Below are positions 1-64,000 of a stretch of DNA of 64,000 nt, in pieces. The notes below the pieces were generated by a model. It saw only the letters and a list, made by a program, of their open reading frames with translations, did not search any database and was not told where the DNA came from. Source of the stretch: Barthelona sp. PCE (taxonomy: Eukaryota); contig JAUFOR010000001.1 in assembly GCA_040285745.1 (NCBI GenBank), positions 1,240,001-1,304,000 of the forward strand. Direction: 5' to 3'. The position numbers and the translations under genes were made by a program. Position 1 is the first letter of the stretch. Each line of letters opens with the position of its first letter.

Positions 1-2
1 AG

Positions 3-1529
3 AAGGTTCTTTTAGAGTTTGAACAAGCTGCTTCCTCTGTTGATCGTACATTTGCAAACATTGCAATCAATTGTATTGGTAAAGTCGCTTTACAGGATGA
101 ACTCTTTTGTGATTTTGCTGTTAATTTATTACTCAATTTAGTACGTGATAATCAAAGTGTTTTTACTGCTATTCTTCGTAATTGTACACTTATCTTGCGA
201 CGCTATCCCGGTAAGTATGATGCCCTTATTGGTGCTTTGTTTGAAAGTGCTTTTGACGTTGAGTGGGATACAGAGTGTAAGACACTCATTGCATGGATTG
301 CTGGAGAATATGGTGGTCTTATAACTGAAATTGATGAGATTCTTGAGTTCCTTACTGATGGGTTTGATCTTGATTCGCCTACTTTACAATTAGAAATTTT
401 AACAGCTGTCGTTAAGAACTTTTTGAGATTCCCTCATTTACAACCTTTATGTCAAGACATTATCACTCGCTCTACCAATCAAATTGATCTGAACCTCCGT
501 GACAAGGCTTTCTTTTACTGGCGTCTTATTGCTGAATCAACAGAAATTGCTAAAAAAGTTGTTTTGGCCTATAAACCTATCATCAAGGTCTCTGATGCAC
601 ATGTTGCACCACTTATCTCCAGACTTGGTTGTGTTTCAACCGTTACAGAGAGCATCCGCGTTGCTCAGAGTATTAAACTTGAGGAGAAGGTTTGTATTGT
701 TAGAGAACCACGTGTTGTTTATGAAGAACGTGGCGCTACAATCAGCGCCATCATCTCTCGTGAAGAGCGCACTGTTACGATCGAGCTTACACTCAATGGT
801 CTTCCTATCGTTCAACTGAACAGCTGTAAGCTCAACAGCAACCCCTTTGGTCTTCAAATTGACAAGGTTGAGTTGGGTAAAACAACGGTTGTTACACTGG
901 TTGGTGGTGGAGATCGTAAGTTCCACGAAGATCCTCGTATGAACGGTAACCTTCAAATGGCACTTGTGTTTGAAAAAGGCAATGTTTTCTTTACTGTTCC
1001 TGTATGGTTATTTGATGTTTTCTGGGAAGAAAAAATCACACAATCAGAATTTGCTGGCCGTTGGAGTTCATTAGGTGTTGAGAAAACCGTATTCCTGTCT
1101 GGCATTGATAAGTCATTTGTTAAAAAGTTGCAGTCCAATAGTTTCTACAAAATTTTTGCCCGTGATGATCTTGCTTGGTTTTATGGTGGTGTCAGCGATG
1201 AACTGAGCGTTGCAGCTGAGTTCCAATTCAAGGGGCAGATGGCAAGAGTAGTGGTTAAGTGCCAGAATGCTATCATGCTCACCCATTTCTTGAATCACCT
1301 CTGTTTACTTACTAATTGTCGTCCCATATCAGAAACAGTTTTCCATAGCGACGAACCAGAATCTCCCAAACCAGTTGCTGCACCTAGACCATCTGCCACA
1401 CCTGTTAGCCCTGTTGTTAGCTCACCTGTTGTTAAAAATGTTGCTCCTGTGATTTACCCCACTGCTGAACCTGCTGCAACATCACAGAAGAAGAAGTCTA
1501 GTCCAATGGATCTTCTTGATATGTTGTAA
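3..1529 (+). CDS. Beta-adaptin (AP-1/AP-2 beta subunit family), 5'-truncated by the window edge
   Basis: The frame is open from position 3 (KVLLEFEQAASSVDRTFANIAINCIGKVAL resembles [28 protein letters not shown]). Trunk motifs WIAGEYG, QLEILTAVVKNFL and LRDKAFFYWRLI are present, followed by an appendage-like region (NSNPFGL, QSEFAGRWSSL). Confidence 0.88.
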   Translation, partial: KVLLEFEQAASSVDRTFANIAINCIGKVALQDELFCDFAVNLLLNLVRDNQSVFTAILRNCTLILRRYPGKYDALIGALFESAFDVEWDTECKTLIAWIAGEYGGLITEIDEILEFLTDGFDLDSPTLQLEILTAVVKNFLRFPHLQPLCQDIITRSTNQIDLNLRDKAFFYWRLIAESTEIAKKVVLAYKPIIKVSDAHVAPLISRLGCVSTVTESIRVAQSIKLEEKVCIVREPRVVYEERGATISAIISREERTVTIELTLNGLPIVQLNSCKLNSNPFGLQIDKVELGKTTVVTLVGGGDRKFHEDPRMNGNLQMALVFEKGNVFFTVPVWLFDVFWEEKITQSEFAGRWSSLGVEKTVFLSGIDKSFVKKLQSNSFYKIFARDDLAWFYGGVSDELSVAAEFQFKGQMARVVVKCQNAIMLTHFLNHLCLLTNCRPISETVFHSDEPESPKPVAAPRPSATPVSPVVSSPVVKNVAPVIYPTAEPAATSQKKKSSPMDLLDML

Positions 1530-1592
1530 GTAGTTAATAAACTGTTGTTTTTATTGGTTTCTTGTTATTGTACACTCTTTCATAACTACTAT

Positions 1593-3398
1593 TTAACGTT
1601 GATTAGGGGTTTTGAGGTACTTCTCAGCATCTTTAGAAGGTGAACCACCTCCTTTAGGTGTCTCTGGTTCTGGAACTTCTTCAACTGAAGGTTCTTCAAG
1701 TTTTTCCTCTTCACTAGGGAGGGTCTGTAATAATGTCATTGCAAGTTCCATCGAAGAAGGAGCAAAAACATTGCAACAATGTGCTACTATACCATTAATA
1801 GCAAAAAGAAGTGAAGGTAAATTAATTTCTTGTTTCATGAATTTCATTAATGTCATATCAATATAAGCAATTTTTTCTTGTTCAACAGGATCAAATTCAT
1901 CAGCTTTCGGATCGGTATTCAACTGTAAAAGCATTGTTAACATGTATCTGATCTTGACAATTGTTTCAGCGTCCATCATGTTACTCTCACTTTCAGCAAG
2001 AAGACTCTTAATGAATGACATAATTGTATAATTTAGCTGTAAAACATTGTTAATATCAGCATCAGAAAATTCCTTATCCTTTTTATCCTCACCTTCTACG
2101 CTTTCTTCTTTCTTCGGTTCTTTCTCCTCTTCCTCTGATAATTTCTTCTGTTGAGTAATGTACTTCTCGTATTTAGCAATTTGTTGGTTTTGAAGGTCAA
2201 GTTGTTGTTTCTGAGTATCAATTGCCTGTTGCATCAAGTTTAACTGTGAATCTTGTGCACCTAACAATTCTTGTTGCTGTGTAAGCTGATGCTGAAGTCC
2301 AACAACATCTTCAATTGAGAGTTTTACGTAATCCTTTCCTTCTTCTCCCTCTTCTTCTTCAGTTACTTCAGCAGCTTCGGAGGTTGACTCATCAGTCTCG
2401 GTTTCAGGCTCAGTCTCGGTTTCAGGCTCGGGTGTAGGTTCAGCTTGGGCCATTTTATCAAGTTTAGCTTGATCATGACGTAGTTGTTCACGTGAACCCA
2501 TCTCAAAACCTGTTCTAAAAGTATTAAAAGAAAGTTGATTAGAAGCGTAAAGAATATCAAGATACGTATCATCAACATTTGCCAGTAATTCAAGGAAACT
2601 AATTAAAAATTGAACTCGTTTAGGATTGATAGATTCTCCATCAAAATGCAAAAATGAAGAAATTAATGAAGAAAGATTAGTTTCAAGTTGCTCAGTGAAA
2701 TCAACAGTCTCCTTGACTTCTTCCTCATTCTCTTCAGCTTGTTCTGAAGCATCTTCTTCATCTTCAACACTAGGGAATTTTGAATCAAAGTGTTCGGTGT
2801 CAACTGTGGTATCAGTTTGATTACCGTCATCAACAAATTCTGCCTGGACAAAGGCAGATTTGTTCTGGAGACGACTAGCTTCAGGTGATGCACAAAAATT
2901 TGCTGCAGGATTGCTTTCTTCACTTTCTTCTAAAAATTCGGGATGTTTAGCAAAGAATTCAGCAATAAAGAGCTTGGCTTCATCCTCAGGAAGAGAAGCA
3001 GCATAAGCAATGATTGATTCAGCATCAACCATTCCCATAGGAAAAGATTCTTCATCAGTTTCACCTGATTCTTCAATTTCTCCTTCTGATTCAGCCTCGG
3101 ACTCTGATGGGAGCTCCTCGAACTTCTTCTTCAGTGATTCACTGGCTTTGTACAACTCTTTGAGATCTTCTTGTTCACTCATAAGAGTGTTCAACTGTTT
3201 CAACACTTCAGTACGTTCGGGAGACTCATTTGCGACCTGGGGAGCGGCAGCTACGGGCTCAGACTCTTCTTCTAACATAGATGAAGGGGCTTTCTTCTTG
3301 GGAGTAATAATGTGCCTAGTTTCGCTTACAATATCTTCCAGACGGTTGAGTTTGGCCTTTAAGCTCTCCAATTCGGCAAATTGTTCAGTTAAACTCAT
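1593..3398 (-). CDS. Acidic coiled-coil protein, 601 aa; possible PCM1 C-terminal-domain-like protein
   Basis: Long ATG-initiated ORF, E/S-rich, with Q-rich coiled coils and an 18-bp tandem repeat (EPETET). Weak resemblance of RVQFLISFLELLANVDDTYL and KIRYMLTMLLQLNTD...DMTLMKF to PCM1_C. The CDS is confident; the product is tentative. Confidence 0.6.
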   Translation of the reverse strand: MSLTEQFAELESLKAKLNRLEDIVSETRHIITPKKKAPSSMLEEESEPVAAAPQVANESPERTEVLKQLNTLMSEQEDLKELYKASESLKKKFEELPSESEAESEGEIEESGETDEESFPMGMVDAESIIAYAASLPEDEAKLFIAEFFAKHPEFLEESEESNPAANFCASPEASRLQNKSAFVQAEFVDDGNQTDTTVDTEHFDSKFPSVEDEEDASEQAEENEEEVKETVDFTEQLETNLSSLISSFLHFDGESINPKRVQFLISFLELLANVDDTYLDILYASNQLSFNTFRTGFEMGSREQLRHDQAKLDKMAQAEPTPEPETETEPETETDESTSEAAEVTEEEEGEEGKDYVKLSIEDVVGLQHQLTQQQELLGAQDSQLNLMQQAIDTQKQQLDLQNQQIAKYEKYITQQKKLSEEEEKEPKKEESVEGEDKKDKEFSDADINNVLQLNYTIMSFIKSLLAESESNMMDAETIVKIRYMLTMLLQLNTDPKADEFDPVEQEKIAYIDMTLMKFMKQEINLPSLLFAINGIVAHCCNVFAPSSMELAMTLLQTLPSEEEKLEEPSVEEVPEPETPKGGGSPSKDAEKYLKTPNQR

Positions 3399-3577
3399 TT
3401 GAATGCAATGAAATGGTGAATGTTACTGAGTACAGTTTTTTTGTTTCATGTTGAAGAGTTTTCACTTAGGGTCTCCACCCAACCCTTTACTGACTTTATA
3501 TACAGGATGTGTTTCGATGCTAAAACGCTTTTCTTACTTTTTTCACTATTCTGCAATAGTTTGAATCATTTTGAATC

Positions 3578-4579
3578 ATGATCGCTGCTGTTAAGGAGAG
3601 CAGTGAATTCATTAGGGCAAATTCTGAGCATGTATCTATTAACGAAGAGGCAGTTCACAAAATCGCATCAGAAATCGAATTTGCATACAAAAATGGGGAT
3701 GTTTCTCTTGGGGCGTGGCACGACTGTCCATTTCATCCACAGCAGAGCGATAATATTCTTGATCATGTTTTTGTAATTGATGCTCTTAACTTTTGCTTTT
3801 GGAATGAGGATATTACACCTTATCAAGTATTATACCGCGGCAAGGTACACCACGGCTACATCGCAGCAGTTGCAGCATTAGACAGAGCACTGTGCGAGAA
3901 TATTCCAATCACAACACCATCATTTTATGCAGATATATCTGTTTCGTTGATGAGATCTGTCTTCAGACCGTTTAATAGAGATGGACTCCCGCCCAAGATC
4001 CCTCTTCTTATGGACAGAGTGGCTAATTTAACACAGGTAGGTAAAGTATTAGTTGATGTTTTTGGAGGTAGTTTTGAAAATGTAGTACGAGCAGCAGGTA
4101 ATAGTGCAAGTACACTTGTTGATCTTATATACAAACACTTTGAATGTTTTAGAGATGAGTGCGAATACAAAGGTAGAAAAGTATTCTTCTTAAAGAGAGC
4201 ACAAATATTAGCAGCTGATGTTTGGGGAGCTTTACAAAACAGTGACATTGGTGAGTTTCATGATATTAATGAACTTACTGCTTTTGCTGATTATAGAATA
4301 CCTCAACATCTAAAATCATTAGGTGTGTTAGAATATGATGAAGAATTAACAGCAAAACTAGAAAGTCAACAGCTTATTGAACCTGGTGATCCAATGGAAT
4401 GTGAGATTCGTGGTTGTACTATTGCTGCTATTGAACAAATTCGAAATGCTATTAGCAAAGATATTCAATCAGAAGTTAATTCCGTTTTAATTGATTTCTA
4501 TCTTTGGGATAAGGCAAAACTAACTGCACCTGAATCAGTTAATCATATTACACATCGCACACAGACTATGTTCTACTAA
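3578..4579 (+). CDS. QNG1: Queuosine 5'-phosphate N-glycosylase / queuosine salvage protein (C9orf64/DUF2419 family)
   Basis: Motifs DALNFCFW, FRDE..YKGRKVFFLKRAQILAADVW, LTAFADYRIPQ, ECEIRGCTI, DFYLW and the terminal HRTQTMFY. Confidence 0.95.
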   Translation: MIAAVKESSEFIRANSEHVSINEEAVHKIASEIEFAYKNGDVSLGAWHDCPFHPQQSDNILDHVFVIDALNFCFWNEDITPYQVLYRGKVHHGYIAAVAALDRALCENIPITTPSFYADISVSLMRSVFRPFNRDGLPPKIPLLMDRVANLTQVGKVLVDVFGGSFENVVRAAGNSASTLVDLIYKHFECFRDECEYKGRKVFFLKRAQILAADVWGALQNSDIGEFHDINELTAFADYRIPQHLKSLGVLEYDEELTAKLESQQLIEPGDPMECEIRGCTIAAIEQIRNAISKDIQSEVNSVLIDFYLWDKAKLTAPESVNHITHRTQTMFY

Positions 4580-4606
4580 TCAGTTAAATTGATGAATAAA
4601 TTGAAG

Positions 4607-5926
4607 TTATGATCCTGGAGTACACAACCAAGCATTTGTATCTGATAAAGAAGTTCCATCACGAATGTAACTTGCACCAGCAGCAATAACATCAGTTGAT
4701 TGGACAATGATTGCAAACTGTTCTGGTGAACTAGGTGATGCAACCATCGCATCAATTGAGCATTGTTGAGTTTTAAAATTTCGATCATCAACAGAAACAT
4801 TGATTTTCTTCTTTAATTTAATCTCAATCTCATCACCAGCATCAAAAGACATGATAAAAAGTGCATCACGAAGTGCAACTAATATATTTGGCTCATCAGC
4901 ACAACAAACGCATATAGATCTAATTGTTTCAAAATCATTGAACTGGAACTCGCCAGTAATAAATTCATCGTCGTCAACAATAAGCGCTGTTACTAATAAA
5001 ACACCTGAAGCAGTTCCAGCTGCACAAACCAGAAAATCTTCGCCTTCAAAAACATTCATGGTGGTTACAAAAGATGGAGCATCCATCATCTTTACGTATT
5101 CGTTCTCTTTAATGTATCCAATGCTATTGTATGTCGCAACAAAGAGAGTTTCATTAAAAAATTCACAAAAAACATAACAATGATCTGAAAGTGTACTTGC
5201 TATTGTAGGTTCATCCTCAAAAGTAACGATATTAAGTGATCCATCAGTGAATGCAAGTGTGCCGTCACCAATACTAATAGATGTAATGGGTTGAGAAGTT
5301 GCGCTTTTAATAATCTCTTCAGGATTTTCTGAATCGTCTATTTTGCATAATGAACCATCAACGTAACCAGCACAGAGCCCAAAGTCTTCGTTTAATGCTA
5401 CACAAACTGGTGGTTTGTCATCATGAACAGTATTCATTTCAGTAACTTCCTTATCGTGTGCTGTATAAAGATAAAACACTGCCTCTTCATCAAAGATGCC
5501 CAGTGCACCTTGATTTTGCATCGAATATGATAATATTGAACCAAATTCATTTTCCACCTCAAAAGTTGTTCTTGATTGTTGTCTTCCACTGTTTGACCTT
5601 GATTCTTGCTTGCCCCTGTTACCAAATTTGGATGTTGACTGTTTGTTGTTGGCGAACTTAGACTGATTCTTATTTTTGTTACCAAATTTTGAGTTCGATG
5701 TACTCTGCTTATTCTTACCAAATTTGCTTGATGATTTCTGCGTGTTCTTCTTACCTTTGAAGGTTTTTGAGTTGTTTGATAAACCTTTTCCTCCGCCAAA
5801 TCCTTTTTTTGTGGATGATTTACCTTTACCCGATGTACTACTACCAAACTTGCTCTTTTTGGTTGTTCCAGTAGACTTCCCCTTACGTCCAAACCCGGAC
5901 TTTCCTTTCTTTGCGCCAAACGCCAT
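4607..5926 (-). CDS. Hypothetical protein: basic K/G/S low-complexity N-terminus plus acidic beta-propeller-like C-terminal domain
   Basis: 439-aa ORF. The first ~115 aa are repeats of an SKFG-like motif. The rest has WD40-like beta motifs (LCAGYVDGSL, ITSISIGDG, CAAGTASGVL). Confidence 0.7.
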   Translation of the reverse strand: MAFGAKKGKSGFGRKGKSTGTTKKSKFGSSTSGKGKSSTKKGFGGGKGLSNNSKTFKGKKNTQKSSSKFGKNKQSTSNSKFGNKNKNQSKFANNKQSTSKFGNRGKQESRSNSGRQQSRTTFEVENEFGSILSYSMQNQGALGIFDEEAVFYLYTAHDKEVTEMNTVHDDKPPVCVALNEDFGLCAGYVDGSLCKIDDSENPEEIIKSATSQPITSISIGDGTLAFTDGSLNIVTFEDEPTIASTLSDHCYVFCEFFNETLFVATYNSIGYIKENEYVKMMDAPSFVTTMNVFEGEDFLVCAAGTASGVLLVTALIVDDDEFITGEFQFNDFETIRSICVCCADEPNILVALRDALFIMSFDAGDEIEIKLKKKINVSVDDRNFKTQQCSIDAMVASPSSPEQFAIIVQSTDVIAAGASYIRDGTSLSDTNAWLCTPGS

Positions 5927-6091
5927 ATTAGAAAAGGAGTAACTTCAAAGAAACAAATTTTTGAAAAATATTATTGATATGTGGTGACATATAGGTGCTT
6001 GAGTGGGGTGCAAGGTATATCTATTGTCATAAACCTTCAGCAAAAGTGTTTTCCATCTATTCTCCTCTTTGTTTCATTTTTCTTTTTGCAT

Positions 6092-6517
6092 ATGGGCGTA
6101 CAGAACTTATTTATTGTGAGCAGTTCGGGAGGTCTGATGTATACCCAGGAGTTTGAGGAAATTGAGAACAAACCTGATGAATCTCTTTTCTTTTCGTTAA
6201 TTTCGAGTTTTTACACCTTGCAAATCATGAGCAGTAGTCTTAGTCCGCTGGGGGCAGCATCTAGATCCAATGGAATCGAGATAATAACATGTCAGGATTG
6301 TCGGTTGTTGTGTTTTACATCAATTACAAACGTTGTATTCTTTTGTTTTGTTGACAATGAGACATCGAACGAAGAGGGAAAAACCTTTTTACATGAAGTA
6401 TATAGACTTTATAGTGATTTTGTATTAAAAAATCCCTTTTGTCGATCTAATAGAAAAATTGATTTTGCTTTATTTAAAAAACATGTAACTGGTGCAGCTG
6501 AGCAGTATAAAACTTGA
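6092..6517 (+). CDS. TRAPPC4: TRAPP complex subunit 4 (Trs23/synbindin family longin)
   Basis: Start re-set to the ATG at 6092 (MGVQNLFIVSSSGGLMY). Motifs SSLSP, GIEII and YRLYSDFVLKNPF are typical of Trs23. Confidence 0.85.
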   Translation: MGVQNLFIVSSSGGLMYTQEFEEIENKPDESLFFSLISSFYTLQIMSSSLSPLGAASRSNGIEIITCQDCRLLCFTSITNVVFFCFVDNETSNEEGKTFLHEVYRLYSDFVLKNPFCRSNRKIDFALFKKHVTGAAEQYKT

Positions 6518-6528
6518 GTTGAACTTAA

Positions 6529-9500
6529 TCATAACTCATAGTCAGATTCTTCTTCATCATAGACATCTTCTTCAGGTTCAGACAAGAAACCATAGTCAGT
6601 AAATGTCTTACGGGTGTTGCGGCGAGGTTTGTCTTCAGTGATTGGAGTTTCTTGATAGACACTAACATCAGTGACTGGAGTTTCTTGAAAATCGACGCTG
6701 ACTTCAGACATGGGCGTCTCAGGCTCTTCCTTTTTAGGAGTCAAGAAATCAAAAACATTATCATCGTAGCCCATCTTCTTTCTTCCACGTTTGTTACGTA
6801 ATTTCGGTGGCTCCTTGATTGGAGTGACATCGTCAATGTATTCTTCTTCTTCTTCTTCTTCAACCCTTTGCACCTTTTTAGTCTTAGATGATACTTTTCT
6901 CTTGCGCCCCTTGGGTGTGGGAGTAATTTCATTGATTGGAGTGACATCGTCAATGTATTCTTCTTCTTCTTCTTCTTCAACCCTTTGCACCTTTTTAGTC
7001 TTAGATGATACTTTTCTCTTGCGCCCCTTGGGTGTGGGAGTAATTTCATTCATATTGAATGAAAAATCTGAATCAATTAAGTAGTCGTCCAGTTTAACCT
7101 TAGGCTTCTTAGACTTCTTAGACTTCTTAGGCTTCTCAGAAGTGGGGGTTGGTGGCTCGGATAGAACATCTTCAACATCGGAATCAACAACAAATTTGCT
7201 CTTTGAGACATAATGATTAATATCACTTTCAGCTCGATTTGTTAACTTTGAATTCGATACCCTTGTAATAGCAGTCTTAGTTGCCTTGATCTTCTTGGTA
7301 CCATCAATGTTGCGGAAATTAGTAATACCACCTGGATATGAACATTCCGGACGAGATGGAGGTTCTGTAACAACTTCACTGTTCTCATATTCCCAAGCAG
7401 CATAAGCTTCAATAAATGCATTAATCTCTCCACGCCACATCTCCTTGGCCTTGGTATTGAGTAAATCAACAAGCTCTGCGCGCATATCCTCCATTTGTTT
7501 AGTCAGCTCATCCAACTTCTCTTCTGTAAGGTTGAGGATGTTGAGCTTCAAGAGATAATCAAATGCAGTACGAACGTGACTGTTACGCTTAACACTCCAC
7601 TTCTTACCACGGAACATCTTGGGATCAATCTCAGTAATTACTTTATCCTTTTCATCATAGCACGGGAATTTTTCATCAATAAGATCAATACAAATATCTT
7701 GTTTCTTACGTTTGGCTACTATTAACTCATCATCAATGATCATGGATATGAAACGATGTTTAGCTTCTACTAAAACTAAATCTTTTTGGAGCTTATCAAT
7801 GAGATAAGAACGTCGTTCTTCGTATTTTTGAAGACGTTCTTCATAATATTCTGAAATGATTTCTTCAGGAGTGTTGTACAACTGAATAGTGTTGTTAGAG
7901 TTCCACAAAACCATATTACTAACAGCGATATTGTTCGTGAGACCAAAACATTTCTCAAGACCACCATCAGTAGCCTCCGCCAGCGCCATAGATTCCTTCT
8001 TCATGGTGATAGTGTAATCCACAGTGTTATCAGTGTGATTCTCGATGATATCTTCAATGATAACAGATGCCTCGCCCTGCTCATCCTTCTTCTTCTTCTT
8101 CTTCTTAGCCTCAGCGGAAGCTTCTTTCTCCATCATATTTTCCAACGTTTCCTTAAACTTCTCATTCCAGAGACCAACAGGCAACTCTGTAACAGAAATC
8201 TTGGTCGGTGCAATCTTTTCAACAATACCATGTGAACGCCAAGATCCCTCCTTGATCTTTTTGGAGCGCTTCAATTGACGATAAATAAGCTGACACTCCG
8301 TCTTGATACCACGATACCATGGTTTCATAGGTTTCTGCTCTTCACCATCCATTAACATGAAAATGTTTTCAGCAAGTTGCGCTGGGTGATAGGCTGGAAT
8401 GTTAGTTGACCAACCTGTACCAATACCAGTCTGACCATTGAGCAGAACAGTGGGAATAACAGGATAATAGCATTCAGGTTCAACATCCTGGTTGTCCTCC
8501 TTCAAATATTTGAGCAAAGGATCATCACCAGCTGGGAATAGTAGACGTGTGAGCTCACCAAGGCGTGTAAAGATATAACGAGGTGCAGGGTTAGCCTTTG
8601 TACCCTGATGACGTGTACCGAATTGACCTGATGGAATAAGATAAGGGTAGTTGTTACTTCCTGGGAAATCTTGGGCCATACCGATAATAGTGTTTGAAAC
8701 ACTTGCTTCACCATGTTGATAAGCACTGTCCGCAGATATGAGACCTGCGAGTTGTGCAACCTTGTAATCCTTGACGACGTTACGTTTGAACATCGTCCAG
8801 AGAATCTTACGTTGAACCTGTTTTAGACCATCCATTGCGTTGGGAAGTGAACGTTCGTTGTCTGCACGTGAGAATAAAATTAGCTCATGATCAACGAACT
8901 CCTGAACTGAAATGTTGTCGTTGTTATGATCAATAAAGAGAGAAGGATCGTGGTTTAACAACCAGTGCTTACGATCGTCAGTCTTTTTCGGGTTAAACGC
9001 CAAATCTAGACGCTGAGAGGCAAGCACCTTCTCGTATACAAAATCCTTAACGTGAAGGTTGGTGTTGTTGAAGTATTCCTTTGCTTCTTTCGCGGTTGAT
9101 GTGGCGAGACCTTTGTAATACTTAACATCCCACTTATCAGCATCTTCAATATCCTCAATCCACTCTTCGAACTCGTGAACTGTAAAGAAAGAGATGACTT
9201 CGTTGCGTTTACGACATCTGACAATGGGGGTGACGAACTCTTGAAGAAATCCCTTACTCTCAAGTAAACGTGGCCAAAAAACATCAAGCCAATTAATTAA
9301 TAGGCCTTTGATATGAGAACCATCATAATCCTGATCAGTCATGATCATTATTCGACCATAACGAAGTGTACCAGGGCTTGTAGTATTATGCTTAAGACCA
9401 AGAATAACCTTCAAATTATTGAGTTCAACGTTATCACTGATCTTCTTAGCAGATGCTTCACGGACATTCATGAGTTTACCCTTCAGTGGAAACACACCAT

Positions 9501-10959
9501 ACTTATCACGGCCGATGATTGAAAGGCCTGACATTGCTAACTGCTTAGCAGAGTCACCTTCAGTTAATATGAGTGTGCACTGCTTGGCTTTTTTACCGCC
9601 CGCCCAGTTAGCATCCTCCAACTTAGGGATGGAAATCTTGAGCTTCTTTGTCTTACGACCGTCGCTCTTCTTCAAATCTTTTTCTCCAGCACGCTGGAAT
9701 AACATTAGTAAACGATCTTTGAGCATACGACCAAGAGATTTACCGAATTTTTCATCAGCAATGCGGAAACTAGAACCGAAAGTGCTAACCTTACTCTTCA
9801 GAGTCTCTTTGGTTTGTGAACCAAATGTAGGATTTTCAATGAGACATCTAATGAAAATAAACAGTGATGAATTGAGTTGCGTGGGGGTAAGCACTGCAGA
9901 GTTGGCACGTGCTTTACCCAATACAGAGGGAATAGCCTCCTTTAGTTTATCACGAACCTTCTTTTCAACATTTTTGTGATGAGTACCACCCAAAGTAGTC
10001 CAAATAGAATTAACAAATGACATTTGGTTAACTTCTTCAAACGGGTTAGGGGCCACAATAACATCCCATCGATCCATCTCTACCTGTACGTACCATGAAC
10101 CTGTCTTCTTTTCAGTGAACTGTGTCCTAAACATCTTAACGTAATCCTTGAAATTACGAACTGGGAATTTTTCTCCATTAAAGTATACGGAAACTCCATC
10201 ATTACAACCAGCAATATCAAGGCAACGGCGACACATGAGGTCAACATGATCATCATCTAATTCTTCCAAATTAAAACGAGATAGATCGGGTTTGAAGGTG
10301 ATCTTTGTGTATTCAGCCTTTTTGTTTTTGGTGATAGTAGGTTCATTGGCTTCAGACATGTTGTTTGTCCACTCCTGAACGAACTTCTGACCATCACTTA
10401 TTGTTTCAATCTTAAAAAATGTTGAATAAATGTTGGCTAACTTTGCACCATAACCATTACGACCACCAGTTACTCTCTTTTCAGAATCATCATAATTAGA
10501 TGATGTAAGGAGGGTTCCAAAGATCATAGTAGGAATATAACAACCAGCTTTCTCATGATAGACAATAGGGATTCCCTTACCATTATTCTCTACTGATATT
10601 GTACCTGATTCTATATCAATTTCTACCTTAATACGATTCATTTTATGGCATCTCTGCTTGTGATCCGATGCATTGACCAGGATTTCGTCAAATATCTTGA
10701 TGAGACCGGGTGTATAAGTGATTGAACGTAACTCAATTTCAGGAGTTTGCGTTTCCTGACTTGTGCAAACAAATACACTTGCGGTTTCAGGTTCAATAGA
10801 GCCAATATAGGTTTCAGGACGTAATAAAACATGTTCTCTTCCCTCTAATACTTGATATTGTTCTTGGATATCAATTTCCATTGCTGATCCATCGAGTACG
10901 TTTGCATCGACTTCGTCTTTCGCTGTAGAACTACGCTTCTTCTTCTTGCGCGCAGGCAT
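6529..10959 (-). CDS. TOP2: DNA topoisomerase II (type IIA), 1476 aa
   Basis: GHKL motifs EHVLLRPETYIGS, KIFDEILVNA and GGRNGYGAKL. TOPRIM motifs EGDSA, PLKGK and DQDYDGSHIKGL. Catalytic PRYIFT, GIGTGWST, and a charged C-terminal tail. Confidence 0.99.
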   Translation of the reverse strand: MPARKKKKRSSTAKDEVDANVLDGSAMEIDIQEQYQVLEGREHVLLRPETYIGSIEPETASVFVCTSQETQTPEIELRSITYTPGLIKIFDEILVNASDHKQRCHKMNRIKVEIDIESGTISVENNGKGIPIVYHEKAGCYIPTMIFGTLLTSSNYDDSEKRVTGGRNGYGAKLANIYSTFFKIETISDGQKFVQEWTNNMSEANEPTITKNKKAEYTKITFKPDLSRFNLEELDDDHVDLMCRRCLDIAGCNDGVSVYFNGEKFPVRNFKDYVKMFRTQFTEKKTGSWYVQVEMDRWDVIVAPNPFEEVNQMSFVNSIWTTLGGTHHKNVEKKVRDKLKEAIPSVLGKARANSAVLTPTQLNSSLFIFIRCLIENPTFGSQTKETLKSKVSTFGSSFRIADEKFGKSLGRMLKDRLLMLFQRAGEKDLKKSDGRKTKKLKISIPKLEDANWAGGKKAKQCTLILTEGDSAKQLAMSGLSIIGRDKYGVFPLKGKLMNVREASAKKISDNVELNNLKVILGLKHNTTSPGTLRYGRIMIMTDQDYDGSHIKGLLINWLDVFWPRLLESKGFLQEFVTPIVRCRKRNEVISFFTVHEFEEWIEDIEDADKWDVKYYKGLATSTAKEAKEYFNNTNLHVKDFVYEKVLASQRLDLAFNPKKTDDRKHWLLNHDPSLFIDHNNDNISVQEFVDHELILFSRADNERSLPNAMDGLKQVQRKILWTMFKRNVVKDYKVAQLAGLISADSAYQHGEASVSNTIIGMAQDFPGSNNYPYLIPSGQFGTRHQGTKANPAPRYIFTRLGELTRLLFPAGDDPLLKYLKEDNQDVEPECYYPVIPTVLLNGQTGIGTGWSTNIPAYHPAQLAENIFMLMDGEEQKPMKPWYRGIKTECQLIYRQLKRSKKIKEGSWRSHGIVEKIAPTKISVTELPVGLWNEKFKETLENMMEKEASAEAKKKKKKKDEQGEASVIIEDIIENHTDNTVDYTITMKKESMALAEATDGGLEKCFGLTNNIAVSNMVLWNSNNTIQLYNTPEEIISEYYEERLQKYEERRSYLIDKLQKDLVLVEAKHRFISMIIDDELIVAKRKKQDICIDLIDEKFPCYDEKDKVITEIDPKMFRGKKWSVKRNSHVRTAFDYLLKLNILNLTEEKLDELTKQMEDMRAELVDLLNTKAKEMWRGEINAFIEAYAAWEYENSEVVTEPPSRPECSYPGGITNFRNIDGTKKIKATKTAITRVSNSKLTNRAESDINHYVSKSKFVVDSDVEDVLSEPPTPTSEKPKKSKKSKKPKVKLDDYLIDSDFSFNMNEITPTPKGRKRKVSSKTKKVQRVEEEEEEEYIDDVTPINEITPTPKGRKRKVSSKTKKVQRVEEEEEEEYIDDVTPIKEPPKLRNKRGRKKMGYDDNVFDFLTPKKEEPETPMSEVSVDFQETPVTDVSVYQETPITEDKPRRNTRKTFTDYGFLSEPEEDVYDEEESDYEL
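6815..7050. repeat. Perfect 117-bp tandem duplication within the TOP2 C-terminal domain
   Basis: Two copies start at 6815 and 6932 and encode NEITPTPKGRKRKVSSKTKKVQRVEEEEEEEYIDDVTPI twice. Confidence 0.95.
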
Positions 10960-11267
10960 CCTAGATTAGTGAAAAGAAAAGGGGATAATAAACGAAAATC
11001 GCTGCGATTTTTGCATATCAGCATTTATGTACACCATAAAGGGAGTGTTCAACACCTCAGACGCATATGCGGTGCAGATAAGCGGTATCGCAATGGATAA
11101 ATTGAAAACTTTTTCACAGGCAAATTCGTTGCTATTCATTCACACCTACTATTCATTCTCAAAACAGACATTATGCCACACACCAGCCCTTAAACTTGGC
11201 ATTAAAATTTCCACGTACATCAGCAAACTTGTATTCATTTCTTCTTCATTCTTCCAGCTGCTGAATA

Positions 11268-14200
11268 ATGGAACCAATAGTTTCTGATTACAAAACATTA
11301 AAGGGGCTGTGTTGTGACTCTTCTCTTCCCAAGAAAATGCTTTTAAAAAATGTTGTGGGTTTAAGCTTTAATTTAGATATTTTGCATCAATGTCAGTCCT
11401 ACAAAGAACTACAGGTTGTTCTTCATTCCTTTCGGATGTCCAAACAATATGAACTGATTTTTGAAGCATGGGACATTGTGCCCCTTCATTTCATTAAACA
11501 TGTTGTCAACATGTTGAATTTTCCTTCAGTTTTTAAATATTTCATGAGCCAGGAAAACCTCATTAGCTCGGTTCTCAGCAAAGTACCATTCTGTGTGATG
11601 AACAAAATTGCACATAAATTAGGCAGATCAAACAAGTTCATTGATTTATGTGATGAAATCTATTTAAGCAATGTTTTCCCACCAAATCTAAACCGTATCC
11701 TAATATATGGCTGTTCATTAGATATTTTATCCAAAAATTCTCATATCATTAGTATCAACAAACTTCTGAAACATAAAAGATTTTGTTCTATTGTTGAAAA
11801 TATGGTTTGTAAGACTGATACAAAAAGTAGAATTACTTTGAAAGTGATTAAGTATCTACATAAGTACAGTGAAACTTTTTTATCATGGTATTTTGAAAAA
11901 TTTCAAAATTTAAGTATGAAGCACAAGACTTACAATCTAAATACATTAGATAGAATGTCTATAAACACAGAGTATGACATGAATGTACTTCTTTTAATGC
12001 AAAATTATCCAAAATATTTTGTGAAATTAATCAGTGAAATGGATAGAGTTCGTGTAGAAGAATTATATTTATTTGTTTTACATTATGATCCTGATACTTT
12101 CGTATCAATCATGCGCAAAAAGCTCTGCTTGTACGACCTAGGGGTATATAAGCAGTACTTTCTTGAATTAGATGTGTATTATGATTTGGTTCGTGAATAT
12201 TTTACGAGCAGCAATTGTTCAGTCACTCATACGGCTGAAATATTCAAAGATTTCAAGGTTATTGATATTTTTCGTGAAGTTTATATGGAAATTTATGAAA
12301 AAAATCAAGAGGAATGGCAAAATTCTTCAATTCAAAGTTTGAGCATATTACATCCAATTATTGAAACTGATATTGAAGAAGTAATGTTCGCAGGCCACGT
12401 TTTACCATGTGATAAACTTACACGTAGAATTTTTGAAGAATTTGTTAAAAGATCTTGTGGAATTTTTCATATTGATCAAATTCTGTGGTTGATCAATAGG
12501 TTTGCGTTATGGGGTGGAGATCTCCATTTAAAATGTGTCCAAGTTGCTATTGATTTGTTAAAAAGAAAATATTCGGCTAAAGCAATTGAGAGAGATTTTA
12601 TCTTATCTCATAATAATTTGTTATTAATTTCGATCATAGATCATGTTGACGACGTTATTGAACTGTTTAATTCAATGTCTTTTGTGTTTGCTGATAATAA
12701 TGAAATAGCACATGTACTTTTTTCAACCAGAACTTGGTTTAATGTACTCAACAATATTTGTATGTACAATACCAGTATCCCTGAACCACTTCTGGATACA
12801 GCATCCAACTATCTCTACAAGATGCTGCAGTTTTACTCTCAATATGAAAGTTTGACTTATGTTTTATCTCATATTTGTGTACATAACATTTTACCAAAAA
12901 TTTATTGTCATTTTAACCCTGAAGTCTTCATGAAGAAAAAGAAATTTTTGGACGTATCACAAGATTTAATTAAAATAATGAATCGGAAGAATAAGGAAAT
13001 TTCATTAAAGACAAATATTAGTCCTTTATTTTGGGTACGTATCATCAAACCCATTTTCGAACAGGATATGACACCAACAACACAACTAATGCTTAGCAAA
13101 TTCCTTCATGCTTTTTGTACAGCTATCCCTTTGGATCCAGTACAAGATTTTGATGAAAACAAAATTATTTGTCCTAACATGGAGTTTTTCGATAAATATG
13201 GGCTCAACGACCTTCTAAAACATATCGGTGGTTCCTTGAGTCTCAACTTACCGGATGATGAATATATTAAAGTAGCCGGAAAAACACTGTCTCTAGATTC
13301 AGATTTCAAAAAGCATCGTCTTTTTAAACCAAACGTTAAGTTATACGCTGAAAATATTAATTGTCATCCAGAAATCACTGAAAAGACGTTGGAGGATTAT
13401 TCTAAGGAAATCAATCATGATCCTCTTGTTATCTTATACCAGGAACAGTTAGAGTCCCTAAGAGACGAGTTATTGGATGAATTGGATGAGCGTTTACTTG
13501 TTTTAAGTCAGATAGTTACACTACAAATTGAAGTTCTTAATACTCTTGAGATGGGTTCTGATTCTACGCTTCAAAGCAAGTTAGATGAGGTTATTGTTCA
13601 AGTTCCTCATATTACAAAGTATTTTAAAAAGTTGAATACTTTGGTCAATTATTTTGAAATAGAAATGACAGAGATCCAACTTGAAAATGCCAAAAATGCA
13701 ATGAAATTACAACGTGGCTTCCCAGAATACCTGACTGAAGCAATAATATTAATGATTAGCACGTTTTCACATAATTTTGAGTTAATGTTGTTCAGTTTGC
13801 AGAACAATGGAACGTCTCCATATGCCATGAAAGCGTTAGATCACATGCTCCAGTCGTTTAATGTTGATAATGCTATTAAATTTGTTGATGAACTTTCAAA
13901 TATTTTTGAATCGTATAATTTTATTGGCGTAACTGCAACAAAAATGATACTATCCCTTATTCGATCGATTGCGATGAATTTTTCATCTGTTAATGTTGAT
14001 GGTTTTATTGAAATTTTATGGCAAAAAAAGATATCTGTTGATGTAAGAATCGTTCTAGTTTCTGTGACCATTGAGAAATTTATTTCAACAATTGAAAATG
14101 GTAATTTAGATGAATTTGGTATGTTTACGATCCTTAAAGATGCAGCTGAGCGATATATTACATCACCAGAAATCCTCAAGCAGTTAGGAAATCTTATCAA

Positions 14201-15356
14201 TCTTGTTAAAGCTAAACTATCAACTGATAAATGGCTTTCTGTGTACCCAATCATTGAGAAGGCAATTGTGCTGCCAATTCTTTGTTTTGAAGTTCCAGAT
14301 GATGCAAAGAAAAAAACTGATATAGACAAGAAAGGTATATTAAATGTTATCAGATCTTACTGTACGAGCATTATTCGTGAAGATCCAAGTATTATGAGTG
14401 AAGAGTTGGCTCTTTGGTTTACAAGTAATATAAAAACGTTGTACGAAACTTATGATTCCTATTTGGATACAGCTGTACTTATTACATATTTCCGATTGGG
14501 TCATGATGCTGCTGAACTCTGGGCGAACAAACTTTACGAGATATGTGATGATGAGTGGGAGATGCATCTAAGACTTGATGCACCATTTGAGTGTCGACGT
14601 TACAAAAAGTCACCTTTTGTTTTCTCAACTGAAGTGGTTGATAGTGTTGATTTCTTTAGATTTGCTACTAAACATTATGTTTCGCTGCTTCAATTTTTCA
14701 ATTTTCATCCAACCACTTTATTCACCTATCTTAATGTATTAGATTACAATATTGTTGAAAGAATTGAATATTTTATCAATATCCCTACACGATTTGCTTG
14801 TGTCTGTGCTGATGATGTGTTTATAGGATTGAACACAATTTTGTATCAAGAGTTGTTGGAAGCCTGTGAACTTTTGGACAATGCAGGTTGCTTTAATGAG
14901 TATTTAATATCTATGCTAAAGGTTATGTGCAGGGATTTAACCAACGGTTGTGATTTGATAAAGCAGCTTCATGAAGAAATGCCTTTATTTTACTCTGAAT
15001 GCCTGAAGTTTGATCCTCAATTATTGACTTATGTCTTTTCTTGTGTTGAGAACGGACAACATGTTAACCCAAAAAAGAAGCTGAGAAGTAGAGGTGGTGT
15101 AATGGGAAAAATTGGAAAACAAAAGCGAAAAATTTGTTATTTACCTGGTAGTGAAAGAGCATCAAAACATATGGGTAAGAAGAAAAAAAGTATGTTGGGT
15201 AAGAAAAAAAGCATGTTGGGTAAGAAAAAAAGTCGTTTAGGCAAGAAGATGAAAAAAACATCATCTACAATTCCACTGAATACATTTAATGTGAATTATG
15301 CTAGAAAAATGAAAAAAGTTGCTAAAACTAATACAACTTCATCTTTTACGTTTTAA
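11268..15356 (+). CDS. Hypothetical large, probably alpha-helical protein, 1362 aa, with a lysine-rich tail
   Basis: Uninterrupted 4.1-kb ORF with no recognisable motif. Confidence 0.75.
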   Translation: MEPIVSDYKTLKGLCCDSSLPKKMLLKNVVGLSFNLDILHQCQSYKELQVVLHSFRMSKQYELIFEAWDIVPLHFIKHVVNMLNFPSVFKYFMSQENLISSVLSKVPFCVMNKIAHKLGRSNKFIDLCDEIYLSNVFPPNLNRILIYGCSLDILSKNSHIISINKLLKHKRFCSIVENMVCKTDTKSRITLKVIKYLHKYSETFLSWYFEKFQNLSMKHKTYNLNTLDRMSINTEYDMNVLLLMQNYPKYFVKLISEMDRVRVEELYLFVLHYDPDTFVSIMRKKLCLYDLGVYKQYFLELDVYYDLVREYFTSSNCSVTHTAEIFKDFKVIDIFREVYMEIYEKNQEEWQNSSIQSLSILHPIIETDIEEVMFAGHVLPCDKLTRRIFEEFVKRSCGIFHIDQILWLINRFALWGGDLHLKCVQVAIDLLKRKYSAKAIERDFILSHNNLLLISIIDHVDDVIELFNSMSFVFADNNEIAHVLFSTRTWFNVLNNICMYNTSIPEPLLDTASNYLYKMLQFYSQYESLTYVLSHICVHNILPKIYCHFNPEVFMKKKKFLDVSQDLIKIMNRKNKEISLKTNISPLFWVRIIKPIFEQDMTPTTQLMLSKFLHAFCTAIPLDPVQDFDENKIICPNMEFFDKYGLNDLLKHIGGSLSLNLPDDEYIKVAGKTLSLDSDFKKHRLFKPNVKLYAENINCHPEITEKTLEDYSKEINHDPLVILYQEQLESLRDELLDELDERLLVLSQIVTLQIEVLNTLEMGSDSTLQSKLDEVIVQVPHITKYFKKLNTLVNYFEIEMTEIQLENAKNAMKLQRGFPEYLTEAIILMISTFSHNFELMLFSLQNNGTSPYAMKALDHMLQSFNVDNAIKFVDELSNIFESYNFIGVTATKMILSLIRSIAMNFSSVNVDGFIEILWQKKISVDVRIVLVSVTIEKFISTIENGNLDEFGMFTILKDAAERYITSPEILKQLGNLINLVKAKLSTDKWLSVYPIIEKAIVLPILCFEVPDDAKKKTDIDKKGILNVIRSYCTSIIREDPSIMSEELALWFTSNIKTLYETYDSYLDTAVLITYFRLGHDAAELWANKLYEICDDEWEMHLRLDAPFECRRYKKSPFVFSTEVVDSVDFFRFATKHYVSLLQFFNFHPTTLFTYLNVLDYNIVERIEYFINIPTRFACVCADDVFIGLNTILYQELLEACELLDNAGCFNEYLISMLKVMCRDLTNGCDLIKQLHEEMPLFYSECLKFDPQLLTYVFSCVENGQHVNPKKKLRSRGGVMGKIGKQKRKICYLPGSERASKHMGKKKKSMLGKKKSMLGKKKSRLGKKMKKTSSTIPLNTFNVNYARKMKKVAKTNTTSSFTF
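15171..15248 (+). repeat. ~21-bp coding tandem repeat (MLGKKKS, about 4 imperfect units)
   Basis: atgttgggtaagaaaaaaag units give MGKKKKSMLGKKKSMLGKKKSRLGKK. Confidence 0.8.
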
Positions 15357-15366
15357 ACAAAAGATA

Positions 15367-17192
15367 TTAAAAGCAATTAAAGGAAGTAAACTTTGAAGAA
15401 ATGTTGCAATTTGATAAGAATTCAAAAAATTCAATATTCCTCGTTTCAACAACATAATTGTGCTCTACATCTACACGCATAATATGCATCTTCACTTTGT
15501 AACACTCAAAATCTGTAAAACCTATTACAACTCTTGTCATTGGAGAAAAAAGAGCTCCTTTAATAAAAGAAACATCTGTTACACTATCAACATCATTAGT
15601 CCCAAACATAATAATCTTGCCGTTTACCAAAAGCAAACTTCTATCAAGAAAACATGGACTACATCTACCTTTAACTTGAAATAATGCAAAATCATTTAGC
15701 TCATAATTGAATCTTAAGAAAAATGATTGACGGTCACAATCAATGAAACATTCCTCTGGACAATAAGGATTCACGAGAAAACGATCAACATAAGCACCAA
15801 TATTTATCTCCTTCGATTTAAAAATTGTACTACCATTTAATACATGTAGTTCAACAACACGATCGTCTCTGATGAACCAAACACTGTCCCCAGCAACTCT
15901 TAAACACCTTACATTTTCTCTACAAAGAAAAAGATCATTAATAATGACTCCAAAATTTTGTTCACATTCGTTTAAAGCGACAAAATGAAAATTATTGAAA
16001 GAAATGTAACGAATCTCAAATTCTTCAGGTTTTTTAAACTCTGCAACCTTTTTTTCATTTGAATACAAATAGCAATAATCATTACATTCAGTAACATAAT
16101 TACTGCACCATTTCTGAGTATTTATATCATAAAACCTATCTGTGCAGCGTAAAATATGTCCTTCAAAATTTAATTTTGAGGGTACTAACAGTGTTATTGA
16201 GTTGCTAAACAAATCTAGAGTGATTGGAAAATTTGAAAAATTATATCTTCTTTCATTCAATGAAATAAACCTATTTTGCAACACAAACATACAATCAACA
16301 TCGTTTCTGTACAATTTAAAAAATGTAGAACATCCAGTTGCAGCATCATATTCTGTACAAAATACCTCATCATTTAGCATTAAAAAATTCCACGATTCAC
16401 AATATACGCTATTGTGGTGATCATACTCAGAAGAGCTCTGAATAATAACGTCAAAAATCCTTGATATATCTGTTTTAATATGTGATTTTGGTAAATAAAC
16501 AACAAAAGGGTTTTTAACAAGTTCCCCGTTGCATACAGAGCATGTAAACAGTTCATTACATTGAGAAATGATGAAATGATTATCATCAGGAGTGCAATCC
16601 AATCCTATAAGTCTAATATTATTCAAAACATCAACAACAAACGGTGTACCTTCATCAGTAAAGGCAAACTTCCTCACAGTATTGCTGATCATAAATGCAA
16701 CACCATCTATAGCAATATACTGAACTTTAGCAAAACTCCACCTTTTTCTATAAACTAGTATATTATCTTGAACTAAATCATATATTTCCATGATTGTTTC
16801 ACCATCAAATATCTCATGTTCAATACTAACAACAAATCTTTCATTCAATAAAAATCCATCATCTATAGCAATAGGTAAAACAACACTTTTAAAATATTTA
16901 AACTCTCCTTCTTTGAATAAAAACTGTTCAATTCTAGTCATAGATGAACTTGTGTGTACTGAACGATAAAAAATATCAGAATTTAGTAAAGTAGGTTTCA
17001 AGATACTGAATTTCTCCCCGTTAAATGCTTGAAGTGTATTTTCAATTGGTGGACCATGCACTATAGTACCACATTTATCAATTATATGCAATTATAAGTA
17101 TTAAATGTTTCATCAGGGCTGGAAACAATGAAATAATTGCCCAATGCAGAAAACATAAAGTTTTGTTCAAATACTTGTTCTGCTCGCATCAT
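15367..17192 (-). pseudogene. Orphan beta-rich family member, paralog of 22933..24909, with a 2-nt frameshift near 17085 (pseudogene or assembly error)
   Basis: ATG 17192 gives MMRAEQVFEQNFMFSALG..SSPDETFNTYNCI*, which continues in another frame as IDKCGTIVHGP. The paralog reads FKFMSVG..SAIDDNMNTKSFCIVDK..VCGP. The minus strand tgcATataattgataaa has an extra AT. Confidence 0.75.
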
Positions 17193-17356
17193 ATATAAAA
17201 CTTTTAGCCCAAAAAAAAGATTGGAAAAGGGTAAAAAGAAGGAAAACGTTAGACTATGAATATTGTTATGTCCAGATGCATTTACAAGAGTGCTGACCAG
17301 GTTTAAAACTTTTTTATGATTTGCTGATGGTACAATAAAAGGGAAATAAAAAAAAA

Positions 17357-17809
17357 TCACCTTAACATCGAAATAAGTGCTTCAAATGGAAGGAAATCAT
17401 TTTCTTTATCAATGTTAAGATGCAATAATAACTCTTCAAATTCTTCTGAAGAAACATTACTGTAAGTTTCCAACATTCTTTGTAAGTTATCCTTCTTTAT
17501 ATAACCATCTGGTGCCTCTATTTCATCATCTTTTAGATTTTCAAAAGATAGATACAAATCACTAGCACTGAATTCAGGTGCTGGAGTTTTTGACAATAAT
17601 GCTAAAAATTGTGGAAATGCTATGGTTGTTGAATTAATTGATACGTCTCTAACAGCTCTATCGAGCTCATCTAGGTTGATGTTCTCATATCGTAATCGTT
17701 TTGCTAATTTATAAAGCTCATTCGAATCGATAGAATTATCTTTGTTAATATCCAGGAAACTGAAAACACTAAAGATCTCAGATTCGCTGATTTCGGTGGC
17801 TGGGAGCAT
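17357..17809 (-). CDS. Calmodulin/centrin-like EF-hand protein, 150 aa
   Basis: VFSFLDINKDNSIDSNEL is a canonical EF loop, with a four-EF-hand layout of degenerate loops (IAFPQFL, DGYIKKDNL). Confidence 0.85.
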   Translation of the reverse strand: MLPATEISESEIFSVFSFLDINKDNSIDSNELYKLAKRLRYENINLDELDRAVRDVSINSTTIAFPQFLALLSKTPAPEFSASDLYLSFENLKDDEIEAPDGYIKKDNLQRMLETYSNVSSEEFEELLLHLNIDKENDFLPFEALISMLR

Positions 17810-18174
17810 GATTATGTTATGTTGTTACTAAAATATATATGCTTGGATAAAAAACTACTAATAAGAGGTTTTAGTATAAATTATGAATGTGAAAAATGCT
17901 TGCACAGATATATTTTACGAAAACTGCGTATTTAAAAGCCCTTAAAATAATAGAAAGGAGGTATAAACGCGAAACAAGCTTCCCACTTATGCATTTAAAT
18001 TTTATTAGTGAAAATGCTACTTAGAAACCATATTAAGGCTACCTGCGTGAGGAAATACGTAAATCTAGATACTTCTCCGTTTTTGGATTTTCATCCTTCA
18101 TCAACAGCTAAAAGGGCATTTTGACATAGGAAACATCTTTACTACGTTGTTTTATTGGGGATCAGTACAAAAAT

Positions 18175-20379
18175 ATGTCAAAAAATCAACAGCAAATCCC
18201 GCAAATGACGCACGAGATAGATATAATTAATAATGAAAATTTTCTCTTCCCTTACGAGTCGTTATGGACGCCCCAGATGGAGCAAAAGATCAGACTTAAC
18301 ATTGTTACATCAATAGTAGTTAAATCAGGTACTCCAAGTGCATGGTTGTTCACAGCTCGTAATGGTCGTGTTATGAAGAAGAAGAAAGATAAATTATCAT
18401 TTAATACCATTAGAGAGCACCTTTTAAGAGTGACAACAGATACAGGTTCATTTACAGATAATTTTGCTTGGGTATATTTTGTTGACCCAGAAACAAAAAA
18501 AGTTTCTTGTAGAATGTTTAGTCAAACTAGTTATCGTAATATCTTTACAAAGTCATCTCTTGGTCATGTATCATTAATTCAACCAGCTGTCGTCAGTTAT
18601 TCATTGGATAATACATTCATTTCTGCAGTTTATGCTCATCCACCAGGTTTTGCTCCACATTGTCGATTTTTACATTGTCAAACAGCATTACCATTTAGTG
18701 AACTCAATGATGAGAACACTATGCCAGTAGATTCATATCTTAAAGGTGTTAGTTCTACACAAATACTAAATCAATGTGAGGGAAATATGATGGATCTGGC
18801 TAATCATTTAAATTTCAATCACGATTTTCATATATCACGTATGCGTTGTGTCTTTGTTGTACAGGCAAATGACTTACACCCTATGCTTGTTGCTATTGAA
18901 GAAATGAAAGTGCAAAAAAAGTATTATAATGCATCATCATGTAGATATAAGTGTCATGGTCGTTACTGTGATTGCAAAGACAGTGATTTGCCAGCTTATG
19001 TTAACGCAGAAGACGTCCCAATGAAAATTTATGAAATGGAATTGCGTACGGAAGATTTTCGTTTTGTTTCACAACGAATCATTTTATTAGCAACAGGTGC
19101 CAACACACAACATGAACAAAATATTAATTCGAGCTACCCAGCTGTCAGTGTTTGCCCTCGTTGTTTTGCTATTTACACAGCTTTTAACAAATATCGTCGT
19201 ACTAAACATAAAAAAGTTCAAAAAATGAAGAATGAAGCACGTAAACTCAGTATTGCGGAAGTTAACCTCATCAAACGTCTTAGTCAACCAAAGCAACCAA
19301 CGGATGATAGTAGTATTGATGAACGAAATTTAAGAATCCGTAGGTTAAGTTCATTACATACAAAAATTAAACATAGTTCTTTTAAACCAGTTGATTCTTT
19401 ATGGACTTCCAGAGGTGCATCGTCCCTAAAAGTACGTTCTATGCAAATGCAACCTCCTTTAAGTCCTAAACTCGCATATCTCGATGGTCTCACTGTTCCT
19501 TTCTTTGCACACCATCATACTGATGCTAAGATCGGTATTGTTTTGGTAACAGATCCATTCATTACACCATTTGATCAAGTTGTTGAAAATATTGAGCGTT
19601 CACCCTTTGAAATATTAGTTTTAGGTTCACCTGGTGGTTCTTATTCATCAGTTAATGGTAAAACATCGGTTATCAACTCAGATCATGTTGGTAATGAACT
19701 CGCTAGCCATGTTAAAAAGGAGTTTTCATCTATGTTTTTTATGAGTGAAACAATATTCATTTTTTGCGGTTTTGCATGCAATTTTGCATCTTCAATGATA
19801 AGTTCAATGACCAATGTTGATTATGTTGATGAAGATAAACCAAAACTTAAGTGTTTATTCCTTTCACCTTTGTTATCAGCAGATGCTGCTGCTAGACAAT
19901 TATTAACAAGTTGCTGGCACATGACATCGTTGTTGACTGCAGCAGATCTACTTGATTCGATCGATTTACTGAGTGTCGTTATGCCACAAATGCTTTTCTT
20001 GGAGAATGCTGAAGGTTCATCATATCCCGCTTGTAGAAATCTTACCGCGCTACAAGCAACGGTCACTGGCCTATTGGGTGAGGAAGAATTTGATTTAGAA
20101 CAGATTCAAGAAGATTGTGATTTGTATAAAGGTGGTTGTCTTGCTATGTCGACATTGTTAGATGATGTTAATCAATTATATCTAGATAATGAGACACTTG
20201 CGCCGTTCACATATGAGACCAGACTTTTAGACGAAATTGTTGAAGCGCTGGTACCTGGTTATAAAACTGAAGTTACCAAAGAGGAAGAAGAGGAGGAATC
20301 AACCAACTTAGACGATGTGGATCAAGAAGATGGAAGCTCTAAAGAAGAAGAAAATGTTCCCGCAATGAACGATGAGTAA
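18175..20379 (+). CDS. Hypothetical protein, 734 aa (Cys-motif region, possible degenerate alpha/beta-hydrolase-like C-terminal half)
   Basis: Long ORF with CHGRYC and VCPRCFAIY motifs, ILVLGSPGGSYS and FIFCGFACNFA segments, and an acidic tail. Confidence 0.7.
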   Translation: MSKNQQQIPQMTHEIDIINNENFLFPYESLWTPQMEQKIRLNIVTSIVVKSGTPSAWLFTARNGRVMKKKKDKLSFNTIREHLLRVTTDTGSFTDNFAWVYFVDPETKKVSCRMFSQTSYRNIFTKSSLGHVSLIQPAVVSYSLDNTFISAVYAHPPGFAPHCRFLHCQTALPFSELNDENTMPVDSYLKGVSSTQILNQCEGNMMDLANHLNFNHDFHISRMRCVFVVQANDLHPMLVAIEEMKVQKKYYNASSCRYKCHGRYCDCKDSDLPAYVNAEDVPMKIYEMELRTEDFRFVSQRIILLATGANTQHEQNINSSYPAVSVCPRCFAIYTAFNKYRRTKHKKVQKMKNEARKLSIAEVNLIKRLSQPKQPTDDSSIDERNLRIRRLSSLHTKIKHSSFKPVDSLWTSRGASSLKVRSMQMQPPLSPKLAYLDGLTVPFFAHHHTDAKIGIVLVTDPFITPFDQVVENIERSPFEILVLGSPGGSYSSVNGKTSVINSDHVGNELASHVKKEFSSMFFMSETIFIFCGFACNFASSMISSMTNVDYVDEDKPKLKCLFLSPLLSADAAARQLLTSCWHMTSLLTAADLLDSIDLLSVVMPQMLFLENAEGSSYPACRNLTALQATVTGLLGEEEFDLEQIQEDCDLYKGGCLAMSTLLDDVNQLYLDNETLAPFTYETRLLDEIVEALVPGYKTEVTKEEEEEESTNLDDVDQEDGSSKEEENVPAMNDE

Positions 20380-20433
20380 ATTCATATGTTAAAAGAATTT
20401 TTTCCCTTTTCAAATTCATTTTTTGTTATAAAA

Positions 20434-22863
20434 ATGAATGATTCCGATGTCGAGGAGGTTCCTCTGATTGATACCCTCCCTTTACATCGACAAAAACGAC
20501 AACCTCGACGAAGGCGAAATGCTCCTTCGTTGGACACACCAATTTACACAAAGAAACCTGAAGAGGTCCCCGATGATGATGAAGATATGGACAATTTCAA
20601 GCAAACTGTAACGTTTTCAACCAATATTGAGGTTCCTGCATTGGAAGATGCACGCACTCCATCACCAAGGAATAGAACTACCCCGGAGCTCTCGTTCAAC
20701 ATCGACACAACAACGATTCCGAGAAGCGCAGCAGCAGCATTACGTTCTATTGCTATGAAAGCAAGAAAACGTTTAAGAAAATCAACGTTTGTGGATGAGG
20801 TAGATCCTAAGGATCTTTTTGGAGGCATGGCTTTCCGCCCAACATTAGATGTGAAAGATGCATCAACAGATTTTGTTTTCTTTGGATTGGATTCTCTACC
20901 ATTGAAATTTGCTATGTATACACAATATGCCATCAGATTCCATGTCATAGATAAGCGAACTTGGAGTTATTTAGAAAAAACAAACCCTGATAAAAATGTA
21001 TTGCTTAGTCATATTGAACATGAACCTTCTCATATTATTCCAGTAACGACAATGATTGTAGAAAGTAGCATTGAGAACCTGTCCAAGCCTCTCAGATTCA
21101 TGGAACATATCCGTTGTAGTGAATCTTATTCTAGTTTTTTAAATGATAATATTATAATTCTTTTTGAAGTTATAGGACCAGATCTACCTGAAGCTAGAAT
21201 ATCAGGTGCCCCGAAGGTGTTAAAGAATAAGGGATGGTCAATCTTTGCATGGGGTTTCTTTAAACCCATTGGGAAATTAGGTGAATTTCAAAGAGCTAAT
21301 ACGGAACAACCGGTGAAAATTCAAATGTATGAACCATTAAAGTATGGTGAATTTAAGCATAAAAGGCGGCGAAAGTTATTATCACGAGAAAGTCTTTCAT
21401 GTCCTGAAGAAAACAATTGTTTTGCACCTGATGTACTGAGTTGTTATGTTTCAACAAAAAGAAAACCTTTAGATTGGACTATGACTTTTAACATGCAGGG
21501 AATCACACCTAAGCAAAAGAAAGAAGTTAGATATCCAAGAATTGCTATCGAATCACATGAAGTTCAAGTTGATAGTGAACGTATAGTCACACATGCATCA
21601 TTGAGTTCTGATGCAGTGGTCCAGCTGTCGAGCATTGATAGGCAGATATGGGATCTTCTAAGTGAACGATCGATGGTAGCACGATGGTGTGGTATTAGAG
21701 ACCCAGTCGTTACAAGTGTTTTACCTGCTGCACGTATGGGTGCAAATATTGTGTCTTACAGTCCATGTGGTCGTTTTCTTGCTGTGGCATGTCTTTCTTC
21801 ATTTTCTTATAAGATATCTATATATAATGCTTTTACAAATACAATAATATGTTCAATGCCAACAACAGATATGTTACATTCTATCGAATGGCGCTGTACT
21901 CGACTCAATGACGAGTGGGATGCAACAGCAACAAGTCAGAAATCTCAACCGCCACCATCTTCAAGTCACCTATTAGTTACTTTAGCTTCAGGCACTGTTC
22001 AGCTTTTGGCTCTAGATTTCGTTAGTGAAGACCCTCAATTAGTGACTGAATTTGTTATTCAATGTCCGAGTTGGGTGCCAAGTGCAGTTTTTATTAAACC
22101 AACAACAGACGAGATCGATGGTGATGTGTATTTCGCAACATGTAGCTATGATCGCCATGTTCGCTTGTACAGATTTAAATGGAAAGATCCCAAAGCAGTG
22201 CTCTGCGTTAAAAGTTTAGTGGTGGATGAAAAGTTTGGCTCTTTACAAAGTATTGTTTTCAGTTCTAGACATAATGAATTATTTGTTGGTACTGATAACG
22301 GTAATTTAATTGTATTTTCAACAGATAATTTAAGTCTAGAACAAACTTTTGAAATTAAAGTTTCTGATGGTCCAATTACTTCAATGCATATGCAACAAAG
22401 TGAAGTACATTTATTGATTGTCTCGAGAGATGGTGTCATTAGAGCATACCAGCCAACTTATAGATTTATTGGTCAACGTTTCGCTGGTGCTCCCATTTCA
22501 CGATCTCCAATTAGGGCTACTTATTCCCCTGATGGTAAGTATGTTCTTTCCGGTGGTGAAGATGGTAGGTTACATATGTTTGATGGTGAGAATGTACTTC
22601 GAGTGAGTGCCAATTGGAGTCGTCTCTTTCATAGAGCTGTCCTTGATGTATCTTATCATCCACTTATGAATATGGTTGCAGTGTGTGCAACGGGCCCGGA
22701 AGAACCTGTTTTAATATTGGAATCTTCTAAAAAAGGCGAAAAAGAATTAGAAGCAATTTTTGTTGTTGATGATGCACCTGTTGAGATACTTGAAAAGACT
22801 GTTACTGCATTCTTTTCGAAAACACAGCGTTTAGAATCTAAATTATTTGAATATACCCAGTAA
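20434..22863 (+). CDS. AHI1: AHI1/jouberin-like ciliary transition-zone WD40 protein (no SH3 domain seen)
   Basis: IRFHVID, ILFEVI and WSIFAWGFFK..G...N...VKIQMY resemble the AHI1 N-terminal region. GANIVSYSPCGRFLAVAC, ATCSYDRHVRLY, YSPDGKYVLSGGEDG and VSYHPLMNMVA are WD40 repeats. An alternative ATG lies at 20386. Confidence 0.8.
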   Translation: MNDSDVEEVPLIDTLPLHRQKRQPRRRRNAPSLDTPIYTKKPEEVPDDDEDMDNFKQTVTFSTNIEVPALEDARTPSPRNRTTPELSFNIDTTTIPRSAAAALRSIAMKARKRLRKSTFVDEVDPKDLFGGMAFRPTLDVKDASTDFVFFGLDSLPLKFAMYTQYAIRFHVIDKRTWSYLEKTNPDKNVLLSHIEHEPSHIIPVTTMIVESSIENLSKPLRFMEHIRCSESYSSFLNDNIIILFEVIGPDLPEARISGAPKVLKNKGWSIFAWGFFKPIGKLGEFQRANTEQPVKIQMYEPLKYGEFKHKRRRKLLSRESLSCPEENNCFAPDVLSCYVSTKRKPLDWTMTFNMQGITPKQKKEVRYPRIAIESHEVQVDSERIVTHASLSSDAVVQLSSIDRQIWDLLSERSMVARWCGIRDPVVTSVLPAARMGANIVSYSPCGRFLAVACLSSFSYKISIYNAFTNTIICSMPTTDMLHSIEWRCTRLNDEWDATATSQKSQPPPSSSHLLVTLASGTVQLLALDFVSEDPQLVTEFVIQCPSWVPSAVFIKPTTDEIDGDVYFATCSYDRHVRLYRFKWKDPKAVLCVKSLVVDEKFGSLQSIVFSSRHNELFVGTDNGNLIVFSTDNLSLEQTFEIKVSDGPITSMHMQQSEVHLLIVSRDGVIRAYQPTYRFIGQRFAGAPISRSPIRATYSPDGKYVLSGGEDGRLHMFDGENVLRVSANWSRLFHRAVLDVSYHPLMNMVAVCATGPEEPVLILESSKKGEKELEAIFVVDDAPVEILEKTVTAFFSKTQRLESKLFEYTQ

Positions 22864-22904
22864 AATTAAATGTAATTGCTTAACCGTACTAACTACTTTT
22901 TCAG
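22860..22904 (+). other. Putative 45-nt spliceosomal intron spanning the AHI1 stop codon
   Basis: GTAAAA...TACTAAC-TACTTTTT-CAG: exact branch-point consensus, pyrimidine tract and CAG. The size matches the SPEF1 intron. An alternative donor GTAATT lies at 22872. Confidence 0.5.
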
Positions 22905-22932
22905 GTGTAGGGCTTTTTGCTTTTTTATACAA

Positions 22933-24909
22933 ATGGAAATTTCTGAGACCAGGGCAACAAATAACTTCAAATTTATGTCTGTTGGTGAAAATGAAAAAAA
23001 AATTCTTGTTAGCGCTATAGACGATAATATGAATACTAAATCGTTTTGTATTGTTGATAAAGATGAGAATATAGCTGTATGTGGCCCCAGAAGTCATAAT
23101 ATCTCATTATTACAACGTTTGTTTTCATTCCTTCGATACACACTTTGTGGGAGATTAACACCAACCTTAATTGAGCCTAATGTTTTTTTTCGCACCTCTT
23201 ACAGGAATTCCACAACGATGATGGAGATATTTGAGTTCAAAAAAGGTGAATTCTTATTTCTTTTTCAATTTAACTTACCTTTCCGTTTTAGAGGATATAT
23301 GTTGAACCGAAAGTTCATGATAAAGACTGAAAAACTCAATAATCAGTGCAGGATTGAGATTTTTAATGTTGAAAATTTTCTGATTTGTAGTTGTACTTTT
23401 GACTGTGAAAAAACTTTGAGATTCATTCCTCAAAATAATATTGTTTGCGCAGTTAGTAACGATACACATAGTTTCAAGATCAATGCCGTTATATCATTTG
23501 AGGAAGAAATACCAGTTTTTGATGATAATCATCCTCTCAAAGGTGTAGATGATATATGTGTTTTGGACATTACACTGGGCGCAAACAAATTCATTTATCG
23601 AATTAATAATGAGCTGTTTAAGTATCCAATTGATCATACTAATACAATAATAAGTACCCCTTTTGATTCCCCTTTTCCCAATATAATGGATGGTTCAGAG
23701 ATCATACGTGTTTTTGATGCTGTTAGAATGAATAATTATAGCTATAATAGATATGCGAATGGATTTTTAAAAGAATGGAGCAATTTTACTTTACTTGATA
23801 ATGAAATATACACAACTGAATATGATCATCAGTCTGGAATCACTAATTTCTATAAGATGCACAGATTGGATGTTATGTATATGTTTACCATTAGTTCCAA
23901 AACTGTTCAGATTTCCCAAACTCAATACTTTAATTCTTTATTCCGTTTTCCTATCATTTTAGATTTATTTAATAATTCTGTTACGTTACTTCATCCATCA
24001 AGTGCTTTTGAAAATCAAGTTTTGCGGAAAATTTCGACGTTTTATGATTGTAATGATGGGAAATGGAAGAATGCTTTTTTCATAGATGAAGATAATTATT
24101 GTAAGTTTTACATTAATAATTCTTATTCGAACAGCTTTTTAAGGCCTAATGAGATGACAAGTTATGATCCTTTGTTCAATAATAATCATTTTGCATCTGT
24201 ACATACCAATGGTAAAGAGCACCATATCTATTGTAATAATCAGTATGTTGAAGGGACCGATTTTCATCATATAAAGCTTGTTAACAATATAATTTGGAGT
24301 GTTATAGGTGAAGATAACCTTACAACACATGTTTTAGACCAAGAATCAGGACGAATAGTTGCTTCAAACACTTATGTTCTCAATGGTGTTGTTAATACAT
24401 TAGTTGTTAATCCATATTACCAACAGGAGTGTTTCATCCAATACAACACTGATAAAAATTTTCATAATAATTTATTTTCCACAAAAGATACAATTTTTTG
24501 CGTTATTGTGTGTCTGAATGAGGATTTATACAGTTTTATTGAAGTTGATTATGTAGAAGGTGCGAAAGCATGCTTTATTGATCAAGGTTTACTAGTTTAT
24601 GGTGAAAAAATTTATCGTTTTGATGATAACCAGATCAAGAATATTTGGAATTGTAATATACAAGGAGAATTATATTCACCAAGACCTGGAATTGCAGTTG
24701 GACTCACTGATTTGAAAGATTTCAATGTTGAGATGTGTGTTACAAGGTTTAATGATGGAAATCTCAATGAAACATTTGAAATTGTGAATGTTTTAGATTT
24801 TCTTTCCAAATGTGAATATCATGTGTTTTTTCCTCGTTTGGAAGTTTTAATAGGCTTTGTTAAGTCAGATGAAAATAAATTTGAAGATGAACTTACTGTG
24901 CAGGTTTGA
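22933..24909 (+). CDS. Orphan beta-rich (propeller-like) family protein, ~658 aa
   Basis: First ATG at 22933. Clear paralogy with 15367..17192, e.g. NFTLLDNEIYTTEYD..SGITNFYKMHRLDV..MF...FPIILDLFNNSVTLL versus NFLMLNDEVFCTEYD..TGCSTFFKLYRNDV..MF...FPITLDLFSNSITLL. Confidence 0.85.
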   Translation: MEISETRATNNFKFMSVGENEKKILVSAIDDNMNTKSFCIVDKDENIAVCGPRSHNISLLQRLFSFLRYTLCGRLTPTLIEPNVFFRTSYRNSTTMMEIFEFKKGEFLFLFQFNLPFRFRGYMLNRKFMIKTEKLNNQCRIEIFNVENFLICSCTFDCEKTLRFIPQNNIVCAVSNDTHSFKINAVISFEEEIPVFDDNHPLKGVDDICVLDITLGANKFIYRINNELFKYPIDHTNTIISTPFDSPFPNIMDGSEIIRVFDAVRMNNYSYNRYANGFLKEWSNFTLLDNEIYTTEYDHQSGITNFYKMHRLDVMYMFTISSKTVQISQTQYFNSLFRFPIILDLFNNSVTLLHPSSAFENQVLRKISTFYDCNDGKWKNAFFIDEDNYCKFYINNSYSNSFLRPNEMTSYDPLFNNNHFASVHTNGKEHHIYCNNQYVEGTDFHHIKLVNNIIWSVIGEDNLTTHVLDQESGRIVASNTYVLNGVVNTLVVNPYYQQECFIQYNTDKNFHNNLFSTKDTIFCVIVCLNEDLYSFIEVDYVEGAKACFIDQGLLVYGEKIYRFDDNQIKNIWNCNIQGELYSPRPGIAVGLTDLKDFNVEMCVTRFNDGNLNETFEIVNVLDFLSKCEYHVFFPRLEVLIGFVKSDENKFEDELTVQV

Positions 24910-25154
24910 CACCTTTAACTTTGAACACATATACATGCGCTGGATGAATATTAAAGCCACGTTACTTTGCCATTGAAAATAAATTAGACCCCTGTGCGCA
25001 TTCCTCTAAGTGAAAAAAGATTAACCACCATACTTCATCGATTACGAACATCACAATATGCTCATATGTTTTAAAAGCGCCAATGTCTGCCAGTAAGCAA
25101 AAAGCTAAGCTATACAACCATAGTTTCGCTTTGTTGTTTCTCACCTCTTTTTCA

Positions 25155-27374
25155 ATGCCAATTCGAGCATTTCATAGTTGGGCAATTGACAACCGTCCCG
25201 GCACCACGTTATCTGCCAAATTATTCTCTCTATTTCAACAAGAGTTTACAAACAAGATCATTTATTCATCAGGAAGCACGGCATCAAAAGATGTTCATCA
25301 TATGTGCTGCCACGTTGTCGGTACACCTCAGACCCAAAATTGTCTTGATAGTGATGCGAGCTTTAAAAACATAACTAGTTTTGTGAATGAAGATTGTTTA
25401 TCAGTACATGCTGCTGATGTTGATGAATTGATGTTGTTCTTCGAGGACAACGACTTCACCTCAACAGAATCAGATATTATATCGGGATTGATACTTTCAC
25501 TTTATCAAATAGGTTTTGATATAGAAGATGAAGAGAACAAAATTACGAGTAGAAAAAGACCAAATTACTTACAATCAGCAGTCCTACTCATGGATGGTAC
25601 ACAACCTTTACAACAAGCTCTTTCAGAAGAAGAAATCGAATATATTTCAGAGTTAAGTTTTAAATCTGTGGAAACTTTTGGTAAAGAACGAAAATGTATG
25701 AAAAATCATACTGTTTTCTTGGTCTATGACTCTGATACACATACAGAAAAAGATTGTGAGGAAGCTTTTGGACAATTGGACATGCTCAATGAGAAAAGTA
25801 ATTTTGTTGTTGAAATTAGGTCTTTAAATGAATTGAATAACATATTGCTTTCCCTACCAGACGCACCGCCTATTTCACGTCCTACAAGAATGTCTTTATT
25901 TATTGATGAAATAGAAATATCATTTATGATGGCAAAATGTTTGGAAGCCAACAAACCAAAATATCTTCCTAGCAAACGCCTGGCTGTTAAAGGTGAGGAT
26001 CGCACACAATTGCTGAGTGGTGAGACGCCCTCTGTTAAAGCTATTGCTACTTATGTACGTGAAGAAAACATCAATATTGAAGTTAACCCAGAAGATCGAG
26101 TCGGATGGAACAAATTTGGCCCCGATTTAGTTCGATTAACAGCAGCTGACCTTACGGAGGCCAAGCTTGAATCTATGAACGATTGTAGACAGCTGCGTTA
26201 TGTATGTGCTGTTGAAATCAATGATCTTATCCGCTCCTTTTACGCTGAAGAGGGGAAGGTCTACTGGCCTGAGCTTTCTGATGACTCACGAGTTCAAGCC
26301 CTGGTCCAGGCACTTGTTGAAAAGAACCAAGGTTTGATCATTCGTTCAGTGTGGGCACGTGGTTATGATCCATCTTTGCAGCTTTGGCGCCCTGTACGTG
26401 AGTGGGACGGTGAAAGCATGAGCTATTACTTTGTGGCACACAAGCTACCCTATGCACAGGAGTTTAAATTGCCCCCGCAAACCTCCATAGAGGCGATCCC
26501 AGTTGACGAATCAGGCTCCACTGAGGGTCTTTCTGGCACAGTAGAGAACGCCCAGGCAAAGATTAACGAATGTAGTCAGTTGTGGTGCGATATAATTGAT
26601 AATTCTATGCTTGATGAGGAAGAAATCACGCCTGATACTATGCAGGATGGTGCTAGAATCCGTATGCGTGACTTTTTGAGTGCTAGATTACTCGATCCTG
26701 ACTGTGATCTTCCAGACTTCCATTACGGTGCAGTACAAGCAGCTCGTGATATCACAGAACGTTTTGAATCAACAGACAGTAATATTACACGTATTGCAAA
26801 CAAGCTTCCAACAAAGAACGTCGTTAAAGACAAGAATAATACGTCTGTATTCAAACAAGAATTATTACGAATGGAAGACACTGTTAAGGAAGAAGAAATT
26901 GGTTCTCAACAAACATCTACCATTTCGATAGATCAGGGAACACCGGTTGAGATGATTACTCAACTTAAACGTATCGCTGCCTTGGGAATGCCTGAACACA
27001 CAATCATGGGTATGAGTAGCTTTAAGCAACATGTATGTGATCGTATCGAGAATCTTAACCTGGGTGATGATGTTGATGTTCCTGTGGCAATGATAGAAAC
27101 ATTACATGATGTTACATCAACATATGAGAATGAAGAAGTCAAGAATTCATTTAATGAATCACTCGCTGAGCTTGTTTCTAACTCACAGCATCTACCGGCA
27201 TTGCTTAATAAGCTTAGTCAAAAGAATATTAATCCATTCAGTACTGCAATTTGGAGCAATGATCGTATTGAATCAATGAAAGCAACTTTGAATACTCAAA
27301 CACAATCTCTGGCACCTCAGCCGGTAATGGCACCGATATATGATGATTCGGATGATGATGATGATGATATTTAA
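25155..27374 (+). CDS. XRCC5: Ku80-like DNA end-binding protein (divergent)
   Basis: vWA-like N-terminus (D..SGLILSL, VLLMDG). Ku core motifs KFGPDLV, ALVQALVEKNQGLIIRSVW.RGYDP and KLPYAQE. Helical C-terminal domain and an acidic DDDDDDI end like Ku80. Start re-set to the ATG at 25155. Confidence 0.75.
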   Translation: MPIRAFHSWAIDNRPGTTLSAKLFSLFQQEFTNKIIYSSGSTASKDVHHMCCHVVGTPQTQNCLDSDASFKNITSFVNEDCLSVHAADVDELMLFFEDNDFTSTESDIISGLILSLYQIGFDIEDEENKITSRKRPNYLQSAVLLMDGTQPLQQALSEEEIEYISELSFKSVETFGKERKCMKNHTVFLVYDSDTHTEKDCEEAFGQLDMLNEKSNFVVEIRSLNELNNILLSLPDAPPISRPTRMSLFIDEIEISFMMAKCLEANKPKYLPSKRLAVKGEDRTQLLSGETPSVKAIATYVREENINIEVNPEDRVGWNKFGPDLVRLTAADLTEAKLESMNDCRQLRYVCAVEINDLIRSFYAEEGKVYWPELSDDSRVQALVQALVEKNQGLIIRSVWARGYDPSLQLWRPVREWDGESMSYYFVAHKLPYAQEFKLPPQTSIEAIPVDESGSTEGLSGTVENAQAKINECSQLWCDIIDNSMLDEEEITPDTMQDGARIRMRDFLSARLLDPDCDLPDFHYGAVQAARDITERFESTDSNITRIANKLPTKNVVKDKNNTSVFKQELLRMEDTVKEEEIGSQQTSTISIDQGTPVEMITQLKRIAALGMPEHTIMGMSSFKQHVCDRIENLNLGDDVDVPVAMIETLHDVTSTYENEEVKNSFNESLAELVSNSQHLPALLNKLSQKNINPFSTAIWSNDRIESMKATLNTQTQSLAPQPVMAPIYDDSDDDDDDI

Positions 27375-27420
27375 TGATTGAAATAAAAATTTGTTTAATT
27401 TTATTTGCATAACCTTTTTC

Positions 27421-29445
27421 ATGCCGTATATTAGTTCTACCACGGTGAATGAGCAGCAATGCACTGAGGATTCAGTTTATTATAATGGGCGGAGACTTAA
27501 TTTTTCGAAAAATTTTGGAGGAAGTTTTTACTTCGAGTCAAATGCTGAAAATCCACGCCAAACGTGCAAAATTTCCAGCTCATATGCAAAAGCACTGTCA
27601 GATCAGACGTATAATCCACATCTTGTCGATCCACTCTTTACTCCTGTGGTATTCAACCCTTTCAGCTTTTTCATGTTTGAATTAGAGGATAATATGAAAT
27701 TTTGGTTCTTTAATCGTATGAATTTATCTAAATTTGTTGAATGTAGACAGTATAATATACCTGAAATATATAAAAATCCTATCCATATTGTTGCACTTTC
27801 AAATCAATCATTTCTTTTTGTCACTCTTTGTGAACCTATTACGCATATTTATTTTGAAACAGAAGATTCCGAACCAATCATTCAAACTTTAGTTATTGAT
27901 GCAAATTTAATTTGTTTTGTAGGTTGTCATACAATTAATAACTGCTCTGCGTACAATATCGAACTAAATGACAACCAAATAACGGCTAATGCTGTTGAAC
28001 TTCCCTGTAATATTTTGGATGATACTGTTTTGCAAAGTTTGAATAATACAGAAGCTGCTATAGCTATTTGTTGTTCTGATATTGGAATCAGTCAATTTAC
28101 ATTAATAGCTGAGGTTAACGGAGCTCTTGAATCTTATGATTTGCTGGAGATGATTGAAGAAAATGGAAATTTCTTTCCATATTATAATTGTGATAAATCT
28201 GTTTTTAAATCATTAATATATTTTAATGCAAAAGATGGTGATTTTATATTTTCTGTTTTACTTAAGGGAAATACATACATTTTTTCAAATATGAATTCTC
28301 AAACAGTTTTTTATTCTCTAAATACACGTAATCTGATCATGGGTAACTATTCATGCTTCTCTGAGACATTTGACTGTCGAGAAATGTTCTTTTATAGTAT
28401 TAATAATACAATTTTCTACAGAACCTCTCATTTGGAATGGTTTTGTTCGGATTTTCTATATTGTTCACATTTAAACCGGTGTGGTGTAGCAACTGAGAAC
28501 TCTTTATTCTATTTAAACCAAGATTATGTGTTTCAATTTGATATTATTGATGGTACTTTGATTTTTCAGAAAATGGATGCACCTTTTTCTGAGTTAAAGT
28601 TTATAGGCAATGATTTTGTGAATTTGGCGATTAAAGAGTATGCTCACACCACAATTCAATCTTATGGAGCATTATGTAACGCAGATCTTTCATATCAACA
28701 TTTTTCGTTAAAGCACTCTAACCACGTACGTTTAGTAGGATTTATTGATGAATCACATATTGTATGTATTGTACTCTATAAAACGCCTGAAATTCTTCTT
28801 GTTAATTTGGATTCAAAAGTTGTTACATTTTTAGAAAATTTTTCTTCCAGCGAATGGAGTGGAGAATTTTATTTGCAAAAATATCTTGAAAATTACTATA
28901 TGATCACAACACCATTGAAACGTATAGTATTTCAATACCAATCGAATAACTTAACTAAGAAGTATGTTGCCCCAAAGCAAGCTAATCAGTTTATCAATCA
29001 TATGGATGTCACCATGTCAGTTCGCAAGACGGGTCCTTCTGAGTATGTGGTGGAGAAAGATGATAATACTGTTAAATTATGTAACGGAGATTTTCTATGT
29101 TTTATTGCTACTAATGCTTGTTTAACAACAAATTCTCTTGTTTATATCAGAGAAGATGCCAGAAATGAGGATATTCTTACTTTTTCTGATATGAAGAAAC
29201 TATGCAAGCCATATGAAGTGGAAGGCAACAGGAATTATTGTTTTTGTGATGGTATTCTTACAATACATAGTTATGATAGGGGAACCATCGTAACAACAAC
29301 GTTTCATATGACAGGGGCCTTCATAACCACCCACTACCAACAAGTACACAAGCTTAAAAACTTTTTTTCTACAGCAAATTACAGAAGATGTTCTGCTAAT
29401 GAATTTAATACTTTAGATCTTGACGTTTTATTCACAGTCGTGTAG
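27421..29445 (+). CDS. Orphan beta-rich protein, ~674 aa (probable distant member of the same expanded family)
   Basis: Long ORF from ATG 27421. Similar size, F/N/C-rich composition, LCFIATNACL motif and C-terminal LKNFFSTA. Confidence 0.75.
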   Translation: MPYISSTTVNEQQCTEDSVYYNGRRLNFSKNFGGSFYFESNAENPRQTCKISSSYAKALSDQTYNPHLVDPLFTPVVFNPFSFFMFELEDNMKFWFFNRMNLSKFVECRQYNIPEIYKNPIHIVALSNQSFLFVTLCEPITHIYFETEDSEPIIQTLVIDANLICFVGCHTINNCSAYNIELNDNQITANAVELPCNILDDTVLQSLNNTEAAIAICCSDIGISQFTLIAEVNGALESYDLLEMIEENGNFFPYYNCDKSVFKSLIYFNAKDGDFIFSVLLKGNTYIFSNMNSQTVFYSLNTRNLIMGNYSCFSETFDCREMFFYSINNTIFYRTSHLEWFCSDFLYCSHLNRCGVATENSLFYLNQDYVFQFDIIDGTLIFQKMDAPFSELKFIGNDFVNLAIKEYAHTTIQSYGALCNADLSYQHFSLKHSNHVRLVGFIDESHIVCIVLYKTPEILLVNLDSKVVTFLENFSSSEWSGEFYLQKYLENYYMITTPLKRIVFQYQSNNLTKKYVAPKQANQFINHMDVTMSVRKTGPSEYVVEKDDNTVKLCNGDFLCFIATNACLTTNSLVYIREDARNEDILTFSDMKKLCKPYEVEGNRNYCFCDGILTIHSYDRGTIVTTTFHMTGAFITTHYQQVHKLKNFFSTANYRRCSANEFNTLDLDVLFTVV

Positions 29446-31390
29446 GCGGTTTTTGAGAATTTTTAGAACCAGCTGGAATAAAAAATCTTTTTTTTATCTT
29501 AACTGGTTGAGTTGTAATTAAACTTCGAGGTAACATATGTTCCCCTATTGGTGGCAGTTCAATATTATTGTCTTCTAATTCAGAGGTATGTCCTACAATG
29601 TCTAAATTACATCGTAACTTAACTAATAATAAGATAGCGTAACCAAGACAACGATGTGGGTTTTTCTCACCAAATTGAATTAAATATTCATAAAATGGTG
29701 TAAGCTCATCTGAACGAAAGGCATGAACGAGCTCTATAGGCCTCTCTTTGACAAGCACACTTTTGAATGGGAGTACATAACCTGTCCTACCAAATAGAAA
29801 AAATTCCCAATCTATCATGTCTTTTCTTCGACGCAGCAAAACTGATTTCTCACACATTCTCAAAAACGGAGGCGCACTGGCTCTGTGTGTATGTTTGGGT
29901 TGGATTACTAAATCTAACAGTACACAAAGTGCATCACAAAGTTTGAACATTGTGGTTGGTTGTGTTATTTCTATATATCTCTTCAACATGAACTCAATAA
30001 TGGCGTTTTTCATGTTAAGGTTACCTGCAATAAGCAGGCTCATATGCACAATTTCAACAGCAATATCAATATTGACATGTTCGTTGCTGCATAATTGTGT
30101 AACAGCACGAAATACATTCGAGTCAAAGAAAAAAGGACCACAGCATTCCATCCAGCATGCAGTTAGCATTGTGTGCATGCATATGGAACACGTTCTGATT
30201 AATGTGATGTACTCTCTTGTGCTCTCAAGAAAACATGTCTTCAAACGTGCATGAATAGCAACTGCAAAACAACTAAGGCTTGGAAAAATTGACCACGGGC
30301 GTGCAAAATGACGCCAATCAGTAAATACAGCGGATAAAAGTCGAATAACCGGCTCAAGAACTTGAAACCTGATATCTTCCATATGCAAAGCTCCAATTAT
30401 AAGGCCAATACCGTGTTCCAGTGTCGGCATCGGTAATATATGCTCAGAAGCAGCAAGATGAAGAGCTGCCCTTGTAAATCTTCTGATCAAAGATACTGAT
30501 GACGAATATCTCGTGAAAACATCACCAAAAAGAGAAGTTAACGACATCTTCGACCACCTATTATATATTTCAAACGGAAGAAGTGTGATTATATGCGCTA
30601 CTAAACTCAGAATAACAACACAATCAAACTCAATTCCGTCAAACATTAGATCCTCTAGGGCAGAGATGAAGGGAATATCAGTAGCGAATTTGTTCAACAG
30701 GGCGATCTCCTTTGCGAGGATTAGCATCGCACGGATTAACCTATTATCTTTTTTATCACAAACATGGGATAAAATGAAATGATGAAAGAAATGAATGACA
30801 GAATTGTACTTTTCTTGATTAAAAATAACTTGTCCAAGTCGCAACAGGAGCGTAGCAAGAGAATTATCGCTCAAAAACCTGTTACAATTGGTTAACTGAT
30901 CGAAAATTACTTTTTGATTTTGAATATCTCCAAATTCATTAACAAACCTTAGAAAAGCAAGCAAGGTGTTGGTGTGAACGTTCTCCATGGCAGGACCAGC
31001 TGCGTTAAAAAATTGAGACATTAAACTATCACGAAGTGAACCCCAAATAAATTTTTTCCAATCGTCCAGCTCAAATTTTGATATCTGAACTATATCATCA
31101 GAATCAGTTGGAACTGTCAGGTCTTGGCGATACAGAGCATACATACATAGGTCTAAAAGTTCACTAAGAAGCTCTAAAGAACACTCAGTATTAGATAATG
31201 TTATTGTACTCACTATTTCCTTCAAAAAATCTGGGGAAAGTGCCGATACACCAAAATCTGCGGTCCCTACATAATTACAAAGACGGTCAAAGTTAACAAA
31301 GCCCATAATTTTTTGTATACTCTTCTTGATGTTCGGAGAGTGAAATTCAAACGGGTTGTGGACCACACCATCGATTTCAACAGGCCCCAT
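29432..31390 (-). CDS. Hypothetical helical-repeat (ARM/HEAT-like) protein
   Basis: ~650-aa Leu-rich ORF with first ATG at 31390. Its 3' end overlaps the convergent gene by 14 bp. Confidence 0.7.
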   Translation of the reverse strand: MGPVEIDGVVHNPFEFHSPNIKKSIQKIMGFVNFDRLCNYVGTADFGVSALSPDFLKEIVSTITLSNTECSLELLSELLDLCMYALYRQDLTVPTDSDDIVQISKFELDDWKKFIWGSLRDSLMSQFFNAAGPAMENVHTNTLLAFLRFVNEFGDIQNQKVIFDQLTNCNRFLSDNSLATLLLRLGQVIFNQEKYNSVIHFFHHFILSHVCDKKDNRLIRAMLILAKEIALLNKFATDIPFISALEDLMFDGIEFDCVVILSLVAHIITLLPFEIYNRWSKMSLTSLFGDVFTRYSSSVSLIRRFTRAALHLAASEHILPMPTLEHGIGLIIGALHMEDIRFQVLEPVIRLLSAVFTDWRHFARPWSIFPSLSCFAVAIHARLKTCFLESTREYITLIRTCSICMHTMLTACWMECCGPFFFDSNVFRAVTQLCSNEHVNIDIAVEIVHMSLLIAGNLNMKNAIIEFMLKRYIEITQPTTMFKLCDALCVLLDLVIQPKHTHRASAPPFLRMCEKSVLLRRRKDMIDWEFFLFGRTGYVLPFKSVLVKERPIELVHAFRSDELTPFYEYLIQFGEKNPHRCLGYAILLLVKLRCNLDIVGHTSELEDNNIELPPIGEHMLPRSLITTQPVKIKKRFFIPAGSKNSQKPPTRL

Positions 31391-31958
31391 GGTTGTAAAA
31401 TAAAGCAAAGATGAAAAGAGATGATTTGTGAAATGCAGAGCTTTTTGTTACAGAAATTGTTTCAAGTTTTTAGTATGATGGACTGTTGTGCTTAGAGATT
31501 TCCATCCCTTTTGGATACTCTCTTAGTATGTATCTATTCTCGGTTATAATGTTTTGCATATATTATCTTATCTTTCATTTTATGTGTTTTACGGTACTTT
31601 CCTATCAATTTCCACCATAAAAAATATTATTTTTGAGCGAAATCATTATTCAAGAAAAGCATCATAAATTGTGGTTCTTTGACCAATAATGATAAGTTGG
31701 AAGGCTGAGAATACCCGAAATATGATCAGCTACGGATTAATATTGCTTAACATTCATTCAAAGAAATAATGATGTAGAGCTCCACTCACAAAGATATATA
31801 TGCCAAAAACGTCTCCAAGTGGGATGATATAACAACCTCTGAAACAAAAACGGATATGGAAGAGAAAGTAAAGCTATTTACTTGTTTTTCAAAATAACTC
31901 CATTTCTCACTTTTGTTTTTGACAAATTATTTAAGGAACCGCAGCATAAACTAGAAAG

Positions 31959-32678
31959 ATGGACGTTGAAGAGATGCAGAAGCTATATGCGTGGGTAGAT
32001 GAAATTCCCTTATCCAGAAAGAAGAAACACATTGCTAAAGACTTTAGTGATGCAGGTATGACCATATTAACATTATTGGGAAAGTTCTAACCTTTAGTAT
32101 TAATGGCGGAAATTTGCAACCATTTATTTCCACGTGTTGTTGATTTACACAACTATTCAGCAGCGCATTCAGTCTCTCAGAAATTGTACAATTGGGCTAC
32201 TTTAACAACAAAGGTATTTAAACGTTTAAACTTTGTTATTGATCAAAGAATTGTTGATGATGCGGCTAAATCAGTGCCGGGTGCTATTGAAGCAATCCTA
32301 TTCCAGTTCCGTAACCACATTATGTCAGAAAGCTTTACGATGCCAGGTTCAAATCCACCTACTTCAAGAAAGAGACGCACACGTACTCCTCGACAAAATA
32401 TCACTGCCGCTGATTCACCCATCAGTAGCTACAAACCACATATCAGGGAAAGAGAACAATTTGATGAATCTCAGCACATGGAGCCTGAACGTGAAGTTAT
32501 TCATGTGAACAATGTTAGTGATGAAGATTTTGAGAAGGCCCTTATTAAGATTGAAGACTTAGAGGAGAAGAATCAGTTAATGCAATTGAAGATTAGAAAG
32601 CTTGAACAATTAGTTCGCTTGAAGGATAGCAGAATTCAAGCTTTGACATCCAAATTACACACCACTGTTGGACAATAG
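31959..32678 (+). CDS. SPEF1: SPEF1/CLAMP calponin-homology flagellar protein; exons 31959..32055 and 32098..32678 (225 aa)
   Basis: The spliced product MDVEEMQKLYAWVDEIPLSRKKKHIAKDFSDAVLMAEICNHLFPRVVDLHNYS..S..QKLYNW.TL..KV matches the SPEF1 CH domain. The C-terminal KIRKLEQLVRLKDSRIQ coiled coil also matches. Confidence 0.93.
32056..32097 (+). other. 42-nt GT-AG spliceosomal intron in SPEF1
   Basis: GTATGA donor with an in-frame TGA, TTCTAAC branch point and CTTTAG acceptor. Removal restores the conserved DFSDAVLMAE. Confidence 0.92.
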
Positions 32679-32763
32679 TAAATATGAGTCAATGTATAAC
32701 ATATTCATTTTGCATTAAAGAGGAAGCCAATCGGAACTGTAAAAATTTTTTTAGACCTTAATA

Positions 32764-33732
32764 ATGGAAGCTGTTTTAAAAGACAGGCCAGGGGCCAGTA
32801 ACACGGCACTTATAGTCGTCACACACGATGGAAAACCTCATTCAGATGATGTACTAGCATGTGCAATTTTAAAATATCTTTTTAACAGGATTTCGGTTAC
32901 ACGAACACGCAGACATACAACGGGCGACATTTTTATCGATGTTGGTGGTATTTACGATGGCGTAAAACATTTTGATCATCATCAAAATTCATTTGACCAA
33001 CGTTGGAGCGATGAATATGCTGAAAAAATGGCATCAGCAGGTCTTATCTGGAAGACCTTCCATAGAGATTATCTTCTAAAGGTTGCAAAAGATCATGGAT
33101 TGGAAGCACTCATTGACTGTGATGCAACTGTAGATCTTCTTGCCAATAAGATTTACAACGATTACGTTTACGCGGTGGATGCAGACGATAACGGATTGTG
33201 CAGATATGAAGGTTTACCAAATGCTTTTGTTGATACAACAACTATCAAATATCGCTTGAATAATTTGATAGCAGGCCCTGTAACACTGGATAAAGCTTAC
33301 ATGACCATGGTTGACAGGATAACGGAAGAATTCGCTCTTTATACTCGTTTTATCATTGCTAAATGGTTAGTTAGTTTGAACAATATACGTCAAGCAATAT
33401 TAGATCGTTTTTCTGTTCATGAATCAGGCCATGTGATAAGGCATGATAGCAATGTACCGTTGGATGTCTTGTATCAACTAGAACGGGATTTGAATGCAGA
33501 GATTTTGTTCATCATGTCGAATAGCAATGATGAATGGCGTTTAAAAACAGTAACAGTCGAAGGAGAAGCGTTTGTGAACAGGAAATCTTTCCCTGAAGAA
33601 TGGGGTGGATTGAGAAATGAAGAACTTTCTGAAATTGCAGAAATTCCTTTGATATTTTGTCATGCAAACGTTTTTCTTGTTGTGTCTGAATCTGAGGAAT
33701 CATTACAACAAGTTCTTGAAGTTGTTTTGTAA
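32764..33732 (+). CDS. MYG1: MYG1 family 3'-5' RNA exonuclease (DHH-like)
   Basis: VTHDGKPHSDDVLAC, DVGGIYD, FDHHQ, ASAGLIW, VDADDNG, RKSFPEEWGGLR and IFCHA. Confidence 0.95.
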   Translation: MEAVLKDRPGASNTALIVVTHDGKPHSDDVLACAILKYLFNRISVTRTRRHTTGDIFIDVGGIYDGVKHFDHHQNSFDQRWSDEYAEKMASAGLIWKTFHRDYLLKVAKDHGLEALIDCDATVDLLANKIYNDYVYAVDADDNGLCRYEGLPNAFVDTTTIKYRLNNLIAGPVTLDKAYMTMVDRITEEFALYTRFIIAKWLVSLNNIRQAILDRFSVHESGHVIRHDSNVPLDVLYQLERDLNAEILFIMSNSNDEWRLKTVTVEGEAFVNRKSFPEEWGGLRNEELSEIAEIPLIFCHANVFLVVSESEESLQQVLEVVL

Positions 33733-33744
33733 AAAAAAAAATCT

Positions 33745-34584
33745 CTATTTACTCATTGCAGATTGCCTATTTTTCAACATAGAACCATACAATTCACTCA
33801 AAAATGCATCCTTTTGAATAGGAGGTTGAGATAAGTGAATTTTTTCTATAACATCTCTTGTTTTTCCAAAATAAATACTTTCAATATAGTCACGCAATTG
33901 TGTTTCATTAGATTCAATTAAAGGACCAATGTTCTCAACATGTGAAAGAATATCTGTAGATTGCTTACGAGTGCGATTAGACTTTGACAACGATCCGCAA
34001 ATGTCAGCCTTACCAATTTGGTTAGTCTCAGCAAATATGTGGACAGTTACTGATGATTCCACCTCGTATGTGTACAAATTAGAACCTTGTGGTTCAATAT
34101 TAACTAGATGGAAAGAATCCCAAAATCCGCCTACATTCTCACCTGCTCCAACAATCTCGTTATGGATTGCAATGGCGCAGAAGATCGTCTGCCCCTGTTT
34201 CCAAACATAGCAGCTTGAGATAGCAGGATTAGATTTACCTGTTCCAAAATATACTCTTGTATAAAACTTAAACGCTGCATTTAACTTGTTTTCAAGTTCT
34301 AATAAATCACCGCTTGGTCTGTAAGCACCCTCATCAACAGCAGGATAATACTGATTGGAATGTGGAGAACGGTAGCTCTGACCATCTCTATTGTACTGTG
34401 TTTTAATGTAACTTTGCCCGCAGGTGGGGTCAACATCAATTTGGTGAGGTGTCTGAACCTGTTCGCTCAACTGTACAGCAAGATCAGGAGCAAGTTGTGA
34501 AATGTTTGTTAAATTAGAGACTATATCAACTGGCGGCATCGTGTTTACCAAATGCAGCGCCTTCTGTAAACGCTTTTCACTCAT
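33745..34584 (-). CDS. CAPZB: F-actin capping protein beta subunit
   Basis: YNRDGQSYRSPHSNQYYP, GAYRPS..LLELE..LN.AF..Y...YF, GFWDSFH, HVENIGPLIE..E..LR and IYFGKTRDV. Confidence 0.95.
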   Translation of the reverse strand: MSEKRLQKALHLVNTMPPVDIVSNLTNISQLAPDLAVQLSEQVQTPHQIDVDPTCGQSYIKTQYNRDGQSYRSPHSNQYYPAVDEGAYRPSGDLLELENKLNAAFKFYTRVYFGTGKSNPAISSCYVWKQGQTIFCAIAIHNEIVGAGENVGGFWDSFHLVNIEPQGSNLYTYEVESSVTVHIFAETNQIGKADICGSLSKSNRTRKQSTDILSHVENIGPLIESNETQLRDYIESIYFGKTRDVIEKIHLSQPPIQKDAFLSELYGSMLKNRQSAMSK

Positions 34585-34641
34585 TTGAAACGTTGAAATG
34601 ATGGAAAGGGTTATATATTAGATTTCAGCCCTTTCCGTTTA

Positions 34642-36429
34642 ATGTTCGCAGACGAGTTGCCGCCAATTGCGAGCTCGTGCGACGTTTTAACGTTTTGCAC
34701 AGAGAACAATCTTAGCGATATTATTAATGATGATTTTTGTACGGGCAAGTGTTTGAAAAACATATCAAAGGCTTTACAATGTGTAAAACACACTTTTTCA
34801 CATGATAATGACAGGGGTGAGTGTTTTAATCCTCTTGGGTTGGCGCTATGCGGATCTTTTTCCAGTAATATTTTTTTAAACCAACATCCTGACTTTGAAA
34901 TAACAATACCGACTACCATACACCATATCAATTCATTTTTCCGTAACAAGAATTTTAAAAAGCACGAAAAAAAGCAATTTATAGCATATTATTTGTATGG
35001 ATTTTTTCATCATTTCACAAAAAAATGTTTTAGAGAGTTTAAACCTACACATACGTTTTTCACCATCTTCCAATTTGGTATATTATCATTTTTTGAAAGC
35101 TTCATTCTCTTGCACTTTACCCAATGTGATGTTGCACAAATATGTTCATTTTTTTCTCAGAATAATTACAATACAGTACGGCGTATATATGAAATTTTTG
35201 ATATATTTTCCGATTTTAACACATCTATATTAAAAGTAAGTCTTAAGAAACAAGACCCTAATATTAATTTGTGGCTTTTACATTTTTCCCAGTCATTTTT
35301 ATCACCAAAACATCCAATTTTTAATTTACTTTCAAAAAACACTTTTAAAAACACTACACACAAGATGCTTATCGAAATATTATTAAAAGCTTCTGCTTAT
35401 CCAAATTTTTTTTCAATTTTCAATATGAACAGTTTTTATTTTCTTTCTCCCTTTGTTAATCGTAAGTTTAGATTACCAATGATAGATAACAAATCATCCA
35501 GCCCAACTGAATTCATCGTTGATGAACTTCTAAGATCATTAAATAACACTAATAATGAAACTACTTTTATAGTTGATAATCCTTTGTTTGAAATTTGTCG
35601 TGATTATGTACGTGATTTGGTCATTGGCGCCTTTCACTCCTCAACTGATGTATCAGATGATTTGAAATCAATTAGAGATTTGATGACACCACTACTGGAT
35701 GATGTAGGACTTGAAAAGATGGATCGCCTAATAGTTGAGTATTTGAATCTTAACAAACAGGATAGCCATATCATTCTGACTGAAGCACTCTGGTTCCCAA
35801 CCCCACATGCTGCTGAACCAAAGATTACCATTGAAAATCTTCAATGTTTAACACAATATCAAGTTAATGCGTTTGACCCTGATTCATATGATTCAGCTGG
35901 TTCCGTTCGTCCATTGTGGTTGAGTGATAGCTCGGATTTAGTGCGTTTCGATATTGACATTGATTTGTCAGAGTTTTACATGGATAATATATCAACTTGC
36001 GTTTCTACATTGGAATTGGCTCTTATAGAGACTGTTCTTAACTCTGAATCAAAACAGATTAAGTGGGAGGAAACTCGTGGCATCTTCCCAAACGTTGATG
36101 TTCCTATTTTGATAGGTGCGTTAAATCATTTAGGAGAAAAAGGAGTTTTTTCTCGTTGGGAAAGCTCTTTCTTTATCGGTAAAGATGACTCGTTCACACC
36201 ATACGTTCCTTCTATTGTTCCTGAGCAAGAGATAAGAGCAAAACGTCTTCTGAAAAATATATTGGGCAGTTTCAAAGAGAGAGTTACCAATCAACTGTAC
36301 CGGATGGTTAATACAAGTGTATCTGGATACTTTAAAACAAGAGACGAGTTTGTATTCTTCCTTAAGGGATTAGAAAATGAAGGATTTTTGATTTTCAATG
36401 ATAACGGCTCAATTTCTTTAATCAAATAA
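34642..36429 (+). CDS. Divergent APC2-like (cullin homology plus winged-helix) subunit of the anaphase-promoting complex
   Basis: IILTEALWFP, R.LW....LVRFDI, VSTLELALI and LN.L.EKGVF resemble the cullin domain. The C-terminal LLKNILGSF...QLYRMV...EFVFFLKGLENEGFL..NG.I.L resembles the APC2 winged-helix domain. Confidence 0.6.
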   Translation: MFADELPPIASSCDVLTFCTENNLSDIINDDFCTGKCLKNISKALQCVKHTFSHDNDRGECFNPLGLALCGSFSSNIFLNQHPDFEITIPTTIHHINSFFRNKNFKKHEKKQFIAYYLYGFFHHFTKKCFREFKPTHTFFTIFQFGILSFFESFILLHFTQCDVAQICSFFSQNNYNTVRRIYEIFDIFSDFNTSILKVSLKKQDPNINLWLLHFSQSFLSPKHPIFNLLSKNTFKNTTHKMLIEILLKASAYPNFFSIFNMNSFYFLSPFVNRKFRLPMIDNKSSSPTEFIVDELLRSLNNTNNETTFIVDNPLFEICRDYVRDLVIGAFHSSTDVSDDLKSIRDLMTPLLDDVGLEKMDRLIVEYLNLNKQDSHIILTEALWFPTPHAAEPKITIENLQCLTQYQVNAFDPDSYDSAGSVRPLWLSDSSDLVRFDIDIDLSEFYMDNISTCVSTLELALIETVLNSESKQIKWEETRGIFPNVDVPILIGALNHLGEKGVFSRWESSFFIGKDDSFTPYVPSIVPEQEIRAKRLLKNILGSFKERVTNQLYRMVNTSVSGYFKTRDEFVFFLKGLENEGFLIFNDNGSISLIK

Positions 36430-36973
36430 GATCATGTTTATTCGTGGTGCGCCCGCTGTACAAATTTTCATAACAGCTGTTTGTATATATCAAATTGAAA
36501 ACGGCGATTGCACAAAAGTTTGCTTGAAATATTTGGCAGCAAGGCAATTTCTGCAGAATTAAAGCACACCGACAGTTTGTTTTTGGACTTTGAAGACAAA
36601 GAAGTATGTGCAAACATAACCATGCAGGGTTTAACGAATTTAGAGTATTCTCATAAGGATATTGATAGTTGCTCTTGTACGGATATTGACAGTTTTAAAC
36701 TCTTGCTATCGCTCATTTTAGTATTTTTAGTATTTTTTATTTATCAAGCAATAAAAAAATTATGACACAGTAATTTGTTATTCCCATTCTTGTTTACTTT
36801 TACCAATTGTACTTGCGGGAATATGTCATTAGGTGTTACCTATGATTCAGAAGCAGAAATGAATTATGCTGAATTAACAAATTTTGTTTCATTATTACAA
36901 CAAGTATGGCGTCTTCAAAAAAGTGTCTTTTTTATGCTAAGGTACTGAGCTATTCATTATTCATCTGGGCATG

Positions 36974-39040
36974 TTAATCTGGCATGTGATACTCAACGAT
37001 GGACGCCTCGGCCAGGAACGATGGAAGGTAGAACGATTCCACTGTTGGATTCATTGATTCCGGGTCTTCCTCAATATTGTAAGTTTTCAGCACCATTGTC
37101 TTGGTCTCTCCTTCGTATGACATGTCTTGAATAACGTTGTTGGGCAGATTTGGATCGTGGCTTATCTTCATGTATGGTATTTTGTAGTTTGTGAAAAAAC
37201 GCGTTTTAATTGCACCATCTTCAACGTATACTTTAATGATACGATTCCTTACGTGTATGTATGAATCTCCCACGAAATTACAGAAACTATCGCCTTCCTC
37301 CGCATAACATGATCCCTCCCAAAGTAGAACAGGCTCTAAGAAGCTTCCTGTTGACCAATCAAGACAGTGTAAATGTTGTGTTGCTATTTCTTCTTCACTG
37401 TGTCCATGTACAACAAACAGCTGATGATCAGGTGTTTCATCCAATGAACGAGGGTTAAAGTAAACATTTACCACATATCTATGTTCAGAAACAATGTGCT
37501 TTTGAACCTCCACCTCAAACTCGTTGACATAGAACCGAAAGAAATGGATTGCTTCATCACATACAATGCACGCTGAATTATCAAAATGTGAACCATGAAC
37601 ACGTCGAACATAAATATACGGTGGAAGATCCAAAAGCAGCTTACTTCCCAAATACACCAAGCCTGCACGATCCTCAAGACGGTCAACATTTAAGGGCAAC
37701 CCAAGAATAAATCCAAAGTGTTCAGAGCCACAATGAGGTAAAATGGTTGTGATTGGCTTAAATTCTGAGCCGGTCCAGCATAATTTGCCATATGCACAAC
37801 CATTTACCTCTGTTAATACAATAAAATCATCTCCTTCATTTAAATGAACTGATATGATCCCCTCTTTGCTAAGTGAATGCGGTTTCCATGGCCCATGTAG
37901 CACAATAAGCTTCCTTTCTTTGAAAAAAAAGTAACATCTTATTGAAGCGTTATGACCATACACTTCCGTTATTCCATCAAAAAAAATTCGTTTTGGTTGA
38001 AGACTGTTCAACCAAAACACCTCATTATCAACTGTTCTGAATTTGATTAGGCCACAACGTCCTGTTATTTCATCAGCACGACAAAAAACACAATCTTCAT
38101 CACAAAAGGAATCATCATTCAAGTCTATATGCTTCCAGCCGTCCCAAATAACTTTCTTAAAATTCATTTCACCCTTTGACATCTTCAATTCACCGTTTTC
38201 GATATGAACTACCACATATCTTGAATAAATGAATATCATTGACAATACATTCTGAGTGAGCGTCAATAATGCAAAATTCGATAATCTGCTAATATTCAAT
38301 CCTTTAAGCTGTGGAAACCTTTCTGTCAAGTTAACTCGGTTCCTTTGACTGTCAAATATTACCAATTCACCATATCTATGACCTTGAAGGACTGAGAAAA
38401 TGCAATCCGAGTTAAAACACCACCTGATGCATCCTGAATAGATTCCATGTAACTGCTCAATATCAGGTTCATGTGCCTCGTCCATGTCATCTGCAGAAAA
38501 ATTGTAATGCCATATGGTATCATCTTGGCATTTCCTCAACAAAATGTAGTTTGAATTGATGTTTGATTGAGAGTCATAATCTCCAAGACATCTATATTCC
38601 TCGGTTAGCACATTTAATATGTAGCACAGAATCACTTGTCTGTTATTAACGGTATCACTAATGGTGAATAGTAGGTGGTTTTCATCCATCGGAAATATTC
38701 TGCTGCATTGCCTCATAAAGTTGTTCATCTCAAATGGGAAGGGTATTCTCCTTCTTGTATGTTCATCACTCATGATATGATCAAATAATAAGATATCAAG
38801 ATGAGCTAAAAAGTTACTATCATCAAAAAGCTTTCTGATGATCATGTAAGATTCTCCAGCTCTTTCCTTGTATGTGTACTTAAGAGGCTCACCCGTACCC
38901 TCCACATACCCAACAAAGTCCTTGCCTTCAATGGCGCTTTCAATGAGGCTGATTTCGGTTATTTCTCTTGACTTAAGCAATACTACGCCCTCTCCCTCAA
39001 ATATCATCTGCCCATCAGCAATAATCCAACATCTCACCAA
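36974..39040 (-). CDS. Orphan beta-rich protein, ~680 aa (probable distant family member); start uncertain
   Basis: 2-kb ORF with VYFNP, FCNFVGD and C-terminal LPSFLAEA echoing the other orphans. The first in-frame ATG is at 39007 and an out-of-frame ATG lies at 39056. Confidence 0.75.
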   Translation of the reverse strand: MVRCWIIADGQMIFEGEGVVLLKSREITEISLIESAIEGKDFVGYVEGTGEPLKYTYKERAGESYMIIRKLFDDSNFLAHLDILLFDHIMSDEHTRRRIPFPFEMNNFMRQCSRIFPMDENHLLFTISDTVNNRQVILCYILNVLTEEYRCLGDYDSQSNINSNYILLRKCQDDTIWHYNFSADDMDEAHEPDIEQLHGIYSGCIRWCFNSDCIFSVLQGHRYGELVIFDSQRNRVNLTERFPQLKGLNISRLSNFALLTLTQNVLSMIFIYSRYVVVHIENGELKMSKGEMNFKKVIWDGWKHIDLNDDSFCDEDCVFCRADEITGRCGLIKFRTVDNEVFWLNSLQPKRIFFDGITEVYGHNASIRCYFFFKERKLIVLHGPWKPHSLSKEGIISVHLNEGDDFIVLTEVNGCAYGKLCWTGSEFKPITTILPHCGSEHFGFILGLPLNVDRLEDRAGLVYLGSKLLLDLPPYIYVRRVHGSHFDNSACIVCDEAIHFFRFYVNEFEVEVQKHIVSEHRYVVNVYFNPRSLDETPDHQLFVVHGHSEEEIATQHLHCLDWSTGSFLEPVLLWEGSCYAEEGDSFCNFVGDSYIHVRNRIIKVYVEDGAIKTRFFTNYKIPYMKISHDPNLPNNVIQDMSYEGETKTMVLKTYNIEEDPESMNPTVESFYLPSFLAEASIVEYHMPD

Positions 39041-39100
39041 CCAATATTTTTCTCATAACGTTAAACAAAAGCCTGAATATAATACAGTTAACTGATTGAT

Positions 39101-42100
39101 TTATTGTGGAATAGTAAGACTCTCATTTTTAGATTCTCTGATATCATTACGAACTTGCAACAGATCATACTCATTTAAAAACTCATCAACGTGCTCAGCA
39201 TTAGGGTATGAATACAAAAGTGTTAAAAATTCTTCTCGTACTGCTTTTCCTTTTTGGATCAAATTTTGATGGAATAAATAAAGTTTTAATGCATATAAAG
39301 CATCAACATAAGAATCATGTGTTTCAGATTGTATCTCAATATCAAAAACCATCTTTGTAAGTTTACGTAATGATAATCGAGAAGATCCTCGCTTTCTTTT
39401 ATAAAGCAATGACGTGTCAATCTGTTGATCTGATGGGATCAGTAGGTTCAATGTACGCCAGTCTTGATCAAGACCATGACCAACAAATATTACTCCAATA
39501 TCAACAAGTGTCTTCATCAAGAATATCACAGAACGTAGTGTAACAAGATGATACGAGGATGATGTGCGTGACAGATCACCCTTCCTAAGCCCAGAGTACC
39601 TGGTTAAATGATCTTTAACAGGTTCATCAACTGCTATACAGCAGTCAAAAAACGGGTCTCCACAACCCCATGTGGACAAACCACTACGCTCCTCGTCATC
39701 AACCACAAACACGTCATCAGATGGTTTGAGGCCTCGTAGAAGTGTTACACGACCCGGGAAGAAATCAAACGGTTGTGATATCTTTCTTTGACCACTTTTA
39801 TCCAAAAAGGCTACTTCTAATGAAAGAGCAACAAATTCGGCATCAAATGCAACGATATCGCCCTTCCTGGGGCATTCTGCTGGTGTTAATTCATTGAATA
39901 ATGATAGAGGACTCTTAAAAAAATTGTTACTGCTAGGTAAAATTTTCAGTTTCATGCCCCTCTTGCGAAAACCAACTTTACGAATAGAAATCGACTTGCC
40001 CAAAAGTCGTGCACTGCTACCTGCTTCCTGTGCCTGGCCTTGTTCAATATCCACAGATCTGGATCCAAAAACTGAAAACTTTGAAAGTGATGGTGGAGTT
40101 TTTAAAAACATAAAATCTGAAAACTTGGGTGTTTCCATCGGTGCTTCTCTAAAGAAGTGTTCATGTGTGTAAAAGCAAGCAAGTGGCTTGCAAAAAACAC
40201 CAAAATCTTTAACAAAATCATCGAAAATAACGGGAATAATGTGAGAATCATTAAATACAATCCAAGCACTACCATCATCAAGAAGAAAATTCTGTCCGAC
40301 ACTTTGATATCTGTCACCTCGTTGTTGAACGACATTTTGAAGAGATTCTGCAGAAACCCTAACTAATGCAACACAATTATCAAGATCATCATCTGCATTA
40401 ACTAGTAAAACGATAGACGATAGTATATACCGAACTGTCCCGTCCATAGGGTTCAAAGAACATTTGAAGGGTGAAACAAACAGATATAAAGGTAAATCTC
40501 TCAAAGAAGGAGGTTCATCAAAATGAAAGAAAATTGATGACCCTAATTTGATGTTCCTAATTGATAAAAGTGATTGGCGCGAGCAATTACATCGATTACA
40601 AAAGATTAACGAACGTTCATCTCTGGTCAACTCATGCATGACTGTACTAACCATTTGTCCACCCAACAATTCTCCTGATTTGACTTGAGGAATACGTTGT
40701 GCGGTTATGACTCTGCTACGTTTGGTCTCGTGTTGACATGAAAGACATGAGGTAGTTCTCTGTTGTAACATTCCACAAGCACCTAAGAATTCACTATGAG
40801 TAGTTTCTGATCGAACCTTAAACTTATCCTCAAATTCTAACACTTCTGCATGTAAAGACTTGATGAGATGAGGAATACAAATACGCACTCTACTATCAAG
40901 CTTTTCATTACTTTGTATCTCAGGTGTATCCAAAAAAGGACCTACTTTATCACACTGAACATACTTATTTCGAACAACTCTGAGGAAGTTACTGGCAGTG
41001 AAACGATTAACATCAGCAGTACTTAATTGTCTGAATAATAAACAAAGTTCTGTTACCAAAGATGTTTCACTCGGTGAATAGTACTTGGTTAAAATATTGC
41101 GAATGGTAACATTATGAAACATTATCTGCAAAAAAGCATTGAACGTACGACAGTTGAGTAATCCATTCTCAAGACAAACTATACTTAAATCATTGGGATA
41201 TTTTGGTGAATCAGTGAATCTACGGTTCGGTACATTGAGGTGGAGGTCATGATACGCTATACACTCAGGGAGCAATGCTCGATCAGCATTGGTTGATTTG
41301 ATTGGTGATATATCCTTGCAGAAAGAAAAATGATTAACATTCCGAACTGGGGTTAGCGGACGGACCATTGTTGAAAAACTCATTTTTTCCTTCGAAAAAG
41401 GTTTCTCTGTGAATGCCATGCTGTACGTATTAAACAGAGGAAGAGTACGTGAAGACATAACTGAACTACCACCATGAATCAATTTAAGCTTTGAAGGGGT
41501 GATAATATGGGTGACACCAGTTTCCAATTCGCACACATCTTGGTGTGAATGAACATACTGACTTGCAACAGGGCATTTCTTGCTTAATAATAGCGTGAGT
41601 TCCTTCTTTGAACATAGAATAATTCGATCACTTGTAGCAGAAGCACAACAGCACTCCAATGACATGCTGTCACACACAAAAAGTTCCTTACGATGGTGCT
41701 TACGAATACCTAACGCCACAAACTCGACAGTACTTTGAACTATATAGACACCATGTTGTGTTGCACACATGAAAGGAGTCTGCTGGGTTGTCAGGTTATG
41801 TGACCAAAGATGACGTAATGATTCATAAGAATAAATTTCAACATGACTAGTATTCAATTTTGTAATAAACACAACAGAATGAGCAATACATATACGAATA
41901 ACATCTTTCATTAACAAGTGTTGATGATCTCCTTCACCCTTACTAATGACTAAAAAACCTTTGTTATCATCATTACTTTCTTGAGAGAAAAAACAAATTG
42001 TAACATCATCTCGATGATCAATAGTAACTGAATTTGCTAATGTGTTACGGTTATTAAAATACAGATGAAACCAAACCATCCTGATGACGTTGGATAGCTG

Positions 42101-42610
42101 ATCAAAGATAATAAATCTCTTGTTTGACGCAACAGCAAAACTCATTTGAGCTGAAGCAAAACAAAAAAATATTTCATCTGACTCATCTTTACCGTTAAGA
42201 CAGAAAGATCCACGTGGAATTCCCCCTGGTGTAAATGAGTATAGGTTTGTAGGCGCCACAACGACGATGGAATTGACCATACATAAAATACCCAAAGGCT
42301 CATCACCATTGTGGTCTTCAAACTCAAAACATACAGATGCAATGTTAAGTTGGTCGCAATCCAAGGCTGCAATACAATAAGAATAGTCAAAGGATCGAGC
42401 AAAATCCTTCTTCTTGATTAGACACCAGACGCGATCGTAAACTCGATCGTAGTCACATGAAATGAGCATGAAATGGTTGGTGTCAAAGATCCTTTCAATG
42501 GATACGGATACCCATCGCTCTAAACTTTTTGGCATTCGCAGCTGATCAGTTGAGCGACTCATAGCTGTGAGGTTCACGTTAGGCGTAGCCAGCAACGTGT
42601 TCATTGACAT
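39101..42610 (-). CDS. PAN2: PAN2 poly(A) deadenylase (propeller, inactive UCH, DEDDh exonuclease)
   Basis: VAFDAEFVAL, RVTLLRG, DHLTRYSGLRKGDL, IFVGHGL..D, IDT, RLSLRKL and IQSETHDSYVDA. Confidence 0.95.
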   Translation of the reverse strand: MSMNTLLATPNVNLTAMSRSTDQLRMPKSLERWVSVSIERIFDTNHFMLISCDYDRVYDRVWCLIKKKDFARSFDYSYCIAALDCDQLNIASVCFEFEDHNGDEPLGILCMVNSIVVVAPTNLYSFTPGGIPRGSFCLNGKDESDEIFFCFASAQMSFAVASNKRFIIFDQLSNVIRMVWFHLYFNNRNTLANSVTIDHRDDVTICFFSQESNDDNKGFLVISKGEGDHQHLLMKDVIRICIAHSVVFITKLNTSHVEIYSYESLRHLWSHNLTTQQTPFMCATQHGVYIVQSTVEFVALGIRKHHRKELFVCDSMSLECCCASATSDRIILCSKKELTLLLSKKCPVASQYVHSHQDVCELETGVTHIITPSKLKLIHGGSSVMSSRTLPLFNTYSMAFTEKPFSKEKMSFSTMVRPLTPVRNVNHFSFCKDISPIKSTNADRALLPECIAYHDLHLNVPNRRFTDSPKYPNDLSIVCLENGLLNCRTFNAFLQIMFHNVTIRNILTKYYSPSETSLVTELCLLFRQLSTADVNRFTASNFLRVVRNKYVQCDKVGPFLDTPEIQSNEKLDSRVRICIPHLIKSLHAEVLEFEDKFKVRSETTHSEFLGACGMLQQRTTSCLSCQHETKRSRVITAQRIPQVKSGELLGGQMVSTVMHELTRDERSLIFCNRCNCSRQSLLSIRNIKLGSSIFFHFDEPPSLRDLPLYLFVSPFKCSLNPMDGTVRYILSSIVLLVNADDDLDNCVALVRVSAESLQNVVQQRGDRYQSVGQNFLLDDGSAWIVFNDSHIIPVIFDDFVKDFGVFCKPLACFYTHEHFFREAPMETPKFSDFMFLKTPPSLSKFSVFGSRSVDIEQGQAQEAGSSARLLGKSISIRKVGFRKRGMKLKILPSSNNFFKSPLSLFNELTPAECPRKGDIVAFDAEFVALSLEVAFLDKSGQRKISQPFDFFPGRVTLLRGLKPSDDVFVVDDEERSGLSTWGCGDPFFDCCIAVDEPVKDHLTRYSGLRKGDLSRTSSSYHLVTLRSVIFLMKTLVDIGVIFVGHGLDQDWRTLNLLIPSDQQIDTSLLYKRKRGSSRLSLRKLTKMVFDIEIQSETHDSYVDALYALKLYLFHQNLIQKGKAVREEFLTLLYSYPNAEHVDEFLNEYDLLQVRNDIRESKNESLTIPQ

Positions 42611-43155
42611 TCAAAAACTAGTTATTTCAGTTTGACATAGTGTGTGGAGATATAAAGGATGAAACAATGTTTATCTTCTTTTATGGATTCTCCAGATCGC
42701 TTATATACGCATAAAGTACCACATGTCCACATAAATAAGTGAATAATAATCACAAAAATTAAATTTGAGAATTTAAGATTGAATAAGAGTGTTAAAATAA
42801 AAAACACAGAATAAATATGGATAACTTCCTGATTTAGCATCATTTAGCATGTTAGATAAGGTACAAAAATTACTTCATTAGGTTTCGAAAATGGAACAGC
42901 CTTTTTCAGGCTTTTAGTGGATTGAATCGATTCTCATCATGAATCAAAAAGTGAAAAGCAAGCCTGACTAACTCTTAAAACGTCTGTATGCTGTTTTTGT
43001 CTATTTCGCTCAAACAAAGTGTAATACCTATTCAGTGTGTCTTTGCTTCCCCCTTTATAATGAAAGCTAGTATCGCACATATCTGATTAAGCAAAACAAG
43101 CGAATACGTCTTGTTTTTTATTTTCTTTCTTCTTTCTTTGAATTTTTTAACTTAA

Positions 43156-44349
43156 ATGAGATCAGTAACGTTGATCTTCTATCTATTACTCACATCTTTC
43201 ATCTTTTCGATGGGAGCTGAGAACAGAGCTGAGAACTGCCGTATGGTTTGTAAGGAGGACTATATGTGTTTTGCCGACTGCTTAATCCCTGATGAGGTTG
43301 AGAATGACTTCCCTGACCTTGTTATTCCCCCTAGTGCTGCCAACGCCGCTTCGAACGGTGGTGGTGTAATTATTAACTATGATACATGCAGGAAGCTTTG
43401 TGGTCGCAGTGGTGTATCCTCTGGACAATGTGTAAGCGTATGTAAGTGGCCTGATGCTCTTGCTAAGGCTACACTCAAGGCAAATGCTATTTGTCGCAGC
43501 CGTGGTGTAGGAACCGGAGCAACGTGTTTTAACTGGCTACTCCGCGCCAATGATGCTGCTAACGCCCGCCCCGCTGCAGCTATGAACGGTCTCTTTTCCT
43601 CAAAGAAGCATTCTACAAAGAAAACTGTTACCGTTGAAGGTTCTAAACAAACCACAACTGTTGCCGAGACAATCGATCTTCCTGGTATGGGTGATTTCAT
43701 CCAGAACCCCTCTCCTGGCTGCAAATGTTCTGATGGTGAGTATACTGATGGTGCTCACTTTAAATTTGGATCATTGGTCGATAAACTACCAATTCAAGTT
43801 GGTGGTCGTCTCTGTGCTCGTTGTGGTATTTTCCAACCCGAAATTGATCCAAAAACTGGTCGTTTCAGAGGTTTGCCACCTACTCCTCTTTACTTCAATG
43901 CTGCATTCTCTGTTAGTGGTAGTGGTGGTAAGACTTATTCAAAGCGTCCCAGTGAGAAAGGTTCGCTTCAGATTGTTGCTAAGAACAAGGTCCTTCAACG
44001 TGTTAAAGACGGTGATAAAGTTGGTTTCTTTGGTGCAGATGGTTCTTTCCGTCGTGTTGAAGCTGGTGTTATTCAAAGTAAGGCTGATAAACCTAAGTCA
44101 CTCGATGGCTGGTACTCATATCTTGAAGCTTCTGAGCATCTTGCCAATAGCGCTTATATTGTTCGCGTAAAGAAGGCTTTCGGAGGTGGTGGTTCCGAAA
44201 TTAGAGATGGTGATAAGGTTGTTCTCTCTGATAAACCGGGTCGTAAGTGTATCCCAGAGCGTAAATTGGTGATGTACATTTCAGGTCGTCCAGTTTACAA
44301 GACAATTTGTGAAAAGGAACTTCCTCAGTTCACCGTTAAAATTTTGTAA
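43156..44349 (+). CDS. Secreted/surface Cys-rich protein, 397 aa
   Basis: Hydrophobic signal peptide MRSVTLIFYLLLTSFIFSMGA, CxxxC motifs, two (V/I)xDGDKV repeats, and strongly biased codons (ggt, gct, aag). Confidence 0.8.
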   Translation: MRSVTLIFYLLLTSFIFSMGAENRAENCRMVCKEDYMCFADCLIPDEVENDFPDLVIPPSAANAASNGGGVIINYDTCRKLCGRSGVSSGQCVSVCKWPDALAKATLKANAICRSRGVGTGATCFNWLLRANDAANARPAAAMNGLFSSKKHSTKKTVTVEGSKQTTTVAETIDLPGMGDFIQNPSPGCKCSDGEYTDGAHFKFGSLVDKLPIQVGGRLCARCGIFQPEIDPKTGRFRGLPPTPLYFNAAFSVSGSGGKTYSKRPSEKGSLQIVAKNKVLQRVKDGDKVGFFGADGSFRRVEAGVIQSKADKPKSLDGWYSYLEASEHLANSAYIVRVKKAFGGGGSEIRDGDKVVLSDKPGRKCIPERKLVMYISGRPVYKTICEKELPQFTVKIL

Positions 44350-44573
44350 TCAGTAAATTGTTTGATTCTAGCTACATGAGAGTTTTGCTTCACTAAATGA
44401 TCTCGTATACTATTTCCCAGATCTCTTTACTCTACAAAATAGCTGAAAACTTGAAAAACTATTGTTTGATACATTCAAGTCATTGATTCACCATAGTTCC
44501 TTCCCTTATTGTAGCGGTAGTAAAGCCTGAAACTTTGATGATTTACAGAGATCTAAGTTTGGGTATGGTGCCA

Positions 44574-44751
44574 GGTCACTGGGGTTGGTGTGCGGAAGTC
44601 CACAAATCCGACCCTCGATACTAATAAATAGGTATAAAATATACAAAAGAAAATAGGTAACCTTGATATAAGTTAACTAAGTGAATTCCACCCTGCTTCG
44701 TGTTCCATTCTCTAATTGTTCATCAATCTGGGATCTTGAGGATCGGTTGCA
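44574..44751. repeat. Direct repeat, copy A (178 bp)
   Basis: Ungapped match to 49961..50138, with 11 mismatches by my count (~94%). Confidence 0.95.
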
Positions 44752-44880
44752 CTACCAGTGAAGTACATGCTTCGATTGTAATTTTAGCAATAATGTTAAT
44801 GTTACACATTATTTTACGCCCAATGTGGACAATTTAGTTACATTTACACATATTTAACAGCTACAAAATCTACCATCAGT

Positions 44881-47800
44881 CTATTGGAACTGCTGCATGC
44901 GTTCCTTCACCTGCTCGAGGGTGACATTTTGTACCGGGGCAACGTTGCACTGACCGTAGTGTCCGCAGTTAGGCGAGAGGCACGAGAAGCAGAACTCGCG
45001 AGCGCACGTGAAGCACTTCATGCTCTTGCACGCTCCACCGTGCTCTATGGGTGTCAGGCAATTCGGACATACGCGCACAGACGGCACACCTGGAATGTTG
45101 TTAAACTCAATAGTTATCAAGGTTGCGTTATGCAAACGGTTGTTGAGCTTGTCTACGTCGTCCTGCGTCCATTGCGAGAGGCGCTGCATGATAAAGAGCT
45201 TGAACTCGTTTGGGAGGATGCCGCGGATGGCGAGAGGGATTCCTTCGCGCAAGCGCAAAACGCTGTTCGGGAGCCTCAACGTTTGATCGCAAAGGGCGAC
45301 AGACGGCAGCATGGTGTCGACGGGTTGTAGAATGACGGTGAACAAGTTCAGTTCGGGCGAGTCGTTGAGCCAGTACACGAACTGCAGCAAATCAAGAGAG
45401 TTGAATCCCTGTAATATTTCTGCTACTGCGTCGCGTATGTTGGTGGGTACACTATCGTCGAATACCAGGGTAGCAAGCACCTGCTCGGTGGTGAAACGAG
45501 GGGGGCCGCACATCATCGCCTTGACTTCAGCGAACGTGAGTTTGACTCCCAGCTGCGATGTCAGCTCATGCGAGTTAAATGCTGCGTTAACCTTCTCCGA
45601 CAGCTCCACATATGGTTCGGATGCGAATTCACGGGCGAACTGCAGGAATTCATCAATGTTATCAGCTGTAACCAACTTGTCCTCACCTCCCAAGAAGTTG
45701 AAGTTCAGGCCGTCGTGCTTCAGCATATTGATGATGTACGCCGACTCGGTCGGGAACACCCTGTAGAAGACTTTTCTATCAGAAAGCTTGTCATAATCTT
45801 CACTGAGCGCATTCAGCAAAAACTGGCCAACCTGAATGTCGTCAACAGGTGTCTGGAACACGAAACAGCAGTACAGGAACCCACACATCGCCTCGATGTG
45901 CTCTTCGGAAGCCGTGGTATCGATGCGGGGCAATGCTCGAAGCTCGAAGATGTGGTCCACGAACTGTGGAATTGAGAGCTGCTCCATACCGTTCAATGTA
46001 ATGGAAGCACCGAAATGTCCATCACCACTCATAAACACGCCAGTATTACTGAACACCCGCACGAAGAATTCATCAAATGTCTGTTCCATCTGAACAAATT
46101 TCGCTGTTCTTTCTGCCACCTCAGTATCACACAATAGCATTTGTTTGCTGACAATAAACTGGTTAATCTGCTGACGGATGAGCTCTAGGCTATCTGAATT
46201 CATAGTATGCTGCCACTCATAGCAGCTCAATTCGTAGATAGTTGGTCTAACACTCATATTATAGGCTTGGCATCGTTCGATGATTACAGAGTGTGCACAG
46301 TTATTTGGCAAAACAAGTTTAGAAGCGTTTGATCTATCTTGAGCATAAATGCATGCGATAGCTCTTCCCAATGATTCAATGGTCTTGGAAACTTTATGTG
46401 TCTTTTGGACATTGCTGCGTGACACCATAGCCGCACCCAAAATGTGTGAACCATCAATACTTATTCCAAAATCACATAATTTGACCCTGGGGTTGGAACC
46501 ATCTTCACTGCAATAAATAAGAACATTCCGAGGTCTGAGATTACGCAATATGATACCGTTAGCGTGCATCGAGAACACAGCCTTGACAAGCTGGTGAGCC
46601 AAATCATTTTTGGTTGCTAATTCTAGAGGGAATGCGCTCAGATACTGTTCAAGATCGTATGATGCGCGCTCGAGCTCTATACACACGAACTTAACAGAGA
46701 TACGGCCTCTTCGCATCTCTGGAACCAGCACAATATTCTTTAGTGCAACAACAAAAGGTTGAAACTTTGATAAAACACGTAATTCCGTTTGTAAAGATTT
46801 AAGATTTTGGTTAAGATCACCTCTAAACTTTTTGGACACACAAACACACTTAATTAGCAGATCATCTCCCTCTATATCATTCTGCAAATCTGCATCAGCA
46901 AGCTCACCGTTCAAATAACTGTCAGAATCGATGATTTTTGGGGTTATTGGTAGTCTGAAGCCAGAGAGATTCAGCTCTTTTAGAGTGGTTGTCAGATCAA
47001 GTGCAAGGGAAAACTTAGCAATGATATCCTTCAACTGTTCAGCACTGTAATCAATAACTTCAAGAAGATGCTTCTTTTCCTGCTTAAAGTGTACGCATGT
47101 GCACGCTGTCGTGTCCGAACGATGACGCCCCAATTGCTTGTGCAGAAAATAGATTAAGTTAAAATCCAGCAGATCAGTTGTGTCTTCATCTTTCGACAGA
47201 GCTTCCCTGAATTCCGTAGCGCGTTGTGTGATCTCTCCAACTTGTTGAACGATGCCGTCCAAAGCCTTACTCTTGTCGCTGAAATGTATGAGCGCTGAGT
47301 GCACCTCAACCAAGTGAAGCTTGTCATACTTATCGAAAACCTTGAAGTAAACATCCAAACTCTGCAGTTCTGTAAGTTTAGCAGCGTAGGAATGCTCGTT
47401 CAAAAACTTAGCAATGGGAAACTGTGCTACCAAATCCGAAAACTTGGAGCTGAAAGTGATGGATAAGGTATCTTCTAACTCAAAATCTAAAATGATGTTT
47501 TTCAGTGAATTAATGAAGTTAATAGCCTGCTCTAGTTCATTCATATGCTGTTCCAACGTATTCACATTGGAGTTAGAAGATATTAAATCAAAAAATGAGT
47601 CAGGTGGCATCTCAAGCTGACGAACGGCGGCAGCACAGTCGTTAACATGCTCCGTCAGCGCACTGTACTCACTGTTACCCGAATTAGGCGTCAGTTGATT
47701 CAATGTATCGAAAACAACCTGTAATTTTGTATCCATCTCCGATTTTTGGTCTTCCATATCCTTCTTCTGCTTCTGCAACTTCATTTCTATCTCTGACTTC

Positions 47801-49293
47801 TGACTCTCAAAATTCATCTGCATCTCAGATTTTTGGTCTTCCATATCCTTCTTCTGCTTCTGCAATTTCATTTCTATTTCTGACTTCTGACTCTCAAAAT
47901 TCATCTGCATTTCAGATTTTTGGTCTTCCATATCCTTCTTCTGCTTCTGCAACTTCATTTCTATCTCTGACTTCTGACTCTCAAAATTCATCTGCATTTC
48001 AGATTTTTGGTCTTCCATATCCTTCTTCTGCTTCTGCAACTTCATTTCTATCTCTGACTTCTGCCTTTCAAACTTTGTGTCCAATTCCAACTTCTGTTCA
48101 CTGATTCTGGAATACAATTCACTAATATCTATAGCGTTACCATAGTTGTTTGTATCACTGTTGCACTTCAAAATACGGCCAAACCCATCATCTTTGGTCC
48201 ACTCAACAAGCATAAACGTGCCATCATCCAATTCAACATGGAACACTGAGTCAGCATCTTTTGTGACATTGACAATAACTCCGTTGTGAGGGTCATGTTT
48301 CTTAGTTATGCAGTTCTCCTTATATATGTAAGCAATTCTCGATGAAAAAAAACAAAGACAGCCATTTTCAACCTTTTTGATAAAGTAGTTTTCTTCACAA
48401 GCAATGACTGATCCACAACAAAAGAACGAGCCAAGTGGAGTATTAGCCTTAATTAAATAATCTTCAACAATATCATACGAAACAGTTGGTCCTGTGCAAT
48501 GCGATGGAACGGTGGCAACTATTTTGCCTTGAACATTATAAATATCCGCCTTTCGAGAACTTCTAATAATTGTGAAGTGCTCTTCATCTGGTGAAATGTA
48601 CACTGCTTCAATTCCGTTTCTGCTATTTTCCCACCACACCGCAGCTAATGTTGATCGGTTATACACCATTGTCTTACCTCCTGACTCACTAGACATCAGA
48701 TAATTCGATGAAATGTCTGCTGAAATTGGATCTATTTGACAGGTATTATTTCTCTTTGCTAAAATATTATTTCCACAATCTGTTAAATAGAGCGTGAATC
48801 CAGTCCAACCTAAAAAAAACATTTCTCCATCACTCTGCTCAACAGCAAAATGACCATAAAACTTCATGGCTGCCTCGCTTGAACCATGAATAAACTTGTG
48901 CACATGGTTAACACTATCTTGAACAAAGATAGCCTCAGAATTGACCCAGCTATTGCTTCCTTTTGTAAAAGTAACATTCGAGATTAAACTTTGCGAGCTT
49001 ATGCAATGTACATGGTAGTCATCACCGTCCTTAAATGCCAGAAATTGTCCGTCAAAACTCAAACAACCATTCTGAACCTCTGAATTGGTAGGTACGGCGT
49101 AAATTTCATCCAATGACGGAATACTGAACACGCGGATGTGACTGGTGTGCACCGTGGCCAACACTCGCTCATCCTTAGATGTCAAAGATACACCGGTGTA
49201 AGGTTCATCAGATAATATCACATCTACGATCTGTTTTTCATCAACCCACTTCACATAAGCACGCCCATCTTCTGTTTTAAGTGCTTTTACCAT
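44881..49293 (-). CDS. Multidomain protein: beta-propeller, coiled-coil repeats, pseudokinase, HECT, RBR RING2/Rcat (1470 aa)
   Basis: WD-like N-terminus (LSFDGQFLAF, ISPDEEHF). Kinase LVKAVFSMHANGIILRNLRPRNVLI and VKLCDFGIS. HECT VTADNIDEF, EVKAMMCGP and LPSVALCDQTLRLP. Rcat CPNCLTPIEHGGACKSMKCFTCAREFCFSCL. Confidence 0.88.
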   Translation of the reverse strand: MVKALKTEDGRAYVKWVDEKQIVDVILSDEPYTGVSLTSKDERVLATVHTSHIRVFSIPSLDEIYAVPTNSEVQNGCLSFDGQFLAFKDGDDYHVHCISSQSLISNVTFTKGSNSWVNSEAIFVQDSVNHVHKFIHGSSEAAMKFYGHFAVEQSDGEMFFLGWTGFTLYLTDCGNNILAKRNNTCQIDPISADISSNYLMSSESGGKTMVYNRSTLAAVWWENSRNGIEAVYISPDEEHFTIIRSSRKADIYNVQGKIVATVPSHCTGPTVSYDIVEDYLIKANTPLGSFFCCGSVIACEENYFIKKVENGCLCFFSSRIAYIYKENCITKKHDPHNGVIVNVTKDADSVFHVELDDGTFMLVEWTKDDGFGRILKCNSDTNNYGNAIDISELYSRISEQKLELDTKFERQKSEIEMKLQKQKKDMEDQKSEMQMNFESQKSEIEMKLQKQKKDMEDQKSEMQMNFESQKSEIEMKLQKQKKDMEDQKSEMQMNFESQKSEIEMKLQKQKKDMEDQKSEMDTKLQVVFDTLNQLTPNSGNSEYSALTEHVNDCAAAVRQLEMPPDSFFDLISSNSNVNTLEQHMNELEQAINFINSLKNIILDFELEDTLSITFSSKFSDLVAQFPIAKFLNEHSYAAKLTELQSLDVYFKVFDKYDKLHLVEVHSALIHFSDKSKALDGIVQQVGEITQRATEFREALSKDEDTTDLLDFNLIYFLHKQLGRHRSDTTACTCVHFKQEKKHLLEVIDYSAEQLKDIIAKFSLALDLTTTLKELNLSGFRLPITPKIIDSDSYLNGELADADLQNDIEGDDLLIKCVCVSKKFRGDLNQNLKSLQTELRVLSKFQPFVVALKNIVLVPEMRRGRISVKFVCIELERASYDLEQYLSAFPLELATKNDLAHQLVKAVFSMHANGIILRNLRPRNVLIYCSEDGSNPRVKLCDFGISIDGSHILGAAMVSRSNVQKTHKVSKTIESLGRAIACIYAQDRSNASKLVLPNNCAHSVIIERCQAYNMSVRPTIYELSCYEWQHTMNSDSLELIRQQINQFIVSKQMLLCDTEVAERTAKFVQMEQTFDEFFVRVFSNTGVFMSGDGHFGASITLNGMEQLSIPQFVDHIFELRALPRIDTTASEEHIEAMCGFLYCCFVFQTPVDDIQVGQFLLNALSEDYDKLSDRKVFYRVFPTESAYIINMLKHDGLNFNFLGGEDKLVTADNIDEFLQFAREFASEPYVELSEKVNAAFNSHELTSQLGVKLTFAEVKAMMCGPPRFTTEQVLATLVFDDSVPTNIRDAVAEILQGFNSLDLLQFVYWLNDSPELNLFTVILQPVDTMLPSVALCDQTLRLPNSVLRLREGIPLAIRGILPNEFKLFIMQRLSQWTQDDVDKLNNRLHNATLITIEFNNIPGVPSVRVCPNCLTPIEHGGACKSMKCFTCAREFCFSCLSPNCGHYGQCNVAPVQNVTLEQVKERMQQFQ
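47734..48062 (-). repeat. 87-bp coding tandem repeat (~3.7 copies; 29-aa unit QKSEIEMKLQKQKKDMEDQKSEMQMNFES)
   Basis: gatttttggtcttccatatcc recurs at 47741, 47828, 47915 and 48002. Confidence 0.95.
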
Positions 49294-49468
49294 GTCGGAT
49301 TAATTATAAATTGCCGGAAAAAGTATTGAGAATTTTTACAACTAAATAGGATGGTTTTCAAATATCCAACTAATCGGAGTATCAATGTGACAGAGCCGTT
49401 CACAGATGCCATCGTCATTGATATTCAGAATGCTATTCAATTTGAGATATAATTCATTTTAAGAATTA

Positions 49469-49720
49469 TCAATTGAAAGAAATTTCAACGCGATTGAACA
49501 CGTGGCTGACGGGTATGACATAATTTTCTTCCAGAGTCTCATCCATGTTAACGGGTAGTAAGGGAGAGTAAACAGATTCTTTACCGAGATCTGAGTTCGG
49601 ATATGGTGCCGCATACGGGCTACCTTCTTCAGAGTTTGGAAATCCATACATCTGAAAAATAGTTTTATTTCAATTACATTACTAAATAATACAATAAAAT
49701 AAATAGGAAACCTTAAAATG
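49469..49720 (-). pseudogene. Relic of a small intron-containing gene (diverged copy C of the repeated unit)
   Basis: YGFPNSEEGSPYAAPYPNSDLGKESVYSPLLP aligns with the minus-strand translation near 44515-44603 (CGLPHTNPSDLAPYPNLDLCKSSKFQALLP). It is preceded by aag|GTTTCCTATTT...TTTTTCAG (49711..49652), the same donor as in copy B. Confidence 0.55.
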
Positions 49721-49849
49721 GTGAGGTGACATACAGGCGCTAGCCTTCAGACTTTATACTTGAGGTAGTAAGCAGCGGAGGGGGACGAAGCGAACCGTCA
49801 TGTGTAGTAGGTGTCCGTAGAACCCGATACGGTTTTTCTTATCCTTTTC

Positions 49850-49950
49850 AAAAAAAAGGGGGTTTTAGGCCACTTCCCGGACGAAACACCCTCTACACGT
49901 GAAGGCGAGCCTTCCCACGTGAGCGTTCCCCGACGTCAATAAACCTACTT
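49850..49950 (-). other. GC-rich hairpin tract followed by T8 (possible structured RNA or element end)
   Basis: Hairpin cacgtg-aaggc-ga-gcctt-cc-cacgtg at 49896..49921. It can be extended on the minus strand by AACGCTC/GGGTGTT pairing with G-U pairs. The A8 at 49850..49857 reads T8 on the minus strand. Confidence 0.3.
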
Positions 49951-49960
49951 CAGTATAAGG

Positions 49961-50138
49961 GGTCACCGAGGTCGGTGTTCGGAAGTCCATAAATCCGACT
50001 CTCGATACTAATAAATAGGTATAAAATATACAAAAGAAAATAGGAAACCTTGATATAAGTGAACTAAGCAAATTCAACCCTGCTTCGTGTTCCATTCTCT
50101 AATTGTTCATCAATCTGGGATCTTGAGGATCGGTTGCA
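49961..50138. repeat. Direct repeat, copy B (178 bp)
   Basis: Matches 44574..44751 at an offset of 5387 bp. Contains a 41-nt GT..AG intron-like segment on the minus strand (50048..50008). Confidence 0.95.
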
Positions 50139-51076
50139 ATAGACCATAAATGACATATAAAAAAAGAATTCTAAAGATTAGAAACAACTAACGATGATTG
50201 AAAATGAAAGTGATGATACTAACTTTTATGGAAAATTGAGGATATTGTATTATGGCTCCAAACATAATTTTAAGACCAAAAATAAAACCAAATCCATGAA
50301 AATCGTTGTAGTGCAAAGGAAAAAGAAAGTTTTTATTATATGATGTTTAGGAGAAACGGGTCTTATTTTTTGGAACTAAAATGAGTGCACATTAGCATCT
50401 AAGCTAAATAGTTTTATTTCTTAGAATATGAGTATGGGAAAAAATTATTAGTTTTTTGCATGCGCTTATAAGAATCAAAAGAATACATTAGCAACTATAT
50501 AACTATATACTAAACTGTTGAATATATGTTTTTGATTATAAATACAGTAAAAGAATGACCTGCTTTTATTAGAACCTGCTTTCTCATTAAAATTCATTTT
50601 TGAATTGTGCAGAATAAGCATTAACATGTCAAAGAAATAAGCTGTTAACTGTCAAAAGAATTGTAACGATATTGTAGATTATTTGTTTTTATTTTAGTAC
50701 TTTAAAGATATATTGAATTTTTGAGGTCTAGGAGAGTTTTATTTGGGTTGTAACTTAGTACCTTATACTTTATTAAAGAAACAACTCAAAAAAACAGAAA
50801 ATTATTAATCATCATTTAAATTCGAAGCATTTCAGGCAAAATTGCTTGTAAAACCTGGGATATCAAAGAAAAGCGCACCATGTTTTTTGCGTACTTTAAT
50901 TCACAAGCAAAGCTGTTTGAAAACAGAATCTAGAGGAAAAACCTTTATTGGGATGATATAGTGTCTTTTTGGGACTTTTAGACCTTTAGTACGCATTTTG
51001 CACACACTAATGTCCACCAGTTGACGAAAAGTACTATGTTTTTTGAATTATTCCCTTTTATAGTATTTTTTAAAGT

Positions 51077-53038
51077 ATGTCAGAACACGAAGATAACGTG
51101 CCTGAGCCTACCATTGCGGAAACACCTCAATCCGAGCTTGAAGTTGACGATGAATCGGTCGAGAAGCTTGTTGCTGAAATTATTGAGAGTACACGTTTGC
51201 AAAAGATGGAAGCGGAGTTTTTGGTTAAGGAAGGAAAACACTTTAACAAGGATAGTTTTTTTGAGATGTTTAGATTAAAGAATTTTTCTGATGTATTATG
51301 TGAGCGCTTTTGGCAAATGATTGATGAAGATGGAAGTGGAGTAGTCAGCGTTGTTGAAGTAGCAAAGATTCAGTCCACAATTGAGTATTCTAATGATGAT
51401 GAAGTTGTTGAGTTCTTCTTCTCACTCTATGATGAGAACGGTGACGGGCAAATTTCTTTCCAAGAAATCTGGTCCGTTTATTCCGGTATGTTAGTTGCCA
51501 ATGGTGATGCAGTTACTGATGAAAAAAGAGATGAACTTTTTGGGAAAATCGATCATTTTGACATCAACAAAGACGGATTTCTTAGTCTTGAAGAGTTTAA
51601 GGATGCCGTTGACAAGCTTCAAGAGGTTTCTAAGGAAGGTAAGAAGAAGAGCAAGTTGTTCTACATTTACCTTTTCATTCTCTCTGCATTGATGGAACTT
51701 TCAACCTCTTTTGGTCTTCCTGCTGTTGGTGCACTTGCTGTTTTCCTCAGCGGTGGTCAAGTTGACGGTGAAGGCCTCACTCGTAATTATTCACTCGAAA
51801 CAATCGCCTCCCTCGCCTCCCTTTACTATCTTTCTGCTATGATTGCACTTTCATTAGGTGCTTTTGTTGAACGTAAAACTAACTGTGGTGTTGCAATGAT
51901 TGTTGGTAACACCCTTGTTCTTCTTGCTAACTTCCTTTGTACTTTTGACAGTATTGCTGTATTTATTATTGGTCGTTTAGTTCTTGGTCTTGGTGGTGAG
52001 ATTATCCCGCCTCAACATTTAATTATGTTTAAAGCAACGTTACCTCCCAAGTTGTTCAATATTGCTGCAGGTTATAGAAACCTTATTCAGGCTTCAACAA
52101 CTGCTGCAGCTTATGTCGTTCTTGCTTGGATGGCTGAGGAGAAATCCGTCGATTATGTTCTTTGGTTTAACACTGCTCTTGGAGGTATTTCACTTGTTAT
52201 CGCTATTCTTGCCTGGATTATTGTTCGTAAGGAGAAGGAAGCTCTTCTTGAAGATGAAAAGTCTGTTGCTCGTTCGTATAAGATGATTGCTCGTACTATT
52301 CAACCTAAAGTCTCTAAGAAATGTTTCTTCAACGTTAGTTCCAATATTTATCTTGCTGCTATTGGAATCAAGGCTTTCTATCTTATTGCTTATGCTCTTC
52401 CTTCTGTTGGTACCGTTGTATTTGTGGAGAAGTTTGGTGTCTCTGCTTCAGAAGCTGGTTCAATTCTTGGTCTTTTAAATTTGGTTGGTGCTCTTGGTTC
52501 TATTCCTGCTGCTATTATTGGTGATAAATTTGGTAACCGTGCTAAGCTTTTTACAGCTTTATTGTTCATTTGTTCAATTTTGTTCTGTCTGCTTGGTATC
52601 TCAACTGATGTATGGCTTCTTTACCTTATCACTATTGTATTTGGTATTGCTTATGCCTTTGGTGATACTCTGGCTTTCACCAGTCTATTCCTTCTCACAC
52701 CAGATCCCAACGAGACTTCAAAGTCTTATGCTCTTTATGGTCTTGTGGGTAACTGTTTGCAATTGGTTATTCCAATTATTGCTTCAACTCTTATTTCAAA
52801 AGGTGAGGAATACTTCTTCTATTTCTTTGCTGTTGTTATTTTCCTATGTTCCCTTTGTTGGCTCAGAATTCGTCTTGCTGTTGGTAGAAAATCCCGTCTT
52901 GAAATGACTCTTGATGAGATTGTTGAAACAAACACAGATGCAGTTAAAGCAGCTCTCTTTTTGGGTAATATTTCCACAGTTGAGCAAATGCAAAGTGTTG
53001 ATGAAGTGGTCGTTATAGATACACCTCGTCCCATGTAA
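51077..53038 (+). CDS. EF-hand domain fused to a major facilitator superfamily transporter (MFSD1-like), 653 aa
   Basis: EF loops DEDGSGVVSVVE, DENGDGQISFQE and DINKDGFLSLEE are followed by ~12 hydrophobic helices with GRLVLGLGGE and IIGDKFGNR (MFS motif-A-like). Confidence 0.9.
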   Translation: MSEHEDNVPEPTIAETPQSELEVDDESVEKLVAEIIESTRLQKMEAEFLVKEGKHFNKDSFFEMFRLKNFSDVLCERFWQMIDEDGSGVVSVVEVAKIQSTIEYSNDDEVVEFFFSLYDENGDGQISFQEIWSVYSGMLVANGDAVTDEKRDELFGKIDHFDINKDGFLSLEEFKDAVDKLQEVSKEGKKKSKLFYIYLFILSALMELSTSFGLPAVGALAVFLSGGQVDGEGLTRNYSLETIASLASLYYLSAMIALSLGAFVERKTNCGVAMIVGNTLVLLANFLCTFDSIAVFIIGRLVLGLGGEIIPPQHLIMFKATLPPKLFNIAAGYRNLIQASTTAAAYVVLAWMAEEKSVDYVLWFNTALGGISLVIAILAWIIVRKEKEALLEDEKSVARSYKMIARTIQPKVSKKCFFNVSSNIYLAAIGIKAFYLIAYALPSVGTVVFVEKFGVSASEAGSILGLLNLVGALGSIPAAIIGDKFGNRAKLFTALLFICSILFCLLGISTDVWLLYLITIVFGIAYAFGDTLAFTSLFLLTPDPNETSKSYALYGLVGNCLQLVIPIIASTLISKGEEYFFYFFAVVIFLCSLCWLRIRLAVGRKSRLEMTLDEIVETNTDAVKAALFLGNISTVEQMQSVDEVVVIDTPRPM

Positions 53039-53080
53039 ATTAACATTCTTTATTAATAAACAAATATTTTTTAATGAAAA

Positions 53081-56000
53081 TTAAATCTGAAGACGCTTAA
53101 TAACATCTTGATGTAATTCATTGATAGCTATTTGCAAATTTTCTGTTGTATTACTCGAAAGTATTGATAATGGAATTGGTATCGTTGATTCAATATTGTA
53201 CACCAATTGAAGTAATGTATCGTCTGCAAATCCGCATCCTATATGCAAATGCGTTTTGAATGACTCAAAACTTTCGAACCTACTTGCTCTATCTGCAAGT
53301 GGTAAAAGATGTTGAGCATAAGCATTGATTTTTCTGTAATGTTGTATATCATCAATATTAGCGGTATTTTCCAAATTTAAAACATTCAAAAAACAAGGGG
53401 TAATGCTGGAAAACACATTATTAGAGAAATTATTCAGCCTATCTCTGACAAAAACATTGTACAACTTTTGAAATAAACTGGGATAAGTAATAATATCAAT
53501 AACTTCACTATCATGATAATAAAAAGGTATGGAGTCAACTATATAGAATATAAGATCCTCAAAAGTCTGTATATCTTGAAGATTTAACTGTAAAGAAGGT
53601 AATATGATTGATTTTAACGAATATTGTTTTATAGCCCCGAAAATATCATCTAAAACAACATCCGTTTGTCCAAATTCATGACAAACTTTACGAGAAATCC
53701 TTCTTAAGACTGGTAATGATGTCTTTCCTACATCTGCTTCAACTAAAGGTTCTAAAACTTTTGACAAACGACGTTTTTTAGAAAAGCATAGGTTAGTTGA
53801 TGATATTCTTATGAGATTAGCAAAAAGCACAGCTGTTCTTAGTCTGCTATTAACATAACCATCAACGAAACGAACTCGATTAAATGAACAAAATAGTTTA
53901 ACGTTGTCAATAAACTTGAAGCGGGTGTCTGAACTGTCTGAGCTGTCAAAGTAGACGATATATCTCAGCATAGGATCAATTGCTCTCTTGTTAACAATAA
54001 AAAACACAAAGTTTTTGGTGGCAACACGACCTAAAGCTCGTAATTGTTCCAATTTAACCATTAAACCTCGTATTATACTCCAATCCAATCCATAAACAGT
54101 GTAGAAAATAACAAAATCAGACTTGCATAGATGCTCCAAATTTACGTTAAAAACATTTTGTAATTCAATGAATGTAAATGTACGTTGCTCTTCCCAAGCA
54201 ATCTCATCACAAAGACGCCTAAATTCCACGAATGTACTTGTTTTGCCTGTGCAAAAATGGTACGGTGGAAAGAAACCTAAGACTGTTAGCTTTATGAATA
54301 ATCTAGCACGTGATATAGCACCATTAAATAGATCAAGAATAACAGGAGTACGCGCAGTAGAAACAACTAATAGCTTGTACAATATGGGTAATAAACAAGA
54401 GTTCTGCAGTGTGAATGGATAAAGTGCACAATAAAAGAAAACAAATTTCTCTAAAGAAGAATCAAAGGAACAGAAGATATCTTTGGATGAAAGTGTTTCA
54501 AAATAACTGCCAAACATAACATTATCATCAATAGCACACATAATCTTAAAAAAATACTTAAGTTCATCTCTCACTTCATCATTATCAGTAAATGTATCAC
54601 TGTAATAGTTGTTCAGGAGGTGATCTACAATACTGTTTGCACCAAACGTTGCATTTTCACAATTACACCCGAACGGTAATTGATTAATTATATCAAATAC
54701 AGAAGTTTTGGTCGGCCAACGTAATTTATGGAATCGGATAGCAAATAACAGAACAGAAGGAATTAAAAATTTCATATTGAACAATAAAAATATAAAACAG
54801 TTGAAGAAACTAAGACGTTCATATATTGAATCCTTGTCTTTTTGATTTCCTATAATTGCTTGAATAGAATAGTCGATACCTTCATGATGCAAATCATGTG
54901 CAGGAAAAACAAAGAGAGAAAACTGAGTTAAAACATACTTTGATGCTTTTAAAGTGAAAAAAATATCTAAAACTATGTCATCAACATCACTAATTTCATT
55001 TGTTTTCGAAAAAAGCAAATTTGAATTCGAAATATCAGCTAACACGTTGTTAACGTTATGTTCTGTGATTGACAATCCTTTAAATAAACTATACAATGAT
55101 GTCAAAGTCACAAAACTTTGTTTAACAGGTTCTATATTCTTCATTGATAATAACATATTGTTTCTTATAAAATCTATGAAATAATCATCGTTAAGACTTG
55201 TAGTGAAACAAACAATTAGAGGTAGTATATGCGTCATTTCTGTTTCTAAATTAGAACTGTACATAATTAAAAATGACCAACTTGGTTGAATCGTTAAGTC
55301 ATCAAACGTAACAAACTTATCCCAACGTTTTGACTCAATGATGGCTGAAATTAGTGGTGTGAAATGTTTAACACAGTCCTTCGTTCGCAAGTCAATAATA
55401 AAATAACAATCGCTGGCTATAGGTATGAAGCTACTAAGCGTATCGTTATCTGCTGAAAGAAGTACAACTCTTTTAGGTGCTATAAAAGGAATTAATGCTA
55501 AAACTACAGGATTAGAAAAGAGTACATTATCACTAACACCTATAACTATGTTTTGGGCAACTTCTGCCATTAAAGAAAGTTTTTGATATAATTCCCAATT
55601 TTGCATACCGGAATCAAGTTCGTTTGAGGGTAGCTTCACAAATAGATCACTGAATGAATCCAATAAATTACTATCAATGGAACAACTGTGTAAAATTTTT
55701 TCAAAACGTTGTTTTATCATTTTAAAACCTGAACGTTCACAACAATTGCGAATCACAAGATAATGAAAGCCAATTAATGCACCGATTTCTAAAGAATAAT
55801 TCGATATATATAGCATTGGATAACGTAACTTGATATCCTCAATTATTTCAGAAATATCACTGATTACTTTTTTCTTATCGTTCAATTGGGCTTTTAAATT
55901 TTCAATAAGTAAATCTGAACCAACAACTGTGTTAACCATTTTTCCATAAGATTCATCCAATGGATCTAAATTTTCCACTTCTTTACGAATAACATTCGTA

Positions 56001-59000
56001 TCAGTGATCAAACTATTTATCCGATTATCAATAACATCTATCTCATTAATATAGCTTTCACGAACGAACGATAAATCATTGAGCTTTGTACGTAAAACAT
56101 TAAGTTGAACTGAAATATGTTTAAATAAACGAATGAAAGTAACAACAGTACAATGTAAAAATGCAAAACTATAACCATTACCAACTCTTACTAAAAATGA
56201 AGCTTGGTTAACCGTTATATTTGGTCTACGAAGAATGAATTGAATAACTGAGTCAGTTAGATTCTTTTGGGGATTGCATACTCTGGCATCAACACTGGAA
56301 TATTCAATAGATGTATTGATACAATCATAAATCCCGGTAAGAATGGTATCAACGTGTTGCAGACTACGAAGATAATTAACAGACTGGGACATTAGCACTG
56401 GGAAAAAGCGTGAACTACGTGATAACATTGTGCTAAATTTAAATTTTAATGTTGAAACATTGTAGAAGTTAAATTTCATGCGTATACATTCCACATAATT
56501 ACCAAATAATTTTGTCATCGAACTAATCTGCTCATCAAATACAACCAACACGACGAAGCGCCAATTAGCTCCACTTCGAAGGCATTTGTTTCTAAAATGT
56601 TTTGAACGCTGAGTATCACGTAAAATAGAAATAACATGATGAGGAGATATGAAAACAGCTGTGTAAACAGATGTACCAATGGAATAGTCGAATTCTTCAT
56701 CAAAAGAGACTGATTTCCAACCTATCAATCTGAATTGCTGTTCTAAAAAGTGAGGAAAAAAGAAACTGCTGACAGAAGTACGATGACCAGAATCTTGGAA
56801 TTCCTTAATAAGAAGAATACTGCTGCTGACATTCTCAGAACCTGAAAGAGTAAGAATACGAAGACAATCATCCAACATTACACCTTTGAATACTGTTGCT
56901 GGATTATCAGTACGTTCAGCTAACATCATCTGACAACTTCTTCGATTAAAAAAGATTCCTTCACACGCTGGAATGCAATAAAATTGATCATCTAATTGAG
57001 ATTGTGTTAATGGTGTAGTTTTAATCAAATCTTTAAGCATTGAATCTGATTTTGGGATACTATACCTTTTAAATATTATAACCATGTGAGTGACGATCAA
57101 ATTGATGAGTTTATAGTCTATTTGTATGCTGTTATTCTTTGCTACATAATCTCTAATAAGACCAAAAATATCTGAAAGTAATTTCAAAGGTATACTATTA
57201 CAATTCTCATAACCAAATGTATGAAACATCGTTAAGCAAAGCTGGAAATAGTATGAAACTTGCTTCAATAATATAATATGTTGACTTTCTCGTTCTCCCC
57301 ATATCATCTTGAGAAAACGACTAAAAAATATTGAATTATTATTACTAGTAGGATGCCTAACAGTTGTAAACCGTGATGACCAATGTTTATCGACAATACA
57401 TTCTTGATGATTGTAAAAGATCAATAAAAATATATCTTCTGCGTTATTATCTAAAATTCTATCAATAACATTAGATTCATCGAATAAATTCAGCTCATGG
57501 GCCATGTGAATAGTATGACCCAGCCGAAGATTGGATAAAGTATTGTGATCTGAAAAATCATTACAAACATTCCAATTACAAAGGTTAAATGCAAAAGTAA
57601 ACGTTGAACAAACTCGGAAAATCATTGATAACACTGTTTTCCGGTCATAAGAACATTGGTTACTCAACTTCAGTACTCCATCACGATGAAAAATGTAATA
57701 AGACCCTGTAAAGAAAGAGCAACAGATGTAATCAAAAAATAATTGATTGGGATTACGCATCAAAACTTCGTACATGCTGTTAGAGTTCAAATCTTGACAC
57801 ATGTCAAGTAAAAGACCACTTATATACTCAAAACATCCCAATTCACCTGTTTTAAGATCTACATAAGGTACATCACACAGTTTATCAACTCCCAACTGAG
57901 TTTCAATTAGATCATAGTGCCTAGAAGTCATTTCTGTTGCGTCTGTTAAAACTAAAAGAGGTGAAACAAGTGATACATACACTGCATTTGGAATAAACTT
58001 TGTAACACAGTAATGAAATTTGGATACATTACTTTGTGTGAAGAAACTATAGAGTAATCCTCCTAATACAGTGAATGCAAAATTCACAAAGTTTATAATC
58101 TCATTATGCAACTCAAAATCATATTTGTTTAACACCTTCGGCGCAAATTCTTCATATAAATCAAGAGCAACGTGAAATACATCCATACTTTCAAACAATA
58201 CATCTTCAATATCATAGTAATTTAGTAGCTCTTTTGAAACAGTTTTGATATAGCGTTGAAGAGAAAGAGATCTATTACAATGTAGGTGAATGACAGGAAA
58301 ATTAACAGATAAATTTGCTGATTCCACAGTTCCGCATGTAGTGAAGACAAATATTTGTTTTAAATCATTGGATAAGAATGGTGAAGTAAATGAATGATCT
58401 TCAAACTGTTCTGCACTATCGTAATACGAAGAACCACCACTACTGAAACGACTTGAAGTAGTAGGACTAATATTAGATTCTTCAGAAAGGTAAAAATATA
58501 AAGGTACTGAGTTTAACGCAGTTTTTTGAATATCTTTAGAAGAACGATGAAGAATATCCATATAAACCACATTAATTGATGGATCAAACGATAAAAGATC
58601 GTACACTTGTTTCAAAAATGATCCAATTTGAAGCTCAATTGGTGTTTGTGGTAATAAAACAATAAAACATGGTAAGAACAAGCTGGAAAAAAAAACTGAA
58701 CGATGGAAGATTAAAGCACGGTTAGGTAAGTCAGGTTTAATCTCTCTGATTATAGTATCTATATGATACTCAACAAAATCATCTAAAAGACATGAAACTC
58801 TGCGTAAGAATGGAAAAACTTCACTAAAAAGTGAATAATCCACAACAGGACATGATCCAAAATATCGAGTATGCATATCACAAAACGTGTTGTAATTATT
58901 AAAAGAAACAAAATTGGAGCATAATGCAAACAATAAATGCGATAATGTACACAAACGTTGCTTAGTAAGTAATCCCTTAATAAGCTCAAAATAGAACATA

Positions 59001-62000
59001 ATAATTGCATTATAAAATTGGTAAGGTAATTCTGTGTTAAAAAGTGTGCAAAATTCATCGAAATATGGTTTGAAGATCGATATAGCAACCTTATCTTGAC
59101 TTCCTGATAACAACAGTCTTAAGTTAATAAGATGTTTAATATTATTATTTGCTTCTAAAGAATATGTTATGTGAGGAGCAAAATTGAGAAACTGTGTATG
59201 TATTCTTTTTTCATGAATAACAAATACTACACCTGCAGATGAACATGATTTCGTTTCACCAGTCAATATTTGTAGGTATTTCAAATGCAAAGGATCGAGG
59301 AGCGCAGTAGGAAGTGTCTTATTCACTAAGAATATGAGCAAACTTCCAGTTTCTAATACATAATCAATTGCCATCATGATTTCAAAAACAGGAGTGTGTT
59401 TGCCGATTGTTCTGCAGTACACTTCTTTTCCAATAAGCAATGAAAACGAATAAAGAACCATAAGAGCATGATTGTGAGTTGATTCTATCGACATGAAAAT
59501 GGAATCATCTGTTTGCAATGCATATAATTCCTTGAATATATCTACTTCAACAAAAAAAGGATACAAATTAGGTTCATATAAAGTTGTTATAAAAGGTGTA
59601 ACAAAAAACATACCATGTTTTATACTTTCAACACAACCAAATTGAACATTCCAATCTGAATCACAAAAAATGAAATTTTCACTAACATGCACAAAATCGT
59701 TAACATCACAGCAATTTTCTAAAGATTCATAATAACAACTACATTGATAAAAAGAATAAATTATGAATTTGAACAGTAGCATATGTTGTGAAGGAGATGA
59801 GATAAATGATGAAAGATAACTTAAAATGTTGGTAGTGTTTGCCGTGGAATGTGCTAAATGTTCCTTATATGCTATAATATTACCATGTTCCATATACCGC
59901 TCAAGAACTTTAAAATCATTCGTGAATGTCATAATAATTCGTAGGTACACTAATCCAAGTGGTATTCCAACTAAAGCCAAAGGATCAAACCCGTTTTCAA
60001 TAACAATGAACTTTGCTGCTTCAGAAACTGCTGTTACACTGTCAACAATAGAGTTATCGATTGCTTTAAACCATGAAATTAAGCTTTCTATGTTGGGCTC
60101 ATGCAAAACAATTGCTTCATTAAACTTAATAGTCTCACTGCTTATGTTAACAGCACCGCATACTTGATTCTTACTTAGCTTAAAATGTTGAAGACTGGGG
60201 TAAATCTTGTTCAAGATAAAACCTTGGTTAATGAATGTACTTAATTTAATTTGAGAATTTAAAGCAAAAAATAAAGCTGAAAATACACAAATACTCTCAT
60301 AACGTGAAAATAGCTTAAAATAGTGCAAATCAGAAAATTTATGTTGCATGTGATCAAACAATAGTAAAAATTTGCTTTTCAAAGCAGTATGATAATCACT
60401 CATGCCATGCATACCATCAAAAAATGTCTCAATAAACTTTTCATTGGATATATCACCAATCAAATCGCACATGCGTATTATACCGATTCGTTCCGATCTG
60501 TTTATGAGGGTATCACAAATAAAAACATCAAAACCATCAACGGTAGACTCAACAAAAGACTCAACATCTCGATAACTGAAAGAATGTTGAACAACACGTG
60601 CAAGATTACTGTTCCAAACGTCTAAATCAATATCAAACTCTGTAACATCACAACCTTGCATACATGTTCGAAACATGAATATAATAATCATTAGTTGCTC
60701 AATAACAATCATGGTATTCAATTGATCTTTAAACTTTCGAAGAGAAGAAAGCTTGTTTTGAATAGAAGTCCACATATCATAACTGTATAATTTCATATTT
60801 GTGTTATAATCCTCACCGATATCTCTGAACCGTTGGTCCATGTCTTGGATAAAAGAATTTAAATCTGAACAATGATTAATAGCACTACGATAATCAAAAA
60901 CAAAGAAATCATCATACCTGAGAACGTTAAATGTCCACATACGCACATTCTCAATCATCAGGCTGATGGAATTGTCTATCTCAATCTCAATATTGAGCCA
61001 TTCTGCAATCTTAATAATAACATCAATATTATCATCCCTTGTTAAAAATAAAATATTATTACACCGAAGATCACCTACATTCGTTAAGTTATTGATCACA
61101 GAACGTAGCGTGCATCGTTGAATATGTCTTAGTCCTTTCAAATTGCATAAATCCAGAAAATTACAAACACGATCAATATTATCAACAAAAATTTCCAAAA
61201 CTTGAATGAAATCAGAAAATTTCCAATTAAAAGTAAGAGAATCTTTGATTTTTTCAAATTCTGTGTGAAATATTTGTGAATCATAAGTGTCAATTAGTTG
61301 ATCAGAAGATAAAGAGAAAAAGTTAAATATCTGAAAGAAAAAAGTCCTTAATTTCAAATAAACATTATGTCTTTGTGTGACAATTTCAACATCAATAGGT
61401 AACAAAATACACTTATTACATTCTTTCTCAAAGTATACGCCAAGATCTGACAGATCTGTAAGAATATTAAATAAACAGTGAAAACAATGATCAATGAAGA
61501 TAAGTGATGAGTGAAGGAAAAGATATAAACGAGTTTTAGAAAAAGAGGGTAAAAACAATTCATCATTAACAACAATATGATTGATACCTTTAAATGATTC
61601 TAAAGCTTTCCCACATTCACATAAATAATAGTTAAAAGTAACAAGTTTAGAATCATAATGGTTAAAAATTATCTTTTGTGCTTCACTGCAAAAAAGAGCT
61701 TGTACTCTTTTCCATAATTTTTCAACATTATTAACGAATTGAAGAAAATATCCAAATACACATGTGTAAATACCACGTGTATCAAGCTGAAACTTCTTAA
61801 AAAATGGATAAATTGATTCTATATCACTAAGTTCTGATATGACAATACATTCTGACTTCAAAAATGTATGAAAATCCTTTGTTTGAAACTTTTGATTCAC
61901 ATGTGAATCAAAAAACAAAGAACCAATCATATGCTTTGGAGATAGTTGTTTTTGAAATGATGCAAAATTTATCATATCAGTGTAAAACGAACTTTCACAA

Positions 62001-64000
62001 ATGGAATAGAAAGGCAACAGTTGAATTATGTCCTTAGACGAACGAAGCTCATCAAAATTAAAACTAAAGTTACATACAAAGTATAAACAATTAAAGATGA
62101 ATGTGGTGACGATATGCTGCAATACATTGGTTATGGTACACCACAAGTGATCATGAATGAATAAGTAAATGAACTCTGTTGATAAATTCACTATTGACAA
62201 ATTTGACTGCATATTAAATAATGTTGAGTTAACATCATATATCTCTTGTTCAAATTGTAAGAATTTATCAATCATTTCAGGACAAAAATGGATCATTGTC
62301 CACCTGGAACTCATTAACTTAAAAACAGAAGTAACTATATCATCACGAATACTACAGGATAAACTATATTGGTCAGTGAGAAATTCATTAATCTCTTTTT
62401 GGGTTTGTAAAACGAATACAATATCTTGAAATCTATTCTTGCAACGCTTAAAAAGATCAAATTGCTGATAATTTGACATAATACAAGTTGAATATCGCTT
62501 CAGTTCACTCCCTATTAAGGATTGTAGTGCTTGTAATGATGTGGGTAAAGTGTCAAACAATGATACATCATTTGATGAATGAAACATTGGTACGCTTATG
62601 AATTTCTTAACAAAAAGTCTAATTTGACGTTTAATTTGACGTGAAAGACAGGTAAAAATATTTTTAACCCAGTATTTAACCATAGTTTTTACCAATGCTC
62701 TATTATTACCAACTACAGTATTCAGAAAAAACAAAATTGAATCTGATATTCGATCTAGATAAACATAATGTGCTGAAACACATTGATTAATATCTGAAAT
62801 AAAAGTTGATTGGAAACCGTATATCGAAGGATGGGAACTATCATCTGGAATTGGAAAAAGTACTAAATCTTGGATAGAAAGAATTTCTAAGAATACTGAA
62901 CCTACACAATTCTTTAATTTATCAACAAAAGAGATGTATTTAGATATACCTTTATCAATATATTTTTTTGCCTGATAAAAATCAACCACTTTGGATAAGG
63001 GACCATTAACAAAAAAATCACCATAATACCTAACTAATCGATGGAATGGTGAATCCATTCGCTGATCATTCACTAACATTTCATCAAAAATAGACCTTCT
63101 TGTGTAAAATCTTTTTAACCCAGGCTTCACTGCATCAAACATATCAACGTTATTATTGGGAACAATATTGTACACTGGTTGCGCTGCTTCAAGTAAAGCA
63201 ACCCCATACAAAATACTTTTGCTGTCGTGATTAATATTATAACTTAGCAATTCCACTGTTTTCTGAGCTTTTGAATGTATCATACTCTGATACACTACTA
63301 ACTCCTCTTTCTTACTCTCAATAAGACTCGATAGATCTTCTACATCACTTACAGATAATAACTGAAAATCTATCAACTGACCAATTAACTCCTCGATACT
63401 AAAGAGAAATCGAGTAAATCGAACAACATACACTATATGATGTGTTATACGATCGGCACAGTGAAGCTTTGTTGTGGAAAATTTTGCATTAATATGTTTT
63501 GTGATTAGTGAAATTAGTGAACGAGAAAGATTGCATAATTCTGCCAATATTGCTATTGGATCAGAAAACCCAAAATGATGACAAATAAGTAGAAAATTAC
63601 ATTTGTTATGAATCGAACTATAATCATCATTACCAAACGAAAGAAAAATTTTCCTGATATATGAAGAAAGTGATCTATCGATTGATTTTAACAGAAAACG
63701 AGCGGAACATAACACTGTACGTAAATTATTAAATGTGGACGGAGACAATTCTGTATCTAATATATTCATTGCCTTTATGATACCATCTAGTGCTGTAGAA
63801 GGAGGAAAATACTTATTAAAGAGAGGATCTTGTGTTGAAATAAAAATTCTGATATGCGACTTAAATGAATCAACTTCTCTACAAACATTCATAAAATATC
63901 TTAAACAACCACTAATTCCAGTAATAAATGAGCTCATATCAAACATGTGACTAAATCGGTGAAACATTGATAATGCAGTAGAACATAATAATTGAAATTT
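53081..64000 (-). CDS. Highly degenerate dynein-heavy-chain-like protein (>3628 aa; frame open to the window edge, so 5' partial)
   Basis: The size, plus a linker-like block FKLFSRY...KIYPSLQHFKL...VCGAVNISSETIKFNEAI..IESLISWFKAIDNSI resembling the DHC_N2 consensus (FPRFYF...F..I..L.F...I.G..S.EGE.V.F...VE.WL..LE). No canonical Walker A was seen. The CDS is confident; the product is moderate. Confidence 0.6.
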   Translation of the reverse strand, partial: KFQLLCSTALSMFHRFSHMFDMSSFITGISGCLRYFMNVCREVDSFKSHIRIFISTQDPLFNKYFPPSTALDGIIKAMNILDTELSPSTFNNLRTVLCSARFLLKSIDRSLSSYIRKIFLSFGNDDYSSIHNKCNFLLICHHFGFSDPIAILAELCNLSRSLISLITKHINAKFSTTKLHCADRITHHIVYVVRFTRFLFSIEELIGQLIDFQLLSVSDVEDLSSLIESKKEELVVYQSMIHSKAQKTVELLSYNINHDSKSILYGVALLEAAQPVYNIVPNNNVDMFDAVKPGLKRFYTRRSIFDEMLVNDQRMDSPFHRLVRYYGDFFVNGPLSKVVDFYQAKKYIDKGISKYISFVDKLKNCVGSVFLEILSIQDLVLFPIPDDSSHPSIYGFQSTFISDINQCVSAHYVYLDRISDSILFFLNTVVGNNRALVKTMVKYWVKNIFTCLSRQIKRQIRLFVKKFISVPMFHSSNDVSLFDTLPTSLQALQSLIGSELKRYSTCIMSNYQQFDLFKRCKNRFQDIVFVLQTQKEINEFLTDQYSLSCSIRDDIVTSVFKLMSSRWTMIHFCPEMIDKFLQFEQEIYDVNSTLFNMQSNLSIVNLSTEFIYLFIHDHLWCTITNVLQHIVTTFIFNCLYFVCNFSFNFDELRSSKDIIQLLPFYSICESSFYTDMINFASFQKQLSPKHMIGSLFFDSHVNQKFQTKDFHTFLKSECIVISELSDIESIYPFFKKFQLDTRGIYTCVFGYFLQFVNNVEKLWKRVQALFCSEAQKIIFNHYDSKLVTFNYYLCECGKALESFKGINHIVVNDELFLPSFSKTRLYLFLHSSLIFIDHCFHCLFNILTDLSDLGVYFEKECNKCILLPIDVEIVTQRHNVYLKLRTFFFQIFNFFSLSSDQLIDTYDSQIFHTEFEKIKDSLTFNWKFSDFIQVLEIFVDNIDRVCNFLDLCNLKGLRHIQRCTLRSVINNLTNVGDLRCNNILFLTRDDNIDVIIKIAEWLNIEIEIDNSISLMIENVRMWTFNVLRYDDFFVFDYRSAINHCSDLNSFIQDMDQRFRDIGEDYNTNMKLYSYDMWTSIQNKLSSLRKFKDQLNTMIVIEQLMIIIFMFRTCMQGCDVTEFDIDLDVWNSNLARVVQHSFSYRDVESFVESTVDGFDVFICDTLINRSERIGIIRMCDLIGDISNEKFIETFFDGMHGMSDYHTALKSKFLLLFDHMQHKFSDLHYFKLFSRYESICVFSALFFALNSQIKLSTFINQGFILNKIYPSLQHFKLSKNQVCGAVNISSETIKFNEAIVLHEPNIESLISWFKAIDNSIVDSVTAVSEAAKFIVIENGFDPLALVGIPLGLVYLRIIMTFTNDFKVLERYMEHGNIIAYKEHLAHSTANTTNILSYLSSFISSPSQHMLLFKFIIYSFYQCSCYYESLENCCDVNDFVHVSENFIFCDSDWNVQFGCVESIKHGMFFVTPFITTLYEPNLYPFFVEVDIFKELYALQTDDSIFMSIESTHNHALMVLYSFSLLIGKEVYCRTIGKHTPVFEIMMAIDYVLETGSLLIFLVNKTLPTALLDPLHLKYLQILTGETKSCSSAGVVFVIHEKRIHTQFLNFAPHITYSLEANNNIKHLINLRLLLSGSQDKVAISIFKPYFDEFCTLFNTELPYQFYNAIIMFYFELIKGLLTKQRLCTLSHLLFALCSNFVSFNNYNTFCDMHTRYFGSCPVVDYSLFSEVFPFLRRVSCLLDDFVEYHIDTIIREIKPDLPNRALIFHRSVFFSSLFLPCFIVLLPQTPIELQIGSFLKQVYDLLSFDPSINVVYMDILHRSSKDIQKTALNSVPLYFYLSEESNISPTTSSRFSSGGSSYYDSAEQFEDHSFTSPFLSNDLKQIFVFTTCGTVESANLSVNFPVIHLHCNRSLSLQRYIKTVSKELLNYYDIEDVLFESMDVFHVALDLYEEFAPKVLNKYDFELHNEIINFVNFAFTVLGGLLYSFFTQSNVSKFHYCVTKFIPNAVYVSLVSPLLVLTDATEMTSRHYDLIETQLGVDKLCDVPYVDLKTGELGCFEYISGLLLDMCQDLNSNSMYEVLMRNPNQLFFDYICCSFFTGSYYIFHRDGVLKLSNQCSYDRKTVLSMIFRVCSTFTFAFNLCNWNVCNDFSDHNTLSNLRLGHTIHMAHELNLFDESNVIDRILDNNAEDIFLLIFYNHQECIVDKHWSSRFTTVRHPTSNNNSIFFSRFLKMIWGERESQHIILLKQVSYYFQLCLTMFHTFGYENCNSIPLKLLSDIFGLIRDYVAKNNSIQIDYKLINLIVTHMVIIFKRYSIPKSDSMLKDLIKTTPLTQSQLDDQFYCIPACEGIFFNRRSCQMMLAERTDNPATVFKGVMLDDCLRILTLSGSENVSSSILLIKEFQDSGHRTSVSSFFFPHFLEQQFRLIGWKSVSFDEEFDYSIGTSVYTAVFISPHHVISILRDTQRSKHFRNKCLRSGANWRFVVLVVFDEQISSMTKLFGNYVECIRMKFNFYNVSTLKFKFSTMLSRSSRFFPVLMSQSVNYLRSLQHVDTILTGIYDCINTSIEYSSVDARVCNPQKNLTDSVIQFILRRPNITVNQASFLVRVGNGYSFAFLHCTVVTFIRLFKHISVQLNVLRTKLNDLSFVRESYINEIDVIDNRINSLITDTNVIRKEVENLDPLDESYGKMVNTVVGSDLLIENLKAQLNDKKKVISDISEIIEDIKLRYPMLYISNYSLEIGALIGFHYLVIRNCCERSGFKMIKQRFEKILHSCSIDSNLLDSFSDLFVKLPSNELDSGMQNWELYQKLSLMAEVAQNIVIGVSDNVLFSNPVVLALIPFIAPKRVVLLSADNDTLSSFIPIASDCYFIIDLRTKDCVKHFTPLISAIIESKRWDKFVTFDDLTIQPSWSFLIMYSSNLETEMTHILPLIVCFTTSLNDDYFIDFIRNNMLLSMKNIEPVKQSFVTLTSLYSLFKGLSITEHNVNNVLADISNSNLLFSKTNEISDVDDIVLDIFFTLKASKYVLTQFSLFVFPAHDLHHEGIDYSIQAIIGNQKDKDSIYERLSFFNCFIFLLFNMKFLIPSVLLFAIRFHKLRWPTKTSVFDIINQLPFGCNCENATFGANSIVDHLLNNYYSDTFTDNDEVRDELKYFFKIMCAIDDNVMFGSYFETLSSKDIFCSFDSSLEKFVFFYCALYPFTLQNSCLLPILYKLLVVSTARTPVILDLFNGAISRARLFIKLTVLGFFPPYHFCTGKTSTFVEFRRLCDEIAWEEQRTFTFIELQNVFNVNLEHLCKSDFVIFYTVYGLDWSIIRGLMVKLEQLRALGRVATKNFVFFIVNKRAIDPMLRYIVYFDSSDSSDTRFKFIDNVKLFCSFNRVRFVDGYVNSRLRTAVLFANLIRISSTNLCFSKKRRLSKVLEPLVEADVGKTSLPVLRRISRKVCHEFGQTDVVLDDIFGAIKQYSLKSIILPSLQLNLQDIQTFEDLIFYIVDSIPFYYHDSEVIDIITYPSLFQKLYNVFVRDRLNNFSNNVFSSITPCFLNVLNLENTANIDDIQHYRKINAYAQHLLPLADRASRFESFESFKTHLHIGCGFADDTLLQLVYNIESTIPIPLSILSSNTTENLQIAINELHQDVIKRLQI

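What the first reader, a model, noticed from the sequence alone, without database searches (positions are those of the whole stretch)
44574..50138. The E3/pseudokinase gene sits in a 5.6-kb cassette bounded by 178-bp direct repeats
Seen: 44574..44751 and 49961..50138 are ungapped direct repeats (~94% identical), the only long dispersed repeat I found in the window. They bracket exactly one intact gene in an unusually gene-poor stretch. No transposase, reverse transcriptase or integrase is present, and on the minus strand both repeats begin TGCA but do not end CA. Inference: this is a mobile or amplifiable cassette. Possible origins are Campbell-type integration of a circular intermediate, a non-autonomous element carrying cargo, or a collapsed tandem array. 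It could spread kinase/E3 paralogs through the genome.
Basis: partly seen in the sequence, partly recalled or inferred. Interest (0 to 1): 0.72.

Follow-up and report, generated by a model that had tools for sequence, protein, structure and literature searches.

The report
Recombination leftovers flanking a duplicated kinase gene
The two 180-base repeats around this kinase/ubiquitin-ligase-like gene are real, but they look like leftovers of ordinary recombination-driven duplication in a fast-shuffling gene family of a tiny protist genome, not the ends of a jumping element.

Summary
The repeat pair is real: 44574-44754 and 49961-50141, 181 nt, 12 differences, BLAST E 2.5e-75. It is the only dispersed repeat of 40 nt or more in the window.

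It is part of something larger. A further 31 nt (44542-44572 ~ 49580-49610, 87%) abuts the left copy but lies 350 nt from the right copy. The right locus holds two old tandem copies (u1, u2, period ~338 nt) of one short unit. The left copy is a u1/u2 hybrid lacking ~349 nt.

No mobile-element hallmarks were found: no TG..CA ends, target-site duplication, terminal inverted repeats, PBS/PPT, or transposase/RT/integrase relic. The repeat shows no coding constraint.

By the source names of its closest homologues, the window is Barthelona sp. PCE (10.2 Mb). The gene belongs to a family seen at 16 or more dispersed loci. Family members show mosaic identity and exact partial copies, and this gene has a GC3-rich 3' end.

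Best reading: leftovers of homologous-recombination-based segmental duplication. A repeat-mediated excisable cassette is not excluded. The decisive genome-wide and read-level tests could not be run, because no genome or reads were available.

The parts
44542..44572 (-). A_L: 31-nt block homologous to 49580-49610 (27/31 identical), 1 nt from B_L. Weak homology may fade on for ~60 nt further (to ~44482).
   Evidence: BLAST E 9e-5. Local alignment score 42 against shuffles 18.6+/-2.4, 0 of 300 reaching it. Anchored extension beyond it: 5 of 200 shuffles reach the score.
44574..44754 (-). B_L: downstream (left) copy of the 181-nt repeat, 127 nt past the gene's stop codon. Together with A_L it forms a hybrid of the u1 5' part and the u2 3' part.
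   Evidence: Three-way alignment and nhmmer E 1.5e-40.
44755..44880 (-). Spacer between the gene's stop codon (44881-44883) and B_L. It is not homologous to the sequence upstream of B_R.
   Evidence: Local alignment no better than shuffles (46 of 300 reach it). Anchored test 19-42 of 200.
44881..49293 (-). The single intact gene. It encodes 1470 aa: an N-terminal region with weak beta-propeller matches in one paralog, a coiled coil with 29-aa repeats, a protein-kinase domain (LRN in place of LRD at the catalytic-loop position), a conserved C-terminal region, and an IBR-like Cys-rich end.
   Evidence: ORF. Pkinase E 5.9e-10 and IBR E 2.6e-4, the latter below Pfam's cutoff. Family counts: Pkinase 14/14, IBR 11/14, HECT 2/14. 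Motifs. PDB kinases.
47734..48072 (-). 87-nt (29-aa) tandem array inside the gene's coiled coil, 3.9 copies at 96% matches. The closest paralog P0003 lacks about 2-3 units.
   Evidence: Gaps in the P0001/P0003 alignment.
49472..49651 (-). 60-codon ORF (MYGFPN...) overlapping A_R and the tail upstream of the gene. No support as a gene.
   Evidence: No protein of 33-105 aa shares words with it, not even itself, whereas the window's annotated proteins do find themselves. The exact sequence is not in the collection. No Pfam match.
49580..49610 (-). A_R: right-hand partner of A_L, at the 3' part of sub-unit u2.
49611..49960 (-). I: 350 nt present only in the right locus (GC 0.43). It carries most of sub-unit u2 (core 49613-49724). 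It is best read as sequence deleted from the left copy, not inserted in the right one.
   Evidence: No target-site duplication at its ends.
49961..50141 (-). B_R: upstream (right) copy of the 181-nt repeat. It contains the core of sub-unit u1 (49955-50062).
50142..51076 (.). 935-nt AT-rich (GC 0.276) ORF-free stretch between B_R and the divergently oriented MFS/EF-hand transporter gene (ATG 51077). Not homologous to anything else in the window.

Best explanation
The repeats are not the ends of an element. They are the best-preserved parts of a short, non-coding (or decayed) unit 'u' that occurs three times in the window.

- Two old copies in tandem (u1, u2, period ~338 nt) sit 290-850 nt upstream of the kinase/IBR gene.
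- One hybrid copy sits 127 nt downstream of its stop codon.

Inferred history:
1. An old tandem duplication produced u1 and u2.
2. Much later (about 7% divergence ago), a block of at least 562 nt (u1-u2, 49580-50141) came to flank the gene on both sides. This happened through homologous-recombination-type segmental duplication. The two routes are a tandem duplication of the ~5.7-kb unit followed by loss of the second gene copy, or ectopic recombination or template switching during one of the family's duplications.
3. The downstream copy lost ~349 nt by recombination or deletion between u1 and u2.

What is shown: the anatomy, the absence of transposon hallmarks, the lack of coding constraint, and the recombining nature of the gene family. 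What is inferred: the order of events and the mechanism. The two copies could still serve as substrates for pop-out or unequal crossing-over. That would be a passive property of any direct repeat, not a dedicated mobility system.
For: Anatomy:
- The homology is B (181 nt, 93%) plus A (31 nt, 87%). These are contiguous on the left and 350 nt apart on the right.
- Inside the right locus, u1 (50062->49955) aligns with u2 (49724->49613) with score 28, against 11.4+/-1.8 in 300 shuffles (max 17).
- The 14-mer AAGGTTTCCTATTT occurs with 1 mismatch or fewer only at these three places.
- A profile of the three copies finds only them in 64 kb (E 1e-31 to 1.5e-40; next best E 2.5).
- The three-way alignment shows the left copy following u1 up to GTGACC and u2 from GGCACC onward.
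- A_L/A_R divergence (4/31) is compatible with B_L/B_R (12/181), so one duplication plus one deletion suffices.

No element hallmarks.

No coding constraint on B. The 12 differences include 7 transitions. No open frame has an excess of synonymous changes. All 6 differences in the YGLPN-frame stretch of B, downstream of the intron-like tract, are non-synonymous (read by me from the sequences).

The family recombines:
- P0001 vs P0003 is 97-100% identical over residues 401-700 and 801-1100 (93% at 701-800), but 69-91% over 1-400 and 85-91% over 1101-1300.
- P0004 is 96% identical over 1301-1472 but 48-64% over 701-1100.
- P0013 is 96% identical over 301-400.
- GC3 rises from 0.29-0.42 (residues 1-400) to 0.57-0.75 (residues 1101-1470), while 20 of 20 other genes in the window have GC3 0.21-0.38.
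- P0169 (212 aa) is 100% identical to the C-terminus of P0168, whose locus tag differs by 111. P0013 is a 93% copy of P0168 that lacks that end.

Recency. The L repeat lies in a 531-nt gap between convergent stop codons, where 6 of 8 such pairs in the window have 63 nt or less. Such bloat in a very compact genome fits a recent rearrangement.
Against: The key test could not be done: whether the unit occurs next to other family members or elsewhere in the genome. The choice between 'passive leftover' and 'recurrent cassette' therefore rests on local anatomy only.

The tandem-duplication route needs two events (duplication, then loss of the second gene copy). Homologous integration of a circle needs only one.

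The left neighbour (397 aa) has no paralog in the collection. The boundary of whatever duplicated this gene therefore falls within the ~530 nt that hold the left repeat. That coincidence is what a cassette model predicts.

Weak homology may continue ~60 nt beyond A (5 of 200 shuffles reach the score). If real, it would mean the two copies are old and only their cores were recently homogenised by gene conversion, a different history from the one proposed.

The last 62 nt and a 44-nt internal tract are identical in both copies, which could reflect function rather than chance.
Confidence: 0.55

Rival explanations
1. Repeat-mediated, transposase-free cassette. The u-block acts as a homology handle. 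The gene with one handle loops out as a ~5.4-5.7-kb circle by recombination between the direct repeats, and re-enters the genome at another u-block (Campbell-type). Alternatively it is amplified, as Leishmania does between dispersed repeats. This would explain the dispersal of the family.
For: Direct repeats bracket exactly one gene. The family has 16 or more loci on all 8 contig sizes seen, with no adjacent locus tags, including copies at 90% or more and an exact partial copy. The left neighbour is not duplicated, so a duplication boundary lies in the interval that holds the left repeat. Identity blocks of 62 and 44 nt remain available for recombination. The precedent is Leishmania amplification at direct repeats (PMC4028189; search listing and start of abstract seen).
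Against: No second locus could be inspected. The two copies differ by 6.6%, and one has lost ~349 nt, so nothing indicates recent cycling. The unit does not occur elsewhere in the 64 kb. The published assembly is only 4.46% repetitive (PMC11316075, section 6). Mosaic identity among paralogs is explained by gene conversion without any cassette.
Confidence: 0.2
2. The conserved unit is functional in its own right, as a small spliced gene, a regulatory module or an unrecognised small RNA. It is kept in two or three copies. Its position around the kinase gene is incidental or regulatory.
For: A 62-nt and a 44-nt tract are identical between copies. u1 and u2 share a peptide-like motif in one frame (I/M-Y-G-L/F-P-N-T/S-D/E-x-G-D/S-P; my reading), preceded by an intron-like GT...pyrimidine-rich...AG tract. 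The left hybrid junction keeps that frame. On the plus strand a 9-bp stem tolerates 3 one-sided changes as G-U/G-C/A-U.
Against: No Rfam or tRNA match. There were no compensatory double changes (0 of 48 and 0 of 41 predicted pairs). Substitutions show no synonymous excess in any open frame, and the left copy carries extra stops. No protein in the collection matches the ORFs, although the window's annotated proteins are there. No Pfam match.
Confidence: 0.1
3. Degenerate LTR retrotransposon or other non-autonomous transposable element that captured a host gene, with the 181-nt copies as its terminal repeats.
For: Direct terminal repeats ~5.4 kb apart, which is LTR-element size. The minus-strand copies start with TG.
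Against: The copies end GACC, not CA. There is no target-site duplication, no PBS-like or polypurine tract, and no inverted termini. There is no RT, RNase H, integrase, gag or transposase signal in the gene or in 55 flank pieces (best E 0.03, all below cutoffs). The homology continues outside the supposed LTR as block A, in a different arrangement at each end. The interior is an ordinary member of a host gene family along its whole length.
Confidence: 0.03
4. Assembly artefact: a falsely duplicated segment in a long-read assembly.
For: The assembly is Nanopore-based (PMC11316075, section 6).
Against: The copies differ at 12 positions and by a 349-350-nt indel, and they sit in different flanks. 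The assembly was polished with 308x Illumina data.
Confidence: 0.02

Closest known systems
Segmental or tandem gene duplication with later partial deletion, and ectopic gene conversion in multigene families (concerted evolution). General knowledge, not from a call.
   Same: Collinear direct copies without element termini. A secondary deletion between older sub-repeats. Paralogs with mosaic identity tracts. GC3 enrichment where paralogs are most alike. Exact partial copies elsewhere.
   Different: Only a ~0.2-0.6-kb flank is duplicated around a single gene copy, not a visible tandem pair of genes. The host is a 10.2-Mb, 4.46%-repeat genome, where such leftovers are expected to be purged quickly.
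Leishmania amplification at dispersed direct or inverted repeats (PMC4028189; search listing and start of abstract seen)
   Same: Short non-coding direct repeats flanking genes, with no transposase. In principle they permit circular excision or amplification by homologous recombination.
   Different: In Leishmania the repeats are a genome-wide family and the amplicons have been observed. Here there is a single pair, genomic copy number is unknown, there is no evidence of circles, and the copies are 6.6% diverged with one rearranged.
LTR retrotransposons and solo LTRs
   Same: Two direct repeats a few kb apart. The repeat length is within the range of short LTRs.
   Different: No TG..CA ends, target-site duplication, PBS, PPT, or gag/pol. 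Homology extends beyond the 'LTR' asymmetrically.
Protein kinases fused to RBR-type (IBR/Rcat-like) ubiquitin-ligase modules. Domain families Pfam PF00069 and PF01485.
   Same: The enclosed gene has a kinase domain with the beta3 Lys, alphaC Glu and DFG motifs. Its C-terminal end is Cys-rich and IBR-like: CPxC...C.S.KC..C...FCF.CL.
   Different: The architecture was found only in Barthelona sp. PCE. Of 15 hits, one is the protein itself, 13 are from this species, and one is a distant kinase-only hit. This copy has Asn at the catalytic Asp position. The IBR score is below Pfam's cutoff in this copy. No RING1 was detected.

Membership tests
LTR retrotransposon (LTR pair) | LTRs begin TG and end CA | tested here: not met
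   In minus orientation the copies begin TGCAACC and end GTGACC. In plus orientation they begin GGTCAC and end TTGCA.
LTR retrotransposon (LTR pair) | 4-6-bp target-site duplication immediately outside the pair | tested here: not met
   No shared k-mer of 4 nt or more within +/-3 nt of the outer boundaries, for B alone or for A+B.
LTR retrotransposon (LTR pair) | Primer-binding site after the 5' LTR and polypurine tract before the 3' LTR | tested here: not met
   The flanks printed (CCTTATACTGAAG... and ...ACTTCACTGG in minus orientation; CCAGTGAAGT... and ...CAGTATAAGG in plus) show neither a TGG-type PBS nor a purine run. Judged by eye.
LTR retrotransposon (LTR pair) | Internal gag/pol (RT, RNase H, integrase) or relics | tested here: not met
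   Pfam on the 1472-aa ORF gives only Pkinase and IBR. In 55 stop-free pieces of 25 aa or more from the flanks, nothing reaches a cutoff (best E 0.03).
DNA transposon / MITE-like non-autonomous element | Terminal inverted repeats and target-site duplication | tested here: not met
   9 inverted pairs of 14-23 nt in 44300-50400, none at the ends of the unit or of either copy. No TSD for either copy treated as a solo element, except one 4-nt coincidence.
Repeat-mediated excisable/amplifiable cassette (Leishmania-type or Campbell-type) | Direct repeats flanking the cargo | tested here: met
   181 nt at 93%, 5387 nt start to start, one gene between.
Repeat-mediated excisable/amplifiable cassette (Leishmania-type or Campbell-type) | The repeat recurs at other loci (donor and target sites, other family members) | not testable with these tools
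   No genome is held for the window. There are no other copies in the 64 kb. The 26-mer scans of metagenome and prokaryote collections gave 0, but these do not hold this genome.
Repeat-mediated excisable/amplifiable cassette (Leishmania-type or Campbell-type) | Physical evidence of circles, solo-repeat alleles or tandem arrays in reads | not testable with these tools
   No sequencing run could be listed for the stretch, so nothing could be laid on it.
Segmental duplication remnant | Collinear homologous blocks in the same order and orientation, ending without element termini; differences explained by simple indels | tested here: met
   B then A in the same order and strand at both loci. A single ~349-nt indel whose content is an older sub-repeat. 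Flanks outside are unrelated.
Protein kinase (Pfam PF00069), active enzyme | Kinase fold with beta3 Lys, alphaC Glu, catalytic-loop Asp and DFG | tested here: inconclusive
   Domain hit E 5.9e-10, above the cutoff. Lys and Glu are present in 14/14 paralogs. DFG is present in this copy. The catalytic-loop Asp is Asn in this copy (LRN), while 12 of 14 paralogs have Asp. This copy is therefore likely a pseudokinase. Activity was not assayed.
RBR/IBR-type E3 ligase module (Pfam PF01485) | IBR/Rcat Cys-His pattern scoring above the family cutoff; RING1 present | tested here: inconclusive
   IBR scores 21.4 bits against a cutoff of 24.3 in this copy. 11 of 14 paralogs match at E <= 0.01, best 4.6e-6. 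Cys pattern conserved in the 11 of 14 paralogs that have this C-terminal region in the alignment. No RING1 hit. HECT was seen in only 2 of 14.

The most novel reading that the evidence does not exclude
The u-block is the homology handle of a transposase-free gene cassette. The kinase/IBR gene plus one handle loops out as a circle by recombination between the flanking repeats and re-integrates at other u-blocks. This would be the means by which a family with 16 or more loci spreads and keeps exchanging segments in the smallest known free-living eukaryotic genome.
Probability: 0.12. Interest if true: 0.65.

Novelty: new member of a known kind. Interest (0 to 1): 0.3.

Why it matters
Barthelona sp. 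PCE is reported as the smallest genome of a free-living eukaryote (10.2 Mb, 4.46% repetitive; PMC11316075, section 6). In so compact a genome, a lineage-specific kinase/IBR family seen at 16 or more loci stands out, because it is visibly duplicating, exchanging tracts and leaving recombination scars. It shows where genome growth still happens, and by what means: homologous recombination rather than transposons. If the flanking unit turned out to recur at other family loci, it would document a transposase-free way of moving genes. As it stands, the finding is an ordinary duplication scar with a useful worked-out anatomy.

Tried and rejected
Whole-genome search for the repeat: no genome is held for this window.

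Sequencing runs: none was listed for 44300-50400, and no RNA holder was listed. Read depth, empty-site alleles, circles and splicing could therefore not be examined, and read laying was not used.

Collection scans: exact 26-mer scans of the repeat core found 0 matches in metagenome contigs and 0 in genome contigs. A protein-pattern scan of metagenome contigs with the family alignment gave 104 pattern matches, none confirmed by tblastn.

Earlier findings of this scan: nothing for this genome, the repeat or P0003.

RNA families and tRNAs: Rfam at gathering thresholds over the window and ARAGORN found nothing. Permissive Rfam over both repeat loci gave only a chance-level lncRNA match (E 4.4).

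Consensus folding of both strands: no compensatory changes.

Telomere-like 8-mer next to B_R: it matches part of the published telomere unit, but it is at chance frequency (2 matches against 1.77 expected).

Small ORFs in the unit as a gene: no homologues and no self-match, and no coding signature.

Intron-like 14-mer as a general splice consensus: it is confined to the three u copies plus two 2-mismatch chance hits.

The right neighbour (MFS/EF-hand) as a marker of a wider duplication: the next best representative is 31% identical. That library collapses anything above 50% identity, so a close paralog could be hidden.

LTR, MITE and assembly-artefact readings were rejected for the reasons given under the rival explanations.
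Full report
**1. Observation**

There are 11 mismatches in 178 nt. The match extends to 181 nt (44574-44754 vs 49961-50141) with 12 differences. BLAST gives 93.4% identity and E 2.5e-75 within the window.

Three direct-repeat families of 40 nt or more exist in the 64 kb, and this is the only dispersed one. The others are an 87-nt tandem array inside the enclosed gene and a 117-nt tandem pair at 6812-7045.

One long ORF lies between the copies: 44881..49299 on the minus strand, with its ATG at 49293, encoding 1470 aa.

The stretch is gene-poor by the window's standards. The 1774-nt gap 49299->51074 is the largest between ORFs of 150 aa or more, and the next largest is 643 nt. The left repeat sits in a 531-nt gap between convergent stop codons, where 6 of 8 such pairs in the window are 63 nt or less apart.

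**2. Organism and gene**

The window encodes eukaryotic housekeeping proteins as long, uninterrupted, tightly packed ORFs. These include topoisomerase II, Ku, a PAN2-like UCH/exonuclease, F-actin capping beta and adaptin.

The enclosed protein finds itself plus 13 proteins, all named as hypothetical proteins of Barthelona sp. PCE, and one distant JGI kinase (15 hits). The contig lengths attached to those hits add up to the published 8-contig, 10.2-Mb assembly. That assembly is described as the smallest genome of a free-living eukaryote and as 4.46% repetitive (PMC11316075, section 6 read).

The protein has:
- a kinase domain (Pfam E 5.9e-10; PDB kinases with the family profile);
- a C-terminal IBR-like Cys pattern, which scores below Pfam's cutoff in this copy but matches in 11 of 14 paralogs.

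HECT was seen in only 2 of 14 paralogs. This copy has Asn where 12 of 14 paralogs have the catalytic-loop Asp. The beta3 Lys and alphaC Glu are present in 14 of 14. 'E3-like/pseudokinase' is therefore a fair label for this copy.

**3. Anatomy of the repeats**

Taking the gene's own (minus) orientation, the order is:
- B_R (50141->49961)
- a 350-nt stretch I (49960->49611)
- a 31-nt block A_R (49610->49580)
- ~290 nt, then the gene (49293->44881, stop codon included)
- a 127-nt spacer
- B_L (44754->44574), then one base
- A_L (44572->44542)

A_L and A_R are 27/31 identical (E 9e-5). In a local alignment, 0 of 300 shuffles reach the score. The homology is therefore B+A, and the right locus carries ~349 nt more.

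The extra stretch is not foreign. u1 (50062->49955, mostly inside B_R) aligns with u2 (49724->49613, inside I) with score 28, against 11.4+/-1.8 for shuffles. The 14-mer AAGGTTTCCTATTT occurs with 1 mismatch or fewer only in u1, u2 and the left copy.

A profile of the three copies finds only these three in the window (E 1e-31 to 1.5e-40; next best E 2.5). In the three-way alignment the left copy follows u1 up to GTGACC and follows u2 from GGCACC onward.

The simplest history has three steps:
1. An old tandem duplication produced u1 and u2 (about two thirds identical over the ~35-nt stretch I counted by hand).
2. A much later duplication placed a block of at least 562 nt, u1-u2, on both sides of the gene.
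3. A ~349-nt deletion between u1 and u2 occurred in the downstream copy.

An insertion of I into the right copy is less likely. I contains a diverged homologue of its neighbour, and there is no target-site duplication at its ends.

Outside B+A the flanks are unrelated. For the sequence beyond A, 109 of 300 shuffles reach the score, and for the sequence upstream of B, 46 of 300 do. An alignment anchored at the end of A gives a marginal signal for ~60 nt more (5 of 200 shuffles reach it). If real, this would point to older copies whose cores were recently homogenised.

**4. What the repeat is not**

Not an LTR pair or a transposon end:
- There are no TG..CA ends.
- There is no target-site duplication at any of seven boundary sets, apart from one 4-nt coincidence.
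- No PBS-like or purine-rich tract lies next to the copies (by eye).
- There are no terminal inverted repeats.
- No transposase, RT or integrase signal was found in the gene or in 55 stop-free pieces of the flanks (best E 0.03, all below cutoffs).

Not a recognised RNA:
- Rfam and ARAGORN found nothing.
- Consensus folds show no compensatory change.

Not demonstrably coding:
- Of the 12 differences, 7 are transitions, and no open frame shows a synonymous excess.
- The left copy has additional stops.
- The ORFs in the unit have no homologue and no self-match in a collection that does hold the window's annotated proteins.

There are hints of an ancestral small exon-intron-exon unit, namely a shared YG[LF]PN-type motif after an intron-like tract. 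This is my reading and is not supported by any expression data.

**5. The family context**

The 13 named paralogs, plus two more from a 90% cluster and the window's copy, make 16 loci or more. They carry non-adjacent locus tags and lie on contigs of all eight lengths, counting the window's own.

Identity is strongly mosaic:
- The closest paralog, P0003 (on the 134-kb contig), is 97-100% identical over residues 401-700 and 801-1100 (93% at 701-800), but 69-91% over 1-400 and 85-91% over 1101-1300.
- P0004 is 96% identical at the C-terminal 170 residues but 48-64% in the kinase region.
- P0013 is the best match (96%) over residues 301-400.

P0169 is a 212-aa protein 100% identical to the C-terminus of P0168, whose locus tag differs by 111. 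P0013 is a 93% copy of P0168 without that end.

Along the window's gene, GC3 climbs from 0.29-0.42 to 0.57-0.75 in the part that is most alike among paralogs. All 20 other genes in the window have GC3 of 0.21-0.38. I read these three signals together as ectopic gene conversion and recombination among dispersed paralogs. This is an inference, and GC-biased gene conversion is the textbook explanation rather than something tested here.

The 397-aa left neighbour has no paralog. The duplication that produced this gene or P0003 therefore did not include it, and P0003's contig is not an alternative haplotype of this locus.

**6. Explanation and rivals**

Best explanation (0.55): the repeats are scars and by-products of homologous-recombination-type segmental duplication in a recombining gene family, followed by a secondary deletion. 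They are not part of a dedicated mobility system.

It predicts the same local structure and is favoured by needing one event and by the duplication boundary falling where the left repeat lies. No second locus or read could be inspected. The copies are 6.6% diverged, and one is rearranged.

Other rivals are a functional small gene or RNA (0.1), a degenerate LTR or other transposable element (0.03), and an assembly artefact (0.02).

**7. Comparison, novelty, limits**

The closest known phenomena are ordinary segmental duplication with concerted evolution and, as a functional analogy only, repeat-mediated amplification in Leishmania (PMC4028189; listing and start of abstract seen).

I rate this a new member of a known kind, with modest interest. 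The interest lies mostly in the setting: an actively duplicating, lineage-specific kinase/IBR family in a 10.2-Mb genome.

These are genome-wide BLAST of the unit, read-level evidence and synteny in relatives. No genome, run or related locus was obtainable. Supplementary files of PMC11316075 were not consulted and may hold repeat or intron annotation that bears on this locus.

Noticed in passing
window 44881-49293 (-): GC3 along the kinase/IBR gene rises from 0.29-0.42 (residues 1-400) to 0.57-0.75 (residues 1101-1470). All 20 other genes in the window have GC3 of 0.21-0.38. The GC3-rich part is the part most alike among paralogs, as GC-biased gene conversion would produce.
   Followed up: partly
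proteins P0001, P0003, P0004, P0013, P0168, P0169 (Barthelona sp. PCE paralogs): Identity between paralogs is mosaic: 97-100% tracts sit next to 50-90% tracts, and different paralogs are the closest match in different segments. P0169 (212 aa) is an exact copy of the C-terminus of P0168 at a distant locus on the same contig. P0013 is a 93% copy of P0168 lacking that end.
   Followed up: partly
window 47734-48072 (-): An 87-nt (29-aa) tandem array lies in the coiled-coil region, with 3.9 copies at 96% matches. The closest paralog P0003 has fewer units, which accounts for most of its 57-residue shorter length.
   Followed up: partly
window 46534-46542 region (residues 918-920 of the protein): This copy reads LRN where 12 of 14 paralogs, including the 97-98%-identical P0003 in this segment, read L[RL]D at the kinase catalytic loop. 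This is a recent loss of the catalytic Asp in this copy only.
   Followed up: partly
window 50142-51076: A 935-nt stretch is very AT-rich (GC 0.276) and ORF-free. It lies between the right repeat and the divergent MFS/EF-hand transporter gene. It has no Pfam relic and no similarity elsewhere in the window, and is unusually long for this compact genome.
   Followed up: partly
window 6812-7045: Two tandem copies of a 117-nt unit, 99% identical, lie inside the 3' (C-terminal) part of the topoisomerase II ORF at 6529..10965 (-).
   Followed up: no
window 53081-64000 (-): An uninterrupted ORF of at least 3639 codons runs off the window end. It has no Pfam match at E <= 0.001.
   Followed up: no
window 51077-53035 (+): A fusion of EF-hand pairs (N-terminal ~180 aa) with a Major Facilitator Superfamily transporter. 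The closest representatives elsewhere are only ~30% identical.
   Followed up: no
window 44580-44617 and 49967-50004 (+ strand): A predicted 9-bp stem with one bulge lies within the repeat. Three of the 12 differences between copies fall in its 5' arm, and all keep pairing on the plus strand (G-U vs G-C/A-U). There are too few sequences to judge.
   Followed up: no
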